A DNA stretch of 64,000 nt from NCBI GenBank assembly GCA_020635395.1, contig JACJZV010000001.1, positions 782,675 through 846,674 of the forward strand, given 5' to 3'. Every line of letters starts with the position of its first letter. Within the stretch, counting starts at the first letter, position 1. Positions 1-64,000 of the stretch are shown here, piece by piece. The notes beneath the pieces are model-generated. The model was given only the letters and a program-made list of their open reading frames with translations, did not search any database and was not told the origin of the DNA. Source of the stretch: Flavobacteriales bacterium. GTDB lineage: Bacteria > Bacteroidota > Bacteroidia > NS11-12g > UBA9320. The position numbers and the translations under genes were made by a program.

Positions 1-909
1 TTAGGTGGTTTAGGAGGTTCTGGAATAGCTGCGGCCATTGCCAAAAATTGGTTTTTTACAAAGGCCAACCGCCCTATTGAGACAGTTAATGATTATCATC
101 TTCCGGCCTATGTTAGCTCCAAATCGTTGGTTGTTTTAAATTCCTATTCTGGCAATACGGAGGAAACCTTGAGTTTGTATAAAGAGGCAAAAGAGAAGGG
201 ATGCAAAATTATTGTTCTTTCTTCGGGAGGCCGAATAACTGACTTGGCCGAGCAAGATGGTATTAAGACATACCCGCTCATGGCTGGTTTTCAGCCTCGT
301 CAATCCATCGGTTTAGGCTTAACTTTTATGTTTTTAATTTTAGGCGAGCTATTTGGTATGGATTTAACGTCAGAGCTAACAGAAGTGGGGGAGAAGTTGG
401 ATCAAAATCAAGATAGACTTATTGATTCTGCGGCAAAAATCAGCACATTTGTATCATCGAGCGTACAGAATAAATATGTGATAATTACCGATCGTGAAAT
501 GCACGCCGTTGGGGTTCGATTTGCCAATCAAATTCAGGAGAATGCCAAGTTGGAGGCATTTGTGCATGTGGTGCCTGAGTGCAACCATAATGTGATTGAA
601 AGCTATATTGACCGATTAAACTCTAACTTTTTCTTGATTTATACAGAGGAGAATGTGAGAATTGGCAGTCGTTTTGAGTTTTTGACCGGACATTTGGAAA
701 TGGAAAACAACAAGGTTTTTCCCATGTTGGTGCCAGAATACTCAATTTATTCAATTTACAATATAATTTATCGTCTTGATTGGGTGTCGGTTATGATAGC
801 AAATCAAATACATGCAGATTTGATGCACGTTCCAACCATAACTTCCTTAAAGGAATATCTGGAAAGCATTGAAGAAATAGAGGATTTTACGGAGGAAGAT
901 GAAGGATAA
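1..909 (+). CDS. SIS-domain sugar isomerase, probably the bifunctional phosphoglucose/phosphomannose isomerase family. It is 5'-partial: the gene starts before the window.
   Basis: Frame 1 is open from base 1 and translates LGGLGGSGIAAAIAKNWFF...LVVLNSYSGNTEETL, which continues in frame into the listed 127..909 ORF. GGSG and SYSG are SIS-type motifs. The start of the ORF-track entry is an internal TTG. Confidence 0.55.
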   Translation, partial: LGGLGGSGIAAAIAKNWFFTKANRPIETVNDYHLPAYVSSKSLVVLNSYSGNTEETLSLYKEAKEKGCKIIVLSSGGRITDLAEQDGIKTYPLMAGFQPRQSIGLGLTFMFLILGELFGMDLTSELTEVGEKLDQNQDRLIDSAAKISTFVSSSVQNKYVIITDREMHAVGVRFANQIQENAKLEAFVHVVPECNHNVIESYIDRLNSNFFLIYTEENVRIGSRFEFLTGHLEMENNKVFPMLVPEYSIYSIYNIIYRLDWVSVMIANQIHADLMHVPTITSLKEYLESIEEIEDFTEEDEG

Positions 910-914
910 TTGAC

Positions 915-3332
915 CTAATTCTTTACGAATTTGGTTGTAGTCTCTTTTCCGTTTCTATCCATTATTCGAATAAAATAAATTCCCTCTGTTAGAGAAGACA
1001 CATCTATACTGTTTGCAGCTTTATTTTCGGACACTTTAACACCTTTTAAGTTAAATATCTGTACTTTTTGAACATCGATGTTCGATATGCTAATTACGTC
1101 CTTTGATGGGTTTGGATAAACCACGGGGTTTTTGTTAACTATTTGATCCACCTTTACCACTTCATCTTTCAATTGAGCTATCCATGCACCTCTACCGTAT
1201 GTAAAAATGTATAGTCTTCTGTCAGATTCACGAAGCCTAATCATAGAAATATATACATTTGGTATGCTTTCTTCTTTATACCAAAACTTACCTCCATCTC
1301 CGGTAACATACAAACCATAGTCTGTGGCAATCATAATGTTTTCGGTGTTTGCGGGGTCAACTTCAATCCAGTTTACAGGCAAACTTTGAGGAAGGTTTCC
1401 ACTAATATCAACCCATTCTGGATTGCTTGTGTTGGCATTGCGTACTTTCCATATTCTTGGCAGTGTGCTAATGTTGCTCATGGCCAAGTATATTGTTGAG
1501 TTTGTATCAGGGTCAATTTCAATATTGCCAATAAATCCACCTTTGGCGTTGGCAGGGGAGAGTGTGTACATTCTGAACTCAGATCCGGTGGTTGCCGTTT
1601 TTGCGTTGTTGATTCGGTATAAAATACTGCTGTATCCACCAAAATACAACGTAGGATTGTCTTCGGGTGTCATGCCCACCGAAAAGACACTGCCTGCTAT
1701 TTGATTGGTTAGCAATTGCCAATTATTTCCACCATTGATAGACCGAGCCAGATATTTTTTGGTTGGAAAATAAACCTGCATCCCATCTGTTGGGTTAATT
1801 TCGAAGGGATTTATAAACCAAAAATCTTGAGTTCCAACAGTGGCGGCCAAACTATTATAAATATTGAACCATGTGCCATTGCTCGAACGTCTTAAATTGC
1901 CGTTTTGCGAAGATGCATACAATATCTCACCTGTGTTGTCAATGGCATTAAAAGCCCCATCTCCAGAAAGAATTTGGCTAAAGCTGGAGCCACCGTTGTT
2001 GTTCATGGTTGTCCAATTATCTTGGGCTCCGGCCACAACTTCATCGCCCGTCGGTGAGTAAAATCCAGAATAAAACTGGGTAACATTATAACTGTAATTT
2101 AGGTCTATTACTTTTGAGGTAACCGTTGCCGTATTTAGTTTGTAGATGCCTCCATCGCATAACATCAAGAAATCATTCGAATTAGGAATAAAAGTTACGT
2201 TATGATAATCGGCGTGTCCGTTTTTCATCCTTCCCCAAGATTGGCCACCATTGCTCGAGTATCCAGGATCTTGTGCGGCACAAATCACAAAATCAGGATT
2301 GGTTGGGTGCACTCCTAAAGTAAAGCAATACCATGTAAAATCATAGCTAATACTTGATACTGGCATTGTAGTTGCAGCCCAATTTTCACCATAATCAATT
2401 GATTTGTATATGCCTATAATACCATCTCCGGCGGTATTTGCAAATGCGGCATAAATAATGTTCGAATCGCTTTCTGAAGCAGCCACCAAGCATCTATTAA
2501 AACTGGAGACAGGAATATTGAATTTTTGAACGGTAATATCATCCGCCTCGTCAAAATAATAGATTCCTTTTTTGCCACCGGCAATATACACTCTGCCATT
2601 TGGCATTGGGTCAACATCGCATGCCTCAGAGGCAGTATTGAATATTTGTTTGAACGTTTTGCCTTTATCTGTGCTTCTAAATAGACCTCCGGTTATGGAT
2701 GCCACATAGAATGTGTTGCTGTCGGTTTGCGAGTAGGCAATATCCCAAGTTTTGTCAAACGCAGTGATGTCAGAACCCTCTATTTGAAAAAACGATTTAC
2801 CCCCGTCTTCCGATTTAAAAATGCCGTTGCCGTCATAGTTTATATAAACTCCGGTTGAACGCTCGCCGGTGGAGTAGTAAATTTCATTGGGGTTAAAAGG
2901 GTTTTGGGTAATTCCTGTTACAGAAAGCGTGCTGGCCGCATCATCCACCGGAATCCAAGTTTTTCCGGCATCGTAGCTGTTCCAAATTCCTCCCGAAACA
3001 CCTCCGGCAATGAAATGGTTTGCGTTAGCCGCATCTACAATCAAAGCCCTTGTTCTCCCACCAATATTGGATGGTCCGAGCTCTTTTACTTCTTTAAAGA
3101 AATCTATTTTAGAGTGAAATTTTGGCGTTTGTGCATCCCATTGTTTCCATAATCCTCTCGGTATTTCGCCATTCTCATTTTGTTTGATTTGATAAAATTG
3201 CTCACCATATCCTGGATGTGTTTCCGGTTCAAAGTAACTCTTTTTACTTTTTACCGTAAAAAATAATGGCGAAACAATCAAAGAAGCTATCAATAACGTA
3301 ACCCCTAAATTTATTTTTTTTGAAATTATCAT
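915..3332 (-). CDS. Secreted BNR/Asp-box repeat protein (sortilin/Ycf48-like beta-propeller) with a T9SS type-A C-terminal sorting domain.
   Basis: There is an N-terminal signal peptide. Multiple S-x-D-x-G-x-T/S-W/F Asp-box motifs are present: SYDAGKTW, SEDGGKSF, STDKGKTF, SIDYGENW, SNGGQSWG, SINGGNNW, TGDGGKFW. The C-terminal about 80 aa (VYPNPSKDVISI...GIYFIRIMDRNGKETTTKFVKN) matches a Por/T9SS tail. Confidence 0.8.
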   Translation of the reverse strand: MIISKKINLGVTLLIASLIVSPLFFTVKSKKSYFEPETHPGYGEQFYQIKQNENGEIPRGLWKQWDAQTPKFHSKIDFFKEVKELGPSNIGGRTRALIVDAANANHFIAGGVSGGIWNSYDAGKTWIPVDDAASTLSVTGITQNPFNPNEIYYSTGERSTGVYINYDGNGIFKSEDGGKSFFQIEGSDITAFDKTWDIAYSQTDSNTFYVASITGGLFRSTDKGKTFKQIFNTASEACDVDPMPNGRVYIAGGKKGIYYFDEADDITVQKFNIPVSSFNRCLVAASESDSNIIYAAFANTAGDGIIGIYKSIDYGENWAATTMPVSSISYDFTWYCFTLGVHPTNPDFVICAAQDPGYSSNGGQSWGRMKNGHADYHNVTFIPNSNDFLMLCDGGIYKLNTATVTSKVIDLNYSYNVTQFYSGFYSPTGDEVVAGAQDNWTTMNNNGGSSFSQILSGDGAFNAIDNTGEILYASSQNGNLRRSSNGTWFNIYNSLAATVGTQDFWFINPFEINPTDGMQVYFPTKKYLARSINGGNNWQLLTNQIAGSVFSVGMTPEDNPTLYFGGYSSILYRINNAKTATTGSEFRMYTLSPANAKGGFIGNIEIDPDTNSTIYLAMSNISTLPRIWKVRNANTSNPEWVDISGNLPQSLPVNWIEVDPANTENIMIATDYGLYVTGDGGKFWYKEESIPNVYISMIRLRESDRRLYIFTYGRGAWIAQLKDEVVKVDQIVNKNPVVYPNPSKDVISISNIDVQKVQIFNLKGVKVSENKAANSIDVSSLTEGIYFIRIMDRNGKETTTKFVKN

Positions 3333-3351
3333 ACGCTCAATTCTACTACAA

Positions 3352-4401
3352 TTAATCTTTTTTTCGGTTGAGAGCTAATGCACTCAACATCCAGTTAGGC
3401 AGCGGTTTCTCAGGATTTCGCTTACGCATATCCAAATACCAATTTAATTTTTTCATGATGGGTATTTTGTGGGTTTCTACAAACTCAATGAGCGTTCCAT
3501 CGGGGTCTTCAATGTATGAAAAATGACCCGCAGCCTCGCCCATATCAAACGAGTTGGAACTGTCAACCGTAAAGTTAAAACCAGCTTTTTCACATTTTGT
3601 TTTTAATCCTGCCATGTCATACACATCAAAGCAGAGATGTATAAAACCCAAATCTCCCCAATATCTATTTTCAAAAATAGGCCTTCCGACGCTGGTTTTA
3701 TTCTCTATAAGCTCAATTTGACTTGAACCTAACAAACGACTAAAACCTCCTTTTCTGCTTTGACTGTGGGTTAAAAGCACTCGTCTATACTGGTCGTTTT
3801 TGCCGCCAATACCAGACAAATCATCAAATGAATCTGTTTTGTCGTACAATATGTTATCGTATCCCAAAATATCGGAATATAATTTCAATGCTCTATCAAT
3901 GTTTGACACTCCAATGATGGAACCGTAAACTCCGCCATTTGTAGATTTGGTGTTTTTAAAGATATTGTCTGATTCAACAATTTGAAACCAATTTCCATAA
4001 GGGTCTTTCAAAAAGAAATGTTTTTTTCCGTCTGGTGCAGTTTCTATTTTTTGGCTAAGTGTAACACCTTTATTCTTTAAAAAATCAAAAGATGCCTCAA
4101 CGTTTTGGGATTTCATTTTGCAAACGTTAAACCCTAAATCTCCCAATTTAATGCTGAAATCAGCGGGCTCGGGTGTGCGGCTGGTGTATTGCCAAATTTC
4201 AAAACCGCCTCCACCTTGCATATTCAATGCTAAAATGGCGTGCCTATCGTGCGGTTTGCCGCCGGTATATGGAAGCATAAGTCCGGCAGTTGCGGCTTCT
4301 TCAAATATGGGTACATCCATGCCCAAATGAATTCTATACCATTTCCATGCTTCATGAACGTTGGGAATACCAATTCCCATTTGCTGAATTCCGCTAATCA
4401 T
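3352..4401 (-). CDS. VOC-family protein (glyoxalase/bleomycin-resistance/dioxygenase superfamily) with two tandem VOC modules.
   Basis: The 349-aa ORF has an ATG start. Glyoxalase-like beta-alpha-beta-beta-beta segments appear twice. The family assignment rests on general resemblance only. Confidence 0.5.
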   Translation of the reverse strand: MISGIQQMGIGIPNVHEAWKWYRIHLGMDVPIFEEAATAGLMLPYTGGKPHDRHAILALNMQGGGGFEIWQYTSRTPEPADFSIKLGDLGFNVCKMKSQNVEASFDFLKNKGVTLSQKIETAPDGKKHFFLKDPYGNWFQIVESDNIFKNTKSTNGGVYGSIIGVSNIDRALKLYSDILGYDNILYDKTDSFDDLSGIGGKNDQYRRVLLTHSQSRKGGFSRLLGSSQIELIENKTSVGRPIFENRYWGDLGFIHLCFDVYDMAGLKTKCEKAGFNFTVDSSNSFDMGEAAGHFSYIEDPDGTLIEFVETHKIPIMKKLNWYLDMRKRNPEKPLPNWMLSALALNRKKD

Positions 4402-4512
4402 TTCTTTTAAAATTCGTGCGAATATAAAGTTTTACAACCTTTATTTAGGAGACGATGGTAAATTAAACCGAGGCCGCCAAAATCGGGTCAAAAACCAAAT
4501 GGACAAAAAAAA

Positions 4513-4540
4513 GGAGAGTTGAATTCAACTCTCCTTTTGA
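4513..4540. terminator. Bidirectional rho-independent terminator downstream of the giant adhesin gene.
   Basis: GGAGAGTTGAATTCAACTCTCC is a perfect 22-nt palindrome with an EcoRI site at its centre. It is flanked by A8 on one side and TTTT on the other, so the minus strand sees the hairpin followed by a T8 run. Confidence 0.6.
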
Positions 4541-4558
4541 GTGTTAAGTTATTAAATT

Positions 4559-7500
4559 TTAACGAGTTACGATAATGGTGTTTTTGTAAACAAAAGAACC
4601 ATTTTGGATTTCGATAAAATACAAACCTTCTGCTGTTTCGCCCAGTTCTACTTCAAATGTAGAAGTGTTTATATCATCAGAAGATTTAATTAAAGCACCT
4701 TTGGTGTCGTAAATATTAAATGAAATGTCGCCATTTTTTTGACCCACATTTACCACAAATTTTCCGTTGTTCGGATTTGGGTAAATTTGAATTCCATTTT
4801 CAATTTTATCAACTCCTAACAAGCTAATTTTAACTTGATTGCAAGAGGTAGATGCACAACCCAAATTGTCAACCACTTTGAGACATACGTTGAAACTTTG
4901 ATTGTTCACATTGTAATGATGTGATGGATTTTGATGCGTTGATGTTGCTCCATCGCCAAAATTCCAATTGTAGGTTGCTCCAGCAATATTTGGGGTAAAG
5001 TTTACATCTCTTCCTGCGGTTTTAAATGTAAATCCACTATTTGGCAATGGATTGATTGTCACATTTCTATCGCTGGTGTCTGAACATGTTCCGTTAGATG
5101 CAATCAATATCACTCGGTAAGTACCTTGTGTTGCATAGGCATGAGTCGCATTATTAGATGTTGCCGTGTTGCCATCGCCAAAACTCCAAGAAGCAGAAGT
5201 GGCATTGCGTGAGCTATTGGTAAACTGGGTTACATCTCCTTCACACACGTTTCCAACAATAAATGAAGCCATTGGGCTTTGTAGAACATTTATTGTTTTT
5301 GTGATTTCGTTGGTACAACCTTCAGTGCTGGCAATACTAAGCGAAACAACTTTTGAACCGCTGTTTGCATAATTGTGTGTTGGGTTTTGCAATGTGCTGG
5401 TTCCACCATCGCCAAAATTCCAATATGAAACAGCTGCCCCGTTTGAGGTATTTGTAAACGAAATATCTGTATTTTGACATCCACCGGTAGTTGAGAAATT
5501 GGCAACCGGTAAAGCAAATACTCTAACAGTAGTTGCTGCCATTGCCGTACAACCTACTTTATTTTCAACAGTTACAGAAACGTTGTAGGTTCCGGCAGAG
5601 CTGTAGATATGCGTTGGGGTCAATGCTCCGCTGGTGTTTCCATCGCCAAAACTCCATGATTTAACACCAGAGTTTGTGGTTGTTCCAAACGTGATAGAAT
5701 TACCCAAGCATACATCATTTGCCGAAATAGAAACACTTGGTGCATCAGCCACCGTTACACTTCTCAAAGTAGAAGAAACGCAGCCTTTGTCTGACGTTAC
5801 GGTAAGTCTTACTTGTCCGTATGTGCCGGCAGTTGCATAGGTATGTGTATTTGATGTGCCACTGTTTCCGTCTCCATATTCAAAGTTTGATGAGGCAATG
5901 CTACCACTGCTAATCGTACTATTGTCTGTAAATGTGGCCGTAGGCCCTGTGCAAAGTGCAGTTGCCGTAAACGATGCAACTGGATTTGGATTAACACTAA
6001 CCATTTTTGAGGTGGAAGATGTGCAGCCTTGAGCAGAAGTTACGGTTAAATTAACTGTATAATTTCCAACTGCGGCGTATGAGTGCATTGGACTAAATTG
6101 ACCACTTGATGTACCATCACCAAAATTCCAATTGCTTGAACCACCAACTGAAGTGTTGGTAAACGTTACTGCCGAGCCCAAACATGCATTATTTGCTGTA
6201 AAGTTTGCCGTTGGTGTTCCGCTGATAATTACCGTTTGTTGATATGTATTGCTACATCCGTTTGCATTTTTAGCGGTTAGGCTAACAACATAGTTTCCGG
6301 CTGCACTATACGTGTGACTTGGGTTTGCTGAGGTGCTTGTGCCGCCATCACCAAAATTCCAAGTGTAGGTAGTAGCCCCGCTTGAGGTGTTGCTAAAGGT
6401 AAGATTTGAACCTGAGCAACCACTTATTCCTGCAAACATGGCAATAGGTGCATCATATACAACAATGGATTTGCCAGTAGAAGCAATACAACCGTTGGAG
6501 TTAGTAACGGTAAGAGTTACATTATACGTACCTGCATTTGTATATGCGTGAGATGGATTGGTTGCAGTGCTTGCCGCACCATCATTAAAATCCCAGTAGT
6601 AGCTACCAGAACTGCTGTTGTTGCTGAAAGTTGCAGTATTTCCAACACATACGTTGGCCGTGCTGAAATCAGCCGTTGGGTTGCTATAAATAGTTACTGT
6701 TTTTGAAACTACAGAATTACAACCGCCAGCACCAATGCCGGTCAAGCTTACGGTGTAAGTGCCAGCCGAGGCATAGGTATATGTAGGATTAACAGATGTA
6801 GAAGTGCTTCCGTTTCCAAAATTCCAAGAGTATGAACTTGCTCCTCCTGAAAGATTTGTGAAAGTTGTTACCACACCAAGACAGTTGTTAGAAACCGAGA
6901 AGTCTGTTGTAGGCTTATCGTTTACTACTACATTTTTAGAAATCGTGCTGCTGCATCCGTTGGCTGTTGCTGTTAATGAAGCAGTATAATTTCCGGCGGA
7001 TGCATAGGTATGCGAAGGATTTGAAACACTTGAAGAAGAGCCATCACCAAAACTCCAGGTATAGGTCAATGTTCCAGAACCAACAGAGCTACTGTTGGTA
7101 AAGACTGTGGCACTGCCCAAGCAGGCGGTGTTTGCTGTAAAGGCTGCCGTTGGCATTGCGTTTACATTGTGCATTACGTTGGCCGTATCAGCACATCCGT
7201 TTGAGTTTTGTGCAACAAACATTACATTATACGAACCGGCAGCGGCATAGGTATGAGATGGTGACTGACTTGTTGAAGTATTGCCATCACCAAAATTCCA
7301 ATGATAATTAGATGCTCCGGTGCTTGTGCCAACAAAGTTTGAAGTAGTACCGATGCACACATCAGAAACAGTTATTGCTGCGGTTGGGTTGTCATAAATT
7401 GTTACTGTTTTACTTACGGTTCCCGCACAGCTTCCTGTGCCTGTAGCGGTAAGACTTACCGTATAAGTTCCAGCTGCGGTATAAGTGTGTGTTGGATTGG

Positions 7501-10500
7501 CCTGGGTACTTGTGTTTCCATCGCCAAAATTCCAAGAATAACTTAATGTGCCAGAGCCTCCTGAGGTATTGTTTGTGAAATTAGTGGTAGAACCCAAACA
7601 ACTGTTTGTTGTTTGGAAATTAGCCACCGGATTATCATAAACTACCACAGAATTTGTGGAAGTATCACCACAACCATTTATCGAATATACTGCAAGAGAA
7701 ACAGTATAAGTTCCGGCATTTGCATAGTTATATGTTGGGGCGGCTGAGCTGAATGTTGTTCCGTCACCCATATTCCAAGTATAAGAAATGGCACTTGTAG
7801 AACTGTTTGTTGCAGTAAAACTGCTGCCTTTGCACATATCCGAAATGCTGAACGAGGATACTGGATTTGAGTATGACTCAACGGCAGCCGTGAAGGTATC
7901 TTTACACCCATTGTTATTATAGGCATATAAAGATGCCGTATAATTTCCAGAAGCTCCGTAGGCGTGGCTTACATTGGTTGCGGAAGACGTAGAAGTGTTT
8001 CCATCACCAAAATTCCAAACATAGTTGTGGGCATACAGCGAACCATTGACAAATGGAGTGGCAGTATTTACACATCGATTGTCAACCGAGAAATAGGCAA
8101 ATGGACGCACTTTTACGGTCACACTTTTCGTGGTTGTGTCATTACAACCATTGCCATCGGCAGAAATTAAGGTTACATTGTATGTTTGAGCTGCCCGATA
8201 GAAATGAGTCGGATTTTCTTGAGTACTCGTTGTATTGTCGCCAAAACTCCAAGAATATGAATATGCATTTGTTGATGAGTTTACGAATTTCACACTATCT
8301 CCAAAACATACGTCATTTGCAGTAAAACCAGAGGTAGCTTTAGGCAAAACGGTAACCGTTTTCGTTACAGAATCTTTAAATCCTCCTGGTAGGAAAATTT
8401 TAAACTTAACAGTATAGGTTCCAGAAGAAGCATATTTGTGAACAGGATCTTCAAGTGTAGAGGTTGTTCCATCGCCCAATTCCCAAAGGAAAGCGTTGAT
8501 TTTTCCGCAATTTACAGAAGTGGTGTTTTTAAATCTGGAAGAATCATCTTTACAGTCGTAAATAGCATAAAAAGTTGGAACCGGAGCGTTTGACACGTTT
8601 ACAGTTCCTGTTGCCGAGTCTTTACAACCAATATTGGTGGTGGCAATAAGTTTAATGTTCTTAACGCCGCTTGATGCGTATGTATAACTTGGTACAGCGG
8701 CAGTGCTGCTGTTTCCATCTCCAAAATTCCAAAGGTATCCAGTGATTGAACCACTGCTTACACTGGAATTGTTGGTTATTGGCATTACATCGTTAAAACA
8801 ATGAGGTGTTGCAACAAAGGAAACATTCGGTAGCGGTGCAATACTAACTTTAACTGAGTTGGTAGGTTTTGTGCCACATCCGGCTCCCGAAATAGTATTT
8901 CTTCTATAAAACATTGCATTAGTCAACGAAGAAGTTGAATTGTACGAAGCAGAAGTTGCACCGCTGATATTACTCCAAGTTGCATTGTCGTTCGACTCTT
9001 GCCATTGGTAGGTATATGTTCCGTTGCCACCTGTAGCTGCACTTGTTTGGTTAAGTGTGTTTGGAGTTCCATTCGGACAAACAGAGTGAGGATTTCCAAC
9101 CAAACCTGCATACAAATCATTGTAAACATTAATGGTTACAGTATTACTATATACCACACCACATGATGAACCTCCGGTGTATCTCAATCTGTAATATCTT
9201 GTTGCGGTAAGAGCCGATGGGTTGTATGAGTTTGAGGTTGCTCCACTAATATTGCTCCAAGTGCTACCGTTTGATGATAACTGCCACTGCAACGTCCAAG
9301 AGCCATCGCCACCCGTTGGTACTGCCGATTCAGAAATTGAAGAAGGCACGGTGTTGTAGCAGATTGTTTGGTCAGAACCAATCGTTCCGGCCATTAACTC
9401 ATCTCGCACAGTAACTTTTATTGAAGCAGAATATTCTGGGCCACAACCAACATTGGTGGTAACACCTCTTCTAAAATAGGTTGTGGTTGTCAAATTTCCG
9501 GAAGAATAGGTTGCACCCATTGCACCTGAAATATCGCTCCAAGCAGCGTTATCAGCAGATGACTGCCATTGATAACCATAAGTGCCCGCACTACCAGATG
9601 CCGGTGTTGTATTGCCAAAAGTGCTTGGCATTGAATTGTAACAAATGGTTTGATCTCCAGATATAGAGCCGGCAATCAATGCTGTTAATACATTGATGCT
9701 TCGAGCCGTGGTATCTTTACATCCATTGTTTGTTGTGCTGCTAATGCTCACATTGTAGCTTCCACTGGAGGCGTATGTGTGATTTGTATTGTTACCTGTT
9801 CCACTTGTTGCGTCTCCAAACATCCAATAAGTAGAAACAATAGAACCACTTGAAACCGTGCCAGTTGATGAAAAACTCATAGCACTGCCAAAACATGAGT
9901 CTGCATTGGCAAACGATGAAACCGGATTTGGCCAGTATGGCACAACTATACCTGCACTACTATTGGCAGAGTTTACATCATCTCCTGTGTAGGTTACGGT
10001 AATGGAATTGTCGGTTGTTCCACTCAAATCTACTGTAGTAGAAAGGGTTTGAGTGTAGGTTGCACCGGCAGCAAATGTTCCGGTAACGGTTTCTGTGTAG
10101 GTGGTTGTTCCATCTACTACAATAGACAATGGAATATTTGATAATATAAGGTTGCTATTGTTTTTAAATGTAACAGTTATTGGTGCCGCATTCTGATTGC
10201 TTCCACAAACTGTGTCAGAGGCAACCGAAATAAGAGCAACGTCCGGCAATAGTTCAAAAGCTCCAATAGTTGGCGTAGCTCTGCGAGTTACTTGCTCAAT
10301 ATCATCCGATACAGAGGCAGTAGTTCCTGCTTCGAAATGTTCCAAACTATTTATATGATAATCGTTTGTGGCATTAAAATCAGGATTTACGCTAATAGAG
10401 TTTTGCTCTATGGTAGTATAGTTGGACTGATATGAAGCCAAAGTACTATAGCTCGAGCCAGCACTAATCAGTGTACTTCCAGAAGTGTAATAGCTATTAT

Positions 10501-13500
10501 TATTTATAGCCGAAAATAGGGTTGGGTCGCCATAATATGCTGCAGTTCCACCACCAACATTTGCAAAAATATTGTTGGTAATTTCGTTGCCGGTGTAGTT
10601 TGAATTAATTGATGTATATAGAGCTGCCCAAGCTGTTGATACGTAACTGCTGGTAAGAACAATAGTGTTGTTCGATAAAACTTGATTGTTTGATGAGTAA
10701 AAATCTACCCCATCTACAGAATTGCTTGAACTGCCAATTTGAACAAAGTTGTTTGCAATTAACCCTTTGTCGGTTGATGTTGCATCGCAGGCGTTAAAGT
10801 ACATGCCAATTCCATCACCTAATCCCGTAACCTTGTTTCCAATAATGCGTTGTGCACCATCGCTAAAATAACAATAAATTCCGTAGAGACTTGAGTATGA
10901 TGAGGTCGTAGAAATGGTATTTCTCAATACAGCAAGATCTTGAGTGTAGAAAGAGTAAATACCATAATAGTAAAAATCGGTAATGATGTTGTCTTTAATC
11001 ATCCAATTTTTTTGCAAAGAACTTGATGATCCACCATAACAATAAATGCCATAGCTACCATTTAATAATTCATTGTTGGAAATGGTTACGCTATCAGACA
11101 CGTTTGATACACCTGAGTTATCAAAAATTAGTGCATAGTTGCTGGAAGTCGATGATACAACAGGGCCAACAATTTTTGAATTTTGAACCGTAATGTTATT
11201 ATTCGTACCATTAAATACAACAATACTTCCGCGAGAAGTGCCTGTGGCCACCATATTGAAACTATCAAAGGTAATATGGTTAATGTCTTTAAATAATACG
11301 ATATAATTATCCGATGATGAACTGGACGAATAGGTAATGGTAGGCATTCCAGAACCAACAAACCGAATGGTGTTGACGGCTGAAGTACCCAAAATTTTTG
11401 TGCCGTCCAAATTGATGTTTTCATTGTAGGTGCCTGGTTGAACAGTAAACGTAATAGGTCCTGAAATTCCTGCACACTGAAGGGCATCCACCGCAGCTGT
11501 GAAGTTGGGGTAGGTTCCGGTTGAACCAATAGTGTAATTGCCTCCAGCCAACGGAACACCGAAACTAGAAGAATTTGAATCGTTAATGGTAATTACATCC
11601 GCAGAGCCATTTGGGTCGCTTGTCCAGGCAGTAAGTTGACTACATCCGGCTGATATAGACGCAGTGCCTGAGAAGGTCAACGTGTCTGATTGGCAACTTG
11701 CCAAAGAAATAGTAAATGTCTCGGTGGTAGTGCTGCCACCATCAACCGAAAAGTTTCCTTTAACACTTGTCAAAGTTGAAGATCCATAATTTCGAACCGC
11801 AATTTTTACCACCTGATTGCCAGCAGCAACTACGCCGTTAGGGCTTAAAATAGAAGTTACTCCTGCGTCTAAACTACCGTTTATTGTTTCATCAGCACCG
11901 GGGAAAGTAGTTGTTGTGCCACGTGAATCTCCATCAATATCGGTGGAAACAGAAGATAGTGCGGGCATTTTTACAAAACAAGGATCTACTAAATGAAAAT
12001 CAGTTGCAGATACAAAATTTGGCATTTGAAAAACAGAGTTCCCATCAAGGCTTGATGAGCTTACAAAGCCGGCTAAAGTGCTATTGAGGCTAATTCCATC
12101 ATAAAACATGTCTGAAGTTGAGTTGCCATAAAACACGTTGTAATCTGAGGTTAAATAAGATACGCCTGATACGTAGATTAAATATCCCTGTCCGGAGTTA
12201 ACAATAATGTTGTTTTTTAATTCAGTTCCAACATAGGTAGAACTGCTACAATAAATATACACTGTTGGGTAGGATGAAGAATTGTAGGAAGAGTTATCGA
12301 CAAAAGTGTTATGGTAAACATTTTGATAGCTACATCCGTATAAATAAAGGGCTCTTGCCGAATTGGATGCATTGTCTCCAACAACTACAATGTTGTTTGC
12401 AATTAAACCTGGTAAAGTGCTGGTGGCATCAGAATAAGAGATATACAAACCGTAGTTTTTTATTGTTATTTGGTTTCCAGTAATTTTTAGGTTTCCGTCA
12501 CCGTAAGATGAATAAATACCGTAGGTGCTGGTTGACGAACCAATGAATTTGTTGTTGTTTACAACCGAGTTATTATGATAATAGCCGTACAATCCAGCAT
12601 AATAGAAGTCTTTGATGGTGTTGCCTGTTATGGTCCAATTGTCTTGCAACGCAGTGGTTGATGACCCATACATATATATACCATATGAACCATACAAAAT
12701 TTCATTGTCTTTAATAAGCACGTTTGTAGATAGTGAACTGCCCGTTTCATCGTAAATTGTAGAGGAAGTAGCGGTTGATGTGCTTACAACAGGTCCCTCA
12801 ATTTTGCAGTTTTTGATGGTAATATTGCCGTTTGAGCCACCAAAATAGAAAGCTGGAGCGGATGTTCCGGTTTGGATAACGTTTATCCCGTCAAAAGCAA
12901 CATAGTTGGTGTTTTGCAACTTTATGGTTGCACCAGAGGCATTTTTCAAAACTGGCATCGTGCTGTTTGTTGGGTCGCTAACAAAGGTAATGGTGTTGCT
13001 TGAAGAGGAGCCTACAATAGCAGGAATAAAAACGTCTTCAGTATATGTGCCACTTCTTACTTTAAGAGTTACTGCACCCGAAATGCCCGCACAATTTAAA
13101 CCATCTATTGCTTCCGTAAAGTTTGCAAAATCTGGCGATGAACCACCAATAGTATATGTGCCGGACATTGCCACCCCAAAACTAGTTGAAGCACTATCGT
13201 TTGAGATTTTTGTGTCCGAAGCCCCACCGGGATTGCTTGACCACGCGGTCAAGGATTTACAACCAACGCTATGATTAAAAGTAGAGCTAAAAGTAACGGT
13301 ATCGTTGGCACAACTTGACAAGGTAGTGGACATGTTTTGATTAACAACCGACCCACCTGAGGGCAAATAACTAACAGTATAACCATTAACGGTGTTTAAA
13401 CCATAATTACGAACTACAACCTTTACAGTTTGTGTTCCTGAGCTAACGGTTCCGGAAGGTGTTAATATTTCGGCAACCCCTATATCGTTGTTTCCTTGAT

Positions 13501-15922
13501 AAACCTCATCACATCCTGGGTGAGTAACAGATGGGTTTCTGCTTGCTCCATCAATATCCGTTGTAACGGCCGATAGTGCAGGCACTCTGTCAAAACAAGC
13601 ATCACTCAAATGTAAGTCTGTACTACTAATAAAAGGAGGAAGTTTTTCGAAAGAATTTTGGTCATAACCCGATTTTGCACTTTGATAGGCGGCTACATTT
13701 GAATACGAAGCTCCCGCATAAACCACGTTGCTACTACCAACACTATAATAGATATTGTAATCTAAGGCGTTATAATAATTGGTGGTGCCACTGTAGTAGA
13801 GATACACCGCATATCCTCCGACGGTGTTAACAAATATATTATTCACTACATCATTTCCACTATATGTAGCAGATGAATAGCTAAAGTAACCCGCAACGTA
13901 AGTAGTTCCTGTTGTGGACGGAGTTGATGTCACCACGCAAGTATTGTGGTAAAACTTTTGATAACTGCTGCTAAGCGAATAAATAGCTCTTGCGGCATCA
14001 GTACCTGAATTTCCAACTCGAATACTATTGTTAATAAAATAGGCCGGTGCCACAGAAGAAGCGTCGCATGAACTATGATAAATGCCATATCCCCTATACA
14101 CGTCTATTTTATTTTCAGATATCATGTTTGCTCCATCAGAGTAAGCCAAGTATAGACCGTAGAGTGCAGAACTATAGGTGCTATTTGATGAAATAGTATT
14201 ATTTGAGACAGTAATGTCCTGAGTGCTATAGTTGTAGATACCATAGTAGTCAAAATCTGTACAGGTATTTCCTGTTATTTGCCAACCTTTCTGCAAGCTG
14301 GTTGTAGATATACCATAGTTGTAGATGCTTGCAGAACCATATAGAAGAACATTGTCTTTTATGATAATGTTGGTGTCCGTTGATGTTGAAGGTGAATAAA
14401 TCAGAGCTGCATAGTTGGAAGAAGAACTGGGTTTTTTCCCTTCAATGGTACAATTCTGAATCGTTATATCGCCACTGTTTTGGTCGAAAGAAACAACCCG
14501 ACAATAATACCCATCCAAACCCTTTAAGTGCAAATTGTTTAAAATATAGTGTGATGCATTATAAAAAAGTATTGTCCAATCATCAGTAGTACCCGTAGCA
14601 TCATACTCTATTATTGCTTTGCTGGTGGCTGATGGGTCGGTTTGAATGGTAATGGTGTTGGTGGCCGACTGCCCCGGCACATTTGTTATAGTATGTTGCC
14701 CTGTATAGGTGCCGGCTGCAAGATTTAGAACAACGGGGCCACAAAGCCCATTGGCCAATGCTGTCTTGGCCGCATCAATGGTTGCAAAATCACTGCTGGA
14801 TGTGCCAACGGTGTATGTTCCGCTCATGCCCGGTACAAAAGTTTTTTGCAACGTATCGTTCGCGGGTTTTCCATCCGAAGTGGAGTTCGGATTTTTTGTG
14901 TAAACAACAAAATTACTCGAACTACCGCTGTAGGTATAGGGTCCTAAATTGATGACAATAGAGCTATTTGGAGTCAATGTGCCGGTATGATTATAGGTGT
15001 TTTGTGAGGTGCCATTTACTGACCATTCCACATCAAAACTTGTCACATTGTTGTTTCCCTCGTTGGTTACTTCAATTTTTATACTATCTGTAGAATTACA
15101 AATTGCATCGCTTGGATTAACAAAAGAAGAAACAGCTACATCATTAGAAACCAAAAATTTCGGCTCAAAAATATGGTATTCGTTGTCGGATGCAGAACTA
15201 CCGCCACTACCATAAATAATATTTGGAGAGCCAGCCGATGAGTTGATTCCTGTGGTTACATCGACATAAGTGGAAGAGTTGAGCTGAACGCCTGCAGTTA
15301 GGCTTGGGGTGCCGTTCAGGTAATAGTTCTGATCAACGATGTAAATATTGTTGGTGCCTTCTTCCAAAACCACGGCCCAATAGGCATAAGACATGTTACC
15401 GATGGCATAAGAGAAGTTTTGAATCCACAACTGCCTGCTGCCAGTGCTGCCAAAAACAAAAGTATAAACATTGTCGCCTGTGCTTCTGGTAGCCACATTT
15501 TCCCAGAAATAGGCAATAGTGCTGTCGGGCAAATTACTGTTTGGTAAAGCCGAATTCGAGTTCAGAGAGCTGTTTACCTGAGTTCCAGCCACTGAGGTAC
15601 TAAACGTAAGCAAACCGTTTTGAGAAACACAAAAAGAGTCAACTGTGCCGCCATAAAACTTAAATGTAAACGGAATGGGAATAGCCAACGACCAATAATT
15701 GGTACTGGTGTAAGAACCTGTAGAACCGCCGGGGCCTTGATTGTAAGCCATAATAACTGTTCCACCAGTGGATGTAGCATCGGAACTAGTTCGCACGCCA
15801 CCGGGATTTCCCACGTTCTGGTTTGAGTTGGTTTGGGTGTAGATCCATTGTGCTTGAGCGTTTTGGTTGGTAAAAAGCAAAAACGCCACAAACACGACCA
15901 ATAAGTTGAAAAATTTCTTCAT
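4559..15922 (-). CDS. Giant (3787 aa) secreted multidomain adhesin-like T9SS cargo protein. It has an N-terminal domain, three right-handed beta-helix modules, three YQWQ Ig-like modules, about 17 PKD domains and a T9SS type-A CTD.
   Basis: A single uninterrupted 11.4-kb ORF with an ATG start. Signal peptide: MKKFFNLLVVFVAFLLFTNQNAQA. Three paralogous modules begin MSGTYTVG... / MSGTYTIGGSSPDFANF...C.GISG / LAGGNYTIGSTGTYPNF...CAGISG; each contains NN-I/V-x-N repeats and DxCF..MPALS.V.TDIDG.SR motifs. Three modules carry TICYN...YQWQ.S.DN..W..ISGAT. The recurring WNFGDGNTST..NPSHTY motif is the PKD signature. The C-terminus YPNPNNGKFVVN...GLYFIEIQNGSFVYKNTIIV is a T9SS tail. Confidence 0.9.
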   Translation of the reverse strand: MKKFFNLLVVFVAFLLFTNQNAQAQWIYTQTNSNQNVGNPGGVRTSSDATSTGGTVIMAYNQGPGGSTGSYTSTNYWSLAIPIPFTFKFYGGTVDSFCVSQNGLLTFSTSVAGTQVNSSLNSNSALPNSNLPDSTIAYFWENVATRSTGDNVYTFVFGSTGSRQLWIQNFSYAIGNMSYAYWAVVLEEGTNNIYIVDQNYYLNGTPSLTAGVQLNSSTYVDVTTGINSSAGSPNIIYGSGGSSASDNEYHIFEPKFLVSNDVAVSSFVNPSDAICNSTDSIKIEVTNEGNNNVTSFDVEWSVNGTSQNTYNHTGTLTPNSSIVINLGPYTYSGSSSNFVVYTKNPNSTSDGKPANDTLQKTFVPGMSGTYTVGTSSSDFATIDAAKTALANGLCGPVVLNLAAGTYTGQHTITNVPGQSATNTITIQTDPSATSKAIIEYDATGTTDDWTILFYNASHYILNNLHLKGLDGYYCRVVSFDQNSGDITIQNCTIEGKKPSSSSNYAALIYSPSTSTDTNIIIKDNVLLYGSASIYNYGISTTSLQKGWQITGNTCTDFDYYGIYNYSTQDITVSNNTISSNSTYSSALYGLYLAYSDGANMISENKIDVYRGYGIYHSSCDASSVAPAYFINNSIRVGNSGTDAARAIYSLSSSYQKFYHNTCVVTSTPSTTGTTYVAGYFSYSSATYSGNDVVNNIFVNTVGGYAVYLYYSGTTNYYNALDYNIYYSVGSSNVVYAGASYSNVAAYQSAKSGYDQNSFEKLPPFISSTDLHLSDACFDRVPALSAVTTDIDGASRNPSVTHPGCDEVYQGNNDIGVAEILTPSGTVSSGTQTVKVVVRNYGLNTVNGYTVSYLPSGGSVVNQNMSTTLSSCANDTVTFSSTFNHSVGCKSLTAWSSNPGGASDTKISNDSASTSFGVAMSGTYTIGGSSPDFANFTEAIDGLNCAGISGAVTLKVRSGTYTEDVFIPAIVGSSSSNTITFVSDPTNSTMPVLKNASGATIKLQNTNYVAFDGINVIQTGTSAPAFYFGGSNGNITIKNCKIEGPVVSTSTATSSTIYDETGSSLSTNVLIKDNEILYGSYGIYMYGSSTTALQDNWTITGNTIKDFYYAGLYGYYHNNSVVNNNKFIGSSTSTYGIYSSYGDGNLKITGNQITIKNYGLYISYSDATSTLPGLIANNIVVVGDNASNSARALYLYGCSYQNVYHNTFVDNSSYNSSSYPTVYIYCSSSTYVGTELKNNIIVNSGQGYLIYVSGVSYLTSDYNVFYGNSTSDMFYDGISLNSTLAGFVSSSSLDGNSVFQMPNFVSATDFHLVDPCFVKMPALSSVSTDIDGDSRGTTTTFPGADETINGSLDAGVTSILSPNGVVAAGNQVVKIAVRNYGSSTLTSVKGNFSVDGGSTTTETFTISLASCQSDTLTFSGTASISAGCSQLTAWTSDPNGSADVITINDSNSSSFGVPLAGGNYTIGSTGTYPNFTAAVDALQCAGISGPITFTVQPGTYNENINLDGTKILGTSAVNTIRFVGSGMPTITYSSSSSSDNYIVLFKDINHITFDSFNMVATGTSRGSIVVFNGTNNNITVQNSKIVGPVVSSTSSNYALIFDNSGVSNVSDSVTISNNELLNGSYGIYCYGGSSSSLQKNWMIKDNIITDFYYYGIYSFYTQDLAVLRNTISTTSSYSSLYGIYCYFSDGAQRIIGNKVTGLGDGIGMYFNACDATSTDKGLIANNFVQIGSSSNSVDGVDFYSSNNQVLSNNTIVLTSSYVSTAWAALYTSINSNYTGNEITNNIFANVGGGTAAYYGDPTLFSAINNNSYYTSGSTLISAGSSYSTLASYQSNYTTIEQNSISVNPDFNATNDYHINSLEHFEAGTTASVSDDIEQVTRRATPTIGAFELLPDVALISVASDTVCGSNQNAAPITVTFKNNSNLILSNIPLSIVVDGTTTYTETVTGTFAAGATYTQTLSTTVDLSGTTDNSITVTYTGDDVNSANSSAGIVVPYWPNPVSSFANADSCFGSAMSFSSTGTVSSGSIVSTYWMFGDATSGTGNNTNHTYASSGSYNVSISSTTNNGCKDTTARSINVLTALIAGSISGDQTICYNSMPSTFGNTTPASGSAGTYGYQWQSSADNAAWSDISGAMGATYSSGNLTTTTYFRRGVTTNVGCGPEYSASIKVTVRDELMAGTIGSDQTICYNTVPSSISESAVPTGGDGSWTLQWQLSSNGSTWSNISGATSNSYNPSALTATRYYRLRYTGGSSCGVVYSNTVTINVYNDLYAGLVGNPHSVCPNGTPNTLNQTSAATGGNGTYTYQWQESNDNATWSNISGATSASYNSTSSLTNAMFYRRNTISGAGCGTKPTNSVKVSIAPLPNVSFVATPHCFNDVMPITNNSSVSSGSITGYLWNFGDGNSSTAAVPSYTYASSGVKNIKLIATTNIGCKDSATGTVNVSNAPVPTFYAIYDCKDDSSRFKNTTSVNCGKINAFLWELGDGTTSTLEDPVHKYASSGTYTVKFKIFLPGGFKDSVTKTVTVLPKATSGFTANDVCFGDSVKFVNSSTNAYSYSWSFGDNTTSTQENPTHFYRAAQTYNVTLISADGNGCNDTTTKSVTVKVRPFAYFSVDNRCVNTATPFVNGSLYAHNYVWNFGDGNTSTSSATNVSHAYGASGNYTASLYAYNNNGCKDTFTAAVESYSNPVSSFSISDMCKGSSFTATNSSTSAISYTWNMGDGTTFSSAAPTYNYANAGTYTVSLAVYSINGCGDTSTNSVVVYDNPVANFQTTNSCLGSTTNFTNNTSGGSGTLSYSWNFGDGNTSTQANPTHTYTAAGTYTVSLTATGTGSCAGTVSKTVTIYDNPTAAITVSDVCIGTTSNFVGTSTGASNYHWNFGDGNTSTSQSPSHTYAAAGSYNVMFVAQNSNGCADTANVMHNVNAMPTAAFTANTACLGSATVFTNSSSVGSGTLTYTWSFGDGSSSSVSNPSHTYASAGNYTASLTATANGCSSTISKNVVVNDKPTTDFSVSNNCLGVVTTFTNLSGGASSYSWNFGNGSTSTSVNPTYTYASAGTYTVSLTGIGAGGCNSVVSKTVTIYSNPTADFSTANVCVGNTATFSNNSSSGSYYWDFNDGAASTATNPSHAYTNAGTYNVTLTVTNSNGCIASTGKSIVVYDAPIAMFAGISGCSGSNLTFSNTSSGATTYTWNFGDGGTSTSANPSHTYSAAGNYVVSLTAKNANGCSNTYQQTVIISGTPTANFTANNACLGSAVTFTNTSVGGSSNWNFGDGTSSGQFSPMHSYAAVGNYTVNLTVTSAQGCTSSTSKMVSVNPNPVASFTATALCTGPTATFTDNSTISSGSIASSNFEYGDGNSGTSNTHTYATAGTYGQVRLTVTSDKGCVSSTLRSVTVADAPSVSISANDVCLGNSITFGTTTNSGVKSWSFGDGNTSGALTPTHIYSSAGTYNVSVTVENKVGCTAMAATTVRVFALPVANFSTTGGCQNTDISFTNTSNGAAVSYWNFGDGGTSTLQNPTHNYANSGSKVVSLSIASTEGCTNEITKTINVLQSPMASFIVGNVCEGDVTQFTNSSRNATSASWSFGDGNTATSNNATHAYATQGTYRVILIASNGTCSDTSDRNVTINPLPNSGFTFKTAGRDVNFTPNIAGATYNWNFGDGATSTHQNPSHHYNVNNQSFNVCLKVVDNLGCASTSCNQVKISLLGVDKIENGIQIYPNPNNGKFVVNVGQKNGDISFNIYDTKGALIKSSDDINTSTFEVELGETAEGLYFIEIQNGSFVYKNTIIVTR
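4950..8740 (-). repeat. Tandem array of about 17 PKD-domain-encoding repeat units with a period of about 235 bp, inside the giant adhesin gene.
   Basis: The plus-strand string CATCGCCAAAATTCCAA (antisense of W-N-F-G-D-G) and close variants recur at about 4951, 5173, 5405, 5641, 6113, 6343, 6583, 6813, 7043, 7283, 7515, 7763, 7993, 8231, 8471 and 8713. Confidence 0.85.
10370..14830 (-). repeat. Three diverged tandem units of about 1.6 kb that encode the beta-helix modules of the giant adhesin. Boundaries are approximate.
   Basis: At protein level the module starts lie at about aa 366, 919 and 1458, which map to about 14827, 13168 and 11551. Each has the same order of landmarks: G-x-YT-I/V-G, C-x-GISG, beta-helix repeats, then DxCF...TDIDGxSR. 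Confidence 0.55.
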
Positions 15923-16185
15923 AAAAACACTTTAAATTAATTCTATAAATGAGTTATCAAATACCGAAAAACCGTTCTAAATCACAGAAATAACTGCACC
16001 ATTTTTGCATTAAATGTTACATTGAATGCTGAACCCTCGATTAAGTAACTACACTACCAGTCAAAAATGGTATATAAATCGGATATACGCAATACATTTT
16101 TTTTGAAAGATAAAGTGCTTATATTCAGTAGGTTGCGTGGATTTGAAGGAAAAAGGTAGGATGTTGTAAAATGTCTAAAAAAAAA

Positions 16186-16965
16186 TCACTTCGGATTTAT
16201 TTTCGGGGCAATTTTCCAAAAGAGCGTGGGCAGGTATTTGTGAATGTAATAGAGTATCAACTCTTTTTTACCTATCAAAACTTCACGCTTGTTTCGTGCA
16301 ATGGCTTTGCCAATTTTGGCGGCACACACCTCTACCGACATCCCATTTCGCTGCCCATCATCCATCTGTCCTGTCGGTTTTCCATCAGGGTTTAAAGCAT
16401 TTTTGGAGATATTCGTTCTTATTCTTCCCGGACAAACTACCGTGGTGCGGATGTTCTGATTTATATATTCCAATCCCAGAGTTTCGAAATATCCAACAAC
16501 CGCATGCTTACTTGCCGAATAGCTGCTGCGAAGCGGAAACCCAAACTTGCCGGAAATGCTACTGACAACTGAAATGTTGCCACCACCGGTTTCTATCATC
16601 CAGGGCAGCACTTTTTTTGTTAATGCAACGGTGCCAAAGTAGTTTATTTCAAAAATTCTTCTGTCAACGGTTTCGGGAGTGTCTGTTATTTTACTCCGTT
16701 GGCTAATGCCACCGTTATTTATTAATATGTCAATTTTTGAAACGTTTTTTTTGGCCATTTCAACCGCATTTTCAATGGTTTTTGAATCAGCCAAATCTAA
16801 CGGAATAATGTATATCTCGCCGTTGGTTTGGCAAGATTTTGCAACAACTTCTAAGGCAGATTCGTTGCGGGCAGAAAGAATTAGGTTAAATCCTTTTTTT
16901 GAATAATAATGGGCTAAGGCTTCGCCAATGCCCGAGCTGGCACCCGTTATCCAAACGGTTTTCAT
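16186..16965 (-). CDS. SDR-family short-chain dehydrogenase/reductase.
   Basis: TGASSGIGEALA is the Rossmann motif and YSASKHAV is the catalytic YxxxK. The ORF track begins at TTG 16968; the ATG at 16965 is the likelier start. The stop abuts the upstream gene with a 3-nt gap, so the two form an operon. Confidence 0.85.
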   Translation of the reverse strand: MKTVWITGASSGIGEALAHYYSKKGFNLILSARNESALEVVAKSCQTNGEIYIIPLDLADSKTIENAVEMAKKNVSKIDILINNGGISQRSKITDTPETVDRRIFEINYFGTVALTKKVLPWMIETGGGNISVVSSISGKFGFPLRSSYSASKHAVVGYFETLGLEYINQNIRTTVVCPGRIRTNISKNALNPDGKPTGQMDDGQRNGMSVEVCAAKIGKAIARNKREVLIGKKELILYYIHKYLPTLFWKIAPKINPK

Positions 16966-16968
16966 CAA

Positions 16969-17898
16969 TTATTTAAGTGTGAATTTTGTGCTGCCGAGCA
17001 ACACACCTTCGCAATACACATTGGCCGTATATTCTCCGGCGGTCATATCGTTTGATTTTTCCCAAAAGAAAACCACCTTCTCATTAGAGTTGGTAAAATT
17101 GAATTTCTCCTTTTTGGTGTAAAGCGAGCCGTGGTCGTCCAACGTAAACGTTCCTGAACCCTTTGCCTGATTGTTCAGCGTTGTTTTTTCGGGTGATAAA
17201 ATTTGCAAATACAACGTTTTGCTTTCTTTTATGGCCACCGCATTGTTGTCTATCACAGCTTCTACCATAATTCTATCGGTTTTTGAAAACCTATCGGTTT
17301 CTTTTTCAGTGCCACTGCCTTTTACTTTTATGCCATAGGCTCTAAGCGATTTTGTTTTAAGGCGTTTTGCAATATCTAATTGGGCGTTAATCTTGTCTCT
17401 TTCAGCTACCACAGCTTCTGTCTTTTTGGTTTGTTCCACCAATTCGTTCTTTTTGGCATACAACGAATCTCTGAAAAATTCTTTTTCCTTTTTCAGTTGT
17501 TCTATTTGGGCAATGTAGCCATCACGTTCGGTGGTAAGCTCCTGAATTTGTTTTTTAAATTTTTCGATGTCTGCCTTGCTCACATTTCCGCTGTTGATGG
17601 CTTTTTTCAACTCAGCCACTTTTGCGTTCAGTTTCATTTCTTGTTCACGAATCACACTGTCGAGTTTTTGGTTTTCGCCTTTATACTCCACCAATTCGAG
17701 ATTCAATCTATCCAACTCTTCATTAAGTTGTGCTTTTTCGGCAGTCAAATCATCCACTTGCTCCTGTTTTTCTTCCACCACTTTCTTTTTAGAAAGCAGT
17801 TGATAGACCAGCAAACCATTAACCGCAAGCAATGCAAGCACAACAAGCAACAAATACAATCGGCTACGTTTATCTTTTTCTTCGTTTTTAAATGTCAT
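16969..17898 (-). CDS. Membrane-anchored coiled-coil protein of unknown function.
   Basis: The N-terminal TM helix is LYLLLVVLALLAVNGLLVY. It is followed by about 170 aa of K/E/Q-rich heptad-like sequence and a C-terminal beta-rich domain. The ORF-track start is TTG 17922; the first ATG is at 17898. Confidence 0.55.
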   Translation of the reverse strand: MTFKNEEKDKRSRLYLLLVVLALLAVNGLLVYQLLSKKKVVEEKQEQVDDLTAEKAQLNEELDRLNLELVEYKGENQKLDSVIREQEMKLNAKVAELKKAINSGNVSKADIEKFKKQIQELTTERDGYIAQIEQLKKEKEFFRDSLYAKKNELVEQTKKTEAVVAERDKINAQLDIAKRLKTKSLRAYGIKVKGSGTEKETDRFSKTDRIMVEAVIDNNAVAIKESKTLYLQILSPEKTTLNNQAKGSGTFTLDDHGSLYTKKEKFNFTNSNEKVVFFWEKSNDMTAGEYTANVYCEGVLLGSTKFTLK

Positions 17899-18003
17899 AC
17901 TACCGAAACAAATTTCTGACAAAATTAGTATATTTTTGGGTTGATAAGAAAAATAGCTTTAACAGATGCTTTGTTTATGGGAAGATTAGTGTATTTGGGG
18001 TAT

Positions 18004-18073
18004 AACCGCCGTGCAGAAGCTTGCCGCTGCATCCCTTTTTTAAAATCACTGCTCAATTTGTTTGGTTTTTAAG
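18004..18073. repeat. Direct repeat copy A (~70 bp), flanking the Hint cassette on its downstream side.
   Basis: AACCGCCGTGCAGAAGCTTGCCGCTGCATCCCTTTTTTAAAATCACTGCTCAATTTGTTTGGTTTTTAAG. It matches 19565..19634 with about 5 mismatches. It contains the imperfect hairpin GCAG-N10-CTGC followed by a T6 run. Confidence 0.8.
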
Positions 18074-18171
18074 ATAGAATGCAGGAATAAACCTTAATAA
18101 AATTACATGGATAAGGAATTATTTTTCTTCCGCTCGAAACCATGCCTAAAAGAAACCGATAGCCAACTTTT

Positions 18172-18591
18172 TTAACTCCCCGTAATCAACACATAGACAG
18201 GTATCTTTTCTTCTCCAAATTTTTCTTCTACTGCAAATGCAAAACCTTCAAAAAAATGGTTGTCTCTATCACCCAAAATGGGTGAGCCTATTTTGTTATG
18301 CGTTTGATATAGTAAATCTAATGCCGTAAAATACTTGCCATTAGCAGCCTCCAATGTTTCTATATGTTCTCGCACTTCTTCGTATTCTTCAAGCGGCAAC
18401 ACTATGGCGGCTATCATTACCTTTGGGCTGTTTATGGTGTTTTCATCCCATTTAATTTTGGGATAAGTACCCTTGTAGCCAATGCTTTTGTGGTAGGTTC
18501 TAAGGGCTTCTTTAAATGCTTCGGCAGTTTCGTAGGGTGCTTCTATATAGTTCCAATAGAGGTCTCTAAAAAGTTCTTTTGTATAGTCCAT
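18172..18591 (-). CDS. Small (139 aa) cytoplasmic protein of unknown function; candidate immunity protein for the upstream Hint-domain toxin.
   Basis: ATG start. It lies 18 nt downstream of the Hint gene on the same strand and inside the repeat-bounded cassette. There is no signal peptide and no recognisable family. The immunity call is inferred from position only. Confidence 0.4.
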   Translation of the reverse strand: MDYTKELFRDLYWNYIEAPYETAEAFKEALRTYHKSIGYKGTYPKIKWDENTINSPKVMIAAIVLPLEEYEEVREHIETLEAANGKYFTALDLLYQTHNKIGSPILGDRDNHFFEGFAFAVEEKFGEEKIPVYVLITGS

Positions 18592-18609
18592 ATTTGCTTT
18601 TTTAGTTTT

Positions 18610-19497
18610 CTAAACAAAATATTTGCATGGGTTAAAATTGGTATTCCTTTTCCATCGATTAAATGCATACTCGGTCATGGCATTGCTACGGTTTTTTAAA
18701 ATACCCAGACCCTTATGCTCCTTTGCACCACCAAAATAGGTGATTAAATATTGCTCGATTACCCGGGCTTCAAAAAATTTCATTTTTATACCATCTATAC
18801 CGGATATAAATACATCTTTAATGCTTATTGAACTTATTTCTGTCGTCCTTTTCCATAAGTTGTATTCTTTGATACCATCCAAGGCACGTTTGCCTTCTTC
18901 AACATGCTGAACGTGCCTTAAATCTAACCGCTGCGTTGTAATGCCGACATAGAGGTCGGCTTTGGAAACTTTGTCTTTTAGGGTGTAGAATTCAAACACG
19001 TACTCCGTTTGGTCGGCATAGCTGAAAGCCGTTTGGTTGTGTGTAAGAATGCCTGAGTTGGCTACTAAGTAGTTGTGGTTTTGAGCCACTTCTATGTTGT
19101 GGGTGGGTACTTGTTGTTCTATTTTTTGGATAGATGCAATGTGTATATGTTTGTTGTTTTGGGCATCGAACAAATAATCGCCCAACGACAGTTGGCTGGC
19201 GGCTTTCCAACGCTTGGCAAAGGCTTCAAAAAACCGGTGGTTGCCCGTTACATTTAGTTCTGTGCCGCAAGTGGTGGTTATTTTGATGTATTGCAAGGCG
19301 GTGTTGGTATATGTTTGCAATATTAGTTGCAATTCGGTAGTTTTGGTTTTTTCGTTATAGCTCCACACGTTTTCGCCTGTCTTTAAATCTTCAATAGGTT
19401 TTAGCCCTTGTTCGGTATGCACCATTGTACCAGCCAAAAAACATGGAATTTTAGGCGGTTTTTCAAAAAGGTCTGTAAATCTATAATCTTTCCACAT
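18610..19497 (-). CDS. Hint (Hedgehog/intein)-domain protein with a C-terminal domain of about 140 aa of unknown type. This is the architecture of a pre-toxin Hint plus toxin tip from a polymorphic toxin, but it lacks any N-terminal delivery or repeat region.
   Basis: ATG start (MWKDY...). Hint block A is CFLAGTMV at aa 27, block B is VTGNHRFF, and the C-terminal block is HNYLVANSGILTHN. A further C-terminal domain of about 140 aa has no recognised motif. There is no signal peptide and no RHS/YD/filamentous repeats. Confidence 0.7.
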   Translation of the reverse strand: MWKDYRFTDLFEKPPKIPCFLAGTMVHTEQGLKPIEDLKTGENVWSYNEKTKTTELQLILQTYTNTALQYIKITTTCGTELNVTGNHRFFEAFAKRWKAASQLSLGDYLFDAQNNKHIHIASIQKIEQQVPTHNIEVAQNHNYLVANSGILTHNQTAFSYADQTEYVFEFYTLKDKVSKADLYVGITTQRLDLRHVQHVEEGKRALDGIKEYNLWKRTTEISSISIKDVFISGIDGIKMKFFEARVIEQYLITYFGGAKEHKGLGILKNRSNAMTEYAFNRWKRNTNFNPCKYFV

Positions 19498-19564
19498 TTG
19501 GGTCGCAAAGTTAAGTTTATTTCTTCCCCTCAGACTCCTTTAATGGGTGGGCGGATTCAAACCC

Positions 19565-19634
19565 AACCGCCATTCAGAAGCTTGCCGCTGCATCCCTTTT
19601 TTAAAAGCACTACTCAATTTGTTTGGTTTTTAAG
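19565..19634. repeat. Direct repeat copy B (~70 bp), flanking the Hint cassette on its upstream side.
   Basis: AACCGCCATTCAGAAGCTTGCCGCTGCATCCCTTTTTTAAAAGCACTACTCAATTTGTTTGGTTTTTAAG. It lies 68 nt upstream of the Hint gene ATG. In copy A the first residues (AACCGCC) close a 5-bp GGCGG/CCGCC hairpin. Confidence 0.8.
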
Positions 19635-19735
19635 CTAAAATGATGCAAAATACGTATTGAGAATCTGGATTAAAGCAGGGTGCATTTTTCATCCTTAAAC
19701 CTTAATTCCTTCAACCTTAAACATTCAAAAAAATC

Positions 19736-19743
19736 TATCTTTG
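19736..19743 (+). promoter_or_regulatory. Candidate Bacteroidota sigma-A -7 element (TAnnTTTG) for sucA.
   Basis: TATCTTTG ends 35 nt before the sucA ATG. No clean -33 TTG element was found at the expected spacing. Confidence 0.25.
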
Positions 19744-19777
19744 CCACCCATTTTTAATTGAGTTTTGAAATACACAA

Positions 19778-22501
19778 ATGTTAGCACACTCTTATCTTAG
19801 CAATGCCGACGTCGATTCGATAGACGAAATGTATAAGCAGTATCAGGCAAACCCGCAAAACGTGGAGTTTGGTTGGCAAAAATTCTTTGAAGGTTTTGAT
19901 TTGGCCTACGACAAAACCGGAATCAGCGGCCAAGTGGTGTCGGAAGATATGCTAAAAGAAATCAATGTGCTTCGACTGATAAACGATGGCTACCGCACCC
20001 GAGGGCATTTGTTTACCAAAACCAATCCGGTTCGCGATAGGCGAAAATATGAACCTACGCTTGATATTAACAATTTTGGTTTGGAGCAGTCGGATATGGA
20101 TAAGACCTTTAATGCAGGCATCGAATTGGGCATTGGGCCGGCCAAGTTGAAAGATATTATCGAGCATTTGGAACAAACCTATTGTCAAAGCATTGGGGTT
20201 GAATATATGTATATGCAGCACCCCGAGCGGAAAGAATGGCTCAAAACCCGCATGGAAAGCCGGAAAAATCAACCAAACCTGTCTATCAACCAAAAAAGAG
20301 AAGTGCTGAATAAGTTGAATCAAGCTGTGGTTTTTGAGAATTTTCTGCATACCAAATACGTTGGGCAAAAACGGTTTTCGCTTGAAGGTTTGGAAACGTT
20401 GATACCTGCATTAAACACCATCATTGAGCATGGCTCAACATTGGGTGTTGAAGAGTTTGTGATTGGTATGGCACATAGAGGCAGGCTGAACGTGTTGGCC
20501 AACATTATGCATAAAAACTATGAAGAAATTTTTAGAGAATTTGAAGGAAGAGCTTATGCCGATGCCATTTTTGAGGGCGATGTAAAATACCACATGGGAT
20601 ATTCTTCCGAAATAAAATCAAATGAAGGTAAAGATATTCGGCTCACCTTAACACCAAATCCCTCACACTTGGAGGCTGTAAACCCTGTGGTAGAAGGCGT
20701 TTCAAGGGCAAAGATAGACAGAGAACACAATAGAAATTTTGATAAATTAACCCCAATACTCATTCATGGTGATGCGGCTGTTAGTGGTCAGGGCATTGTG
20801 TATGAAGTCATTCAAATGGCTGGGTTGGAAGGTTACAACAATGGGGGAACCATACATTTGGTTACTAACAATCAAATAGGTTTTACCACCAACTACACCG
20901 ATGGCCGAACATCGATATACTGCACCGATGTGGCCAAAACCACCAAGTGTCCTGTTTTTCATGTAAATGGAGACGACGCTGAAGCCATTGTGTATGTAAT
21001 GCAATTGGCCACAGAGTATCGGCAAAAATTTCATACTGATGTTTTTATCGATTTGTTAGGTTATCGAAAATACGGTCATAATGAAGGGGATGAACCGAGA
21101 TTTACACAGCCTAAGTTGTATAAAGAAATTGCCAAGCACAAAAATCCACGTGAAATTTATGCGGAAAAATTGGCAAATACCGGTAGTGTGGAAGCCGATT
21201 TGGCCGAACAAATGGAGAAAGAATTTAAACAACTTTTGCAAGAAAAGTTAGACAGTGTTCGGTCGGCCAATGGGCAAGAAACTACCAATAATTCGCCAGC
21301 AAACACATGGGCACACATAAGAAAGGCCGAGCAAAAAGACTTTGAGCAATCGCCCGTAACGGCCATTGACAAAACCAAATTTCAAAAACTGGCCAAATCA
21401 ATTACGCAAATTCCGGATGGATTTAAGGCTTTTAAAAAGGTTGAAAAACTATTTGCCGACCGTGCCGACATGATTAAAAACAACAGCTTCGACTGGGCAA
21501 TGGGCGAATTAATGGCCTACGCCAGTCTGTTGGACGAAGGTTTTCCGGTAAGAATGAGCGGACAGGATTGCGAGCGAGGCACCTTTAGCCATCGGCACGC
21601 CATAATAAAAGAAGAAGATTCGGAAAACGAATATTGCCCGTTGGCACAAATTGGAGGGCAAAAAACGTCGTTTGAAATCTACAACTCATTGCTTTCAGAA
21701 TTTGCCGTTTTGGGGTTTGAGTATGGCTATGCCATGACCAATCCCAATGGATTAACAATATGGGAAGCCCAGTTTGGCGATTTTGCCAATGGGGCTCAGG
21801 TTATTATTGATCAATTTATTGCCAGCGGCGAAACAAAATGGAAACGCTTTAACGGTTTAGTCATGTTGTTGCCACACGGTCATGAGGGTCAAGGGCCTGA
21901 GCACTCCTCGGCTCGTCCTGAGCGGTATTTGCAACTGTGTGCCACACTCAATATGCAAGTAATAAATGCCACAACACCAGCCAATTTATTTCATGCCTTG
22001 AGGCGACAACTGAAGCGAGACATTCGGGTGCCTTTAGTAGTGCTTACCCCTAAAAGTTTACTGAGACATCCACTTTGTGTAAGTTCAATCGAAGATTTTA
22101 CAAATGGAGCATTTCAAGAGATAATTGATGATGCAAAAGCCGATGCAAAAAAGGTAAAGCGGGTGGTGCTTTGCACTGGTAAAATCTATTATGATTTACT
22201 GAAAAAGCAGGAGGAAGATAACATAGAAAACGTTGCTGTTGTTCGGGTAGAACAATTGTATCCGTTGGCCGAAAACCAATTGGCCGATTTGCAAAAAAAA
22301 TACAGGAATGCAGAGTGGAAATGGGTGCAGGAAGAACCTAAAAATCAGGGTGCATGGATGCATTTGCTGCGGTATGATTTGCCTTTTGCTTTGGGTGTAA
22401 TTAGCCGCCGCTCAAGCTCGTCTCCGGCTACTGGCTACGCCAAGGTGCACAATCAAGAGCAAGAGCAGATAATTTCCGAAGCATTTTCTATCGGGAAATA
22501 A
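19778..22501 (+). CDS. sucA: 2-oxoglutarate dehydrogenase E1 component.
   Basis: 907 aa. The N-terminus SYLSNADVDSIDEMYKQYQANP...WQKFFEGF follows the standard SucA N-terminal pattern, and transketolase-like and TPP-binding regions follow. No sucB lies downstream. Confidence 0.9.
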   Translation: MLAHSYLSNADVDSIDEMYKQYQANPQNVEFGWQKFFEGFDLAYDKTGISGQVVSEDMLKEINVLRLINDGYRTRGHLFTKTNPVRDRRKYEPTLDINNFGLEQSDMDKTFNAGIELGIGPAKLKDIIEHLEQTYCQSIGVEYMYMQHPERKEWLKTRMESRKNQPNLSINQKREVLNKLNQAVVFENFLHTKYVGQKRFSLEGLETLIPALNTIIEHGSTLGVEEFVIGMAHRGRLNVLANIMHKNYEEIFREFEGRAYADAIFEGDVKYHMGYSSEIKSNEGKDIRLTLTPNPSHLEAVNPVVEGVSRAKIDREHNRNFDKLTPILIHGDAAVSGQGIVYEVIQMAGLEGYNNGGTIHLVTNNQIGFTTNYTDGRTSIYCTDVAKTTKCPVFHVNGDDAEAIVYVMQLATEYRQKFHTDVFIDLLGYRKYGHNEGDEPRFTQPKLYKEIAKHKNPREIYAEKLANTGSVEADLAEQMEKEFKQLLQEKLDSVRSANGQETTNNSPANTWAHIRKAEQKDFEQSPVTAIDKTKFQKLAKSITQIPDGFKAFKKVEKLFADRADMIKNNSFDWAMGELMAYASLLDEGFPVRMSGQDCERGTFSHRHAIIKEEDSENEYCPLAQIGGQKTSFEIYNSLLSEFAVLGFEYGYAMTNPNGLTIWEAQFGDFANGAQVIIDQFIASGETKWKRFNGLVMLLPHGHEGQGPEHSSARPERYLQLCATLNMQVINATTPANLFHALRRQLKRDIRVPLVVLTPKSLLRHPLCVSSIEDFTNGAFQEIIDDAKADAKKVKRVVLCTGKIYYDLLKKQEEDNIENVAVVRVEQLYPLAENQLADLQKKYRNAEWKWVQEEPKNQGAWMHLLRYDLPFALGVISRRSSSSPATGYAKVHNQEQEQIISEAFSIGK

Positions 22502-22754
22502 ATTTGTCAATCATTTCCACCAAGAAAAAGGAAATAATTGATTGTAAAAGTCGCATAATATCAGCGAGTTGAAGCTATTTAGACAATTTCTAAATTAAAA
22601 AATGTTGGTATCTTCAATCTTGCCAACTTTTAAACCGATATATATTTGCGGCCATTGCCAATTGGTAAAATTTTTGTCATATAGCAATGTTAAAAGCTTG
22701 ATAATTAGAAGATTGTCATTTTTATAATAGGAAAGACTTAAAAATAAAAAATAG

Positions 22755-23642
22755 ATGTCAGGAGGTTTTTATAGTAATTCTACATTTTTAGCCTTAGTTA
22801 TTTTGGCGGTTGTGTTGCTCATCGTAGCGGCATTGATGGTGTATGTTGTTAAACACATTACATCCATTTTAAACCAAAAATACCCTACTCAGGCGGAGCC
22901 AACTTTTTACGAGAGTAAAATAAAGCCCACAACAGATAAGTGGAACCCAACTATTGTATCGTTGGTGGTTATTGGCATTTTAGCCATTGTTTTAGGTGGG
23001 TGGGGATTCGATTATACTGCTTATAAAGTGGGTAATCAGCAAGGTTATGCACCTGACCAACCAATCAATTTTCCGCACGACAAACATGCCGGTGCAATGA
23101 ATATTGATTGTCAGTATTGCCATATAGGTGCGTCAAAAAGTAAACATTCCACCATTCCATCAAGCAATATTTGTATGAACTGCCACAAGGGGGCTCAGTT
23201 GAGAGAAAAATACAACGGACAAGTATCTCCTGAGTTGGCTAAACTGTATAAGTATGTAGGTTTTGACCCAGAAGCAGGCTCTTACGATCCGAATGCAAAA
23301 GGAGTTGGCCCGATAAAATGGGTAAGGGTTCACAACCTTCCTGACTTGGCATATTTCAACCACTCACAACACGTATCTGCTGCAAAATTGGCTCCAGATG
23401 GTAGCACCGAGAGCAAAGATATTTGTAATGTATGTCATGGGCCTGTACACGAAATGGCCAAATTGGAGCAATTTAGCACATTGCAAATGGGCTGGTGTGT
23501 AAACTGTCACAGACAAAGAGGTATTGATGTTGAAAACAACAAATACTACGAGGATGTGCATAAAGAAATGAAAAAGAACAACAAGCATTATGTTACCGTT
23601 GCAGAAAACGGAGGTTTGGAATGTTCAAAATGCCATTATTAA
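22755..23642 (+). CDS. actA: Alternative complex III subunit ActA, a membrane-anchored pentahaem cytochrome c.
   Basis: An N-terminal TM anchor is followed by five CxxCH motifs: CQYCH, CMNCH, CNVCH, CVNCH, CSKCH. It is the first gene of a six-gene co-directional cluster with 3-40 nt gaps. Confidence 0.85.
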   Translation: MSGGFYSNSTFLALVILAVVLLIVAALMVYVVKHITSILNQKYPTQAEPTFYESKIKPTTDKWNPTIVSLVVIGILAIVLGGWGFDYTAYKVGNQQGYAPDQPINFPHDKHAGAMNIDCQYCHIGASKSKHSTIPSSNICMNCHKGAQLREKYNGQVSPELAKLYKYVGFDPEAGSYDPNAKGVGPIKWVRVHNLPDLAYFNHSQHVSAAKLAPDGSTESKDICNVCHGPVHEMAKLEQFSTLQMGWCVNCHRQRGIDVENNKYYEDVHKEMKKNNKHYVTVAENGGLECSKCHY

Positions 23643-23682
23643 TCGATATTCAATTTAAGAAACTCAAAGATTACAACATATA

Positions 23683-26600
23683 ATGAGTAATTTGGAAAAT
23701 AAATACTGGAAGGGAATTGAAGAACTGGAAAAACCTGCTCAATATGCAGGAAGAACCGATGAGTTCTCAGACAAGCTTCCGATGGAAGAAATTTTTGGTG
23801 ATTCGGATGAAATAACTTCAAACCGCCGAGATTTCTTAAAGTTTTTTGGTTTTAGCGTTAGTGCAGTAGCATTGGCCGCCTGCAATAGGACACCGGTAAA
23901 GTATGCCATGCCTTATATCGAAAAACCAGCGAATGTAACTCCGGGTCTCCCTTTGTATTACGCAACTTCATGTGGTGCGTTCAACGAAGGTTTTCCTGTT
24001 GTGGCTAAAGTGCGAGAAGGTAGGCCAATAAAATTGGATGGTAACGAAAAAAGCATCCTCAGTCAGGGAGGGTTAAATGCTATTGGCCAAGCCAGTATTT
24101 TGTCGTTGTATGACATCAACCGTTTGCAAAACCCAAAAATTGGCGGAAAAACAGAGAAAGATTGGGCAAACGTAGATAAAAAAGTAGCAGAAATATTAAA
24201 GCAAGCGGCAGGAAAAGGCGTGGCAGTGGTTTCAAGAACCGTTACCAGCCCAATTCTTAAAGATGCTATTGATAAATTTAAGACAGCTCACAATGCTACA
24301 CACATTGTGTATGACCCAATTTCGTATTCAGGTATTTTAAATGCCAATAAAGAATCGTTTGGTGTAGCTACCGTTCCAAATTATAAATTCGACAAAGCAG
24401 AGCTAATTGTTAGTTTCGGTGCCGACTTTTTAGGTACATGGGTTTCTCCTGTTAGGTTTTCGTCTGATTATGCTAAAAACAGAGTTCCTTCGCCAGAAAA
24501 TGCCAATATGAGCAGACACTACCAAATTGAAGCAAACATGAGTTTGACAGGAACCAATGCCGATTATCGGTTTGCAATTCCGGCCTCAAAACATGGAGCC
24601 TATTTGGTAAGTCTATATAATATGGTTGCCTCAAAAGTTGGGGGTTCTTCCGTTTCTGGTGCTCAAAATGAGCTTGCCGGAAACATGTTGAGCAAAATAG
24701 CCGAAGAATTGGTGGCAGCAAAAGGAAAGGCATTGGTTGTTTGTGGAAGCAACAACAAAGCCGACCAGATTATTACCAATGCAATAAACACTATGTTAGA
24801 TAGCTATGGAAACACCATAGACATCAACACTTCATACAATGTATCTGCCTTTAATGAGGCGGAATTTGACAATTTTGCAAAACAGGCTGGAAGCCTTGGA
24901 GCTGTAATATTTTTAAACTGTAATCCGGTTTATTCTTATGCCAACGGCAAAGATTTGGCCGATTCGTTGAAAAAAACCAATGTAATTTGCACATCTATTG
25001 TGGCGGATGAAACCTCAATGAATGCCACAGTGAATGCTCCGGATAACCACTTCTTGGAGTCGTGGGATATTTATGAGCCAATGAGCGGACATTATCTAAC
25101 TTCTCAACCAACCATTACCAAAGTATTCAACACCAGAAGTGCTGCTGAGTCTTTGAGAACTTGGGCTGGAGAGACGTTGGAAATGGGAGAGGATCAAGTT
25201 TCTCGCAGTTGGGTTGTAAATTATTTGGAGAGCAACTTGGGGGTAAATGCTGAACAAGCTCTGCATGACGGGGTGGTGGAAAAAGCTGCTTCAAATGGAG
25301 CAGGCTCATTCTCAGGTTCTGTTTCTGATGCCGCTGCAGCTATAGCTTCTGCAAAAAAAGGTGATGGTTTAGAACTTTCACTCTATCAAAAAGTAGGAAT
25401 AGGCGATGGCACAATGGCCATGAACCCATGGTGTCATGAAATGCCGGACCCGGTTACAAAAGTTACTTACGATAACTACGTGACGATTTCAAGAAGTGAT
25501 GCAGAAGCCAATAATTGGGAACAAGGCGATTGGATGAAGGTAACTTCCTCAAATGGTACGGTTGACAAATTGCCTTTACTTATTCAACCTGGGCAAGCGG
25601 TAGGAACCATCGGTATAGCTTTGGGCTATGGCCGCACACCTGAAATATTAGACGAAAACAAAAATGATTTGGTTGACCTTGGTAAAAATGTTTACCCATT
25701 GGTTCAAACAGATAATGGCACCTATTCGTATGTGGTGAGTGGCGTGAAACTTGAAAAAGTAGGTTCGGGTTATGAATTTGCCCAAACTCAAACGCATCAC
25801 ATGGTAGAAGGTCGTGATATAATGAGAGAAACAACACTTTCTGAATATCAAAAAGAAAAAGACGCAGGAAACAAACCTCAGGCTAAAACACAGCACTTGG
25901 TATCTCTTTGGGAAGAATTTGACTATTCAAAGGGACATCATTGGGCAATGGCTGTTGATATGAATGCCTGTACGGGTTGTGGCTCTTGTATTGTAAGCTG
26001 CAGCTTGGAAAACAACGTGCCAATTGTTGGCCGTGATGAGGTTCGTAGAAGGAGAGAAATGCATTGGATTCGTATCGACAGATACTATGCATTTGAGGTT
26101 CAGGAAGAAACAAAAGTATCAGTAAAATTTGCCGGAGAAAGAGACTTTAAAAAAGGCGATTATTCTTCGAAAGAAAAGGAACTAAACGCATTGGATGAAA
26201 TTGCCAAAAAAGGGGGCAAAAACGACTATTCGCATTACAACAATGTTACGGTAGTTCATCAACCAATGATGTGTCAGCATTGCGACCATGCACCTTGCGA
26301 GACTGTTTGTCCGGTATTGGCAACTACGCATAGCTCGGAAGGTTTGAATCAAATGACCTATAACCGTTGCATCGGAACGAAATACTGTGGAAACAACTGC
26401 CCATACAAAGTGCGTCGTTTCAACTGGTTTAAATACAACGATAACAGCAAATTCAATTATCATTTCAATAACGAACTTGGAAGAATGGTTCTTAACCCTG
26501 ATGTAACGGTGCGTTCAAGAGGGGTTATGGAAAAATGTAGTTTCTGCGTTCAAAACATTCAAATGGCAAAACTGAAAGCCAAGATTGAAAACAGAAAATT

Positions 26601-26808
26601 GAATGATGGGGATGTTACCGTGGCATGTGCAAAAACTTGTCCATCAAATGCTTTGGTGTTTGGAGATAGAAATGACCCCAACAGCAAAATTGCTCAAATG
26701 TATAAAAACGAAAGAGGGTATTTAATGCTCGAAGAAGTGGGCATTCAACCATCTGTGAAGTATTTGACAAAAATTAGAAACAAAAAACAAGAAGTTCAAC
26801 ATTCATAA
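23683..26808 (+). CDS. actB: ACIII subunit ActB, the fused molybdopterin-oxidoreductase-like and 4Fe-4S ferredoxin-like subunit.
   Basis: 1041 aa. The Tat motif is NRRDFLKFFGFSVSAVALAAC. The C-terminal half has several Cys clusters: CTGCGSCIVSC, CQHCDHAPCETVCP, CIGTKYCGNNCP, CSFC...C..C. This is the PsrAB-like fusion characteristic of Bacteroidota ACIII. Confidence 0.85.
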   Translation: MSNLENKYWKGIEELEKPAQYAGRTDEFSDKLPMEEIFGDSDEITSNRRDFLKFFGFSVSAVALAACNRTPVKYAMPYIEKPANVTPGLPLYYATSCGAFNEGFPVVAKVREGRPIKLDGNEKSILSQGGLNAIGQASILSLYDINRLQNPKIGGKTEKDWANVDKKVAEILKQAAGKGVAVVSRTVTSPILKDAIDKFKTAHNATHIVYDPISYSGILNANKESFGVATVPNYKFDKAELIVSFGADFLGTWVSPVRFSSDYAKNRVPSPENANMSRHYQIEANMSLTGTNADYRFAIPASKHGAYLVSLYNMVASKVGGSSVSGAQNELAGNMLSKIAEELVAAKGKALVVCGSNNKADQIITNAINTMLDSYGNTIDINTSYNVSAFNEAEFDNFAKQAGSLGAVIFLNCNPVYSYANGKDLADSLKKTNVICTSIVADETSMNATVNAPDNHFLESWDIYEPMSGHYLTSQPTITKVFNTRSAAESLRTWAGETLEMGEDQVSRSWVVNYLESNLGVNAEQALHDGVVEKAASNGAGSFSGSVSDAAAAIASAKKGDGLELSLYQKVGIGDGTMAMNPWCHEMPDPVTKVTYDNYVTISRSDAEANNWEQGDWMKVTSSNGTVDKLPLLIQPGQAVGTIGIALGYGRTPEILDENKNDLVDLGKNVYPLVQTDNGTYSYVVSGVKLEKVGSGYEFAQTQTHHMVEGRDIMRETTLSEYQKEKDAGNKPQAKTQHLVSLWEEFDYSKGHHWAMAVDMNACTGCGSCIVSCSLENNVPIVGRDEVRRRREMHWIRIDRYYAFEVQEETKVSVKFAGERDFKKGDYSSKEKELNALDEIAKKGGKNDYSHYNNVTVVHQPMMCQHCDHAPCETVCPVLATTHSSEGLNQMTYNRCIGTKYCGNNCPYKVRRFNWFKYNDNSKFNYHFNNELGRMVLNPDVTVRSRGVMEKCSFCVQNIQMAKLKAKIENRKLNDGDVTVACAKTCPSNALVFGDRNDPNSKIAQMYKNERGYLMLEEVGIQPSVKYLTKIRNKKQEVQHS

Positions 26809-26827
26809 TTTATAAAAAGAAACAAAA

Positions 26828-28174
26828 ATGTTTGAAGCTGCAATAAGAAAGCCACTTGTAACGGGTAACAAATCCATTAGCGATGTTACCGAGGATATAT
26901 GTAGGCCAATTGAAAACAAACCCACCAAACAATGGTGGTTAGGTTTTACCGTGTCATTCATTTTATTGATTGTCATGGTGCTTTCACTTGGCTGGACCGT
27001 ATGGGAAGGTATCGGAACTTGGGGAGTAAACAAAACCGTAATGTGGGGTTGGGATATTACCAACTTCGTATTTTGGGTTGGTATTGGACATGCCGGAACG
27101 CTGATTTCTGCCATCCTACTTTTGTTCCGTCAAAAATGGAGAATGAGTATAAACAGAAGTGCAGAGGCCATGACCATTTTTGCGGTTCTGTGTGCGGCAC
27201 AGTTCCCGTTGTTTCACATGGGTAGAGTTTGGTTGGGATATTGGCCATTGCCATTGCCCAACGCCTTTGGTTCATTGTGGCCAAACCCTAACTCTCCGTT
27301 GATGTGGGACGTATTTGCGATTTCTACCTACCTTTCTGTTTCATTAGTGTTTTGGTATTTAGGTCTTATTCCTGATATTGCCACCATCAGAGACAGAGCA
27401 ACAACCAAAGCACGAAAATTTTGGTATGGATTTTTCTCAATGGGATGGAATGGTTCTGCCAGAACGTGGCATCGATATGAAATTGTTGCCTTAATATTGG
27501 CAGGTATATCTACGCCACTGGTATTATCAGTTCATACCATTGTATCCATGGACTTTGCCACCGCCGTAATTCCTGGATGGCACACCACCATTTTCCCTCC
27601 ATACTTCGTTGCCGGAGCTATTTTCTCGGGTTTTGGTATGGTTTTAACACTGCTTATCATTGTGCGTAAGGTAATGAATCTTACCGACTACATTACCATT
27701 GAACACCTTGAGGCCATGAGTAAAGTAGTTATGCTTACTGGTTCTTTGGTAGGTATGGCTTATTTGACTGAGTTTTTTATTGCTGCTTATTCTGGAGTAG
27801 AATATGAGCAATATGCTTTCTTGAACAGAGCCTTTGGCCCTTATTCTTGGGCATATTGGACAATGATGAGTTGCAACCTTATTGCACCACAAGTATTTTG
27901 GTTTAAATGGGCAAGAACCACACCGTGGTTCCTATTTATCATGTCCATTATCGTAAATATTGGTATGTGGTTCGAGCGATTTGTAATTATCGTTACCTCA
28001 TTGCATAGAGATTATTTGCCATCATCATGGGCAATGTATAGTGCAACGTATGTAGAAGTTGGTATTTTCCTTGGCACAATGGGATTGTTCTTTACCTGCT
28101 TCTTCTTATTTGCGAAATTTTTGCCAGTTGTTAACATGGCGGAGGTTAAAGGAATTATTAAAAGTAGAGAGTAA
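26828..28174 (+). CDS. actC: ACIII subunit ActC (NrfD/PsrC-like polytopic quinol-interacting membrane subunit).
   Basis: 448 aa, about 10 predicted TM helices, NrfD-like. It sits directly after actB. Confidence 0.8.
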
Positions 28175-28195
28175 TATTATTTTAAATCCTGAAGG

Positions 28196-29095
28196 ATGTT
28201 AGAAAAAGAATTAATATTAGGTGTTTACGACGACGGAGATAAACTTCTCAACGCCGTTCATAAACTTAGAAAAAAAGGTGTAGAAATATTTGATTGCTAC
28301 ACACCTTATCCCGTTCACAATTTGGATAAGGAAATGGGTATTAACCGTTCAAATCTTACGGTAGGTGCTTTTATCTGTGGTTTTCTTGGATTCATTAGTG
28401 GATTGTTATTGCAATTTTACATGATGACCAATGAGCTGCATACCTTTAAAAGTTGGCCGATGATTATTGGTGGTAAACCGCAAGATTACACGGTTTTGCC
28501 AAGTATGATTCCGGTTACCTTTGAGTTGACCGTATTGTTTACGGCATTTGGTATGGCTTTCTTGTTTTTTGCAAAAAGTAGAATGATACATGGCAAGATT
28601 GCCGAAATTGTTGACCCACGGGTTACAAACGATAGATTGTTTGTAGGTATTGAGCCTTCCGCACTTCACGGCATCTCTCGAAGCGAATTAGACGCCATAA
28701 TGAATGAGACCGGTGCTCTCGAAATAAGAAACTACAACGGCAGTAGCGAAGTCAATACTTCATCAGCCGAGGCATCTCAACCAAAAGTTGAAGAGTCAAA
28801 GGTGGTTGAAACAAGTGCTGACCTGTCAGAAGAAGAACGTACGGAGAAAATGTCGTTCTTGAAGTCGGTGGTTGGGGAATTTTCAGCCGACAATATGGAC
28901 GACTTGAAACAAATTAATGGCGTTGGGCCAGTTTACGAAAAACAACTTCACGAACTTGGTATCTACAGCTTTGAGCAAGTTGCTAAATTGACAGCCGACG
29001 CAATTAAATCTATCGAAGATTTAACAAAATATTTCCCCGGAAAAATTGAGCGAGAAGATTGGGTAGGTCAGGCTAAAAACTTAATGAATAAGTAA
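28196..29095 (+). CDS. actD: ACIII subunit ActD (DUF3341-like) with an acidic linker and an HhH-like C-terminal extension.
   Basis: The first ~175 aa have two TM helices and an ActD-like core. A Ser/Glu-rich linker follows. The tail is LKQINGVGPVYEKQLHELGIYSFEQVAKLT, a helix-hairpin-helix-like (G-V-G-P) motif. Confidence 0.7.
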   Translation: MLEKELILGVYDDGDKLLNAVHKLRKKGVEIFDCYTPYPVHNLDKEMGINRSNLTVGAFICGFLGFISGLLLQFYMMTNELHTFKSWPMIIGGKPQDYTVLPSMIPVTFELTVLFTAFGMAFLFFAKSRMIHGKIAEIVDPRVTNDRLFVGIEPSALHGISRSELDAIMNETGALEIRNYNGSSEVNTSSAEASQPKVEESKVVETSADLSEEERTEKMSFLKSVVGEFSADNMDDLKQINGVGPVYEKQLHELGIYSFEQVAKLTADAIKSIEDLTKYFPGKIEREDWVGQAKNLMNK

Positions 29096-29098
29096 AAA

Positions 29099-30178
29099 AT
29101 GAAATTGAAACTTAATTCAGTAAATGTATGGATTATGGCTTCGGTTGTAGCATCTACATCAATGGTAGGTTGCACGGCAGGGGGCAATAATCCAGGATTG
29201 GAATATGCTCCGCAGATGTATATTTCAAAAGCGTATGAAGCATATACTCAACGGGATGAAATGCAATACAATCCTTATGGAATGACCATGCGGGTTCCAG
29301 TAAACGGAACTGTGGCTAGAGGTCAGGTTGGATTTTTTGACTACAAAGAAGGATATGAGGCAGCGGCATCCTGGTCAAATCCGGTGGCAGCCACCCGAAA
29401 AAATGTTTTGACCGATGGTAAAAAATTATATAACATCAATTGCCAACATTGCCATGGGGCAACCGGCAAAAACGATGGCGGGGTTATAAAAAGTAATCAA
29501 TATGCACCTCCACCATGGGATGGCTATAGCTCTGACTATATTAAAAACTTACCCGATGGACAGGCATTTCACACCATTACCTTCGGTAAAGGAAACATGG
29601 GTTCTCATGCGTATGCTTTAACACCCGAAGAAAGATGGAAAGTACTTCATTACGTAAGATTTTTAGGTGCAGGTGCCGATGAAAAGAACTTTACATTTGC
29701 CCAGGAGGAAACCAAAAGCACCACGCAAACAATGAATGTTTCTGGTCAAACGGTTGGAAGTGAAGAATTGGTAGATATGAACCCAAAAGGAATGGGGGGC
29801 AGAATTGACTTGGGAGCGGATGCTCAAAAAATTCAAAATGCCATTGGCCATGTTAAGTTTGGTGCATTACAATATTTAGACTTCAAAAAAGAAAGCGAAC
29901 CTCATTTAGATGTGATTGCTGATTTTATGAAATCGCACCCCGAATATAAAGCGGTAGTAACCGGATATGCTGCTCCATCAATGAATATTGGTGGTAAAGC
30001 CGCTGGCGAAATTGGTCTAATTCGTGCCAAAACAGTGTGTAAATATTTGGCATCTAAAGGAATTTCGATGGAGCATTTAACACCTAAAAGTGGGGCTGAT
30101 ACCGAAGTTGCCGGAAGTAACGAAACCAAAGAGGGTAGAGAAGAAAATAGAAGAGTAGAAATTTATTTCATAAAATAG
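29099..30178 (+). CDS. actE: ACIII subunit ActE (lipoprotein monohaem cytochrome c) fused to a C-terminal OmpA-like domain.
   Basis: The lipobox is MVGCTAG and there is a single haem site, CQHCHG. The C-terminal ~125 aa (DFMKSHPEYKAVVTGYAAP...IRAKTVCKYLASKGI...NRRVEIYF) follow the OmpA_C pattern, including the NRRVEI signature. Confidence 0.7.
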   Translation: MKLKLNSVNVWIMASVVASTSMVGCTAGGNNPGLEYAPQMYISKAYEAYTQRDEMQYNPYGMTMRVPVNGTVARGQVGFFDYKEGYEAAASWSNPVAATRKNVLTDGKKLYNINCQHCHGATGKNDGGVIKSNQYAPPPWDGYSSDYIKNLPDGQAFHTITFGKGNMGSHAYALTPEERWKVLHYVRFLGAGADEKNFTFAQEETKSTTQTMNVSGQTVGSEELVDMNPKGMGGRIDLGADAQKIQNAIGHVKFGALQYLDFKKESEPHLDVIADFMKSHPEYKAVVTGYAAPSMNIGGKAAGEIGLIRAKTVCKYLASKGISMEHLTPKSGADTEVAGSNETKEGREENRRVEIYFIK

Positions 30179-30184
30179 GTACAA

Positions 30185-31582
30185 ATGGGACACCATCATA
30201 TTACAGAAGTAAAAGAAGAAAAATTTGAGTTTACCAGCCGCTCTAGAATGTTTGTGGGCTTGGTATTCATTGTTGGATTGATTCTTACGTTTGTTGGTTT
30301 TTCAAAAATGAAAAGTACCAACGAGCATGGCAATAAACACGCAAAGGTGGAACATGTTGAGCAAAATGTTATTCACGCGGTGGCCAATCAAGAAGGAAAC
30401 GGTGAGCAACACGGAGCAGAACATTCAGCTGCCGCAGGTAATGAAGCAAACCGCGAGGGTGGCGAACATGCGGGCGGGCATCACGAAACTTGGAAAATGC
30501 GTTTTTGGGCAAACCTATTGCTCAACTCATACTATTTCATGTTGTTTGCACTGGCTGCCGTATTCTTTATTGCCGTAAACTATGCTGCAAACGCAGGATG
30601 GTCAACCTTGCTAAAGCGGGTAATTGAATCAATTTCATCGTATCTTCCCGTAGCTATCGTTATTTTAATGATAGTGGTTTTTATGGGAAAAGATTACATC
30701 TATCACCATTGGTGGCCAAAAATTGGATTAAAACCGGGCGATGCAGGATACGATGCTTTGATTGAAAAGAAATCTTGGTTTTTGAGCAAAGGATGGTTAA
30801 TGGTTGGAGCTCCGGTAATAATGATTATCTGGGTTTTATTTCGAACCATTTTAGTTCGTTTCTCACACAAAGAAGACGTGGAAGGTGGTACTTCTTTCTT
30901 TAGAAAAAGTGTAAACGTTTCAGCAGGATTCTTGGTTTTCTTTGCTTTCACTTTCTCTATTCTAAGCTGGATTTTGATTATGAGCATTGATGCCCACTGG
31001 TATAGTACTATTTTCTCTGTTTACAACTTTGCCATTGCATTTGTAACGGGTTTAACGGTAATCTGTTTCTTTACATTATACCTTAAATCAAAAGGATATA
31101 TGGAAATTGTTTCTGACGAGGTTATTCATGACTTGGGTAAATTTATGTTTGCCTTCTCTATTTTCTGGGCATATATTTGGTTGGCACAGTTCTTATTGAT
31201 TTGGTATGCAAACATCAGCGAAGAGGGTATTTACTACACCTTTAGATTAGAACATTTTAAACCAATGTTTAGAGTAAATATTTTGATGAATTTCTTCTTG
31301 CCATTTTTAATCTTGATGATGAGAAATGCGAAAAGAAACCCCAAAGTGTTGTTGGTGGCTGGAACAATCATTTTGTTTGGCCATTGGTTAGACTTGTTTT
31401 TGATGATAATGCCGGGCGTGGTTGGAGAAACAGCTCATATCGGTCTTTTAGAGATTGGAATGACCATGGCTTTTGCGGGATTATTCATTTACTGGGTGTT
31501 GCACAATCTGTCAAGAAAGAATTTGTATGCGGCAAATCACCCATACCTACTTGAATCTGCAAACCACGATGTGGGAGTTTAA
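30185..31582 (+). CDS. actF: ACIII subunit ActF (second NrfD-like membrane subunit) with a His-rich N-terminal segment.
   Basis: 465 aa and polytopic. It begins MGHHH, and between TM1 and TM2 lies about 60 aa of low-complexity sequence with about 12 His (HGNKHAKVEHVEQNVIH...GEHAGGHHETW). It is in the operon position of actF. Confidence 0.65.
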   Translation: MGHHHITEVKEEKFEFTSRSRMFVGLVFIVGLILTFVGFSKMKSTNEHGNKHAKVEHVEQNVIHAVANQEGNGEQHGAEHSAAAGNEANREGGEHAGGHHETWKMRFWANLLLNSYYFMLFALAAVFFIAVNYAANAGWSTLLKRVIESISSYLPVAIVILMIVVFMGKDYIYHHWWPKIGLKPGDAGYDALIEKKSWFLSKGWLMVGAPVIMIIWVLFRTILVRFSHKEDVEGGTSFFRKSVNVSAGFLVFFAFTFSILSWILIMSIDAHWYSTIFSVYNFAIAFVTGLTVICFFTLYLKSKGYMEIVSDEVIHDLGKFMFAFSIFWAYIWLAQFLLIWYANISEEGIYYTFRLEHFKPMFRVNILMNFFLPFLILMMRNAKRNPKVLLVAGTIILFGHWLDLFLMIMPGVVGETAHIGLLEIGMTMAFAGLFIYWVLHNLSRKNLYAANHPYLLESANHDVGV

Positions 31583-31601
31583 TTAAAATCTTATAAAAGC
31601 A

Positions 31602-31641
31602 AGAAGGCATTTCGAAAAAAGCGAAATGCCTTCTTCGTTTA
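31602..31641 (+). terminator. Candidate rho-independent terminator after actF.
   Basis: GAAGGCATTTCG aaaaaag CGAAATGCCTTC is a 12-bp perfect stem. A weak T-rich tract (TTCGTTTAT) follows. Confidence 0.45.
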
Positions 31642-31718
31642 TACACTAAATTAATATCTACAAATGCAAACATTCCTTTTATCTTTGCCGCCCGTTTAAT
31701 AAAAAGATTCTACGTTAA

Positions 31719-33326
<1,608 letters not shown>

Positions 33327-33342
33327 TTAGTTTTAAAAATAA

Positions 33343-34047
33343 ATGAAAAAAGCAATTTTTGGATTGGCCATAGTAGCTATCGGCTTATCGGCTTGCAAAA
33401 CTGGAGGAAAAGCGGTAAAGCTAAAAAACGAAGTTGACAGCGTTTCGTATGCTTGGGCTTATGCAATGGTTTCTAATGCTCAGTACATGAAGAGCTGGGA
33501 TACGTTGAATGTAGAAGTTATAGCAGCGGCCATTAAAGACTATTACGAAAAAGGAGATAGCGGAATGGCTATTTCAATGAACAATGTTCAGAGCGTTTTG
33601 GAAACATACGATTCTAAAAAATACAATGTTGTGTTGCAAAAGAACCTTGATGAAGGTCAAAAGTATTGGGAAGCCAACAAGGGAAAAGAAGGCGTTGTAA
33701 CTTTAGACAATGGCTTACAATACAAAGTGATAACACCTGGGAATGGAGTAAAACCCCAAATAAACGACACAGCTATATGCCATTATACATTGCGAAACGT
33801 AAACGGCGAGGTATTGCAATCATCTCAAGAATTTGGCCAACCGATACGATATACTGTTGGAAGTGGTATTCAAGGATGGAATGAAGCCTTGCCAATGATG
33901 GCCACAGGTTCTAAATGGGAACTTACCGTTCCGGCTAATTTAGCTTACGGAAAAAGAGGCAACCAAAGCATACCCGGCAATACAACATTGATATTTGAAA
34001 TTGAATTGTTGGATGTAGTAAAAGGAAAAAATGAAGCAAAAAAATAA
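33343..34047 (+). CDS. FKBP-type peptidyl-prolyl cis-trans isomerase, a periplasmic lipoprotein (FkpA/FklB-like).
   Basis: The lipobox is LSAC. The C-terminal FKBP domain has V.YKVI..G.G..P...D.V..HYTG...NG..FDSS and GW.EAL.MM..GSKWEL.VP..LAYG.RG. Confidence 0.8.
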   Translation: MKKAIFGLAIVAIGLSACKTGGKAVKLKNEVDSVSYAWAYAMVSNAQYMKSWDTLNVEVIAAAIKDYYEKGDSGMAISMNNVQSVLETYDSKKYNVVLQKNLDEGQKYWEANKGKEGVVTLDNGLQYKVITPGNGVKPQINDTAICHYTLRNVNGEVLQSSQEFGQPIRYTVGSGIQGWNEALPMMATGSKWELTVPANLAYGKRGNQSIPGNTTLIFEIELLDVVKGKNEAKK

Positions 34048-34723
34048 TAAAATAAGTTGGGTAGTCGTGGTTGCGGCCTTGTCGTTGGCATCATGTTCTG
34101 CCATTAAATCGAAAAGCAAAATGGAGGGAACTCAGGCACAAGTAAATTCCGAATTGGCACAAGCATCTGAAGCCACGGGCAAATTGGTTGGAAACAACAT
34201 TAAAAGTGGCGGTTTTGAAAAACTGGATATGAACGCTTTTATGGCAGGTTTACAGATGGCTTACGACAGCAACTTATCTCCTGATGATTTGCAGAATGCC
34301 AGCAAAATAATGAACGACTTTTTGACAAAGCAATTGTCGAAAGTTGGCAGCGAGTGGTTGGCAGAAAATGCCAAAAAAGATGGTGTTATTTCCCTGCCAA
34401 GTGGCTTGCAATACAAAGTAATAAAGCAGGGCAGTGGAGCAGTTGCCGCAGACGGAGATCAAGTTTCAGCCCATTACACCGGAAAACTGATTGACGGAAA
34501 AATATTTGATAGTTCTGTAGAAAGAGGGGAGCCATTAACCATTGGAGTTAATCAAGTAATCCGTGGTTGGACAGAGGCTTTAAAGATGATGCCGGAAGGC
34601 TCTAAATGGGAACTTTACATACCCTACAACTTGGCTTATGGCGAGCGTGGAAGCCCTCCTGCAATACCTCCATATTCAACATTGATTTTCGAAATTGAGT
34701 TGATTGATGTTATTGGAAAGTAA
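34031..34723 (+). CDS. FKBP-type peptidyl-prolyl cis-trans isomerase, a tandem paralogue.
   Basis: The lipobox is LASC. The FKBP motifs are LQYKVIKQGSG...VSAHYTGKLIDGKIFDSS and GWTEALKMMPEGSKWELYIPYNLAYGERG. Its start overlaps the upstream paralogue by 17 nt. Confidence 0.8.
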   Translation: MKQKNNKISWVVVVAALSLASCSAIKSKSKMEGTQAQVNSELAQASEATGKLVGNNIKSGGFEKLDMNAFMAGLQMAYDSNLSPDDLQNASKIMNDFLTKQLSKVGSEWLAENAKKDGVISLPSGLQYKVIKQGSGAVAADGDQVSAHYTGKLIDGKIFDSSVERGEPLTIGVNQVIRGWTEALKMMPEGSKWELYIPYNLAYGERGSPPAIPPYSTLIFEIELIDVIGK

Positions 34724-34753
34724 ACTCTAAATCTTTTAATTTAGAATTGAAAA

Positions 34754-34780
34754 GGGCGGCACGGAGTGCCGCCTTTTTTG
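34754..34780. terminator. Bidirectional rho-independent terminator between the convergent FKBP and WG-repeat genes.
   Basis: GGCGGCA cggag TGCCGCC is followed by TTTTTT on the plus strand and preceded by AAAA, which gives a T-run on the minus strand. Confidence 0.7.
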
Positions 34781-34782
34781 TT

Positions 34783-37700
34783 TTATTTAGAAACGGCTAT
34801 AGCATTCTTCTTCCACAGCCAATTGCCATCAAAAGTCAGATATTCCGGTATTTCGCCAACAAAAACTGTAAAAATTCGAGTGGCCTCGTCATACGTTATA
34901 TTGTCGTAAGTGTTTGTGGTAATCTTCTTTCCGAGGCCATCAATAAGCTCGTAGGAATGGTTTTTTAATGCAGTAATCTCATTGTCGTCACCAATCCAAA
35001 TGCGAGTGTATTCTATGGGTAGAACAATATCTCCAAAATGATTTATCACACCGTAATAGTCACCTATTTTTACTTTGGCAAGTCCATTTTTAAAGGGTTC
35101 GGCAAAGGTAAATTTCATTTTACATAAGGGTTTTCCAAATGCATCCAGATACTCCCAAACGTTGTTTCGATAAATTAAAATACTACCCTCCGAATATCTT
35201 GGGCGGTTTTGAATATTGACTTTCGGAAGAATATTCCCAAAAGTATCGATGCAGTGATATTCTCGTTTCAGACACACAAGAGCCAGCCCATTGCCAAAAT
35301 CGGTGCCGTAGTTAAACTTTGGTTCAATCACCCAGTCTCCTTTTTGGTTGATGTATCCGGTATGGCCATTTTTATTTTTTAGCTGCACCATTGCTCTGCC
35401 ATCGGCAAATGCCCCGTATTTCGACACATTGTAAATCTTTTTCAATTTATTCCCTGCTGGGTCATAAACGGTTAATATTTTATTTCGATAGGCAAGAATA
35501 GCGTGTTGGTCTATTTTAACAGTTTTATATCGTGGTTTTACAATCATTTCGCCATTTGAGCCAACAACCCCCCACAAATGTTTTTTGGCCAAAATCATTG
35601 ATTCGTTTTTTTGATAAGCCATTTTTCGGTATTTGGGCTTGCATATTGTTTCGCCCGCTGTGTTTATAAGACCATATTTTTTATTTCCATTCGCCACAAT
35701 GGCCACATCGCCTTTAAAGGCAAAGGTTTTGGAATAAAACTCGTCATTCAACGGATTTCCGTCGGTATCTATAATGATAAAACCATTTTTTCGTTTTCCA
35801 CTTTTTTTCTTTTCAGATATCTTGATGGCTGCATAATTGCCCGAACACCAAGCAATGTTTTTATAGGGTTTGTCATTTATCTGGCTTCCGTTGCTATCCA
35901 AAATGCCCCACCCACGATTTAATCGAACCGGCACAAGCCCATTGTCAAACTCTTTTCTGAAAGCATAAACCGGAACTTCTGTTTTAATCATCTCTCCATT
36001 GGCTTTCAGAACATAAGAAGCATTGTCAGATTTTACGAGAGCCAGCCCGTCGTGCATTTTACTCCCCTCCGAGTAGGAATTGTTTATTCGTTGACCTTTG
36101 TTGTTATAATAATGGTAGGCATCCGTCCATTTGGTTAATTTGTATAAACTTCCGGAGTCGTTAGACACTCGGTCAATGTTGATGTTGTCGAATGAGGTAA
36201 GATATTGGCCGTCTCTATTTATCAAGGCACATGTATCCCATTTGTAAACCACTGCATTGTCTGGGTCGAAAGGTTCTGCAAACGATATGTCATTTCGGGA
36301 TAGAAGCAAATTGCCATCTGCATCCACGTAGTTCCAAGTACCGCCCACAAATGTTACCATTACCGACGACCGATATCGATTGTACATGAATGAGCTTGCT
36401 TTTTGGTAAAGTACGGCTATGGAGTAGTTGTATTTATTTGCAAAATCAAGAGCCATGTCAATGTTTTTATAAGATGGCGGCTGTAAGTAATCAATGGAGC
36501 CTTTAAGGTAAATTCTTGCCCGTCCATTCACAAAATCATCGATGAAAGGAGATTGATATTTTTGTTCTTTAAAGTTTCCTTTATGAATAAGTACAAATTC
36601 GCCAGAAGCCTTTCGTGCCTGAAAAACATTCAAATTTGGGTCGGATAGCGATTTTGTGTCAATGTAGGTATAGTTCAATGGAACCACAATTTTGCCGATG
36701 GTGTGATCCACAATTCCGCAATAGGTGGTAAATAATGAGCTTTTTGTGGAATAATACGATTGACGGAAAACGAACGAAAAGGGAGACCCCTCAACAGCAG
36801 TATGGTAGGAAAATTGAGGTTTAAGCCATACCTCACCGCTGGGTGAACGCAAGCCCCAATATGATTTTTCGATAAACCATACCCCCGACTGATTAACAAG
36901 ATTGTTGACGATGCCCGAGGCGTTGGCATCCATTCCCATTCGCACAGATTCGAGCGTGTTATGATTGGTAAATTCGGCACTATCAACCACCCTTTTGTTT
37001 TCCAACTCAAAAAACCAAAGATTTCCATCGTTATCAATACCCTTAATAACATTGTCTGATACACTCAGTTGGCTCATGCGGGGAGCTATCAATTCTTTTT
37101 TTGCCAAAAACCCGAAAACGCCAATGCCACTTTCCGTACTCACCTGAATAAAATCATCGTTTAATAGATAAACGGAGCTATAAACATTGGGCAACAACGG
37201 AACTAAATTTGAGTCGAGCAAATTGGCAATTCCGTTCGACGAAACCTGAAGATAATTGCTCTGTACTCGGGCATATTCTAAAGTCTCCGGAAGATATTTT
37301 CCGTTCAACAGAATCTTGAGTACTCCATTGTTGTTAATAACTAAATGGTTGTTGAAAATGGTACTCACGAAACCCCAGTTGGTGTCGATGGCCTCGTTTG
37401 TAGGTGCATAAAAAAGAATGGTATCCTTTTTAAATATAGCCGAGTAATAGTCGTTATAATCAATAATTTCCTCCCAAGTCTGGTCAAAAACAGTTGACGC
37501 AGAATCTATTGGATGCCATTTCTTTTTTTGCTTAACAAATTGCCTGTTGCAGACGTGCATATAATCTTCAAATTCACCCAAAAGAAATAATTTTGAATCG
37601 ACGCAGTATATTCCTGATTTTGAGGCTTCGTTGTGCGTACACCAAAAGAAAAAGTTATCAAAACGATTGCTAAATGTGATGGATTGATAAATGGGTTCGA

Positions 37701-38139
37701 CAATAAATTGCAACGAAGAATCTAATATTCCGTAAAGATTATTTTGCTTTACCAAAAACCAAAGTCCATTGTTAATCGCCTCAATTTCAGAGAAATCGGC
37801 TGTTTTTAATATCTCTCCCGAGTAGCTGCAAAAACCAAATTGATTGTTGGTGTTGAAGATAATTTTATCCTGCAACAATTGGTGCAGATTCATACCATGC
37901 ACGGAAAGTGTTTTGCCCTGTGAATTTATCAGAAAGGTTTCCGAATCAATGTCAACCCTTGCAAAACCATATTTAAAAGAAGATGCCTTGTCGAATTGAT
38001 TGGCAATTTTTTGATTCCCATTTCCATCAATATAGCCCCACTTTTTCCCATCAAATACTGGATATAAGGTTTGCGACAGCACCAAAAGAGATTTGCAGCA
38101 TAGCAGTGCCACCAAACTCAAAAACTTCAACCTGTTCAT
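34783..38139 (-). CDS. Large (1118 aa) secreted WG-containing-repeat (KWG) protein.
   Basis: Signal peptide. There are many about 35-aa repeats of the form G..G.WG.ID..G..VI.P.Y... (for example GKKWGYIDGNGNQKIANQFDKASSFKYGFARVD, NGLWFLV, GKYGLIN). Confidence 0.75.
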   Translation of the reverse strand: MNRLKFLSLVALLCCKSLLVLSQTLYPVFDGKKWGYIDGNGNQKIANQFDKASSFKYGFARVDIDSETFLINSQGKTLSVHGMNLHQLLQDKIIFNTNNQFGFCSYSGEILKTADFSEIEAINNGLWFLVKQNNLYGILDSSLQFIVEPIYQSITFSNRFDNFFFWCTHNEASKSGIYCVDSKLFLLGEFEDYMHVCNRQFVKQKKKWHPIDSASTVFDQTWEEIIDYNDYYSAIFKKDTILFYAPTNEAIDTNWGFVSTIFNNHLVINNNGVLKILLNGKYLPETLEYARVQSNYLQVSSNGIANLLDSNLVPLLPNVYSSVYLLNDDFIQVSTESGIGVFGFLAKKELIAPRMSQLSVSDNVIKGIDNDGNLWFFELENKRVVDSAEFTNHNTLESVRMGMDANASGIVNNLVNQSGVWFIEKSYWGLRSPSGEVWLKPQFSYHTAVEGSPFSFVFRQSYYSTKSSLFTTYCGIVDHTIGKIVVPLNYTYIDTKSLSDPNLNVFQARKASGEFVLIHKGNFKEQKYQSPFIDDFVNGRARIYLKGSIDYLQPPSYKNIDMALDFANKYNYSIAVLYQKASSFMYNRYRSSVMVTFVGGTWNYVDADGNLLLSRNDISFAEPFDPDNAVVYKWDTCALINRDGQYLTSFDNINIDRVSNDSGSLYKLTKWTDAYHYYNNKGQRINNSYSEGSKMHDGLALVKSDNASYVLKANGEMIKTEVPVYAFRKEFDNGLVPVRLNRGWGILDSNGSQINDKPYKNIAWCSGNYAAIKISEKKKSGKRKNGFIIIDTDGNPLNDEFYSKTFAFKGDVAIVANGNKKYGLINTAGETICKPKYRKMAYQKNESMILAKKHLWGVVGSNGEMIVKPRYKTVKIDQHAILAYRNKILTVYDPAGNKLKKIYNVSKYGAFADGRAMVQLKNKNGHTGYINQKGDWVIEPKFNYGTDFGNGLALVCLKREYHCIDTFGNILPKVNIQNRPRYSEGSILIYRNNVWEYLDAFGKPLCKMKFTFAEPFKNGLAKVKIGDYYGVINHFGDIVLPIEYTRIWIGDDNEITALKNHSYELIDGLGKKITTNTYDNITYDEATRIFTVFVGEIPEYLTFDGNWLWKKNAIAVSK

Positions 38140-38158
38140 CGTTTTGTTTTTATCAGGT

Positions 38159-39553
38159 TTATCCTACAGAAAGTGTTTTGATAATAGAACCGAGTTTTTC
38201 GGCACTATCTGCATATTGGCCGGAGGGTTTTAAAAATAGTTCAATTTTGCCTTTTTCTCTGGCGAGGTAGATATCTTCTAATTTTATGGTTTTTGTTTTT
38301 AATGTGGCCACCTCTCCGGTGGGCATTATGGACAACAAAACGGTGTTTTGACTGCGTTGGAAAACAAAATTTCCACCGTAAAACGTAATCACTTCATTTG
38401 TTTCACAATTGAGAGAATAGATAACTGGAGCTGAGGCCGTTTGCACGCCTTCATATTTAAAAATGGCATTTAGCACCACAGCATCGGGTTGTTTGATAAT
38501 TCTATCCCAATTATACACTCCCATATTTCGTATAGAAACCGCACGCATAAATGTAGTATTTTGGCTGGCTTTCAACTCGGCTGATTGCTCTCTCCGCAAT
38601 ATTTCTTGCTTGTATTTTTGCTGGGCAGCGTTGTATTGAGCCAATGCTGCGGCATAATCTTTACCAAACAGAACAGGTTTAACGTTGGTTTGCTTTTTGG
38701 TACTACCTTTACTTACCTCCAATTGGCACAATCCTTTTTCGGGGTCAACACTGGTTATAAAAACGGTTTCCCATTTTTCGGCAAAAAGCCATTTGTTTGC
38801 CTCCACTTCTTTGTTATTTTCAAATGTCCAAAGCATATTTCCGGCATCCGATATGCCAAGAGTCTCAAAATTGTCCACTTTCAAATCAAATACAAAGTCT
38901 GATTTAGATACTTTCTGGGGTTTTATTGGCATTTTGGTGTCGATAGTTTTTGCTTTATCGGTGGTGGCAACGGTTGTGTTTTGTACTGCTACGGCATTCA
39001 GTTCCGACTTGTTTTGCTCAACCCATTTGCCATTGGCTTGGTCGTATTCATAAAAATTAAAATCACCTTCTTTGCTGCTTTTGGTTTGCACGTCAATTTG
39101 TTTGCCGTTGGCCAATTTCAAAAGTTCATTGCCCTGTTTGGCATTTATTTCAAACATACCGCCGCTTTGCATATATTCTGTTTTGCCGTTAATGGCAATG
39201 CACATGGGCAAGCCACTGGCTATAACAGCAGCGGGGTCGTTTATTTCTGTAAACTCTAATGTAACAGAGCCTGAAACAGGATTGCCGTTTTGATCCACAA
39301 AGGCATTGGCCGGAACTTTCACCTTTGCCCCGCTTTCAAAATTAATTTCTGCACCTTTTTCTACGGCAAAAGTGTTGCTTTGGCAGCCAATGGCCAATTG
39401 CGATGAGGGTTTAATCCGCTCAAATTTTTCTGTTTTTTGAATGGAAGAGAAGACTTTTTTGGAGTTGATGTCAGCATTTTCTCCATTTTTTTGGCAAGCC
39501 GAAATAGAAAATAACAATGCCAATGCGATGATAGATGATGTAAGTGTTTTCAT
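38159..39553 (-). CDS. Hypothetical lipoprotein (464 aa).
   Basis: The lipobox is LFSISAC. No recognisable family. Confidence 0.5.
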   Translation of the reverse strand: MKTLTSSIIALALLFSISACQKNGENADINSKKVFSSIQKTEKFERIKPSSQLAIGCQSNTFAVEKGAEINFESGAKVKVPANAFVDQNGNPVSGSVTLEFTEINDPAAVIASGLPMCIAINGKTEYMQSGGMFEINAKQGNELLKLANGKQIDVQTKSSKEGDFNFYEYDQANGKWVEQNKSELNAVAVQNTTVATTDKAKTIDTKMPIKPQKVSKSDFVFDLKVDNFETLGISDAGNMLWTFENNKEVEANKWLFAEKWETVFITSVDPEKGLCQLEVSKGSTKKQTNVKPVLFGKDYAAALAQYNAAQQKYKQEILRREQSAELKASQNTTFMRAVSIRNMGVYNWDRIIKQPDAVVLNAIFKYEGVQTASAPVIYSLNCETNEVITFYGGNFVFQRSQNTVLLSIMPTGEVATLKTKTIKLEDIYLAREKGKIELFLKPSGQYADSAEKLGSIIKTLSVG

Positions 39554-39752
39554 GTCGAACCTTTTTTTAAGTTAAAATTATTGAGACTCAATGAGTCCAT
39601 TCAACGGGTTAATAAACAAAATGAAAAAAGGTAACCTTAGTTGGGTAGAAAATTGAATAAAGAGTTAACGGAATCTATACTGATATATTACCAAAGAGGT
39701 GAAATTAGTTTGTAAATGCCGAAAAAGACAAGCTAAAAGTATTGATTTGAAG

Positions 39753-41159
39753 CTATTTTCCTCTGCCCTGAACCATAATAAGAGCGGTGTAAATAAGAAT
39801 TTTAAAATCAAGAGCCAGCGACATATTTTCTACATACAGAATGTCGTATTTCATTCGCTCAATCATTTGTTGCACATTTTCTGCGTAGCCATATTTTACC
39901 TGCCCCCAACTGGTAATGCCCGGTTTTACTCGATGTAGCCGTTTGTAGTGCGGTGCTATTTTTATAATTTGGTCGATAAAAAATTGTCTTTCTGGTCGGG
40001 GCCCTACTAAGGTCATGTCGTTTTTTAGCACATTATAAAATTGGGGCAATTCATCAAGTCTTGTTTTTCTTAAAAACTTGCCAATTTTTGTAATTCTGGG
40101 GTCTTCTTCACTGCTCAATGCAGGACCATTTTTTTCGGAGTCAATAAACATCGACCGAAATTTGTAGATGTGAAAGGGCTTACCGCCGATGCCAATTCTT
40201 TCTTGACTGAAAAAAACAGGGCCTTTACTTGTAAAATAAACGATAGCTGCAATGCACACCAAAATAGGGAATAGAATCACCAAGGCCAATGTAGAAATCA
40301 GAATGTCGAGAAAACGTTTAACACTTTTTTGCCAATCGGGCATCAAATAAGGACTTATCTGAATTAAAAGTGTTCCTAAAATATTGTTCATTCGCACGCT
40401 GCCCGACAAAATATCGTACATATCAGGAATGATTTTAATATTGACACCCAAACCGCTCAGTTGGTCAATAATTTTATTAATCTTGGTGTGGTCGCTTGTT
40501 TCTACGGCAATTAGGGTTTCTTCAATCTTTTTTTGGTTAATAATTTCAGGCAAATCGGCATACGAACCAAGTCGCGGAATTTTGCCTTCAAATAGATTTT
40601 TATCCTCGCCGTTAACATTTACATATCCTTCAAAGAAGTAGCCCTCACTGTATTTAGCGTTTTCTAATTCGTTGTAAAGTGCAAATGCCTTTTCATCACC
40701 ACCTATCAAAATGGTTTTAAAGCCAATTTCTCGATGTTTTATTTTTTTTCCGATTCGAGTAGTTAGCAAGGCTCTAAAAAGTTGTGTAATTCCAAAATGA
40801 AAACCAAAAAGAGCCAAAAATTCAGCGTAGTAGGCAGTATAGTCTGATACTTTGTCGTCGAGCAGTACACTGAAAAAAATGAGGAGGCTACCGAAAAAAC
40901 TGACTATCAAGACTTGGCTAAACTCTTTTAGCCTTGATTTGCGTAGCACCTCCCGATATTGTCCGTAGAGGTAAAAAGCAAAAATCCAAAAAACGGGAAT
41001 GGCTAATAAACCTAAATATAAATTGTTGTCATTAAGGCATTCTTCAATCGACTTGTTTTCGTGAAAATAAGAGCGGTAGAAAAAGAAAAGCAACCACGAA
41101 ACGATTGCCGCAACGTAATCTAAACCAATGTATAGAAATCTATAAAAACGGGTTTTCAA
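39753..41159 (-). CDS. Polyprenyl-phosphate sugar phosphotransferase (WbaP/CpsE-like initiating exopolysaccharide glycosyltransferase).
   Basis: About 5 N-terminal TM helices. The C-terminal bacterial sugar-transferase domain has PVFFSQERIG..GK.F.IYKFRSM and DELPQF.NVLKNDMTLVGPRPE. The start is TTG, 4 nt overlapped by the upstream gene. Confidence 0.8.
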   Translation of the reverse strand: MKTRFYRFLYIGLDYVAAIVSWLLFFFYRSYFHENKSIEECLNDNNLYLGLLAIPVFWIFAFYLYGQYREVLRKSRLKEFSQVLIVSFFGSLLIFFSVLLDDKVSDYTAYYAEFLALFGFHFGITQLFRALLTTRIGKKIKHREIGFKTILIGGDEKAFALYNELENAKYSEGYFFEGYVNVNGEDKNLFEGKIPRLGSYADLPEIINQKKIEETLIAVETSDHTKINKIIDQLSGLGVNIKIIPDMYDILSGSVRMNNILGTLLIQISPYLMPDWQKSVKRFLDILISTLALVILFPILVCIAAIVYFTSKGPVFFSQERIGIGGKPFHIYKFRSMFIDSEKNGPALSSEEDPRITKIGKFLRKTRLDELPQFYNVLKNDMTLVGPRPERQFFIDQIIKIAPHYKRLHRVKPGITSWGQVKYGYAENVQQMIERMKYDILYVENMSLALDFKILIYTALIMVQGRGK

Positions 41160-42094
41160 TAATGAAGAATCTTTAGGTTGTCGAAATAAATTCTACTACC
41201 TGCACCGCTTCCGTAGCTTTGCAAAAAGACTTTGAATGATGCGTTTTTATATTGCGATTGACTAATATCCGGGTCAAGATGTATGTAGCTTTTTTTCCAA
41301 ACGGCCACGCCATCGGCGTTTTTGGTGTTGAATAAATACAGTACATTTATGGCACTGCCTATTTGGTTTCCGGCGGCATCGAAGGCATATAGCCCCACTT
41401 GCATATTTGCTTCAAGTTTGTAGTTTATCTCCAAATAGGTCGATTTGCCTGCCGGTATCAAAAATTTGCTGATGGTGGCGGCCTCAAATTTTTGGTCGTC
41501 TTTGTCAAACTCCACAAACCCGGAAACAAGATTTTTTGCCCCATAACCATATACTTCATTGGGGTCGTAGGTCAGTTGAATACTGTCTTTCTCCACATTT
41601 ATACCGCTTTTGGCAAGACTGATGGAGCGGTCTTCAAAATCTTCAATCCAGCGAAATTTTGTGCTGTCAAAATATACCACTTGTGGGTGGATGGAGTCTA
41701 TCTTGCCTGATTTTAAATCAACAGAATCTTGAATGGCTTTATAAAATGGGAAGATAGCTCTATCATCTGTTCGACCATTTCGTTTTATACCGCCAAATAT
41801 GGTAATTCTTCTTTTGTCGTTTGCCAAAATTGGAATGGTGGCTGGCACCTCAAAAGTGCCAATTAACTGGCCATTGGCATATACCCAAGCGTCAACGATG
41901 TCGTGGGCATTGCTTCCCTGGCTGTTGTCGGTTTTTGTTGTCAACGAAAAAGTGTCGATAAACAAATAGGCCGGAATTTGCTCTTCGCGGTCAACAACGT
42001 TGCACGAAGTGCCGCCAATTGTCAATAATAATACAGCAAAAGCCGAAAATAAAAGTGTCCTAAAATGGAATTGGTTTTGAAAAAAATCTGTCAT
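41156..42094 (-). CDS. Hypothetical lipoprotein (312 aa) in the exopolysaccharide gene cluster.
   Basis: The lipobox is GGTSC. Its start overlaps the upstream gene by 4 nt, so the genes are co-transcribed. Confidence 0.5.
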   Translation of the reverse strand: MTDFFQNQFHFRTLLFSAFAVLLLTIGGTSCNVVDREEQIPAYLFIDTFSLTTKTDNSQGSNAHDIVDAWVYANGQLIGTFEVPATIPILANDKRRITIFGGIKRNGRTDDRAIFPFYKAIQDSVDLKSGKIDSIHPQVVYFDSTKFRWIEDFEDRSISLAKSGINVEKDSIQLTYDPNEVYGYGAKNLVSGFVEFDKDDQKFEAATISKFLIPAGKSTYLEINYKLEANMQVGLYAFDAAGNQIGSAINVLYLFNTKNADGVAVWKKSYIHLDPDISQSQYKNASFKVFLQSYGSGAGSRIYFDNLKILHY

Positions 42095-43050
42095 TTACGC
42101 TCAAAATTTCGTTCTAATTGATCCAGAATGCGATCGGCCACATCTCTTGCCGCAACAAATTCGGTAAGACTAACCGCAGGTTCTGTACCTAAAACGATGC
42201 AATAGTAGAAAGATTCTATTTCTTTTTCTAAGATTTCTTCGCTATTTACGCTTTTATGATAGTTGATTTGGTCGTTAATTTGGTCTTCAACAGCCATTTC
42301 GTTCTGATTTTCGGAGGTTTCAGAACCCTGCACTATCCTCAAACTCTGGTTTTGATAGTTGAGCGTGTGGTAATTATTGTTTTGAAAAAAGCGAATTTTA
42401 TGAACGTTTTTGTCGGCAATTTTGCTGGCTGATATGGTGGCCACGCAGCCGTTGTAAAAATCGATACGGGCATTTACCACGTCAGGGTCTTCAAATAAAA
42501 CCCCAACACCGGTGGCCGAGACCGATTTAACCCGCGAACGCGAAATGGACAATACCACATCAAGATCGGGCAACAAAACCTCTTCAATCAGGTTAATTTT
42601 ATGTTTTTTGTCTTTTCGGGCTATGTAGTGGTTGCATTCAATTATTCTTGGCTCTAAGTCAAGGTCTTTTATTTCGTTATGAATGTTTAGAAATCTTAAA
42701 CCATTGCTAACCTGAATTTTTACACCTGCTTCGTAGGCATATTGCGATAATTTTTTTAGCTGATGTTTTGAAATATGAGAAGTGCTGGTAATAAAGACGT
42801 GTTTCAGGCTTTTTACTATTTCCAGAATATTTTCATAAAGACAAAAGGTTGGGTCGAAAATTAGAACGGCATCAACTGCTTTGTCCAATTCATCGTAATT
42901 TCGGAGGGGCAGCAAATTTTCGAGCTTGTGGCTTTGCAAGCCGCAACACAAGCCAAAATACTTTTTGTCAATAAAATATCGGAGAAAGTTATCGGTAAAG
43001 TCTCCTTTTCCAATAATCCCGACATTTAATGTTTTTAAATTTATTTGCAT
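42091..43050 (-). CDS. Rossmann-fold protein, possibly a Gfo/Idh/MocA-like oxidoreductase (319 aa).
   Basis: The N-terminus VGIIGKGDFTDNFL is a GxGxxG-like dinucleotide-binding motif. The assignment is weak. Confidence 0.35.
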   Translation of the reverse strand: MQINLKTLNVGIIGKGDFTDNFLRYFIDKKYFGLCCGLQSHKLENLLPLRNYDELDKAVDAVLIFDPTFCLYENILEIVKSLKHVFITSTSHISKHQLKKLSQYAYEAGVKIQVSNGLRFLNIHNEIKDLDLEPRIIECNHYIARKDKKHKINLIEEVLLPDLDVVLSISRSRVKSVSATGVGVLFEDPDVVNARIDFYNGCVATISASKIADKNVHKIRFFQNNNYHTLNYQNQSLRIVQGSETSENQNEMAVEDQINDQINYHKSVNSEEILEKEIESFYYCIVLGTEPAVSLTEFVAARDVADRILDQLERNFERK

Positions 43051-43092
43051 CCTAAAATGACTTCTGCGAATTAAGATTTTATTTGCAGGCGA

Positions 43093-43785
43093 TTGAAATT
43101 ATGTTTTCATTTATTGTCAAAAAAAGCATACACTTTGCAAGATACATATAAGAATAAAGGCCGCAGAAAGCGGCTTGTTGAGCTACTTCGCAAGAAAGGA
43201 ATATCCGACGAAAATGTGCTGAACGCCATAGGTGAAGTTCCACGGCATTATTTTTTTCCGGCTGATTTTGAAGATGAGGCTTATGAGGATAAAGCGTTTC
43301 CAATTGGTCAAGGACAAACCATTTCTCAGCCCTACACCGTTGCTTTTCAAACCCAATTACTGCAACTAAAACCGGGCAGCAAAGTGCTTGAAATAGGCAC
43401 AGGCAGCGGATATCAGGCGGCCATTTTGGCTCAAATGGGGGTAGAAGTGTTTACCATAGAGCGTATCGAAGCATTGTATCGCAAAACAATTGAGTTGTTC
43501 GAAAAATTGAAATTGCCGATTCATTGTTTTTGGGGCGATGGCAGCGTTGGACTGAAACATAGTGCTCCTTTTGATGGCATCGTTGTAACGGCAGGAGCCA
43601 ATGATTTGGCCGAGCATTTGAAAGAACAACTTGCAATTGGCGGAAACTTGGTGTTACCTTTAGGGAGCTTAGAAATCCAAAAAATGGTACTCATAACCCG
43701 CCTTGTTGAAAACAAATATGAACGTACAGAACATGGTGAATTTAAATTTGTGCCTTTGTTGGGCAAACATGGTTGGAAAATGTAA
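43093..43785 (+). CDS. pcm: Protein-L-isoaspartate O-methyltransferase.
   Basis: Motifs VPRH.F.P, Q.ISQP..VA, and SAM-binding LEIGTGSGYQAAILAQ. The start is uncertain: the ORF-track start is TTG, and another in-frame TTG lies at 43117. Confidence 0.8.
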   Translation: MKLCFHLLSKKAYTLQDTYKNKGRRKRLVELLRKKGISDENVLNAIGEVPRHYFFPADFEDEAYEDKAFPIGQGQTISQPYTVAFQTQLLQLKPGSKVLEIGTGSGYQAAILAQMGVEVFTIERIEALYRKTIELFEKLKLPIHCFWGDGSVGLKHSAPFDGIVVTAGANDLAEHLKEQLAIGGNLVLPLGSLEIQKMVLITRLVENKYERTEHGEFKFVPLLGKHGWKM

Positions 43786-44953
43786 AATCGGTATTGTATC
43801 GGCCTTAGCTTTAATAAGTTTTTCGCTTCAGGCACAAACAAATTTGGTGGTTTCGCCCAAATCGGGTGATGGAATTTTGACCCTCATGGGTCGATACAAA
43901 CTCAATCAGCACAGCAGCAATCTTGATTCATTCCTTGATTTGAATGATTTGGATCCCACAGACTACCTCATCTTAGAAAAAAAATATAAGCTTCCGGTAA
44001 AGGTGTACGACTATACGAGCGGCACTATCAGAGCAACTATTGGGATAGATGATTACGATAGGGCTCTTCGCATTCAGAAGTATAATGAGCAATTGGTAGA
44101 AAGCGGAGTAAAAGAGAAAAGCTATAAGGAAGACGGAAAACTATGGGTTCCATTTCATGAAATGATGACTTCTACTGTTGTTTCAAAGCCCGGTTTTAAA
44201 AGTTATACCACCAAAATACCCATTTTAGGAAAAGAATATGAAGACGTGGTGGTTGAAGATGCCACTTTAGATAAATGTGTTTATTATTTGGTTAGTGGAC
44301 ACGGTGGGCCAGACCCTGGTGCAATGACCACAAAAGATGGCCATGATCTATGCGAAGATGAATATGCCTACGATGTTACACTTCGTTTGGCAAGAAACCT
44401 GATAAGTCATGGAGCTACGGTTTACCTTATTGTTCGCGACCCAGACGATGGCATTCGGGATGAAACCTACCTAAAACCCGATAGACACGAGGTAACTTGG
44501 CTAAACCAAAAAATGCCCGTAAACCAAAGGGCTCGGTTGGCACAACGGGTAAATGCTATCAATGCATTATACGAAAAACATAAGGCAGATGCAAAGTTGC
44601 AACGTGTAATTGTGACCCACGTTGATTCAAGAAACGAAGGCGAAAAAATTGACATATTTTTTTATCACTGCCCGGGAAGCACTACCGGCAAACAGGCTGC
44701 CGACACCATGATGAACACCATATCGGCCAAATACAACGAGCATCAAAAAAATAGAGGATACAAAGGAGTTGTGAAAGCACGCGAATTGTATATGCTGCTC
44801 GAAACAAAACCAACCACAGTCTATATCGAATTGGGAAATATCACCAACGAATTTGACCAAAAACGATTATTGATTCCCAATAATCGGCAGGCAATTGCCA
44901 ATTGGTTGTATCTTGGCATTAGCAAAGATGCCTCACGAGTTTTAAAGCAATAG
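43769..44953 (+). CDS. N-acetylmuramoyl-L-alanine amidase (Amidase_3 family), secreted.
   Basis: The ATG at 43769 gives the signal peptide MVGKCKIGIVSALALISFSLQAQT. The Amidase_3 core is YYLVSGHGGPDPGAMT...VTHVDSR...YIELGNITN. It overlaps the 3' end of pcm by 17 nt. Confidence 0.75.
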   Translation: MVGKCKIGIVSALALISFSLQAQTNLVVSPKSGDGILTLMGRYKLNQHSSNLDSFLDLNDLDPTDYLILEKKYKLPVKVYDYTSGTIRATIGIDDYDRALRIQKYNEQLVESGVKEKSYKEDGKLWVPFHEMMTSTVVSKPGFKSYTTKIPILGKEYEDVVVEDATLDKCVYYLVSGHGGPDPGAMTTKDGHDLCEDEYAYDVTLRLARNLISHGATVYLIVRDPDDGIRDETYLKPDRHEVTWLNQKMPVNQRARLAQRVNAINALYEKHKADAKLQRVIVTHVDSRNEGEKIDIFFYHCPGSTTGKQAADTMMNTISAKYNEHQKNRGYKGVVKARELYMLLETKPTTVYIELGNITNEFDQKRLLIPNNRQAIANWLYLGISKDASRVLKQ

Positions 44954-44999
44954 CAAGTTTCAATCTATACACCCTATTTTTGAACCAAATTTATTGCCA

Positions 45000-46634
45000 A
45001 TGATTAGGGGTTTAATCTTTTTTAAAATCGTTTCTTTTTTTATTTCGGCTTGCAGTGAAAAGCCCAAAACAACGGTTGATCTCATTTTGTACAACGCTAA
45101 AATTTATACGGTAAATGAGGATTTTGAAATGGCTCAAGCCATTGCCATACAAGCCGATACCATTGTAGCCATTGGTTCTAATAAAGATATTTTAAACCAT
45201 TATCAATCTGCCAAAACCATTGACTTGGATCAAAAAACAGTTTTTCCGGGTTTGATAGATGCACACAGCCATTTTTATGGGTATGGAAAAAACCTTCAGG
45301 AACTCAATTTGAAAGGGGTGGGCAGTTTGGAAGAAATGATTAATTTGGTAGTAAGTTATGCTTCTAAAACAGCCCCAACATACATAATTGGTAGAGGTTG
45401 GGATGAAAATAACTGGCACACGCAAGGCAGTATCAATAAATCAAAACTCGATGTTATGTTTCCCACAGTTCCTGTTTTTCTGCAACGGGTTGACGGACAT
45501 TCGGCACTATGCAATCAGGTGGCTTTGGATATGGCCGGAATTGGACCCAACACCTATGTGAATGGGGGAGAGGTTGAGGTTTTTGGAGATATAATGACCG
45601 GAATAGTAAAGGACAAAGCCATGGATTTGGTAAAACAAAAACTACCCATACCGGATAGAAGTTTCCAAAATCAAATATTGATGGATGCACAAAAAAGCTG
45701 TTTTTCGTATGGCTTAACCACTGTGTGCGATGCCGGATTGCCCACCGAAACCATCGAGTTGATGGATTCTATGGCAAATGCAAACCAACTAAAAATACGG
45801 CTTTATGCCATGTTCGACCCCGATACAGCCAAGATTATAACGTTTTGGGAAAAACATCCAAACCTTAACAAAAGATTGAAAGCACACTCTATTAAACTTT
45901 ATGGAGATGGCTCGGTGGGAAGTTCAACGGCCTGCCTCAAACATCCGTATGCAGATAATAAAAGCAACTATGGCTTTATCATTGAAAATGAAGATTTTTA
46001 TCGAAGCATATTGAGGTTTTGCTATAATCGCAATCTTCAGGCAAACACACATTGCATCGGCGACTCAGCCAATAAATATCTGTTGGGTCTATATGCCGAT
46101 ATATTGGAAGACAAGAATGATAATCGGTGGAGAATTGAACATGCTCAATTGGTGGATAATGCTGATATAGATATGTTTGGTCGATTTTCCATTATTCCTT
46201 CTGTACAGCCAACTCATGCCACCAGCGATTTTCACATGTTCAACAAAAATGTAGGCTTGATGAACCCATCCTACAATGCTGGATACAATTACAAATCGCT
46301 TCTTATGCAGAACAATTATATTGCTTTTGGAACCGATTTTCCGGTAGAAGGAGTAAACCCATTAAATACTTTTTTTTCGGCAACAAAACGAAAAACTTCG
46401 GACGGGGAAATATTCAATATCGAACAAGCTGTAACAACTTTGGAGGCATTGAAAGCCATGACCATTTGGGCTGCCAAAGCCAATTTTATGGAAAATGAAG
46501 TGGGCAGTTTAGAGGTAGGCAAAAAAGCAGATTTATGCGTGTTTTCAGATGATTTTATGTATGCCCAAAACGCCGATAAAATTCTATGTCTAATGACAAT
46601 TTGTGGCGGCGAAGTGGTTTTTGATGTGCGATGA
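45000..46634 (+). CDS. Amidohydrolase-family metal-dependent hydrolase (Amidohydro_3-like), a lipoprotein.
   Basis: The lipobox is FISAC. The metal-binding motif is VFPGLIDAHSHF. The first ATG is at 45000; the ORF-track start is TTG 44994. Confidence 0.7.
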   Translation: MIRGLIFFKIVSFFISACSEKPKTTVDLILYNAKIYTVNEDFEMAQAIAIQADTIVAIGSNKDILNHYQSAKTIDLDQKTVFPGLIDAHSHFYGYGKNLQELNLKGVGSLEEMINLVVSYASKTAPTYIIGRGWDENNWHTQGSINKSKLDVMFPTVPVFLQRVDGHSALCNQVALDMAGIGPNTYVNGGEVEVFGDIMTGIVKDKAMDLVKQKLPIPDRSFQNQILMDAQKSCFSYGLTTVCDAGLPTETIELMDSMANANQLKIRLYAMFDPDTAKIITFWEKHPNLNKRLKAHSIKLYGDGSVGSSTACLKHPYADNKSNYGFIIENEDFYRSILRFCYNRNLQANTHCIGDSANKYLLGLYADILEDKNDNRWRIEHAQLVDNADIDMFGRFSIIPSVQPTHATSDFHMFNKNVGLMNPSYNAGYNYKSLLMQNNYIAFGTDFPVEGVNPLNTFFSATKRKTSDGEIFNIEQAVTTLEALKAMTIWAAKANFMENEVGSLEVGKKADLCVFSDDFMYAQNADKILCLMTICGGEVVFDVR

Positions 46635-49600
46635 TTAGTCTCTAACCACGGTAATCGTTCCGCTGTATTTCTCAATTTCGGCATCGTCAATGCAGCCTTC
46701 TCTATATCTTAAAATATAAAAATAAGTTCCACCCGGGCATGGCACATCGGTGTTCATCACGTTTCCATTCCAATTAAGCCCCGAGCCGTATTCGGTATCT
46801 TGTTTTGCTCTATACATAAGTTCGCCCCAACGGTTATAAATGGATAATTCATAAAAATCTTCTCCCTCCATTTCAATGTCGTATTCATCATTTAGCCCAT
46901 CCTTATTTGGGGTAATAATGTTCGGAATCATCATTTCAAACCCGTGTTCGTTTTCAATGGTCTGTGTGGCTGTGTCGAGGCATCCTTCTTTGCTTTTGCT
47001 AATTAATGATACCTCAAATTTGCCCTTGTCTGGGGCATAATTGTGACTTGAATTTTTTTCAAAACTCAAGTTTTTGTGACCGCTGGCCGGATGTCCGAAA
47101 TCCCAAGTGGCCTCACCACCTTCTACCAATATTGCCGAAAAATGATACAACGGACAAAGTGAATCTTTGGTGAAGCTAAACTCGGCTTTATTGTCAAAAA
47201 CGTTAAACTCTTTTGTAATACTATCATAGCAAGCACGTTGATACGGACCAGTGGGAGTGTATATTGGCCGATATGAGATTACCACTTTTCCGGTATCTTT
47301 AAAAACAGCACTTGCAGGTCTGCTGCCAAACGAAATAGCTGAATCGTTTGGCCAATACCAACGATAAATTTTATAAATGGGGTCGGATTTATCTATTAAT
47401 TCTACTGTTTGGTTTCGACAAATATGTCCATCAATTTCAAAATCCACTTCAGGAATAGGAAGAATTATGACTCTCCGCACATCATGAATCGGAGCTGCCG
47501 AGTCTGGATAAAAAGCATTGCAGTAATATACATTATTATTGTTGTCGGGATTAACCACACTATCACCGGCATAGAGATAGATGTTGTATATGCCGGGTTT
47601 TGTGTATGTGTGATGTACGTTTGAATCTGATTTCGTACTCAACGAATTGTTTAATGAGGCCGTGTCGCCAAAATACCAGACATAATCTGACGAGTGGGTT
47701 GAGTTGTTTTTTAATTCAACGGTAAATGGGGTACAGGCCACAGTGTCCGAAATAATATCAAAACGAGGAATGGGGCCTTCAATACGAATTGTTGTATAGG
47801 CCGTATCTTCACATCCGGTGGTGTTTTTGATAACATGGGTAATGGTAAAATCGCCAAAACTTTTATATAAATGAAAAGGATTTTTTAAAAAACTGGGTGT
47901 GTATCCATCGCCAAAATCCCAGAAGTGAAAAATAATGCTGTCGTTTTGAATGTCATTCACCTTAGATGAATCAAACAGCTGAATAATATCATCACAAAGC
48001 AGTTTTTTGCTAATATTTTTAATGCCAGCGGCTATGTCTGCCACCTCAATGTATTTTACCATTGTGTCTATACAACCGCGGCTATCAGCTGATACCATCG
48101 TAATTTTATGTTTTCCCAACGAATCAAACTGATGCACCGGAAGAGGGCCTTTCACTTTGTCAAATCCGGTTCCTTCGCCTATTTCCCATTTTATTGTCTC
48201 AATAAGGTTGTTCGGTTTTCGCCAATATTGGGTGGTGTCGTGCCAGTAGGTAATGGTGTCGAAAAACTGTACCGACGTGCCGGGACACACGGGGGTTGGG
48301 AATAAAAAGTTGTTATAAAAACCTATTTCAGTACTTGTGTATCCATCGGACGTGCATCCAGAATCGGTTTCTAAAACCCATGTACATTCCACTTTTTTGG
48401 AGCGATAATAAATATGCTCAAACTTTGGCAGTGGGCCAAAACCCGCCGGAATATCAATGGTGTCGGCATCTTCGCCTTTATTCCATGTCACCATTATTTT
48501 TCGCACATCGGGTTGGTTGCGAACGTAGAGCTCGCCAATTAATTTAAACGGCAAACAACCTGAGTCGGAGAATTTGGCTTGGGCAAAAGGAGTGGGGTTT
48601 AACCTAAAGGCTCGGTGATACCAAAATGTATCTTGGCACTTTCGTGAGGGGTCAAGATAATAGTCATTTGGATCGCACGACCTCCAAATAGTGTCGTATC
48701 CGGTTTGAGCCAAAATGCCGTAAGTAACCCATCGACTTGTATCGCACGTTTTGCTATATTGTTTGGGCGATTCAAACTGTTCAAAATTATTTTTACCGCA
48801 GGCCGAATCGAAGTTTATCAGAATTTTGCTATAACAAGATCCCGAACTAAATCGGACATCCGTTTGCAAACAATTTTTGTCAAGATTTGCTGTAAAATCT
48901 TCCGGTACCGGTTTTTTCATCGAAATTTTGAGAACAGTGCTATCCGAACAACCGTGCAATGGGTCGCGGGCAATCAGTTTTGCCTCGCCGCAAAAGCTGG
49001 AGTCGTAAAAGTGTTTTCCATCAATATCTACCGAAAAATTGCAGTTAGCGTTTTTGTTTATATTTTGCTTTGTGTTGGTGGTGCAGGCGGGGGCGTGTGG
49101 GTCGTTAAACTTCCACAAATACTGCACCGTTCCTGTTCTATATGTCAGTGTTTTGTTGCAGAAATAAACGGTATCTTTTGGGTCGCATTGTTTTTCGTTA
49201 AACAATTTGGCATTAGCTTTAACACCTATGGAGTATATCGAATCGTATGTAAAACTGATACAATCTCCTTTTTTTACCCTCAACTCAATGCGATACTTTC
49301 CCGGAAATTCTGGAAAGAAGAAAGATTCCCTATTGTTGCCAAAGTTGTAAACAAAATTGCCCGAAGAGTCAATAGCGGCCCATTTGTATTCTGCCCCAAA
49401 TATGGGAGTATGCTCAAAACTGAAATAATTGGGATAGCACAAAATGCTGTCCTTTTTTATGATTTTTAAATCTACTTTGTTCAGGTCAACATTTATAAAT
49501 TTTCGATAGTTTACCACACAGCCGTTTTTAAAAGTGGCCGTTACATCCACCGGATAGTTTCCCGATTTGTTGTATTGATGCGATATTTTGGGGGTTTTAA

Positions 49601-50369
49601 AACCCGTAACATTTTGTGAAGAGCCATCGCCAAATTCAATTTTTAGTGAAGCAATAAGTGTACTATCATTTATCCATGTGTTGTCAAACGAAAAACCAAA
49701 AGTTTCTGACTCGCACTTTTTGTTTTGAGAAACGTAGTTGAATTTTGGCACAAAATCATATAAAACCTCAATGTTTAGGCTCTTTTTTGCCTCACAACCC
49801 TTTTCGTTTGTCAGTTCCACATCTATGGTGTATTTGTTTGGTTTTGCATATTGGTAGCATATTTTATCACCCGATAGAGGGTTTGAATGGTCGGTTTTAT
49901 TTCCATCCCCCCACAAAATGGTTCGCTTCGTGTTTTTTATTCCGGCATTTCCGGAGGTGGAGTTGTCGAGAATACACACATTGTTGTTGGTAAAACAAAA
50001 CTGAGTTGAACCATCGAACGTAAGTTTAACATTGGGTAAATCATAAACCGTTATTTGCTTTGAAGTTTTACAATTGCTGCCGTTGCCCAAGGTAATGTCT
50101 GCCTCAATCGTAAAGGTTCCGGCAATGGCAAATCGATGTGATGGTGTGGCCACGGTGCTGGTGTTGCCGTCCCCAAATTTCCACGAAACCGATGCCACAG
50201 TGGAAGTAGTAGAGTTGGCCGTGAACGTTATCAAGTCATTTACGCAGGTAAAATTGGGGGAAGAAATGGAACATTGGCCAAAAGTTTCAACCTTTACAAT
50301 GCTTAAAACGCACAACAAGATAATTGTGAGCCGGTTTTTTTTAAGATATGTGCCAATGTTGTTCAACAA
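46635..50369 (-). CDS. Large (1244 aa) Cys-rich secreted protein with PKD-like domains and a T9SS type-B (gliding-motility-associated) C-terminal domain.
   Basis: Signal peptide; the start is TTG. PKD signature: WKFGDGNTSTVATPSHRF. The C-terminal ~100 aa (IPNIITPNKDGLNDEYDI...YNRWGELMY) match the FTPNGDGxND type-B CTD pattern. The stop codon directly abuts the stop of the convergent amidohydrolase gene (46634/46635). Confidence 0.8.
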   Translation of the reverse strand: MLNNIGTYLKKNRLTIILLCVLSIVKVETFGQCSISSPNFTCVNDLITFTANSTTSTVASVSWKFGDGNTSTVATPSHRFAIAGTFTIEADITLGNGSNCKTSKQITVYDLPNVKLTFDGSTQFCFTNNNVCILDNSTSGNAGIKNTKRTILWGDGNKTDHSNPLSGDKICYQYAKPNKYTIDVELTNEKGCEAKKSLNIEVLYDFVPKFNYVSQNKKCESETFGFSFDNTWINDSTLIASLKIEFGDGSSQNVTGFKTPKISHQYNKSGNYPVDVTATFKNGCVVNYRKFINVDLNKVDLKIIKKDSILCYPNYFSFEHTPIFGAEYKWAAIDSSGNFVYNFGNNRESFFFPEFPGKYRIELRVKKGDCISFTYDSIYSIGVKANAKLFNEKQCDPKDTVYFCNKTLTYRTGTVQYLWKFNDPHAPACTTNTKQNINKNANCNFSVDIDGKHFYDSSFCGEAKLIARDPLHGCSDSTVLKISMKKPVPEDFTANLDKNCLQTDVRFSSGSCYSKILINFDSACGKNNFEQFESPKQYSKTCDTSRWVTYGILAQTGYDTIWRSCDPNDYYLDPSRKCQDTFWYHRAFRLNPTPFAQAKFSDSGCLPFKLIGELYVRNQPDVRKIMVTWNKGEDADTIDIPAGFGPLPKFEHIYYRSKKVECTWVLETDSGCTSDGYTSTEIGFYNNFLFPTPVCPGTSVQFFDTITYWHDTTQYWRKPNNLIETIKWEIGEGTGFDKVKGPLPVHQFDSLGKHKITMVSADSRGCIDTMVKYIEVADIAAGIKNISKKLLCDDIIQLFDSSKVNDIQNDSIIFHFWDFGDGYTPSFLKNPFHLYKSFGDFTITHVIKNTTGCEDTAYTTIRIEGPIPRFDIISDTVACTPFTVELKNNSTHSSDYVWYFGDTASLNNSLSTKSDSNVHHTYTKPGIYNIYLYAGDSVVNPDNNNNVYYCNAFYPDSAAPIHDVRRVIILPIPEVDFEIDGHICRNQTVELIDKSDPIYKIYRWYWPNDSAISFGSRPASAVFKDTGKVVISYRPIYTPTGPYQRACYDSITKEFNVFDNKAEFSFTKDSLCPLYHFSAILVEGGEATWDFGHPASGHKNLSFEKNSSHNYAPDKGKFEVSLISKSKEGCLDTATQTIENEHGFEMMIPNIITPNKDGLNDEYDIEMEGEDFYELSIYNRWGELMYRAKQDTEYGSGLNWNGNVMNTDVPCPGGTYFYILRYREGCIDDAEIEKYSGTITVVRD

Positions 50370-50538
50370 TCAGGGTAAATTTTGCTGAAGTAATCGTTAA
50401 CATTCCAAATAAACAACACTTTGTTTATTGATTTACGTTTTTGTGATATTTTGATAGACACTTGCACAGAATAAAAGTTGCATCCATTACAAGATTCATT
50501 TCAAATAGAATTGGTTGCTTTTTAAAATGGAAATAGTT

Positions 50539-51210
50539 TTAATTTTTCTGCAACATACACTGCCGAATGGAAAATAAATGCAGAAATACAGCCATTGGCA
50601 TCAAAAAGGAGGCCAGCAAAATGTTGGGCATTTCTACAAATGGAAAATGGTTTACATCTTCTATAAAGTCAGTAAAATAAAAGCTATAAACAAAAGAGAA
50701 AACAGTGATGAATAGAATTGCAAATCCGCTAATATTCCACGCGAGCAATGCTTTTTTTCGGAGTTTGGTTTTCCAAAGCAAAAATCCAATTATAACTGCG
50801 GAAATTCCGACTAAAATATCAAAATTGTATCCTTCAAAGGTGGCTTGTTTTGGGAAAACGCCTTTGAGGTATGCCCCAAAAATTAAAAGCTCTACCAAAA
50901 TTCTAAACGATTGAAAAAAGACCGGTTTATAAAGTGAGGAGTTAGTTAAAACCGGTTTGAACCGGTTTGAAAATACAACTCCAATAAGAATTGCCATTAT
51001 GGGTAAAACCACCAAAACAGGCACTTTTGGCGGCATGGCAAGGTTGTTCAAAATGCCGAATTTGCTGATAAGATAGACGTAGGTGAACCAAACCGCCATA
51101 AGGCTTACGAAAATCAAAAGTGCTTTTTTCGATTTGGTAGATTGATAAATCAATAGGCCGATGGAGGAAACCATAATGATTGTAAGTGCATAAAATCCGA
51201 TAGAAACCAT
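50539..51210 (-). CDS. Hypothetical polytopic membrane protein.
   Basis: About 6 TM helices. The first ATG is at 51210; the ORF-track start is TTG 51228. Confidence 0.45.
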   Translation of the reverse strand: MVSIGFYALTIIMVSSIGLLIYQSTKSKKALLIFVSLMAVWFTYVYLISKFGILNNLAMPPKVPVLVVLPIMAILIGVVFSNRFKPVLTNSSLYKPVFFQSFRILVELLIFGAYLKGVFPKQATFEGYNFDILVGISAVIIGFLLWKTKLRKKALLAWNISGFAILFITVFSFVYSFYFTDFIEDVNHFPFVEMPNILLASFLMPMAVFLHLFSIRQCMLQKN

Positions 51211-51312
51211 TAGTTCTTTTTCATGCAAAGATTATGATTTTTATTTGGGTATTGAATGTTGCAATTTTACCTGTAAATTTGTAACCATTGTATAAGGTTA
51301 AATAACTTGGTT

Positions 51313-52551
51313 ATGAAAGAATATTTGTCGTTGTCCGAAGCATCTGAACTTATTGGAAAAAGCAAAGAAACGCTTAGGCGTTGGGATAGGGAAGGCAAGC
51401 TGTCTGCTGTCCGCGAGCCAATGAGCAACTACCGAGTTTATAGGCGAGAACAAGTCGAAACACTTTTTGCTGATTTTTTCAGCCACGAAATCAAAGACAC
51501 TGTTTCTAATTATATTGAACCGCATAATGAATATACTGTTTTAGAATTGTTTGCAGGAGCTGGTGGCTTGGCAGTTGGTTTGGAAAAAGCCGGATTGAAA
51601 TGTGTCGCATTGAATGAGATTGATAAGTGGGCTTGTCAAACTTTGCGAAAAAATCGTCCAAACTGGAGAGTTCTGGAGGGCGATATTAAAAACTTTGACT
51701 TTACCGAATATCATAATTCGGTTGATGTGGTAACTGGTGGTTTTCCTTGTCAGGCGTTCAGTTATGCAGGTAAAAAACTGGGGTTCGCTGATGCAAGAGG
51801 AACTTTATTTTATGAGTTTGCAAGAGTTGTCAAAGAAGTTAACCCGCCCATTTGTATTGGAGAAAATGTTCGCGGTTTACTTAGTCACGATAATGGAAAA
51901 ACTCTGCAGGGAATGATTTCAATTTTAGATGAAATTGGATATAATGTTGTTCCTGTCCAAATTTTAAAAGCCATAAACTATAAAGTGCCACAAAAACGCG
52001 AGCGTTTAATATTGGTTGGTATCAGAAAAGACATACAGTTGAAATATGAATATCCGAAACCGCACAATAAAATCTATAATTTAAAAGATGCTTTAAAGAA
52101 AGGCGAACTTTACGATACCAATGTTCCAAAGTCGCCTGGTGCAAAATACCCACAAAGCAAAAAAGCTGTTTTAGATTTAGTTCCGCAAAAAGGATATTGG
52201 CGTGATTTACCACTTGATATTCAAAAAGAGTTTATGGGTGGAAGTTTTCATTTAGGCGGAGGAAAAACTGGAATTGCAAGGCGTATTGGTTGGGATGAGC
52301 CTTGTTTAACCTTAACTTGTAGTCCTGCACAAAAACAAACGGAAAGATGCCACCCTGAGGAAACTCGGCCGTTTACAGTTCGAGAATACGCTCGTATCCA
52401 AACTTTTCCCGATGATTGGGCTTTTGAGGGTTCTATGGCACAACAATATAAACAAATTGGAAATGCTGTTCCTGTTAATCTGGGTACAGAGGTTGGATAT
52501 TCGATTATAAAATTTTTGAATCAGTACTACAGCCTGTCAAAACCAGGATAG
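51313..52551 (+). CDS. DNA (cytosine-5)-methyltransferase with an N-terminal MerR/excisionase-like HTH domain.
   Basis: Motif I is LFAGAGGLAVGLE, motif IV is GGFPCQAFSYAGK, motif VI is ENVRGL, and motif X is QIGNAVPV. The N-terminal ~50 aa LSLSEASELIGKSKETLRRWDREGKL form an HTH. The first ATG is at 51313; the ORF-track start is TTG 51307. Confidence 0.85.
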   Translation: MKEYLSLSEASELIGKSKETLRRWDREGKLSAVREPMSNYRVYRREQVETLFADFFSHEIKDTVSNYIEPHNEYTVLELFAGAGGLAVGLEKAGLKCVALNEIDKWACQTLRKNRPNWRVLEGDIKNFDFTEYHNSVDVVTGGFPCQAFSYAGKKLGFADARGTLFYEFARVVKEVNPPICIGENVRGLLSHDNGKTLQGMISILDEIGYNVVPVQILKAINYKVPQKRERLILVGIRKDIQLKYEYPKPHNKIYNLKDALKKGELYDTNVPKSPGAKYPQSKKAVLDLVPQKGYWRDLPLDIQKEFMGGSFHLGGGKTGIARRIGWDEPCLTLTCSPAQKQTERCHPEETRPFTVREYARIQTFPDDWAFEGSMAQQYKQIGNAVPVNLGTEVGYSIIKFLNQYYSLSKPG

Positions 52552-53291
52552 TAGCTGTAGTTTTCAAAAGTGATCTGGTCTAAAATTGTTCTTTTGCTGG
52601 TTTTAGTTTCTGATTTAATTTCTTCCAAAGCAGAGTTTTTAACAATTTCTTCGGTTTCTTCAACTGATTTCAGATAGTCTTCGATTGCACCTGGAAGAAC
52701 TTTGTATAATTGAAACATTGCATCTTGTTGCCCTGATAGCAAAGCATAAAATTGGTCACCCGAAATTTTATAGACTCTGCTATGGCTGTATTCTTTGCCA
52801 TTTATGTCTCCGCTCCACAATTCACAAAAACTGCCTTTAGCAAGAATTTGCACCCAATAACATTTTGCTTGTTTGTAATCGTCTGCATATCGTTTTAACT
52901 TTTGAAAGAGTGCTTCGGATGCACTACTGTTCATAGTATTATGTTTGTTTTTTATGTCAGCAAACAAAGTGTTGTCAGTTGCTTTGACGTCATAACCGCT
53001 CAAATTGCCCGCTTCATAGCCTTTTATGCCGCCCAAAATTTGTTCGTGAAAAGTTCCGATTGAGTTATTGATTGATTTGTCAATTTGTCTTAGAATCTCT
53101 GATTGAATTAACTTTTCTTCTTCAATGTCATTGAATTTTGAGTCGAAGGTCAATTTGATTGTGTCAACCTTGTTTGAGTAAAAATTCTTCTTTGTGATGT
53201 TGTTTTTCGCCTTCAAGTATGCTTTGTGAAGATTCCCTATACAGGCCAACAAATGTTGGTCGGATATGAAGTTTACATATTTGTTTTTCAT
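52527..53291 (-). CDS. Putative type II restriction endonuclease partner of the C5-MTase, with a PD-(D/E)xK-like motif.
   Basis: It is convergent with the MTase and overlaps it by 25 nt. GYDVKATDNTLFADIKNK fits the D...(D/E)xK pattern. The region is AT-rich. No family-level identification. Confidence 0.4.
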   Translation of the reverse strand: MKNKYVNFISDQHLLACIGNLHKAYLKAKNNITKKNFYSNKVDTIKLTFDSKFNDIEEEKLIQSEILRQIDKSINNSIGTFHEQILGGIKGYEAGNLSGYDVKATDNTLFADIKNKHNTMNSSASEALFQKLKRYADDYKQAKCYWVQILAKGSFCELWSGDINGKEYSHSRVYKISGDQFYALLSGQQDAMFQLYKVLPGAIEDYLKSVEETEEIVKNSALEEIKSETKTSKRTILDQITFENYSYYPGFDRL

Positions 53292-53413
53292 TCAATCATC
53301 CTAATTTTATGTATCAAATTTAAGGCGAAATCTCATCTATTTCTAATTGTGACTGACAAATACATTCCGTTGATACGTCTTTAATCTCTCTAAAATCATT
53401 CAATTAACTCAAC

Positions 53414-53728
53414 TTACTTCTTATCAAAAACATGATTATATGCTATTTCTAAGGCATGAAGCAACAAATCATGGGGTAAGTTGTCAATTTCAAAACATGT
53501 CCAACCTTGCAACCCCCATTTGTTGTTTACGGGATAAATAGCATCACCAAAATTGCTAAAAACAGATTGCTCGGCCAACGGAAGCTTGAGGTTTGCTGTT
53601 TTAGTGGGACTGTGCAGGGTGGCAAAAATGCGTTTACCAATCACTTTAAATGCCGTTCTGTCGAAATGCGGTTTCTCTTCCGTTTTTTCAAAACTAAGAA
53701 CGGTATTAGTGAATTCAATTTCTGTCAT
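53414..53728 (-). CDS. Small MmcQ/YjbR-like protein (104 aa).
   Basis: The size and the central ...FKVIGKRIFATL... segment resemble the YjbR family. The call is tentative. Confidence 0.35.
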   Translation of the reverse strand: MTEIEFTNTVLSFEKTEEKPHFDRTAFKVIGKRIFATLHSPTKTANLKLPLAEQSVFSNFGDAIYPVNNKWGLQGWTCFEIDNLPHDLLLHALEIAYNHVFDKK

Positions 53729-55157
53729 CCGATTTCAATATAGGTTTTGACACGAAATATTCATTATTCAATTCGAACTTAAAAAAATAAAATCCATCCG
53801 AAAATGCCGATAAATCAACGTCCGTTTGTTTTAAATTTCTAAAATCCATTTCTTTAATTTTCAAACCATGTACATCAAAAATAGAAATTTTGGCCGATGC
53901 AATTTCTTCTGAAAAAATGACTGAAACTACGGCATTGGTTGGGTTTGGTTGTATATGAATAGCATTTGTTAGGGGCATTTTTGCAATACCCGAAATGTTA
54001 CAAGAATCTATCCGTTGGGCAAAAAATTTAGCCATATTTTCTGTTCTAAGCGAGAAGTTGTCGATGGCGTGACAGGCAGTGTTGGTTTGTTGCAAACAGT
54101 TATAATTATTGGTGGTTTTGTCAAAAAAATAGTTGCATGTTGGTTTTGACTGTTTTTTGAGAGTATCGATAAGTGCCGTAAATCCGGCACTTCCATACGC
54201 CCACGGTCTGTTAATTATATTTCCGCAATTTGCCGGAAAACCTTGCATGCACGATACATATCCGGCCAAAAGTCGTTGATGGTTGTATGGCACAATCAAA
54301 TCGCAGGGTTGGTGGTAGGTGTATAAATCCGGCGATTTTGAACCGTGCGATTCAAAGATATTGTTGAAAACACCTCCGTAAAAATTACCGACCGCTTTGA
54401 TGGTGAAAGGTGTTGTTGAGTAGTTGAGCGTACCTTTTAAATCACCCAAGTTGGGTCGAGAAAGCACCATCGAATCAACAGAAACAGCGAGGCCAACGGT
54501 TTTTAGGCAGGGAGATTCATACAACTTATTGGGCTTTGGGGCATTGCCCAAATTTGCAATAAGGCTGGTCAAAATTTCGGTAGAGTCATCGATAAATCCA
54601 ACGCCCATTGCCACAAAACCTCCGGCACTTTCGCCTACTAAAAATACCTGATTGGCATCTATTTGATATTTTTTTGCATTTTGCACCAAATACCGAATGG
54701 CACCATACACATCTTGGATGCCTCGGTAGTTTGCCCGATACCACTCGCTGGAGTCGGTAGTATTAAAACAGTTCCAATTCGGGATATTGCAGTTTACCAA
54801 TTTTTCGGTATGAAATAACCCCAATCTATAGTCAACAGATGCAGTGGTGTAGCCGCGTTTGGCAAAATGTTCACGCATTGTAGGTGGGTAGCCTTCTGCT
54901 TTGTGTCCGGCCATCCAGGCCCCGCCATGCACAATAACCATAAGCGGTCGTCCACAAATCGGGGCGGTATCATTTGTTGGGTATGAAATATCTAATTTCA
55001 GCGAACGTTCAGTGCCCGCAAAATCGACCATTTTGCCATATTCAATGTCAGTTTCAGTTTTTATTGAATAGATTGTATCAATGTAATTTTGAGCAGAGGC
55101 CAGTACGTTTATAAAAACTACAACAAATGCTGATACAAAAATTTTCTTTGAATTCAT
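53715..55157 (-). CDS. Secreted alpha/beta-hydrolase (esterase/lipase, HSL-like) with a T9SS type-A C-terminal sorting domain.
   Basis: Signal peptide. The oxyanion motif is HGGAW and the nucleophile elbow is GESAGG. The C-terminal ~80 aa IQPNPTNAVVSV...GFYFFKFELNNEYFVSK are a T9SS tail. Confidence 0.75.
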   Translation of the reverse strand: MNSKKIFVSAFVVVFINVLASAQNYIDTIYSIKTETDIEYGKMVDFAGTERSLKLDISYPTNDTAPICGRPLMVIVHGGAWMAGHKAEGYPPTMREHFAKRGYTTASVDYRLGLFHTEKLVNCNIPNWNCFNTTDSSEWYRANYRGIQDVYGAIRYLVQNAKKYQIDANQVFLVGESAGGFVAMGVGFIDDSTEILTSLIANLGNAPKPNKLYESPCLKTVGLAVSVDSMVLSRPNLGDLKGTLNYSTTPFTIKAVGNFYGGVFNNIFESHGSKSPDLYTYHQPCDLIVPYNHQRLLAGYVSCMQGFPANCGNIINRPWAYGSAGFTALIDTLKKQSKPTCNYFFDKTTNNYNCLQQTNTACHAIDNFSLRTENMAKFFAQRIDSCNISGIAKMPLTNAIHIQPNPTNAVVSVIFSEEIASAKISIFDVHGLKIKEMDFRNLKQTDVDLSAFSDGFYFFKFELNNEYFVSKPILKSDDRN

Positions 55158-55270
55158 AGTATCAAAGTTACCACTTTGTTTAAACGAAAAGCAATATGTT
55201 TTTGTAAGGGAATGGATTTTTGAGAATATGCGGTGTCGTTTGAATCGAGGACAGAAATGTGTGGCTCGAG

Positions 55271-55912
55271 CTATAGAACATTTTTAATGATTTTTTCCTT
55301 CAAGTTACCGGATATATCATACACAAAAAGTGCATAATAAAACGTAAGACCCTCGGAGTTTTCGGTTGCCAACAAAAAGTTGCCAGATTCTGTACGATAA
55401 ACATTCATGTATTCTAGGTTTGGTGAGTATAAATTTGAAATGAAATGAGTTTTGGTGGTCAACTTTTCACCATCAATTTGTATGGTAATGCTCGAAAATT
55501 GGTGAGTGGGTGGATGTAAAATAGACTCATCTACGCCCAAACACTGATTTAAGTAGGCAGAATCAGAAAAGTATTTTTCCATAAACCGAGCGGAGTCAAC
55601 GCTTTTGGTACGGATGGTTATTAGCACAGAATCGCTCCTGAACATGAGCGTGGTATCATTGATTAGTCTTTGATTGAAAGGTTTATAATTAAATCGAACA
55701 AAATATTCAAAATTTGGAACTCCTTCGAACCTGTCACAATCTTGAGTCAGATAGCTAAGGGGTATTGATGTGTCGTATTCAACCAAGGTGTCATCATAAC
55801 CCCGATGCATTATAACATCATATTTTTCGGGCAATTGTCCGTACAATTCCAAATTAGATTGAAATAGTAAAAAGGAAAGTATAGATAGCCAAAAGAATCT
55901 CTTCAAAATCAA
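55271..55912 (-). CDS. Hypothetical secreted protein (213 aa).
   Basis: Signal peptide; TTG start. No recognisable family. Confidence 0.4.
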   Translation of the reverse strand: MILKRFFWLSILSFLLFQSNLELYGQLPEKYDVIMHRGYDDTLVEYDTSIPLSYLTQDCDRFEGVPNFEYFVRFNYKPFNQRLINDTTLMFRSDSVLITIRTKSVDSARFMEKYFSDSAYLNQCLGVDESILHPPTHQFSSITIQIDGEKLTTKTHFISNLYSPNLEYMNVYRTESGNFLLATENSEGLTFYYALFVYDISGNLKEKIIKNVL

Positions 55913-55931
55913 TCTCTTTTAGCGAAAGTAC

Positions 55932-55969
55932 AAAAAAAAATCCCCGACCAACAGTCGGGGATTTTTTTA
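55932..55969. terminator. Bidirectional rho-independent terminator downstream of groEL.
   Basis: A8-ATCCCCGAC caacA GTCGGGGAT-T7 is a 9-bp stem flanked by A and T runs. Confidence 0.7.
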
Positions 55970-55991
55970 AATGTATTTCCGAAAAGGCAGA

Positions 55992-57656
<1,665 letters not shown>

Positions 57657-57661
57657 TTAGA

Positions 57662-57931
57662 TTAAACAATTGCAAGGATGTCTGATTCCCGCATCATCAA
57701 ATAGTCTTTTCCTTCTACCTGAAGTTCTGTGCCTGAATATTTTCCATAAAGCACCAAATCACCAACCTTTACAGTCGTTGGTTCATCTTTTTTTCCGGGG
57801 CCAACGGCCACAACCGTGCCTTTTTGAGGCTTCTCCTTTGCGGTGTCAGGAATATAAATTCCGCCCGCTGTTTTTTCTTCTGCCGCCGCAGGTTCTACCA
57901 AAACTCTGTCTGCTAATGGTTGAATTTTCAT
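57662..57931 (-). CDS. groS: Co-chaperonin GroES.
   Basis: 89 aa. [14 protein letters not shown]...[21 protein letters not shown]. It lies 29 nt upstream of groEL. Confidence 0.9.
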
Positions 57932-58067
57932 ATCTACAATTATTTAAACGTGTATTTTTTTATTGGCCAAATCTCATTTTTTGTGCCAAAACAAATTCTG
58001 CTGACGATACGTCAAAAAGGTGGGTCAGAATGGCAGTTTAAGAAAATTTGTGTCAGTAAATTTTGAA

Positions 58068-58424
58068 TTATGGGGTTCCAACAGGTACATCACCGTTGTT
58101 ACCATTTTGGGCATTGTTTGGTTCAGGTGCCGTATTAGGAATGTTAGGAATATCCAAGTTTACATCCTCAACACCCGATTTTTCAACATCGCTTGATTTG
58201 GTTCCGGGAACAACCAAGTTGCTTACCAAAGTCAAAAACAAAAGAGCAATGGCTAAACCCCAAGTAGCTTTTTCAACAAAATCGTTGGTTTTTTTAACTC
58301 CCATAATTTGGTTGGCAGCCGAAAAGTTAGAAGAAATACCGCCACCTTTTGGTTTTTGAATTAAAACAATAAAAATAAGTGCGATACTTACAATGATGGC
58401 CAATATTACGATGAGATTATACAT
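58068..58424 (-). CDS. secG: Preprotein translocase subunit SecG.
   Basis: 118 aa. The N-terminal TM helix plus LIQKPKGGG is SecG-like, and there is a second TM helix. Confidence 0.65.
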   Translation of the reverse strand: MYNLIVILAIIVSIALIFIVLIQKPKGGGISSNFSAANQIMGVKKTNDFVEKATWGLAIALLFLTLVSNLVVPGTKSSDVEKSGVEDVNLDIPNIPNTAPEPNNAQNGNNGDVPVGTP

Positions 58425-58431
58425 TGTTCTT

Positions 58432-59370
58432 TTATTCTAAATTATGTTCTTTTCTTATTTTTTCGATAAGGGCTGCAAAATAAGCCATCTTTTCGGGAAT
58501 TTGCAACCTCAATTTTTCATAAATATCTAATGCCAAGTCGGGTCTCTTTTGTTTTAGGTGCAAATCGGCTAAAGATTCGGTAACAATTTGATTTTCATAG
58601 CTTTTGGCAATTTCTGTTTTGTCTAAATTTATCCGAATTTTCGCTTTTTGAGGTCGGTTTTTGATGAAATTTTCTAAAAGCTCTTTTGCTTCATCACTAA
58701 TTATGAGGGGTCGAGGTTTGGGTTTTTTGGTTTCTTCAGGGGCATCCAATTCACTCAACCAATCCAAAAATCCATGTTTTTCGTTTGTCGGTTTGGGTTT
58801 TGGGGTTGGGGTTTCATCCAGCGGAATGTTCTTTACAACTTTAGACTCATTTGTATCTCCTTTGACAAATTTTTGTAATTCAATTAATGGGTCATAAACC
58901 GGTGTAACCACGGGTTTTTTCGGATTTTCCTTTTCAATAGATTCGGGTGTATCCACTTTTGGGACTGCAATTTCCACAACCGATTCCTCAATAGGTGTAA
59001 TAATTTCTTCCATGGGTATTTCTGGTAGAATTTCCTCGACAGTTTCTACCAAAACGTCTGCTGCGTCAACCGTTTTTGGTTCGGAAATGGCTGAAACAGT
59101 TTCTTTTTCTGTGGTTACCGATTGAAGTGATTTTTGCTTTTCATCGTGCAAAAAGGCGTACAAAACTTCTCTATTTCCGGCAAAAAGTGATGCTTTTTTT
59201 AACGCTTTTTTTAGGGTAAATTTCTTTTCATTTTTAAGACAACGTGCCTCTAAGGTATGCAGGGTTGAAAACCAGGGATATTTTTTTTGAAATTCAACAA
59301 TCGACAAAAACTGTTCATGCCCCAATTTTTCAGGACTTTCAACAAAAGATATGATGTCGGTAGCTGTCAA
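58432..59370 (-). CDS. Hypothetical protein (312 aa), co-transcribed with secG.
   Basis: TTG start. It has a Pro/Glu/Lys-rich central linker and helical termini. There is a 7-nt gap to secG. Confidence 0.4.
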   Translation of the reverse strand: MTATDIISFVESPEKLGHEQFLSIVEFQKKYPWFSTLHTLEARCLKNEKKFTLKKALKKASLFAGNREVLYAFLHDEKQKSLQSVTTEKETVSAISEPKTVDAADVLVETVEEILPEIPMEEIITPIEESVVEIAVPKVDTPESIEKENPKKPVVTPVYDPLIELQKFVKGDTNESKVVKNIPLDETPTPKPKPTNEKHGFLDWLSELDAPEETKKPKPRPLIISDEAKELLENFIKNRPQKAKIRINLDKTEIAKSYENQIVTESLADLHLKQKRPDLALDIYEKLRLQIPEKMAYFAALIEKIRKEHNLE

Positions 59371-59377
59371 AAAAAAG

Positions 59378-59881
59378 TTACCAATTGTTTGCAGATTTAT
59401 TAAATATTTCCTGAACTAAATTGTCAGATATCGTCTCGATAAGTTCTGATTCAACATCCGATAGGTTTTTGCTGGCATCAAAACTTTCAGTTTTCGTAAA
59501 ATTGGTTTCAAAAGCATTGCTCGGGGCTTTTTCGCTCACCAGTTTTATGTGAACCGTAATGCTCAGTTGGTTCTGGGTTGCACCTGTGGTGGTGCTCGAC
59601 CCCATGGCTTTTACCTGATAGTCGCTGATGTATCCGCTAAAAGCATAGTCGCCGTTTTCTCCAACCATTTTCAATTTTGTCTGCCTCAAAAATTGGTCCC
59701 GAAGTTTGTTAGTAATCATGGGGCTCAAGGCAGGGTTAACAATTGAGGCATTATTTTCAATAAAATCAACACTAAAAGATTCTATCTCTGCCGGTATAGA
59801 AACGCCTTTAAAGCTGTAGAAACACGACCACAAGCTTGCCGAAATAAGAAACAAAAATATGCTCGTTTTATTCCAGTTCAT
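59378..59881 (-). CDS. LptE-like lipoprotein (167 aa).
   Basis: The lipobox is LWSC. The size and the conserved miaB/sigma-54/secG neighbourhood suggest LptE. There is no direct motif proof. Confidence 0.4.
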   Translation of the reverse strand: MNWNKTSIFLFLISASLWSCFYSFKGVSIPAEIESFSVDFIENNASIVNPALSPMITNKLRDQFLRQTKLKMVGENGDYAFSGYISDYQVKAMGSSTTTGATQNQLSITVHIKLVSEKAPSNAFETNFTKTESFDASKNLSDVESELIETISDNLVQEIFNKSANNW

Positions 59882-61124
59882 ATTGTTTTATTTTTCGATA
59901 CAATGTTCGCTCAGAAATGCCCAAATCTCGTGCGGCACGCTTTCGTTTGCCATTGTTTTTAAGCAGAGCTTTTTTTATCAATTCTTCTTCTTTTTGTTCA
60001 AGCGAAAGGTTTTCTTCCATATTTACCGCATCATCGGGCTCAATTATAAAGTGATGGTGGTCGTTGTTCTGATCCTCCTCATCCATATTTCTGCTGATGG
60101 TAATTTCGGATGAATAATCGTTTGAAGGGCTACCAGCCTCGGCCAATACACGTTGAATAATGGCCTGATTGCCCTGAACAATTTCTTCTTTTGAGCCACT
60201 TTTTTTGAGTAGTTCAAGCACAATCTTTTTTAAATCCGACATTTCATTTTTCATGTCGAAAAGCACTTTATAAAAAATGTCTCTTTCAGAAAAATCATTT
60301 CCACTGCTATTGGAATGTGATGCAATTGCAGGTAAACGGTTGTTGCCGTCTGGTAGGTATTGACTCAGAGTCATTGCGGAAATCAGCTTATTTTGCTCTA
60401 ATACATAAAGCTGTTCGGCCAAATTTTTCAATTGCCGAATGTTTCCCGGCCAAGCATATTTCATCAATAAATTTTCTGCATCGGCATCCAATTCAATCTC
60501 TGGCGAATGATATTTTTCGGCCAGATCGAACGAAAATTTCTTAAACAAAAGCAAAATGTCGGTCGGACGCTCACGCAATGCAGGCACTTTTATGGGCAGA
60601 GTAGAAAGGCGGTAGTATAAATCTTCTCTGAACTTCCCGTTTTGGGTTTCGACAAATAGGTCTTTGTTGGTGGCCGTAATTACACGTACATCGGTAGTTT
60701 GCACCTTTGAGGAACCTACTTTTATGTATTCTCCATTTTCTAATAGCCTCAATAATCTTGATTGCGTTTCGAGTGGCAATTCGCCTACTTCGTCCAAAAA
60801 TATGGTTCCTCCGTTTACGGTTTCAAAATATCCTTTTCGGCTGTCTATGGCACCGGTAAAAGCACCTTTTTCGTGTCCAAAAAGCTCTGAATTTATTGTT
60901 CCTTCCGGTATAGCTCCACAGTTGATGGCTATAAAAGGCCCATGCTTTCTGTTGCTAAGCTGATGAATAATTTTTGAAAAAGATTCTTTACCCACGCCGC
61001 TTTCACCTTGTATATAAACGGTGATGTCGGTGGGTGCCACTCGAACGGCTGTTTCCAAAGCATAATTTAGTCGTGGCGAGTTTCCTACAATGCCAAATCG
61101 TTGCTTAATTTGTTGCAAATCCAT
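59868..61124 (-). CDS. Sigma-54-dependent transcriptional activator with an AAA+ domain and a C-terminal Fis-type HTH but no N-terminal sensor or receiver domain.
   Basis: Walker A is GESGVGKE, and GAFTGA is present. The C-terminal HTH is GISERTLYRKIKQYEL. The AAA+ domain starts within the first 20 aa, so there is no N-terminal regulatory domain. Confidence 0.8.
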   Translation of the reverse strand: MDLQQIKQRFGIVGNSPRLNYALETAVRVAPTDITVYIQGESGVGKESFSKIIHQLSNRKHGPFIAINCGAIPEGTINSELFGHEKGAFTGAIDSRKGYFETVNGGTIFLDEVGELPLETQSRLLRLLENGEYIKVGSSKVQTTDVRVITATNKDLFVETQNGKFREDLYYRLSTLPIKVPALRERPTDILLLFKKFSFDLAEKYHSPEIELDADAENLLMKYAWPGNIRQLKNLAEQLYVLEQNKLISAMTLSQYLPDGNNRLPAIASHSNSSGNDFSERDIFYKVLFDMKNEMSDLKKIVLELLKKSGSKEEIVQGNQAIIQRVLAEAGSPSNDYSSEITISRNMDEEDQNNDHHHFIIEPDDAVNMEENLSLEQKEEELIKKALLKNNGKRKRAARDLGISERTLYRKIKQYELE

Positions 61125-62551
61125 TATCGAACTACCTCCGTTTCTGCCAATTTTGGTTTTTCGGCATTTTCAAAAGAGGTCAAACCTACAGCCTTTCCAA
61201 TAAGGCTGGTGGTGGTTGATTTCTCAATCTGCACATCAACGTATTGACCTTTTTCGTAGTTTTCTTTTGGAAAGATTGTAACAATATGTTGGTCACATTT
61301 GCCCATCCAATCGTCTGCCGAGCGTTTTGATTCAGACTCAATCAAAACCGTCACAATTTTTCCAACTCGTTCTTTGTTTTTTCTTTTCGATACTTCGTTT
61401 TGCAAATCAATTATTTCCGTCAATCTTCGTTTTTTTGTTTCCAAAGGAACATCATCGGCATATTTCTTGGCGGCCAAAGTGCCAGGGCGTTCGCTGTAGT
61501 AATACATGTATGAAAAGTCGAAATCAGACCATTTCATTAAAGATAAGGTGTCGTTATGTTCCTCTTCCGTTTCGGTGCAAAAACCTGCAATGATATCGCA
61601 GCTAATACCACATTCCGGAATTATTTGTCGAATGCGTTCCACCTTTTCCATATACCACTCTCGGTCGTAGGTTCGGTTCATTTTTTCCAAAATTCTGCTG
61701 TTGCCAGACTGTGCAGGAAGGTGAATGTATTTACAAATGTTTGGATATTTTGCCATGGTATAAAGCACGTCATCTGTAATATCCTTTGGGTGTGAGGTGG
61801 AGAAACGGACTCTGAGCTGTGGATTTACTTTAGCTACCATTTCTAAAAGTTGAGCAAAGTTTACAGAGTTTTCTTTTTCCTCTTTAGTTAGTTTTTTGAA
61901 ATCCTTTTTTGGGCCTCCGCCAAACCATAAATAGCTGTCCACATTCTGTCCGAGCAGGGTAACCTCTCGGTAGCCGGCATTGAAAAGCTCTGTTGCCTCC
62001 CGAACGATGGTTTCCGGCTCTCGGCTTCGTTCTCGGCCTCGGGTAAAAGGCACCACACAAAAGCTGCACATATTGTCGCAGCCACGCATAATGCTGATAT
62101 AAGCCGTTACCCCATTGCTATTCAGTCGGGTGGGGGTTATTTCGGCATACGTTTCTTCAAGAGAAAGAATAACATTGATGGCTTTGTCTCCGTCTTCCAC
62201 TTCGGCCACAAGTTTTGGCAAATCTCGGTAGGCATCTGGGCCAACCACTATATCCACCAGTTTTTCTTGCTCCATCAGTTGGTCTTTTAGCCGCTCGGCC
62301 ATGCACCCCAAAACACCTACAACCAAGTGGTTATTTCTTTTTTTGTTGTTTCTTAAATGATTGAGTCGGTGTCGTATTTTTTGTTCCGCATTATCTCTAA
62401 TAGAACAGGTATTCAAGAATACCACATCCGCATTTTCCTCATTATTAGTGGTTTCGTATCCGCTCTCTGCCATGATGGAGGCAACCACTTCGCTGTCCGA
62501 AAAATTCATCGCACAGCCGTAACTCTCTATGTAAATTTGTTTTTTTACCAC
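61124..62551 (-). CDS. miaB: tRNA-i6A37 methylthiotransferase MiaB (radical SAM).
   Basis: GTG start. The N-terminal MTTase cluster is YGCAMN and the radical-SAM motif is CSFCVVP. A TRAM-like C-terminus is present. Confidence 0.85.
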
Positions 62552-62714
62552 TTCTAAAAATGTGTTGCAAAGGTAAATATGTGAGTGACATTTTGGCAGT
62601 AGTATTCAATTTTTTGGATAAATAATTTAAGATTTACGTCAGAAAATAGAGGGGTGTGGTATAGTGAAAACAATTTGGTAATATTGCATCACTTAATAAA
62701 ATAAAGTTTTAAGA

Positions 62715-63503
62715 ATGAAAGTAATTAAAAAATTGGCAATTGCCGGAGTGGTGTGCAGCACATTGTTTTTCGGCTCATGTAAAGATGATTCGGTTGACCC
62801 AACTCCAACAAAAACCTGTAGAGTTTCTGAAACTATGGATGATGATGGTTCTAAAACCACCTATACTTGGGATGGCAGTAATTTGGTGGAATTGAGCAAC
62901 ACAGATTCGTTTGGCTCTTTTAAATACGTTTATACATACGAAAGCGGTAAACTTGCTCAAATATCAAGCAGCTCTGACGGTTCAGTGGGAGATGTTTACA
63001 AATTGGTGTACACTGGTAGCCAAGTTACGCGAGTAGATGTTTATGATGGAGCCGATGTTTGGGAATATTACAACATTAGCTACAATACGGATGGAACAAT
63101 TAAAATGGTTGACAACTTTGTGGTAGAAGACCCTTCTGATGTTTTGTATTCAAGTTATGAATACACTTATACTTCAGGTAAATTGACAAAAGTATATATG
63201 ATTCAGGATGCTGATGATGATGGCGTTTTAGATAAAGATGTGGATGACGTATCAACAATTACGGTTAGTGCAACTGACGGCAAAACAAATCCACTATATG
63301 GATTGCCAACTATTTATACTGATTTTTCCGACATTTTTTCTCTTTTGAAAGATAATATGAACGGTGGTATAATCGAATTTGGTGGTATTCCAATTGGTGT
63401 TAGTGCTACTTACGAATACAACTCAGATAATTTGCCAACGAAAAGAACGGCAACTGTTTTTGGTGAAACTACAGTTACCAGCTTTTCTTACAAATGTGAA
63501 TAA
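62715..63503 (+). CDS. Hypothetical lipoprotein (262 aa).
   Basis: The lipobox is FFGSC. The protein is Asp/Thr/Tyr-rich. Confidence 0.5.
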   Translation: MKVIKKLAIAGVVCSTLFFGSCKDDSVDPTPTKTCRVSETMDDDGSKTTYTWDGSNLVELSNTDSFGSFKYVYTYESGKLAQISSSSDGSVGDVYKLVYTGSQVTRVDVYDGADVWEYYNISYNTDGTIKMVDNFVVEDPSDVLYSSYEYTYTSGKLTKVYMIQDADDDGVLDKDVDDVSTITVSATDGKTNPLYGLPTIYTDFSDIFSLLKDNMNGGIIEFGGIPIGVSATYEYNSDNLPTKRTATVFGETTVTSFSYKCE

Positions 63504-63527
63504 TTTAGAAATTCATAAATGATATAA

Positions 63528-63554
63528 GCCCCCGCCGCAGGCGGGGGCTTTTTT
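63528..63554 (+). terminator. Rho-independent terminator.
   Basis: GCCCCCGC cgcag GCGGGGGC is followed by TTTTTT. It is an 8-bp GC stem. Confidence 0.75.
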
Positions 63555-63571
63555 GTATAATAAAGGGTGTC

Positions 63572-64000
63572 ATGAAGTTTAAAATAGATTTTAGTCCGCC
63601 AATCCAGCCAATTATTAATTACAAAATACCAATTATGGCGATTGGTTCTTGTTTTAGCGAAAACATGGCCAAAAACCTCGCGAACCATTGTTTTAAAGTA
63701 TGCAATAACCCAAACGGAATAGTTTATAATCCAATATCTATTGCCGCATCTCTACAAAGAGCCTTGCAAATGACACCTTATTCTGAAAATGATTTAGTTT
63801 TTCTCAATGATGTTTGGTATTCGTGGCATCATCATGGCTGCCATAGCCATACCGACAGGCAAATGCTAATCAATAAGATTAATAAAAATCAGTCAGAAAT
63901 GATTGACATAATAAGTAAACCAAAGGTAAATATAATAGTCACGTTGGGGTCGGCATGGGTATATGAAAAGTATGGTGAGGTGGTTGCAAATTGCCACAAA
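63572..64000 (+). CDS. GSCFA-domain family protein, 3'-partial (runs off the end of the window).
   Basis: The ATG at 63572 is followed by an open frame to base 64000. The N-terminal motif is IMAIGSCFSENMAKNL. Confidence 0.5.
   Translation, partial: MKFKIDFSPPIQPIINYKIPIMAIGSCFSENMAKNLANHCFKVCNNPNGIVYNPISIAASLQRALQMTPYSENDLVFLNDVWYSWHHHGCHSHTDRQMLINKINKNQSEMIDIISKPKVNIIVTLGSAWVYEKYGEVVANCHK

What the first reader, a model, noticed from the sequence alone, without database searches (positions are those of the whole stretch)
4559..15922. 11.4-kb single-ORF T9SS adhesin built from nested tandem repeats
A single uninterrupted 3787-codon ORF encodes a secreted T9SS cargo protein assembled from nested tandem repeats.

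Domain order:
- A signal peptide.
- An N-terminal domain of about 360 aa.
- Three paralogous beta-helix modules of about 540 aa. Each has a G-x-YT-I/V-G ... C-x-GISG head and a DxCF..MPALS.V.TDIDG.SR tail.
- Three modules of about 95 aa built around TICYN...YQWQ.S.DN..W..ISGAT.
- About 17 consecutive PKD domains, each carrying WNFGDGNTST..NPSHTY.
- A T9SS type-A CTD.

At the DNA level, the PKD section is a tandem array with a period of about 235 bp and long stretches of near-identity; the 17-mer CATCGCCAAAATTCCAA recurs on the plus strand.

Inference:
- Such arrays are hotspots for recombinational expansion and contraction, so the gene probably varies in length between strains.
- The three beta-helix modules suggest triplicated carbohydrate-binding or lyase-like units on one stalk. 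This module combination is not a standard described adhesin type.
Basis: seen in the sequence. Interest (0 to 1): 0.5.

Follow-up and report, generated by a model that had tools for sequence, protein, structure and literature searches.

The report
Giant T9SS surface fibril protein
This is a real 3,787-residue surface protein gene from an uncultured Flavobacteriales-like bacterium, with a long stalk of old, diverged PKD domains carrying three beta-helix modules and an unclassified tip domain; it is an unusually large but ordinary member of the Bacteroidota giant-adhesin class, and it is not a fast-changing repeat locus.

Summary
The ORF is real: window 4559..15922 on the minus strand, 3,787 aa, with its own terminator.

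Domain order:
- signal peptide
- a 235-aa N-terminal beta-sandwich with no Pfam or NCBIfam model and no solved relative
- a CARDB-like Ig domain
- three modules, each a ~440-aa right-handed beta-helix plus a ~100-aa CARDB-like Ig domain
- one PKD domain
- three 94-aa Ig-like "YQWQ" modules
- 17 PKD domains
- a T9SS type A CTD

The DNA claims fail. TRF finds no array. PKD units are 55% identical on average at the DNA level (maximum 65%). The longest exact direct repeat is 19 nt.

An ortholog in MAG UBA6063 (3,821 aa, 49% identity) aligns end to end with no gap longer than 6 aa, so every module count is conserved. The recombination-hotspot and length-variation inference is therefore not supported.

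Best reading: a non-catalytic, multivalent, glycan- or surface-binding fibrillar adhesin anchored through the T9SS. Interest is low to moderate.

The parts
15851..15922 (-). Sec signal peptide, aa 1-24 (MKKFFNLLVVFVAFLLFTNQNAQA|Q)
   Evidence: Read directly from the translation: a basic n-region, a hydrophobic core and an AQA|Q cleavage motif. No SignalP run was possible.
15146..15850 (-). N-terminal ~235-aa beta-sandwich domain (aa 25-259); an unclassified family and the probable distal tip
14837..15145 (-). CARDB-like Ig domain 0 (aa 260-362)
   Evidence: Pfam CARDB scores 22.2 bits against a cutoff of 22.7. It is paralogous to aa 812-915 and 1352-1457.
13490..14827 (-). Right-handed parallel beta-helix module 1 (aa 366-811)
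   Evidence: Pfam Beta_helix scores 37.0 bits (cutoff 25.9) and NosD 36.8 bits (cutoff 23.6). It is 41% identical to module 2.
13178..13489 (-). CARDB-like Ig domain 1 (aa 812-915)
   Evidence: Pfam CARDB scores 17.7 bits, below the cutoff. Paralogy is shown.
11870..13168 (-). Right-handed parallel beta-helix module 2 (aa 919-1351)
11552..11869 (-). CARDB-like Ig domain 2 (aa 1352-1457)
   Evidence: Pfam CARDB scores 23.5 bits against a cutoff of 22.7.
10208..11542 (-). Right-handed parallel beta-helix module 3 (aa 1461-1905)
   Evidence: Pfam NosD scores 23.5 bits against a cutoff of 23.6. It is 34-38% identical to modules 1 and 2.
9923..10207 (-). Divergent CARDB-like Ig domain 3 (aa 1906-2000)
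   Evidence: The module 2 to module 3 BLAST alignment extends to aa 1967. Pfam hits are only weak.
9680..9922 (-). Isolated PKD domain (aa 2001-2081)
   Evidence: It is one of the 18 Pfam PKD_4 stretches. The unit is listed.
8831..9679 (-). Three 94-aa Ig-like 'YQWQ' modules (aa 2082-2364)
   Evidence: Register is shown. Paralogs are 39-42% identical and UBA6063 orthologs 63-66%. There is no Pfam hit. 222 homologs were found, many carrying Ig_7, SprB or PKD_6 labels.
4823..8830 (-). Array of 17 consecutive PKD domains (aa 2365-3700), the stalk
   Evidence: Pfam PKD_4 scores 728.6 bits. Units are listed.
4562..4786 (-). T9SS type A C-terminal sorting domain (aa 3713-3787)
   Evidence: PF18962 scores 40.8 bits (cutoff 27) and TIGR04183 30.7 bits (cutoff 23).
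4505..4538 (-). Intrinsic terminator hairpin plus T-run, 20 nt after the stop codon
   Evidence: The sequence AAAAGGAGAGTTGAATTCAACTCTCCTTTTTTTT folds into a 13-bp stem.

Best explanation
The gene encodes a ~394-kDa, acidic (pI ~4.6), Ser/Thr/Asn/Gly-rich cell-surface fibril protein of an uncultured Flavobacteriales/Bacteroidia bacterium.

Inferred pathway, from established T9SS biology:
- The Sec system exports it using the N-terminal signal peptide.
- The T9SS recognises the type A C-terminal domain and moves the protein across the outer membrane.
- The CTD is removed and the new C-terminus is attached to the cell surface.

Inferred geometry:
- The C-terminal two fifths (17 PKD domains, preceded by three Ig-like modules and one further PKD domain) form a stalk.
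- The stalk holds the N-terminal 2,000 residues roughly 100 nm from the cell, if the protein is extended.
- That head consists of an unclassified 235-aa beta-sandwich tip domain followed by three right-handed beta-helix modules. CARDB-like Ig domains separate and flank the modules.

The head most likely acts as a multivalent, non-catalytic binder of glycans or polymer surfaces. In that respect it resembles the pneumococcal beta-helix adhesin PfbA and the beta-helix/Ig adhesin-like proteins of methanogens.

All repeats are ancient duplications held at a fixed copy number. They are not a variable array.
For: Shown:
- The ORF, signal peptide, CTD and its own terminator.
- The domain map.
- The beta-helix fold at high confidence.
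- The closest solved sequence relative of the module profile is the adhesin PfbA (3zpp E 1.9e-9; 4mr0 E 3.5e-8). PfbA has a lyase-like groove but no detected lyase activity (PMC3718772).
- Across 25 family modules, and across 8 close modules, the conserved positions in the helix body are an Asn ladder plus Gly, Tyr and Ile. Conserved charged residues lie only in the C-terminal cap motif D-I-D-G-x-x-R...G-A-D-E.
- No CAZy-type Pfam family is hit.
- The neighbouring genes are housekeeping genes, with no SusC/D or PUL context.
- The architecture meets the published criteria for fibrillar-adhesin-like proteins: a tandem stalk plus a Por_Secre_tail anchor.
- Other CTD cargo genes in the same window show that the host uses the T9SS.

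Stability of the repeats:
- The UBA6063 ortholog is 3,821 aa, collinear, with a largest gap of 6 aa.
- Identical DNA was recovered in an NCBI MAG and in a Logan assembly whose contig was seen in 2 samples.
Against: - No binding or localisation data exist.
- The fold neighbours of the beta-helix are mostly polysaccharide lyases, hydrolases, epimerases and phage depolymerases, so catalysis is not excluded.
- I could not map conserved residues onto the 3D model.
- An Asp in a [CSN]-D-[AN]-[TSP]-S motif is invariant among the 8 closest modules.
- No known adhesive domain is detected. The N-terminal domain is of unknown function.
- Type A CTD cargo can also be released into the medium rather than anchored.
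Confidence: 0.6

Rival explanations
1. It is a surface-tethered, triple-catalytic polysaccharide depolymerase. Each beta-helix module would be a lyase, hydrolase or epimerase, and the PKD stalk would only space them from the cell.
For: - One Asp is invariant in the helix body of the 8 closest modules.
- Many T9SS cargo proteins are glycanases (general knowledge).
Against: - No Pfam or NCBIfam enzyme family is hit.
- No acid/base set is conserved across the 25-sequence family alignment.
- The best sequence-level PDB relative is the non-catalytic adhesin PfbA.
- There is no PUL or SusC/D context.
- Identity to the enzymes is only 9-17%.
Confidence: 0.2
2. It is a contingency-type adhesin whose PKD array expands and contracts by recombination, so gene length differs between strains.
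For: There is a tandem arrangement of 17 PKD units with a 231-243 bp period. Among distant family members the number of beta-helix modules ranges from 1 to 4.
Against: - TRF finds no array.
- DNA identity between units averages 55% with a maximum of 65%, and the longest exact repeat is 19 nt.
- The ortholog at 49% identity has identical module counts and no gap longer than 6 aa.
- Positional orthologs are the best match for 13 of 18 PKD units and 3 of 3 YQWQ modules.
- Identical sequence was recovered in independent assemblies.
Confidence: 0.03
3. It is a SprB/RemA-type gliding-motility adhesin propelled along the cell surface.
For: It is a giant repetitive T9SS cargo protein in a Bacteroidota genome. 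The YQWQ modules give a very weak SprB-repeat hit (15.3 bits).
Against: - The SprB repeat score is below the cutoff of 28.
- The CTD is type A (Por_Secre_tail), not the type B/CHU_C kind that SprB uses. A CHU_C protein does occur elsewhere in the window, at 46635..50369.
- No sprF/porP-like partner gene is adjacent. The neighbours are an SDR and a glyoxalase.
Confidence: 0.05
4. It is an assembly or annotation artefact, such as a chimeric or collapsed repeat region in a MAG.
For: The source is a metagenome-assembled genome.
Against: - The reading frame runs uninterrupted for 11.4 kb.
- The repeats are too diverged to collapse.
- The DNA is identical in the NCBI MAG and in the Logan assembly.
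- A collinear ortholog of the same length exists in an unrelated MAG.
Confidence: 0.01

Closest known systems
Fibrillar-adhesin-like (FA-like) proteins of Bacteroidota with a T9SS CTD anchor (Monzon, Lafita & Bateman 2021, PMC8286594)
   Same: It is a single very long chain with a tandem stalk of Ig-like (PKD) domains, a Por_Secre_tail anchor at the C-terminus and a non-stalk head at the opposite end.
   Different: No domain from the known adhesive-domain list is present. The head is an unclassified N-terminal domain plus three beta-helix/CARDB modules.
PfbA, the plasmin- and fibronectin-binding beta-helix adhesin of Streptococcus pneumoniae (PDB 3zpp, 4mr0; PMC3718772)
   Different: PfbA has one helix, an LPXTG anchor and an electropositive groove. 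Here there are three helices, a T9SS CTD and a net acidic charge (13-17 Lys+Arg against 30-32 Asp+Glu per module). The relationship is distant.
[quoted passage not shown]
   Same: They have the same grammar: repeated right-handed beta-helix domains (up to seven per protein), arrays of Ig-like 'big' domains and an anchor.
   Different: They are archaeal, with a membrane anchor instead of a T9SS CTD and different Ig families. No direct homology was tested.
Uncharacterised family Nterm-CARDB-[beta-helix-CARDB]n-(Ig_7/PKD)-CTD in uncultured Bacteroidota (e.g. the UBA6063 ORF in L001, P0001, P0004, P0006, L006)
   Same: These are true homologs. UBA6063 has the identical architecture at 49% identity. 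P0001 has at least 3 helices. Others have 1, 2 or 4.
   Different: Most members are 0.9-1.6 kaa with a single helix and a short stalk. The window protein and its UBA6063 ortholog are the long, triple-helix, 18-PKD form.
SprB / RemA gliding adhesins of Flavobacterium johnsoniae
   Same: They are giant repetitive T9SS-secreted surface proteins of Bacteroidota (general knowledge).
   Different: Here the CTD is type A rather than type B, no SprB repeats pass the cutoff, and there is no adjacent sprF-like gene.
Beta-helix polysaccharide lyases, hydrolases and epimerases, and NosD
   Different: Identity is 9-17%. TIGR04247 NosD scores 26.5 bits against a cutoff of 300. No catalytic residue set is conserved, and there is no nos or PUL context.

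Membership tests
T9SS type A CTD cargo | Por_Secre_tail / TIGR04183 domain at the extreme C-terminus | tested here: met
   PF18962 scores 40.8 bits (cutoff 27) over aa 3713-3784 of 3787. TIGR04183 scores 30.7 bits (cutoff 23).
T9SS type A CTD cargo | N-terminal Sec signal peptide | tested here: met
   MKKFFNLLVVFVAFLLFTNQNAQA|Q was read from the translation. This is by inspection only; no predictor was available.
T9SS type A CTD cargo | The host encodes and uses a T9SS; secretion is T9SS-dependent | not testable with these tools
   The evidence is indirect. Three other CTD-bearing genes lie in the window (915..3332, 46635..50369, 53715..55157). No core T9SS gene was seen in the 64 kb.
Fibrillar-adhesin-like protein (PMC8286594) | Stalk of tandemly repeated domains | tested here: met
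   There are 17 consecutive PKD domains plus 3 Ig-like modules.
Fibrillar-adhesin-like protein (PMC8286594) | Surface anchoring motif or domain | tested here: met
   The paper counts Por_Secre_tail as an anchor, and it is present here.
Fibrillar-adhesin-like protein (PMC8286594) | A known adhesive domain, usually at a terminus | tested here: not met
   No Pfam adhesive domain was found. The N-terminal domain has no model.
Right-handed parallel beta-helix (Pfam Beta_helix/NosD, PbH1) | Family HMM above the gathering score | tested here: met
   Module 1 scores 37.0 (Beta_helix) and 36.8 (NosD). Module 2 scores 51.2 and 40.5. Module 3 scores 23.5 on NosD against a cutoff of 23.6, which is borderline.
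Right-handed parallel beta-helix (Pfam Beta_helix/NosD, PbH1) | Beta-helix fold | tested here: met
Beta-helix polysaccharide lyase / glycoside hydrolase | Match to a catalytic family model (PL1/3/6/9, GH28 and similar) | tested here: not met
   No such Pfam or NCBIfam hit appears even at E<=1.
Beta-helix polysaccharide lyase / glycoside hydrolase | Conserved catalytic acid/base (and Ca2+) residues in the groove | tested here: inconclusive
   No charged column reaches 60% conservation in the helix body across 25 modules. One Asp is invariant among the 8 close modules. 3D mapping was not possible.
NosD (nitrous-oxide reductase maturation) | TIGR04247 above cutoff, and a nosZ/F/Y neighbourhood | tested here: not met
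   TIGR04247 scores 26.5 bits against a cutoff of 300. The neighbours are unrelated.
SprB-type gliding adhesin | SprB repeats, a type B (CHU_C-like) CTD and an adjacent sprF/porP-like gene | tested here: not met
   SprB scores 15.3 bits against a cutoff of 28. The CTD is type A. The flanking genes are an SDR and a glyoxalase.
Recombination-prone / length-variable repeat gene | Near-identical DNA repeats long enough for homologous recombination | tested here: not met
   TRF reports 0 arrays. Maximum unit DNA identity is 65% and the longest exact repeat is 19 nt.
Recombination-prone / length-variable repeat gene | Copy-number differences between relatives | tested here: not met
   The UBA6063 ortholog has the same 3+3+18 module counts and a largest gap of 6 aa. 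No conspecific second strain could be retrieved.
PfbA-like beta-helix adhesin | Detectable sequence and fold homology of the helix to PfbA | tested here: met
PfbA-like beta-helix adhesin | Binding to host or matrix glycoproteins | not testable with these tools
   This needs an experiment.

The most novel reading that the evidence does not exclude
The unclassified N-terminal beta-sandwich has about 12,000 cluster representatives, sits almost always directly after the signal peptide, and has no Pfam model or solved relative. Together with the CARDB/beta-helix cassette, it may define a previously unrecognised, widespread class of T9SS 'head' modules with a specific shared function. One example would be a new glycan-recognition or glycan-cleaving unit that uncultured Flavobacteriales use on particles or algal surfaces. 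The triple-helix giant would then be a multivalent version of that unit.
Probability: 0.15. Interest if true: 0.5.

Novelty: new member of a known kind. Interest (0 to 1): 0.25.

Why it matters
Giant T9SS surface proteins are probably how many uncultured Bacteroidota attach to particles, polymers or other cells, yet almost none outside SprB and RemA have been studied.

This case adds three things:
- A clean domain map.
- A counter-example: long PKD arrays need not be unstable. Copy number is frozen across about 50% sequence divergence.
- A pointer to a large N-terminal domain family that has no model and could be given one.

It does not open a new mechanism.

Tried and rejected
- Tandem Repeats Finder on the gene found nothing.
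- PDB sequence searches with the single beta-helix, N-terminal and YQWQ segments gave nothing useful.
- hhalign of the YQWQ modules against Ig_7 regions of homologs gave probability 3%, which is inconclusive. I therefore call the YQWQ modules only 'Ig-like, Ig_7/SprB-neighbourhood'.
- The NCBIfam ZirU hit on the YQWQ modules is far below its cutoff (28 bits against 100) and I ignored it.
- The afdb50 fold library was unavailable.
- A metagenome-contig scan found no relative.
- I tried to recover a second, conspecific MAG. Its GroEL and the 805-aa neighbour are 100% identical, on a 1.47-Mb contig. The attempt failed: the look-up of encoding contigs returned only the source MAG and the Logan contig. 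A true strain-level comparison was therefore not possible.
- The search for homologous proteins returned neither the query itself nor any relative longer than 1.6 kaa, although the protein is in the collection. Absence of close giant relatives in that search is therefore uninformative.
- The NosD, SprB, artefact and contingency-locus readings were considered and rejected, as set out in the membership tests.
- No Bacteroidetes-type TAnnTTTG promoter motif was found in the 263-bp upstream region. The promoter remains undefined.
Full report
**Observation.**
The window contains one uninterrupted ORF at 4559..15922 on the minus strand, encoding 3,787 aa. A 263-bp intergenic region lies upstream. 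A strong hairpin plus T-run terminator follows the stop codon at 4505..4538, so the gene looks like its own transcription unit.

The product is 47% Ser, Thr, Asn and Gly. It is acidic (pI about 4.6) and about 394 kDa after signal-peptide removal.

**Domain map.**
- Pfam finds 18 PKD stretches and a C-terminal Por_Secre_tail domain above its cutoff. NCBIfam TIGR04183 agrees.
- Segment-against-whole BLAST shows three paralogous modules (aa 366-905, 906-1450, 1451-~2000) that are 34-41% identical.
- Each module divides into a ~440-aa core and a ~100-aa domain. That ~100-aa domain also occurs once before the first module, at aa 260-362.
- Scanned separately, cores 1 and 2 pass the Pfam Beta_helix and NosD cutoffs. 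Core 3 misses the NosD cutoff by 0.1 bit.
- The ~100-aa domains sit at or just below the CARDB cutoff.
- Between the third module and the main PKD array lie one PKD domain and three 94-aa modules with the TIC..YQWQ..W..ISGAT motif (aa 2082-2364). These modules match no Pfam model.
- The three 94-aa modules have 222 homologs. Many of those proteins carry Ig_7, SprB, PKD_6 or Ig_3 labels.
- A direct profile comparison of these modules with Ig_7 regions was inconclusive.

**DNA-level claims.**
- The 17-mer occurs three times on the + strand. It is simply the antisense of the W-N-F-G-D codons.
- Tandem Repeats Finder reports nothing.
- Repeat copies are 60-75% identical.
- The 18 PKD units average 39% amino-acid identity (maximum 59%) and 55% DNA identity (maximum 65%).
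- The longest exact direct repeat in the whole ORF is 19 nt.

There are no long stretches of near-identity.

**Relatives and stability.**
The exact protein is GenBank MEZ4845389.1, annotated 'PKD domain-containing protein [Bacteroidia bacterium]'. It comes from MAG GCA_041391645.1. The same DNA also appears in a Logan assembly of SRR12358676, on a contig seen in two samples.

The GTDB-representative scan returned one relative, a contig of Bacteroidetes bacterium UBA6063. It carries a 3,821-aa ORF that is 49% identical and collinear over the full length. In a global alignment the largest gap is 6 residues. Hence 3 beta-helix modules, 4 CARDB-like domains, 3 YQWQ modules and 18 PKD domains are all conserved.

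The YQWQ modules are 63-66% identical to their positional orthologs and 34-46% identical to all non-orthologous YQWQ modules in either protein. Thirteen of the 18 PKD units are closest to their positional ortholog.

All duplications therefore predate the split of the two lineages, and nothing has been gained, lost or homogenised since. This is the opposite of what a recombination hotspot predicts. A conspecific strain comparison could not be obtained.

Among more distant family members the beta-helix+CARDB cassette occurs 1 to 4 times. Copy number has therefore changed, but only on deep timescales.

**The beta-helix modules.**
An AlphaFold model of module 2, built on a 25-sequence family alignment, is confident (pLDDT 92.9, pTM 0.93). 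It is a canonical right-handed parallel beta-helix.
- Further hits are AlgE4, PL6 and many phage depolymerases.

Fold alone cannot separate enzyme from binder. Two observations lean toward binder.
- A profile of the module family finds PfbA as its best PDB match by sequence (E 1.9e-9). PfbA has a lyase-like groove but no catalytic arrangement and no detectable lyase activity, and it was proposed to be a glycan-specific adhesin (PMC3718772).
- The conserved columns in the helix body form an Asn ladder (N155, N183, N206, N232, N259, N287, N320, N344 in module 2 numbering) plus Gly, Tyr and Ile. Conserved charged residues occur only in the C-terminal cap motif.

No CAZy-type family is hit, and the gene's neighbours are housekeeping genes.

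One Asp is invariant among the 8 closest modules, and I could not inspect the 3D positions. I therefore leave about 20% for a catalytic role.

**The N-terminal domain.**
Residues 25-259 match nothing in Pfam or NCBIfam, and none of 23 family members does either. A confident model (pLDDT 92.7) is a beta-sandwich.
- Foldseek finds no significant hit.
- A PDB profile search finds nothing.

Yet an HMM of the family detects 11,841 cluster representatives (604 at E<=1e-30). In most of them the domain sits directly after the signal peptide, in proteins of 0.3 to 5.7 kaa. The partner domains vary and include Omp28, SprB repeats, BNR_assoc_N, CBM48 and beta-helices.

Because the CTD end is the cell-proximal end, this domain is the distal tip and the most likely primary contact point. 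Its function is unknown.

**Mechanism (inferred).**
The expected path is Sec export, T9SS translocation through the type A CTD, CTD removal, and attachment to the surface. The 25 Ig-like domains and three ~6-nm helices would span roughly 100 nm if extended. This would present one tip domain and three Tyr-rich beta-helices (31-45 Tyr per module) as a multivalent binding head.

The PKD and YQWQ domains carry about two Cys each (34 Cys in the 17-PKD array, 2 per YQWQ module). This is consistent with one disulfide per domain in an extracellular stalk.

In the comparison with the UBA6063 ortholog, the helices (35-46% identity) and the CTD (38%) are the least conserved parts. The stalk (55-69%) and the tip (56%) are better conserved.

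**Comparison with known systems.**
- The protein meets the stalk and anchor criteria of fibrillar-adhesin-like proteins but lacks a known adhesive domain (PMC8286594).
- Its grammar of several beta-helices plus Ig repeats plus an anchor parallels the adhesin-like proteins of methanogens (PMC11532034).
- It is not a SprB-type gliding adhesin. The CTD is type A, no SprB repeats pass the cutoff, and there is no sprF neighbour.
- It is not NosD and not a recognisable CAZyme.

**Verdict.**
This is a genuine and well-assembled gene, and an unusually large example of a known kind. The lyase idea is unsupported but not excluded. The most reusable by-product is the unmodelled N-terminal domain family.

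Noticed in passing
window 15146-15850 (-); alignment A2: An N-terminal ~235-aa beta-sandwich domain has no Pfam or NCBIfam model and no solved structural relative. It nevertheless has 11,841 50%-identity cluster representatives, nearly always directly after the signal peptide of T9SS-type proteins with varied partner domains. It is a candidate new domain family.
   Followed up: partly
window 915-3332 (-), 46635-50369 (-), 53715-55157 (-): There are three further T9SS cargo genes in the same 64 kb. One is a BNR/Sortilin protein with a type A CTD. One is a 1,244-aa protein with four PKD domains and a CHU_C (type B) CTD. One is an esterase with a type A CTD.
   Followed up: partly
window 18610-19497 (-) and 18172-18591 (-): A 295-aa protein consists essentially of a PT-HINT/Hint domain and is followed by a 139-aa ORF with no family. 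It may be an orphan polymorphic-toxin or intein-like remnant with an immunity gene.
   Followed up: no
window 22755-31582 (+): A gene row starts with a multihaem cytochrome c7-like protein and a 1,041-aa molybdopterin/4Fe-4S protein. It looks like an alternative complex III cluster. Only the first two genes were scanned.
   Followed up: no
window 34783-38139 (-): This 1,118-aa protein's only Pfam match is to WG_beta_rep repeats.
   Followed up: no
window 51307-52551 (+): A C-5 cytosine DNA methylase is fused to an N-terminal MerR-type HTH domain.
   Followed up: no
L006 10001-22976 (+): In ENA scaffold ERZ19028581 scaffold_759, two adjacent called genes (1,205 aa and 3,114 aa) are one ~4.3-kaa relative broken inside its third beta-helix. 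It has four beta-helix+CARDB cassettes and no N-terminal domain.
   Followed up: partly
The word-indexed homolog search returned neither the query protein, although it is in the collection as P0310, nor any hit longer than 1.6 kaa. For the 286-aa query no hit was longer than 501 aa. Long relatives seem to be under-sampled, so 'no close homolog' from that tool should not be trusted for giant proteins.
   Followed up: no
window protein aa 366-811 versus L001 ORF: Beta-helix module 1 is the fastest-evolving part, at 35% identity to its positional ortholog. It is closer to the ortholog's module 2 (42%) than to its module 1 (36%). This could reflect diversifying selection or an old exchange between modules.
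   Followed up: no

Follow-up and report, generated by a model that had tools for sequence, protein, structure and literature searches.

What is a Hint-domain gene, together with one small open reading frame (ORF), doing between sucA and a coiled-coil gene in a Flavobacteriales lineage, and why is this pair enclosed by direct repeats? We addressed this question in the 64,000-nt stretch of DNA around the pair, hereafter referred to as the window (64 kb; Table 1). We conclude that the 1.33-kb pair is probably an orphan polymorphic-toxin toxin-immunity cassette inserted in the sucA/coiled-coil intergenic region of this lineage. Among the known polymorphic-toxin systems such an orphan is fairly ordinary, and only the isolation of this cassette and its flanking 74-bp direct repeats are unusual. 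The ORF coordinates agree with the initial annotation in placing the 139-aa ORF 18 nt 3' of the 295-aa ORF on the same strand, and both ORFs are intact with all catalytic residues kept. We call the cassette an orphan because the pair is alone in the window, where no other Hint, toxin-body or immunity-family match was found (large ORFs scanned; tblastn), and neither a full-length toxin nor a secretion system was found within 64 kb. The GC content of the cassette (0.38-0.40, versus 0.395 for the window) and its GC3 match the genome, and the GC comparison gave no compositional sign of foreign origin. The locus offers a clean case of an orphan toxin-immunity pair that lies amid conserved housekeeping genes and is edged by sharply bounded 74-bp direct repeats.

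Table 1. Features of the cassette and its flanks (positions in the window)
Feature	Positions	Strand	Remarks
SDR gene	16186-16968		after the coiled-coil gene
DUF8428/DUF8429 coiled-coil gene	16969-17898	minus	native flank; syntenic with sucA in relatives
Direct repeat R1, 74-nt core	18004-18077		between the 3' end of the immunity gene and the start of the coiled-coil gene
Predicted immunity gene	18172-18591	minus	139 aa; unclassified family
Hint-nuclease ORF (nuclease predicted)	18610-19497	minus	295 aa
Putative C-terminal toxin domain	18613-19035	minus	aa 155-295 (141 aa); GIY-YIG/URI-type, Tox-URI1 kind
Pre-toxin Hint autoprotease domain	19036-19443	minus	aa 19-154; PF07591
Pre-Hint junction motif MWKDYRFTDLFEKPPKIP	19444-19497	minus	aa 1-18; here the N-terminus
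In-frame upstream remnant RSLRGRNKLNFATQ	19498-19539	minus	translation; stop at 19540-19542
Direct repeat R2, 74-nt core	19565-19638		between the start of the Hint gene and sucA
sucA (2-oxoglutarate dehydrogenase E1)	19778-22501	plus	native flank

The Hint part of the 295-aa protein scored 52.3 bits with the Pfam PT-HINT model (PF07591), above the 27.7-bit cut-off (E = 9.2e-14), its best match among PDB sequences was the bacterial intein-like domain 2lwy (E = 2e-12), and an AF2 model gave a confident beta-fold across it (pLDDT 81-92). The Hint motifs listed in the initial annotation are present, with one position corrected: CFLAGTMV starts at aa 19 rather than aa 27, and is followed by VTGNHRFF (aa 83-90) and ILTHN (aa 150-154). 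Residues C19, T84, H87, H153 and N154 were invariant in 67/67 relatives. The +1 residue is Q155, relatives show A, D, Q, K, E or N at this site, and C, S or T occurred in none of the 41 sequences aligning there. Intein N- and C-terminal splicing models also matched the domain, with lower scores than PT-HINT. BIL domains and mini-inteins (e.g., PDB 2lwy) have the same Hint fold, catalytic Cys, TxxH and terminal HN, whereas the Hint domain of the cassette scores best with PT-HINT and, departing from a true intein, has neither a nucleophile at +1 nor an extein or host protein to ligate. Thus, this domain should cleave and not splice.

The C-terminal 141 aa fit, by family profile and residue signature, the published Tox-URI1 class of GIY-YIG/URI nucleases. 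This assignment replaces the earlier description of a domain with no recognised motif and an unknown toxin fold, since a GIY-YIG/URI motif set can be recognised. A domain profile search of 1.84 billion proteins retrieved 117 cluster representatives at E ≤ 1e-3, carried by proteins of 53-2477 aa, and in 74 of 79 full-coverage matches the domain was C-terminal (within 5 aa of the end). Its C-terminal place on many different protein bodies bears out the proposal that it is a toxin tip. Among the 117 representatives, PT-HINT was found in 74, Pfam GIY-YIG in 51 (PF01541, best E 1e-13), eCIS_core in five, the PAAR-like DUF4280 in three and the NUMOD1 DNA-binding module in one. The window's own domain gave no direct Pfam GIY-YIG match even at E ≤ 10, and the assignment is therefore transitive through family members: PF01541 was matched by two of six close relatives, and P0056 both reached 23.8 bits with the GIY-YIG model (gathering threshold 22.6) and matched the window-clade profile at 1.3e-17. 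In a 28-sequence domain alignment Y171, Y183, G185, R194, H198, E243, E248, N269 and N289-P-C291 were invariant, while Y171, Y183, G185, T187, R194, H198, E248 and N269 were at least 90% conserved across the 117, and the toxin clade closes with an invariant NPC[KR][FY] tail. The spacing in the window's domain, Y-12-Y-11-R-4-H, is comparable to the 11/10/4 of I-TevI. Alignment to I-TevI with hhalign paired the GIY..YIG..R..H block over 36 columns, at a probability of only 39%. PDB sequences searched by profile yielded noise (phospholipase C, PRC1) and no GIY-YIG structure, and the AF2 model of aa 156-295, built from a 5-sequence alignment, was unreliable (pLDDT < 50). The conserved Y, YxG, R, H, E and N set equals the signature given for Tox-URI1 ("Y, YxG, R, [RK]xxE, N"), a class listed as HINT-processed and present in Bacteroidetes (PMC3482391). 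A hypothetical protein thereby gains a predicted fold and a likely activity, namely that of a GIY-YIG nuclease released by a Hint autoprotease.

We then considered how the gene begins. Only 18 aa precede the Hint Cys, the upstream stop is 14 codons away, and neither an N-terminal trafficking or secretion domain nor a hydrophobic signal-like stretch could be read from the sequence, in keeping with the initial annotation, which had noted no signal peptide or delivery region. The protein starts at the "MW" of the pre-Hint motif, which is internal in long toxins (P0054, P0068, P0074, P0075 and others), whereas six short cluster representatives begin precisely at it. Eleven codons upstream of the ATG still resemble a longer reading frame: tblastn alignments of P0002, P0054, P0056 and P0058 extend past the ATG upstream to 19518-19530, and the remnant is comparable to "GNKLKLAEKMW" in P0047 and P0063. 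Read in this way, the Hint-nuclease gene is a 5'-truncated toxin gene. A start at a motif internal in 400-970-aa toxins, a remnant of the upstream frame and a window free of full-length toxins and delivery systems together uphold the idea of an orphan cassette. The short "MW"-start form may also be no truncation but a functional architecture of its own, because six independent representatives share this start and P0049 begins only 31 nt after the preceding gene.

The 139-aa protein is a predicted immunity protein, by position and by co-variation with the toxin. A homologue of its gene lay 3' of every toxin homologue whose context was read, and the small downstream gene is conserved in L001 (three pairs), L002, L004, L005, L017 and L018. 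The identity of the immunity proteins tracks that of the toxins, at 57% for the toxin and 68% for the immunity protein in one case versus 36-39% and 29-30% in others. These homologue neighbourhoods are toxin/immunity arrays that include Tox-MPTase4, SUKH, ADPrib_exo_Tox, Imm35 and PoNi, and the initial reading of a toxin followed by an immunity gene holds in this respect. The 139-aa protein matched no known family or fold, including the Pfam models and Imm14, 26, 44 and 51, the immunity families listed for Tox-URI1 (PMC3482391). In PADLOC, no defence family matched the toxin protein, and the 139-aa protein gave only a marginal HamA1 match (E = 0.019, 12.3 bits). These results define a small, previously unclassified immunity family as the putative partner of the toxin clade.

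Comparison with relatives supports insertion of the cassette between sucA and the coiled-coil gene. The sucA gene shares 70-72% nucleotide identity with relatives' genes carrying PF16078, PF00676, PF02779 and PF16870, its promoter-proximal box is conserved in relatives, and the coiled-coil protein had an exact database match in its 317-aa TTG-start version and none in its 309-aa version. A cassette-free site with conserved five-gene synteny was present in four distinct relatives' contigs (five loci, L010-L014), and in these syntenic distant relatives the spacing from sucA to the coiled-coil gene is ~210 nt. The nearest of them are distant (about 47% aa and about 70% nucleotide identity), and thus the empty site neither dates nor localises the insertion. 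Of the earlier proposal that the pair had been inserted, or could be exchanged, by recombination between copies of a native intergenic element, the insertion stands; exchange between the repeats would be a possibility, and their native origin is slightly disfavoured, as the intergenic lengths fit slightly better with both repeat copies having arrived with the insert. Independent data show the same arrangement: the gene order recurs in two NCBI MAG accession series, with proteins MCB9261403-405 on a 1.47-Mb contig in one and MEZ4845385-387 in the other, and short-read Logan contigs break exactly within the 32-mer shared by the two repeats, on both sides. The sole related-locus match, L006, sheds no light on the empty site; it begins 14 nt ahead of the gene. 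A strain variant (L015) is 99% identical, and it says nothing on selection because six of its seven differences cluster at the contig end.

The repeats themselves are sharply delimited. R1 and R2 are identical at 68/74 positions (92%), with the six differences scattered along the repeat, a refinement of the ~70 bp at ~93% first reported to bracket the pair. A repeat search extended the match to 18004-18092 and 19565-19653 (88% over 89 nt), and the flanks beyond the 74-nt core were no more alike than shuffled sequence. The exact 32-mer common to both copies occurs twice in the window versus zero expected (100 shuffles), and no third repeat copy exists in the 64 kb. Each copy lies upstream of a minus-strand start, as had been observed, at 67 nt from the Hint ATG for R2 and at 81 nt (TTG) or 105 nt (ATG) from the coiled-coil gene for R1, where 70-80 nt had been given. 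A repeat 21-mer had no match in the GTDB representative genomes, a set evidently without this MAG; a 20-mer had three matches in JGI metagenome contigs, all by chance and with unrelated flanks; the repeat was absent from IMG/VR; and blastn of the 1.86-kb intergenic region containing the repeats found nothing similar among PLSDB plasmids. A structured RNA or attC-like hairpin was rejected on folding z-scores of -0.55 to +1.8, terminator and promoter scans of the region were not above shuffles, and reading the minus strand of the repeat revealed no Bacteroidetes-type promoter motif TAnnTTTG. The stretch GGTTTGAATCCGCCCACCCA (minus strand, beside R2) resembled a tRNA 3' end and was considered as a tRNA/att site. 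It was rejected, as its stems do not pair when checked by hand, ARAGORN detected no tRNA in the window and Rfam nothing relevant at E ≤ 10.

The repeats invite a reading in which one repeat and the cassette together (1561 bp) make up a small mobile element. Like integron or rAID cassettes, this element would circularise and move through site-specific recombination at the 74-bp repeat, catalysed by a recombinase whose gene lies elsewhere. The sharp-edged direct repeats and the empty site in relatives would be expected from such an element, the homologue array of L002 has repeated intergenic segments (D1, D2 and D4) at ~1.8-kb spacing, and rAID-1 arrays of Bacteroidales carry integron-like intergenic repeats (bioRxiv 10.1101/471110). 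A circle would also yield the short-read contig L016, which is predicted equally by the chromosomal arrangement, as the shared 32-mer breaks the assembly graph. Against mobility of this kind, no tyrosine or serine recombinase or transposase was detected among 30 large ORFs (E ≤ 1e-6; the 3787-aa and short ORFs left out), no further repeat copy turned up in the window, GTDB representatives, JGI metagenome contigs or IMG/VR nor a similar region in PLSDB, the repeat gave no attC-type fold signal, and its two copies differ at 6/74 scattered positions. We consider this reading unlikely, and likewise its extension to a 1561-bp minimal mobile cassette by which environmental Flavobacteriales trade toxin-immunity pairs in an integron/rAID-like way, with the "MW"-start proteins as the transported functional form. 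The same repeats could instead be an ordinary regulatory or REP-like intergenic element that brackets an old cassette by coincidence. Both copies lie upstream of minus-strand genes, GC and GC3 match the genome, and the available relatives are too distant for dating. However, the 64 kb contain just two copies and the other sets searched contain none, the abrupt edges and the 92% identity across 74 nt of non-coding sequence point to duplication and not to convergent regulation, and the minus strand showed no TAnnTTTG motif inside the repeat and no structure or terminator signal; a coincidence of this sort appears very improbable.

Two further explanations concern the protein. The "MW"-start Hint-nuclease and its partner might form a self-contained intracellular TA or abortive-infection-like module, with Hint self-cleavage freeing the nuclease in the producer on some trigger, and not be the leftover of an exported toxin. 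Six cluster representatives with exactly the same Met start, the position of P0049, which leaves no room for an upstream body, the intact ORFs and catalytic residues, and the solitary place of the pair among housekeeping genes would all suit such a module. It is nevertheless quite improbable given the PADLOC result (no match for the toxin, only the marginal one to HamA1 for its partner), the arrays in which homologues lie beside secreted-toxin and immunity families of the classical sort, the occurrence of the same domain at the C-terminal tip of proteins as long as 2477 aa, of which some have an eCIS_core or PAAR-like DUF4280 head, and the longer-frame remnant kept upstream of the window's ATG. 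We regard as hardly credible a free-standing GIY-YIG homing endonuclease or a decayed intein/BIL, with the repeats as a by-product of insertion driven by a double-strand break. GIY-YIG is a classic fold of homing enzymes, NUMOD1 occurs in one of the 117 relatives, and the intein splicing models match too. The catalytic domain, however, ends the protein with no DNA-binding extension after it, and the conserved co-varying partner gene is no feature of such enzymes. No host protein surrounds the Hint domain, its +1 residue is Q and in relatives never C, S or T, and PT-HINT outscores the intein models. Duplications of 74 bp are not a usual product of homing.

Taking the pair as an orphan toxin-immunity cassette, we propose the following model. 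The toxin consists of the 18-aa junction peptide, the PT-HINT autoprotease and a predicted Tox-URI1-type GIY-YIG/URI nuclease of 141 aa. Full-length relatives would have their N-terminal body (400-2000 aa) take the protein to its delivery route, after which the Hint domain would cut the polypeptide through cyclisation of Asn154 and thioester hydrolysis at Cys19, and the freed nuclease would damage nucleic acid in the recipient cell. In the producer, the 139-aa protein would bind and block the nuclease. Here, the 5' body appears to have been lost, leaving ~11 recognisable codons, and the cassette is most likely not exportable alone. Its probable roles are immunity against neighbours that fire the same toxin and service as a spare 3' tip, for which the conserved sequence coding for the junction and Hint could mediate recombination onto some full-length toxin gene located elsewhere. 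An intact toxin plus immunity pair may also aid persistence of the cassette in an addiction-like manner.

We further compared the cassette with known systems. Stand-alone polymorphic-toxin cassettes of HINT plus Tox-URI1 (Zhang, Aravind et al. 2012, PMC3482391) have the same HINT directly before a C-terminal URI/GIY-YIG domain with Y, YxG, R, E and N and the same immunity gene directly downstream, and as in these systems the homologues are arrayed and the tip is common to many N-terminal bodies. The window's pair differs in that its predicted immunity protein matches no Imm14, 26, 44 or 51 nor any Pfam model, that its clade ends in NPC[KR][FY], that it is bracketed by the 74-bp repeats, and that it stands alone among housekeeping genes and not 3' of a full-length toxin gene, the position held by the homologues in L001, L002, L004, L005 and L017. 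Orphan modules of Rhs/CDI systems are alike in having a 5'-truncated toxin gene that keeps a conserved pre-tip stretch and comes with its cognate immunity gene. The proposed role of these modules is recombination onto the main gene. No main gene lies near the window's cassette, and its constant region is the junction motif plus Hint, unlike the Rhs core or the CdiA pre-toxin (VENN/PxxxxDPxGL). The rAID-1 loci of Bacteroidales, immunity-gene arrays with an adjacent XerD-like recombinase and intergenic repeats (bioRxiv 10.1101/471110), are also acquired Bacteroidota toxin-defence genes with repeated intergenic sequences, whereas the window has one toxin-immunity pair, two repeat copies and no recombinase in 30 large ORFs. 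If the repeats are recombination sites, the locus may serve as a simple model of cassette movement between genomes; if they are not, it would be another instance of a well-described system. Short PT-HINT-DNase proteins occur in Bacteroidetes beside forms that carry a large N-terminal domain (PT-HINT-BaCT; Jana et al. 2020, PMC7073777). The window's protein is similar in having PT-HINT directly fused to a tip, here a predicted nuclease and there a DNase, and the two tips differ in kind, GIY-YIG in the window and (D/E)xK in BaCT.

The locus reads as a stand-alone PT-HINT/Tox-URI1-type (GIY-YIG) toxin-immunity cassette in a housekeeping intergenic region, accompanied by 74-bp flanking repeats; the initial annotation's overall view of a toxin-immunity cassette is supported. 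The ORF map bore out the two adjacent same-strand ORFs described there, 18 nt apart, and two NCBI accession series imply an identical gene order; the window belongs to a Flavobacteriales MAG (locus tags H6607_03435-03445). The direct repeats, R1 beside the coiled-coil gene and R2 beside sucA, also proved real and sharp-edged: similarity beyond either edge was no greater than in shuffled sequence, the six mismatches were scattered along the repeat, and an exact shared 32-mer occurred twice in the window versus zero expected. Independent short-read contigs end exactly within this 32-mer on both sides, as a genuine two-copy repeat breaks the de Bruijn graph in this way.

Positions of the cassette, its repeats and neighbouring features in the window
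Feature	Position	Strand	Basis or remark
PKD-rich 3787-aa protein	4559-15922	-	between SDR and glyoxalase genes
Coiled-coil gene, then SDR gene	16969-17898/17922		flank of cassette
Repeat core R1	18004-18077		68/74 positions identical to R2
139-aa small ORF	18172-18591	-	ORF map
295-aa Hint-toxin ORF	18610-19497	-	ORF map
NPCKYFV tail of toxin	18613-18627		aa 289-293
Repeat core R2	19565-19638		68/74 positions identical to R1
sucA	19778-22501	+	other flank of cassette
Multihaem cytochrome	22755-23642	+	ORF translation reading only
Molybdopterin/FeS-type subunit	23683-26808	+	ORF translation reading only
NrfD-like ActC	26828-28174	+	Pfam
ActD	28196-29095	+	Pfam
Cytochrome c/OmpA-domain protein	29099-30178	+	Pfam
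C-5 cytosine methyltransferase with MerR-type HTH	51307-52551	+	
Eco47II-type restriction endonuclease	52527-53291	-	

We compared the 295-aa protein with Pfam and obtained a PT-HINT match (E = 9.2e-14, 52.3 bits; cut-off 27.7), with the intein and Hint models scoring lower. The nearest solved sequence was 2lwy, a bacterial intein-like domain, and the AF2 model of the Hint part was confident (pLDDT 81-92). The Hint motifs noted initially are present, with CFLAGTMV starting at residue 19, not 27. Residues C19, T84, H87, H153 and N154 did not vary among 67 relatives whose Hint domain is complete; directly after the terminal Asn the window has Q, and none of the 41 sequences aligning at that position has Cys, Ser or Thr. 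By established Hint chemistry, thioester formation at the N-terminus and cyclisation of the terminal Asn are open to such a domain, whereas ligation is not. Given this chemistry and the residues at that position, the window domain should cut rather than splice. HINT domains that precede toxin tips have been proposed to act in this way (PMC3482391).

For the C-terminal domain, Pfam returned no match to residues 155-295 alone, and a word-indexed search of 5.8 billion proteins found only five homologues. A profile built from five C-terminal domains and run against 1.84 billion cluster representatives matched 117 proteins at E ≤ 1e-3 (36 at ≤ 1e-10), whose lengths ranged from 53 to 2477 aa; the domain ended at most 5 residues from the protein C-terminus in 74 of the 79 hits covering the whole profile. 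Pfam annotation of these 117 proteins revealed PT-HINT in 74, GIY-YIG (PF01541) in 51 (best E = 1e-13), eCIS_core in five, PAAR-like DUF4280 in three and NUMOD1 in one. The cluster representative P0056 cleared the GIY-YIG gathering score (23.8 vs 22.6 bits) and matched the window-clade profile at 1.3e-17. Y171, Y183, G185, T187, R194, H198, E248 and N269 were kept in at least 90% of the 117 proteins, while Y171, Y183, G185, R194, H198, E243, E248, N269 and a terminal N-P-C were invariant in a 28-sequence domain alignment. These conserved residues equal the Tox-URI1 signature of Zhang et al. ('Y, YxG, R, [RK]xxE, N'; PMC3482391), a URI/GIY-YIG toxin clade listed for Bacteroidetes and processed by HINT (PMC3482391). 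By hhalign, the GIY..YIG..R..H block aligned to the I-TevI catalytic domain at 39% probability only; AF2 pLDDT was below 50, and PDB profile searches with the domain gave noise only. Since the direct Pfam search was empty and the structural route yielded nothing, the assignment is transitive, by way of sequence homology and motif conservation. On this basis a GIY-YIG/URI toxin of Tox-URI1 type is well supported, and the initial description of a domain with no recognised motif and an unknown fold gives way to a GIY-YIG assignment from the family profile and conserved residues. At the extreme C-terminus, the family also shares an invariant Asn-Pro-Cys and, after it, two or three residues that are aromatic or hydrophobic (toxin-family alignment A11); this tail lies outside the canonical GIY-YIG core.

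A 139-144-aa homologue of the small gene lies 0-18 nt downstream of every toxin homologue with a readable contig (loci L001, with three tandem pairs, L002/L003, L004, L005, with two pairs, and L017/L018). The small protein is 68% identical where the toxin tip is 57% identical, and 29-30% where the tip is 36-39%; such divergence in step with the tip would be expected of a cognate immunity protein. The 139-aa product is a putative immunity protein of a new, small family. The homologue loci are textbook polymorphic-toxin arrays, in line with the arrangement first proposed. At L002 the pair follows an 837-aa Tox-MPTase4 protein and a SUKH gene and precedes ADPrib_exo_Tox, SMI1 and Imm35 genes, and at L004, L017 and L018 it lies downstream of a PoNi immunity gene. 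The three L001 pairs (4692-10650), after which a Transposase_mut gene adjoins, have Hint-coding 5' parts 86-95% identical in DNA and differing tips, the third belonging to another subtype, nearer to P0005; recombination at the Hint region would give such a mosaic. Upstream, 403-aa and 520-aa genes (1082-3873) together correspond to an N-terminal body of 748 aa in P0078 (970 aa in all), to which the body of the Tox-MPTase4 protein at L002 (512-3025) is distantly related. These matches show that this toxin set has an unannotated N-terminal body in common; the body has no Pfam match and is probably the delivery part. Each L004 cassette (1-1443; 1357-2922) starts with the same short N-terminal leader, MQKWINDLILEIKK..LGLVDEA, recurring after every immunity gene, and that of L005 (927-992; 2788-2853) is MGNWGINIEDSDTYLDVEA; such recurrence suggests that different tips share one leader or adaptor-binding segment.

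The window toxin gene appears to derive from a longer toxin gene whose 5' part was lost, with an in-frame Met retained. In 85 relatives that have a Hint domain, the Hint Cys comes after a junction motif, (K)MW[KD]EFxYxxL..PPxKKPCFLAGT, which lies well inside the chain in long proteins (P0054, 827 aa; P0068, 809; P0074, 756; P0075, 677) and forms the exact N-terminus ('MW...') in six cluster representatives, including the window protein. The 11 codons before the window ATG still read RGRNKLNFATQ, resembling the GNKLKLAEK that precedes MW in P0047, P0063 and P0002, and tblastn alignments of four relatives pass the ATG to reach 19518-19530; a stop codon ends this upstream frame 14 codons before the ATG. 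With the exact 'MW' start recurring, and the P0049 gene beginning 31 nt downstream of the preceding gene, the short form may be a working architecture in its own right. The orphan status claimed initially holds for the 64 kb: the gene starts at the otherwise internal motif, and the window yielded neither a full-length toxin nor a further Hint, toxin-body or immunity homologue. The 30 large ORFs scanned comprise housekeeping genes, T9SS cargo and one Eco47II-type restriction-modification pair, with no recombinase, transposase, T6SS or eCIS component among them. In that pair, which is of type II, the endonuclease gene adjoins the methyltransferase gene.

The cassette appears to have been inserted into the sucA/coiled-coil intergenic region, as the initial annotation suggested. 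Homologues of the coiled-coil protein (DUF8428/DUF8429; ~47% identical) lie on long contigs, and relatives share the order sucA, ~210 nt, coiled-coil, SDR, glyoxalase and Sortilin/T9SS protein without the cassette (four distinct contigs, five loci, L010-L014). By blastn they are collinear with the window at 64-72% nucleotide identity, apart from two window-specific gaps, one at the cassette and one at the 3787-aa gene. Conservation extends to the promoter box near sucA (CTATCTTTGCC), also where it adjoins R2. These relatives are distant, so the event is not datable from them, and cassette GC equals genome GC. The intergenic region measures 1855 nt in the window versus 208-215 nt in relatives; without one repeat unit (1561 nt) it would be 294 nt long, and without both repeats and the cassette 220 nt, a weak hint, since 220 nt is nearer the relatives' length, that both copies arrived with the insert.

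The repeat may mark a site of recombination, or stem from duplication of a target or of a piece of native spacer. Copy mapping, advised initially, gave two copies only: none further was found in the window, GTDB representatives, JGI metagenome contigs or IMG/VR, so as far as could be tested it is not a widespread REP-like element, and PLSDB plasmids held nothing resembling the intergenic region. No tRNA, Rfam, fold, promoter or terminator signal in the repeat exceeded controls. Directly beside R2, GGTTGGGTTTGAATCCGCCCACCCA (19540-19565, -) superficially resembles a tRNA T-arm/acceptor end, but ARAGORN and Rfam support neither a tRNA nor a fragment. Repeated segments also occur between cassettes in the arrays of homologues, and integron-like intergenic repeats adjoin an XerD-like recombinase in the rAID-1 arrays of Bacteroidales, whereas the window has one cassette only and no recombinase among its 30 large ORFs. 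A minimal mobile toxin-immunity cassette with the repeat as its recombination site seems improbable to us. L016, a 1589-nt short-read contig present in three samples (window 18016-19604), holds exactly one repeat unit with the same 28 nt at both ends; an assembly graph that breaks at the repeat should give such ends, and a circular 1561-bp form would yield the contig as well.

Two neighbouring features were also recorded. As SDR and glyoxalase genes are adjacent in all syntenic relatives, the 3787-aa gene is, after the cassette, a second insertion specific to this lineage, only 2 kb away, and its translation suggests a T9SS-type C-terminal end. Downstream of sucA lies an alternative complex III-like operon (22755-31582, +).

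What the first reader, a model, noticed from the sequence alone, without database searches (positions are those of the whole stretch)
29099..30178. ActE monohaem cytochrome c of ACIII fused to an OmpA-like C-terminal domain
The fifth gene of the act operon encodes two things in one ORF: a lipoprotein monohaem cytochrome c and, after a linker, an OmpA-like domain.

What the sequence shows:
- The lipobox is MVGC and the single haem site is CQHCH, in the operon position of ActE.
- The ORF is 359 aa.
- Its last ~125 aa (...YKAVVTGYAAP...GLIRAKTVCKYLASKGIS...NRRVEIYF) follow the OmpA C-terminal pattern, including the diagnostic NRRVEI.

Inference:
- The domain would tether the mobile electron-exit cytochrome of ACIII to the cell wall or periplasmic side.
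- Alternatively it is a repurposed fold.
Basis: partly seen in the sequence, partly recalled or inferred. Interest (0 to 1): 0.55.

Follow-up and report, generated by a model that had tools for sequence, protein, structure and literature searches.

The report
ACIII cytochrome ActE with OmpA-like tail
A small haem subunit of a respiratory complex (alternative complex III) really is fused to a cell-wall-binding-type domain, an architecture shared by about 100 Bacteroidia protein clusters but not described in the searched literature; in this copy the wall-binding pocket has lost two key residues.

Summary
Window 29099-30178 (+) is one uninterrupted 359-aa ORF between actD and actF. It encodes a lipobox (Cys25), an ActE monohaem cytochrome c (CQHCH 115-119, Met167; 6BTM_E E=1e-20), a disordered linker of about 45 residues, and an OmpA-like domain. 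The OmpA match is PF00691 at 30.4 bits against a cut-off of 27.2, with Foldseek TM 0.77-0.88 to AbOmpA, Pal and OprF.

It is not a frameshift artefact. An independent assembly is 100% identical across the linker. I collected 103 fused ActE cluster representatives, always in the actE slot. They include cultured Crocinitomix catalasitica and Putridiphycobacter roseus, annotated only as "OmpA family protein".

57 of the 103 keep the full GHTD...N..LS..RA peptidoglycan-binding signature, so the family-level function is most likely tethering ACIII's periplasmic tip to the cell wall. The window protein belongs to a clade in which the diaminopimelate-contacting Asp (here Ala292) and the Asn (Ala302) are lost, while Arg309 stays invariant. 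Its tail is still under purifying selection, yet relatives have repeatedly deleted theirs and kept remnants. Wall binding by this copy is therefore doubtful.

Verdict: a new variant of a known kind, of moderate interest. Side finding: a cytoplasmic HHH module on ActD or ActC co-occurs with the tail.

The parts
22755..23642 (+). actA, the pentahaem cytochrome c subunit of ACIII
   Evidence: Multihaem cytochrome Pfam hits and a QrcA-like NCBIfam hit. Syntenic in all act loci.
23683..26808 (+). actB, the fused B1-B2 molybdopterin-like / 4Fe-4S subunit with a TAT-variant signal
   Evidence: Fer4, Molybdopterin, QrcB/QrcC and TIGR04519 hits.
26828..28174 (+). actC, the NrfD-type membrane subunit
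   Evidence: PF03916 NrfD, E=1e-20.
28196..29095 (+). actD. The ActD core is aa 1-180; an extra C-terminal HHH module covers aa ~225-299 (nt 28868-29092).
   Evidence: PF11821 ActD, E=2e-46. The tail matches the C-terminal part of 9wqv_a (E=2e-14) and of 8yy9_O (E=1.5e-11), and the PRK12373 NuoE C-terminal extension.
29099..30178 (+). actE::ompA-like fusion gene, 359 aa plus stop
   Evidence: It starts 3 nt after the actD stop and ends 6 nt before the actF start.
29099..29173 (+). Lipoprotein signal peptide ending in lipobox MVGC (Cys25)
   Evidence: Seen directly in the sequence. Cys25 is invariant in 44/44. ActE is a lipid-anchored lipoprotein in solved ACIII (PMC5928083, PMC8552683).
29174..29674 (+). 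ActE body: an extended N-terminal arm (aa 26-~80) and the monohaem cytochrome c domain (aa ~80-192). The haem motif CQHCH is at nt 29441-29455 and the Met167 ligand at nt 29597-29599.
   Evidence: 6btm_E E=1e-20 over aa 30-188. pLDDT is above 90 for aa ~90-200.
29675..29818 (+). Polar, poorly conserved linker (aa 193-240)
   Evidence: pLDDT is below 50 for aa 206-233. Identity to clade members is 18%, against 68% for the cytochrome domain and 45% for the tail.
29819..30175 (+). OmpA-like (Pal/MotB-type) domain, aa 241-359
   Evidence: PF00691 at 30.4 bits, above the 27.2 cut-off. Foldseek TM 0.77-0.88 to 3td5, 5u1h, 2hqs and 5wtp. Invariant residues are F254, G289, R309, N350, R351 and V353.
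29963..30025 (+). Degenerate ligand-pocket segment G289-YAAPSMNIGGKAAGEIGLI-R309. The canonical His, Asp and Asn are replaced by Tyr290, Ala292 and Ala302, while Arg309 is kept.
   Evidence: HMMER alignments to ArfA and 9v99. Pal-anchored alignment of 73 fused tails.
30185..31582 (+). actF, the second NrfD-like membrane subunit
   Evidence: Syntenic, 50-72% identical to actF of L001-L005.
31601..31635 (.). 14-bp perfect hairpin after actF, the likely operon end

Best explanation
**What is shown**
- The gene encodes a genuine ActE subunit of alternative complex III.
- It has a Sec/lipoprotein signal, is lipid-anchored through Cys25, and carries one c-type haem (His119/Met167).
- It continues in the same frame through a flexible linker of about 45-60 residues into a periplasmic OmpA-like domain.

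**What is inferred**
- By homology to solved ACIII, the cytochrome domain docks on top of ActA, at the membrane-distal tip of the periplasmic arm.
- From there the linker would let the OmpA-like domain reach the peptidoglycan layer.
- Across the fused family, more than half of the members keep the complete diaminopimelate-binding signature. There the tail most likely pins ACIII, and any attached oxidase, non-covalently to the cell wall. This resembles how MotB, YiaD and TssL tie inner-membrane machines to peptidoglycan.

**This particular protein**
- It belongs to a derived clade in which the Asp and Asn of the pocket are lost and only the Arg remains.
- My committed reading is that its tail is a folded, still-selected accessory anchor with weakened or non-canonical wall binding, and that it is dispensable for electron transfer.
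- My estimate for some residual peptidoglycan association is about 40%.
For: **Identity of the two halves**
- ActE.
- OmpA-like fold.
- Flexible linker: pLDDT below 50, pTM 0.46 (no fixed packing), and 18% identity.

**Conserved architecture in the actE slot**
- Seen in L001-L006, L060, L061 and L082.
- 103 fused cluster representatives were collected. 57 have canonical G[HY]TD and 102/103 have the Arg helix motif.
- Crocinitomicaceae members carry TSP3 repeats plus a canonical pocket, like the periplasmic part of Bacteroidota OmpA.

**Selection on the tail**
- Identity is 45-55% for the tail against 18-31% for the linker.
- dN rises in the order cytochrome, tail, linker. The query's tail/cytochrome dN ratio is about the same as in relatives.

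**Literature**
- ActE sits on top of ActA and is a lipoprotein (PMC5928083).
- ActE is dispensable for electron transfer to aa3 but helps growth (PMC8552683), so it is a subunit free to carry an accessory role.
Against: - The residue pair that binds diaminopimelate in OmpA-like domains is Asp271/Arg286 in AbOmpA (PMC12108004). Here it is half missing (Ala292).
- The conserved Asn is also missing (Ala302), the His is Tyr, and the loop has a 3-residue insertion with lower pLDDT of about 68.
- The query is the most degenerate member of its clade. Most of its nearest relatives keep an Asp two positions later (GH[IV]ASD), where the query has Ser.
- Relatives repeatedly lost the tail by internal deletion and left remnants: L009, P0056-58, P0030 and P0082. 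Close relatives L007 and L008 have plain ActE. The tail is therefore dispensable.
- No binding experiment exists for any member of this family.
Confidence: 0.45

Rival explanations
1. Repurposed fold. In the degenerate-pocket clades the OmpA-like domain no longer binds peptidoglycan. Instead it docks onto another periplasmic partner, such as a subunit of ACIII, a terminal oxidase, a soluble acceptor or another glycan. The conserved Arg309 and the NRRVE core would serve that new interface or just keep the fold stable.
For: - Asp and Asn are lost in 46 of 103 fused clusters, yet the domain stays conserved within those clades (52-55% identity) and Arg is present in 102/103.
- The clades have their own conserved loop motifs, GH[IV]ASD..PG and GHTG.TLT[DE]EG. 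That suggests a new constraint and not simple decay.
- R. marinus ACIII has an unassigned periplasmic density above ActE (PMC5928083), so that surface can host partners.
Against: - No partner is identified.
- pTM is 0.46 and the linker is disordered, so there is no sign of intramolecular docking.
- Repeated deletion of the tail argues against an important new function.
Confidence: 0.3
2. Decaying relic. The tail was a functional wall anchor in an ancestor. In this lineage it is a folded but functionally spent appendage on its way to loss.
For: - The query's pocket is the most degenerate observed, Y-A-A-R, and is unique among 103.
- There are several independent internal deletions with remnants such as '...VEIEIHK' and '...NRQNDINLIK', and plain ActE occurs in close relatives.
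Against: - The tail is full length and confidently folded, with pLDDT mostly 79-98.
- It evolves at about twice the cytochrome-domain dN, the same ratio as in relatives, and far slower than the linker.
- The core residues F254, G289, R309 and NRRVE are intact.
Confidence: 0.2
3. Pocket co-evolved with altered peptidoglycan chemistry. The lineage would have a modified position-3 residue, for example an amidated or non-DAP residue. The wall would then still be bound, through a different set of contacts.
For: - This is inference only. Arg is retained, and the Asp/Asn are lost clade-wide, not sporadically.
Against: - It could not be tested. There is no other OmpA-like ORF in the window or in the held loci of the clade to compare pockets.
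- The pocket position is variable within clade e (G/D/V/W). That looks like relaxed selection, not a new specificity.
Confidence: 0.05

Closest known systems
ActE of Flavobacterium johnsoniae ACIII (PDB 6BTM chain E) and of Rhodothermus marinus (6F0K chain E)
   Same: - Lipobox Cys, extended N-terminal arm, single CxxCH with Met ligand, and the same operon slot.
- E=1e-20 and E=2e-16 over aa 30-190.
   Different: - The solved ActE proteins end after the cytochrome domain (chains of 162 and 209 residues).
- The window protein carries about 165 extra residues: a linker plus an OmpA-like domain.
ActE::OmpA proteins of Crocinitomicaceae (Crocinitomix catalasitica P0283, Putridiphycobacter roseus P0279; annotated 'OmpA family protein')
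   Same: - Same two-domain architecture in the actE slot of an act cluster.
- An HHH module is also present on the complex.
   Different: - Only about 30% identical.
- They have a canonical GHTD...N..LS..RA pocket and a TSP3 repeat linker.
- The HHH module is on ActC, not ActD.
- coxII and coxI lie directly downstream, which is not the case in the window.
Peptidoglycan-binding OmpA-like domains (A. baumannii OmpA-PD 3TD5, E. coli Pal 2HQS/1OAP, P. aeruginosa OprF 5U1H, C. gingivalis OmpA 5WTP, M. tuberculosis ArfA 2KGW)
   Same: - Same fold (TM 0.77-0.88, rmsd 1.5-2.2 A).
- Shares the conserved Arg and the NRRVE motif.
   Different: - Lacks the Asp that pairs with the Arg to bind diaminopimelate.
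- Lacks the conserved Asn.
- Has a 3-residue longer beta2-alpha2 loop.
Inner-membrane-anchored wall tethers (YiaD, MotB/MotS, TssL/TagL)
   Same: - Same logic: an inner-membrane anchor, a flexible linker and a C-terminal OmpA-like domain in the periplasm.
- YiaD is the best NCBIfam hit (E=1e-11).
   Different: - All scores are far below the equivalog cut-offs (45 against 175 bits), so it is not a member of any of these families.
- The anchored cargo here is a respiratory quinol oxidoreductase, which I found in no paper.

Membership tests
ActE (monohaem cytochrome c subunit of alternative complex III) | Sequence homology to ActE of structurally solved ACIII | tested here: met
   6btm_E E=1e-20 (aa 30-188), 6f0k_E E=2e-16 and 6lod_E E=2e-6. 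Foldseek also hits 6f0k_E.
ActE (monohaem cytochrome c subunit of alternative complex III) | Single CxxCH haem-binding motif with a distal Met ligand | tested here: met
   CQHCH at aa 115-119. C115, C118, H119 and M167 are invariant in 44 homologues. Actual haem attachment is not testable here.
ActE (monohaem cytochrome c subunit of alternative complex III) | N-terminal lipobox cysteine (lipid anchor) | tested here: met
   MVGC with Cys25 invariant. The lipoprotein nature of ActE is described in PMC5928083 and PMC8552683.
ActE (monohaem cytochrome c subunit of alternative complex III) | Gene located between actD and actF in an actABCDEF cluster | tested here: met
   There are 3-nt and 6-nt intergenic gaps.
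ActE (monohaem cytochrome c subunit of alternative complex III) | Assembles into ACIII and is reduced on quinol oxidation | not testable with these tools
   Needs purification or spectroscopy.
OmpA-like / OmpA_C domain (Pfam PF00691) | HMM match above the curated gathering score | tested here: met
   30.4 bits against 27.2, aa 262-351, E=5e-7.
OmpA-like / OmpA_C domain (Pfam PF00691) | The alpha/beta sandwich fold of Pal/OmpA C-terminal domains | tested here: met
   AF2 pLDDT is mostly 79-98 in aa 235-359. Foldseek TM 0.77-0.88 and rmsd 1.5-2.2 A.
Peptidoglycan-binding OmpA-like domains (functional subclass) | Conserved Asp that contacts diaminopimelate (Asp271 of AbOmpA) | tested here: not met
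   Ala292 in one HMMER alignment and Met295 in the other; there is no acidic residue in the loop. The residue's role is taken from PMC12108004.
Peptidoglycan-binding OmpA-like domains (functional subclass) | Conserved Arg that contacts diaminopimelate (Arg286 of AbOmpA) | tested here: met
   Arg309. It is invariant in 73/73 aligned fused tails, and the motif is present in 102/103.
Peptidoglycan-binding OmpA-like domains (functional subclass) | Conserved Asn seven residues before the Arg (the YN..LS..RA motif) | tested here: not met
   Ala302.
Peptidoglycan-binding OmpA-like domains (functional subclass) | Binds peptidoglycan | not testable with these tools
   Needs a sacculus pull-down or a structure with ligand.
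Named OmpA-like subfamilies (YiaD, PA1041, TssL, MotB/D, Pal, YfiB; NCBIfam equivalogs) | Score above the curated equivalog cut-off | tested here: not met
   The best hit is YiaD at 45 bits against a 175-bit cut-off. All the others are also far below their cut-offs.
Inner-membrane-to-wall tethers (works like, not membership) | Inner-membrane anchor, flexible linker and periplasmic OmpA-like domain on one polypeptide | tested here: met
   Lipobox, disordered linker aa 206-233 and a C-terminal OmpA-like domain. Periplasmic location is inferred from the signal peptide and the c-type haem.

The most novel reading that the evidence does not exclude
In a subset of Bacteroidia, ACIII is a positionally fixed respiratory complex held from both sides.

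- An OmpA-like module on ActE ties its periplasmic tip to the cell wall.
- A cytoplasmic HHH module, homologous to the function-unknown C-terminal domain of NuoE/Urf1 (protein-O), ties its cytoplasmic face to another structure. This module sits on ActD in this window and on ActC in Crocinitomix.
- The two add-ons co-occur in distant lineages even though the HHH module is attached to different subunits. That suggests a functional link and not just shared ancestry.
Probability: 0.15. Interest if true: 0.7.

Novelty: new variant of a known kind. Interest (0 to 1): 0.45.

Why it matters
**A new kind of accessory on a respiratory complex**
- Respiratory complexes are normally pictured as free to diffuse in the membrane.
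- A peptidoglycan-binding-type domain built into a subunit of a quinol:cytochrome c oxidoreductase would be a rare case of a wall-tethered electron-transport complex.

**It bears on an open question**
- An accessory scaffolding or anchoring role for ActE is a concrete, testable idea.

**Natural controls and tractable organisms**
- Fused ActE with an intact pocket exists in cultured Crocinitomix catalasitica and Putridiphycobacter roseus.
- The degenerate-pocket clade, including this window, and the deletion remnants form a natural series from gain through decay to loss.

**Annotation**
- These proteins are currently labelled only 'OmpA family protein' or 'c-type cytochrome', which hides the ACIII link.

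Tried and rejected
1. **Frameshift or mis-assembly origin of the fusion: rejected.**
   - P0001, an independent assembly, is identical across the linker.
   - 103 colinear homologues were found.
   - The only 'stand-alone tail' hit, P0121/L081, lies on a long-read contig. There ActD, ActE and the FKBP genes are all split, which indicates assembly frameshifts.
2. **Homology search with the tail alone.** The word index gave only 7 candidates and 1 hit, so it was uninformative about other architectures.
3. **Single versus multiple origin of the fusion: unresolved.**
   - An NJ tree of the cytochrome domain interleaves fused and plain forms.
   - A BLAST comparison of tails against other OmpA-like domains was inconclusive. 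It was also contaminated by mis-classified truncated ActE sequences.
4. **dN/dS.** dS is saturated (about 2 or more, or undefined), so only the dN ranking is usable.
5. **Source names for canonical fused representatives.** The listing of cluster members returned none.
6. **AFDB fold search.** The library was unavailable.
7. **Other OmpA-like proteins in the window or in held loci of the clade.** None were present, so the pocket comparison within the same genome could not be done.
8. **Literature.** No paper combines ActE or ACIII with an OmpA-like or peptidoglycan-binding domain. The one hit concerned the ompA promoter only.
Full report
**Observation**

Window 29099-30178 (+) is a single 359-aa ORF. 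It starts 3 nt after the stop of a gene with a full ActD Pfam match (PF11821, E=2e-46). It ends 6 nt before an actF homologue. The cluster reads:
- actA 22755-23642
- actB 23683-26808
- actC 26828-28174
- actD 28196-29095
- actE 29099-30178
- actF 30185-31582

A 14-bp perfect hairpin follows actF at 31601-31635, and nothing comparable separates actD, actE and actF. No ORF of 80 aa or more lies on the opposite strand of the fusion gene.

**The N-terminal half is ActE**
- phmmer against all PDB chains gives 6btm_E (F. johnsoniae ACIII subunit E) at E=1e-20 over aa 30-188. It gives 6f0k_E (R. marinus) at E=2e-16.
- The lipobox Cys25, C115, C118, H119 (CQHCH) and Met167 are invariant in 44 aligned homologues.
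- In the solved complexes ActE is a lipoprotein. Its N-terminal arm reaches the membrane and its haem domain sits 'on the top of ActA' (PMC5928083).
- It carries a lipid anchor and depends on ActA for assembly (PMC8552683).

**The C-terminal part is an OmpA-like domain**
- PF00691 matches aa 262-351 at 30.4 bits against a gathering cut-off of 27.2, E=5e-7.
- NCBIfam OmpA-like models (YiaD, PA1041, TssL, MotB/D, Pal and others) match down to E=1e-11, but all are far below their equivalog cut-offs.
- An AlphaFold2 model built on the 44-sequence alignment has two confident domains: the cytochrome at about aa 80-200 and the tail at about aa 235-359. The linker is disordered (aa 206-233, pLDDT below 50). 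pTM is 0.46, so there is no fixed inter-domain packing.
- Foldseek against the PDB matches the tail to several domains at TM 0.77-0.88 (target-normalised) and rmsd 1.5-2.2 A. They are AbOmpA-PD with its peptidoglycan pentapeptide (3td5), OprF (5u1h), Pal (2hqs, 1oap), C. gingivalis OmpA (5wtp) and ArfA (2lbt).

**It is not an artefact**
- P0001, from an independent Logan assembly, is 100% identical through aa 281. It then runs into what reads as Illumina adapter ('IGRAHV') at the contig end. The frame across nt 29750-29800 is therefore confirmed independently.
- Colinear fused proteins occupy the same operon slot in L001-L006 (uncultured Bacteroidia MAGs), L060 (Vicingaceae MAG), L061 (Crocinitomix MAG) and L082 (Crocinitomix catalasitica).
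- The single 'stand-alone tail' protein, P0121, sits on a long-read contig where ActD, ActE and the FKBP genes are all broken. I read these as frameshift errors.

**How common it is**
- Among the 120 best clusters from the first search, lengths are bimodal: 200-305 aa and 326-370 aa. 44 are 320 aa or longer, and nearly all of those carry PF00691.
- A profile search of 1.84 billion cluster representatives found at least 29 further fused clusters at the 50% level.
- Together with a search seeded from the Crocinitomix protein, I collected 103 fused ActE cluster representatives.
- In one-genome-per-species references there are at least 590 ActE-encoding loci. Only 8 of the best 80 are fused.
- Source names are only 'OmpA family protein', 'c-type cytochrome' or 'mono/diheme cytochrome c family protein'.
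- Cultured carriers are Crocinitomix catalasitica (P0283) and Putridiphycobacter roseus (P0279).
- In C. catalasitica the cluster is actA-B-C-D-E::OmpA-F followed directly by coxII and coxI.
- I found no paper that mentions such a fusion.

**The ligand pocket**
- OmpA-like domains bind the diaminopimelate of peptidoglycan through a conserved Asp/Arg pair, Asp271/Arg286 in AbOmpA (PMC12108004).
- In a Pal-anchored alignment of 73 fused tails, the Arg is present in 73/73. The full His-Asp-Asn-Arg signature is present in only 31.
- In the larger set, 57/103 have G[HY]TD and 102/103 have the Arg-helix motif.
- The canonical members are the deep-branching ones, from Crocinitomicaceae, Vicingaceae and others. 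Many also have a TSP3 repeat (D.D.D..D..D.C) in the linker, as in the periplasmic part of Bacteroidota OmpA.
- Two large clades have lost the Asp and Asn. One reads GH[IV]ASD / GHTA.D and contains the query. The other reads GHTG.TLT[DE]EG.
- The query reads GYAAPSMNIGGKAAGEIGLIRA. Tyr replaces His, Ala292 replaces Asp, Ala302 replaces Asn, the loop is 3 residues longer, and Arg309 is retained.
- It even lacks the Asp at +2 that most of its nearest relatives keep. Its four-residue state 'GYAA' is unique among the 103.

**Is the tail still selected?**
- Query against its clade: cytochrome domain 68% identity, linker 18%, tail 45%.
- Within clades the tail is 52-55% identical and the linker 21-31%.
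- dS is saturated. dN ranks cytochrome (0.08-0.24), then tail (0.18-0.62), then linker (0.3-0.97). The tail/cytochrome ratio is about 2 for the query, as it is for its relatives.
- The fold is therefore under purifying selection and the query is not an obvious pseudodomain.

**Is the tail dispensable?**
- Close relatives with the same downstream synteny (L008) or high ActC identity (L007) have plain ActE followed immediately by actF.
- Several 'plain' ActE proteins inside the fused clades end in recognisable remnants of the tail:
  - L009 and P0057 end '...ENASG[QR]VEIEIHK'.
  - P0056 ends '...MEGNITSMEDRKASGQVEIAIHK'.
  - P0058 ends '...NRRVDKAIYK'.
  - P0030 ends '...NGTKEGRIDNRQNDINLIK'.
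  - P0082 lacks the first third of the domain.
- The tail has thus been removed repeatedly by internal deletion.
- Plain ActE is also frequent among Crocinitomicaceae, so the accessory is patchy everywhere.
- Whether there was one ancient fusion with many losses or several fusions could not be resolved.

**Mechanism**

Shown:
- One polypeptide carries a lipoprotein signal, an ActE cytochrome, a disordered linker and an OmpA-like fold.
- It sits in the actE slot.
- The canonical pocket is retained in more than half of the family and is degenerate here.

Inferred:
- ActE sits at the membrane-distal tip of ACIII's periplasmic arm (PMC5928083).
- A linker of 21-246 residues (median 57; about 63 by the same measure in the query) could let the tail reach the peptidoglycan layer.
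- Canonical members would then pin ACIII to the wall in the manner of YiaD, MotB or TssL.
- ActE is not needed for electron transfer to aa3 but benefits growth in F. johnsoniae (PMC8552683). It is therefore a plausible carrier for an accessory, non-catalytic role.

For the window protein I estimate:
- residual or non-canonical wall association: about 0.4-0.45
- a shifted partner (repurposed fold): about 0.3
- a folded relic: about 0.2
- a pocket adapted to altered wall chemistry: about 0.05

**Comparison with what is known**
- It is a member of the ActE family; all sequence-level criteria are met.
- It is a member of Pfam OmpA.
- It fails two of the three pocket criteria of the peptidoglycan-binding subclass.
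- It belongs to none of the named OmpA-like equivalog families.
- The architecture exists in public databases, including cultured species, but under generic names. As far as the searchable literature shows, it is undescribed.
- I therefore rate it a new variant of a known kind, of moderate interest.

**Side finding**
- ActD here has an extra C-terminal module of about 75 aa (nt 28868-29092). It is homologous to the C-terminal part of PDB chains 9wqv_a (E=2e-14) and 8yy9_O, protein-O (E=1.5e-11), and to the PRK12373 NuoE extension.
- The authors who described protein-O call the function of this domain 'obscure' (PMC12079452). It derives from Urf1, encoded between nuoE and nuoF (PMC13066640).
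- ActD has two TM helices (PMC5928083), so the module should be cytoplasmic.
- Across 78 assessable act loci it co-occurs with the ActE tail: both 5, tail only 1, HHH only 1, neither 71. The single HHH-only locus is L009, whose ActE keeps a tail remnant.
- In Crocinitomix (L061, L082) the same module is attached to the C-terminus of ActC instead.
- Phylogenetic non-independence is not controlled, so a functional link between the two add-ons is only a hypothesis.

Noticed in passing
window 28868-29092 (+), C-terminal ~75 aa of actD: ActD carries an extra helix-hairpin-helix module. It is homologous to the function-unknown C-terminal domain of NuoE/Urf1 (protein-O): 9wqv_a E=2e-14, 8yy9_O E=1.5e-11, plus PRK12373. 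ActD has two TM helices, so the module is predicted to be cytoplasmic. It is a recurring add-on of bioenergetic complexes, here seen on ACIII.
   Followed up: partly
L061 6731-8443 and L082 6608-8380 (actC of Crocinitomix): The same HHH module is fused to the C-terminus of ActC (570-590 aa) instead of ActD. The ActE OmpA tail is present in these loci too. Across 78 loci the two add-ons co-occur: 5 both, 1 tail only, 1 HHH only, 71 neither.
   Followed up: partly
L009 7119-7853; proteins P0056, P0057, P0058, P0030, P0082: 'Plain' ActE proteins end in remnants of the OmpA tail, for example '...VEIEIHK' and '...NRRVDKAIYK'. P0082 lacks the first third of the domain. These point to repeated internal deletions of the tail.
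   Followed up: yes
window 31722-34723 (+) versus L082 11416-14550: In the window, actF is followed by an ABC-F ATPase and two FKBP-type lipoprotein isomerases. No terminal oxidase gene was found among the window's ORFs of 150 aa or more. In C. catalasitica, coxII and coxI follow actF directly.
   Followed up: partly
window 4559-15922 (-): A 3787-aa protein with at least 18 PKD repeats and a T9SS C-terminal sorting domain. Other T9SS cargo lies at 915-3332, 46635-50369 (CHU_C) and 53715-55157.
   Followed up: no
window 18610-19497 (-): A 295-aa ORF whose aa 24-154 match the Pretoxin-HINT / intein-splicing domain. No attached toxin or carrier domain was recognised.
   Followed up: no
window 51307-53291: A convergent pair: a C5 cytosine methyltransferase with an N-terminal MerR-type HTH (+), and an Eco47II-family restriction endonuclease (-). 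This is a type II R-M system.
   Followed up: no
window 34783-38139 (-): A 1118-aa protein made almost entirely of WG-containing beta repeats (PF14903).
   Followed up: no
window 31601-31635: A 14-bp perfect inverted repeat with a 7-nt loop immediately after actF. It is the likely terminator of the act operon.
   Followed up: no
P0001 (Logan contig, 2008 bp) C-terminus: The last residues, 'IGRAHV', translate the Illumina adapter sequence. This is adapter read-through at a contig end in a public assembly.
   Followed up: no
L081 (ENA contig_3271, 1.57 Mb): A long-read assembly in which actD, actE and the FKBP genes are each split into two called genes. These are probably indel errors that create false stand-alone 'OmpA' and 'HHH' proteins in protein databases.
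   Followed up: partly
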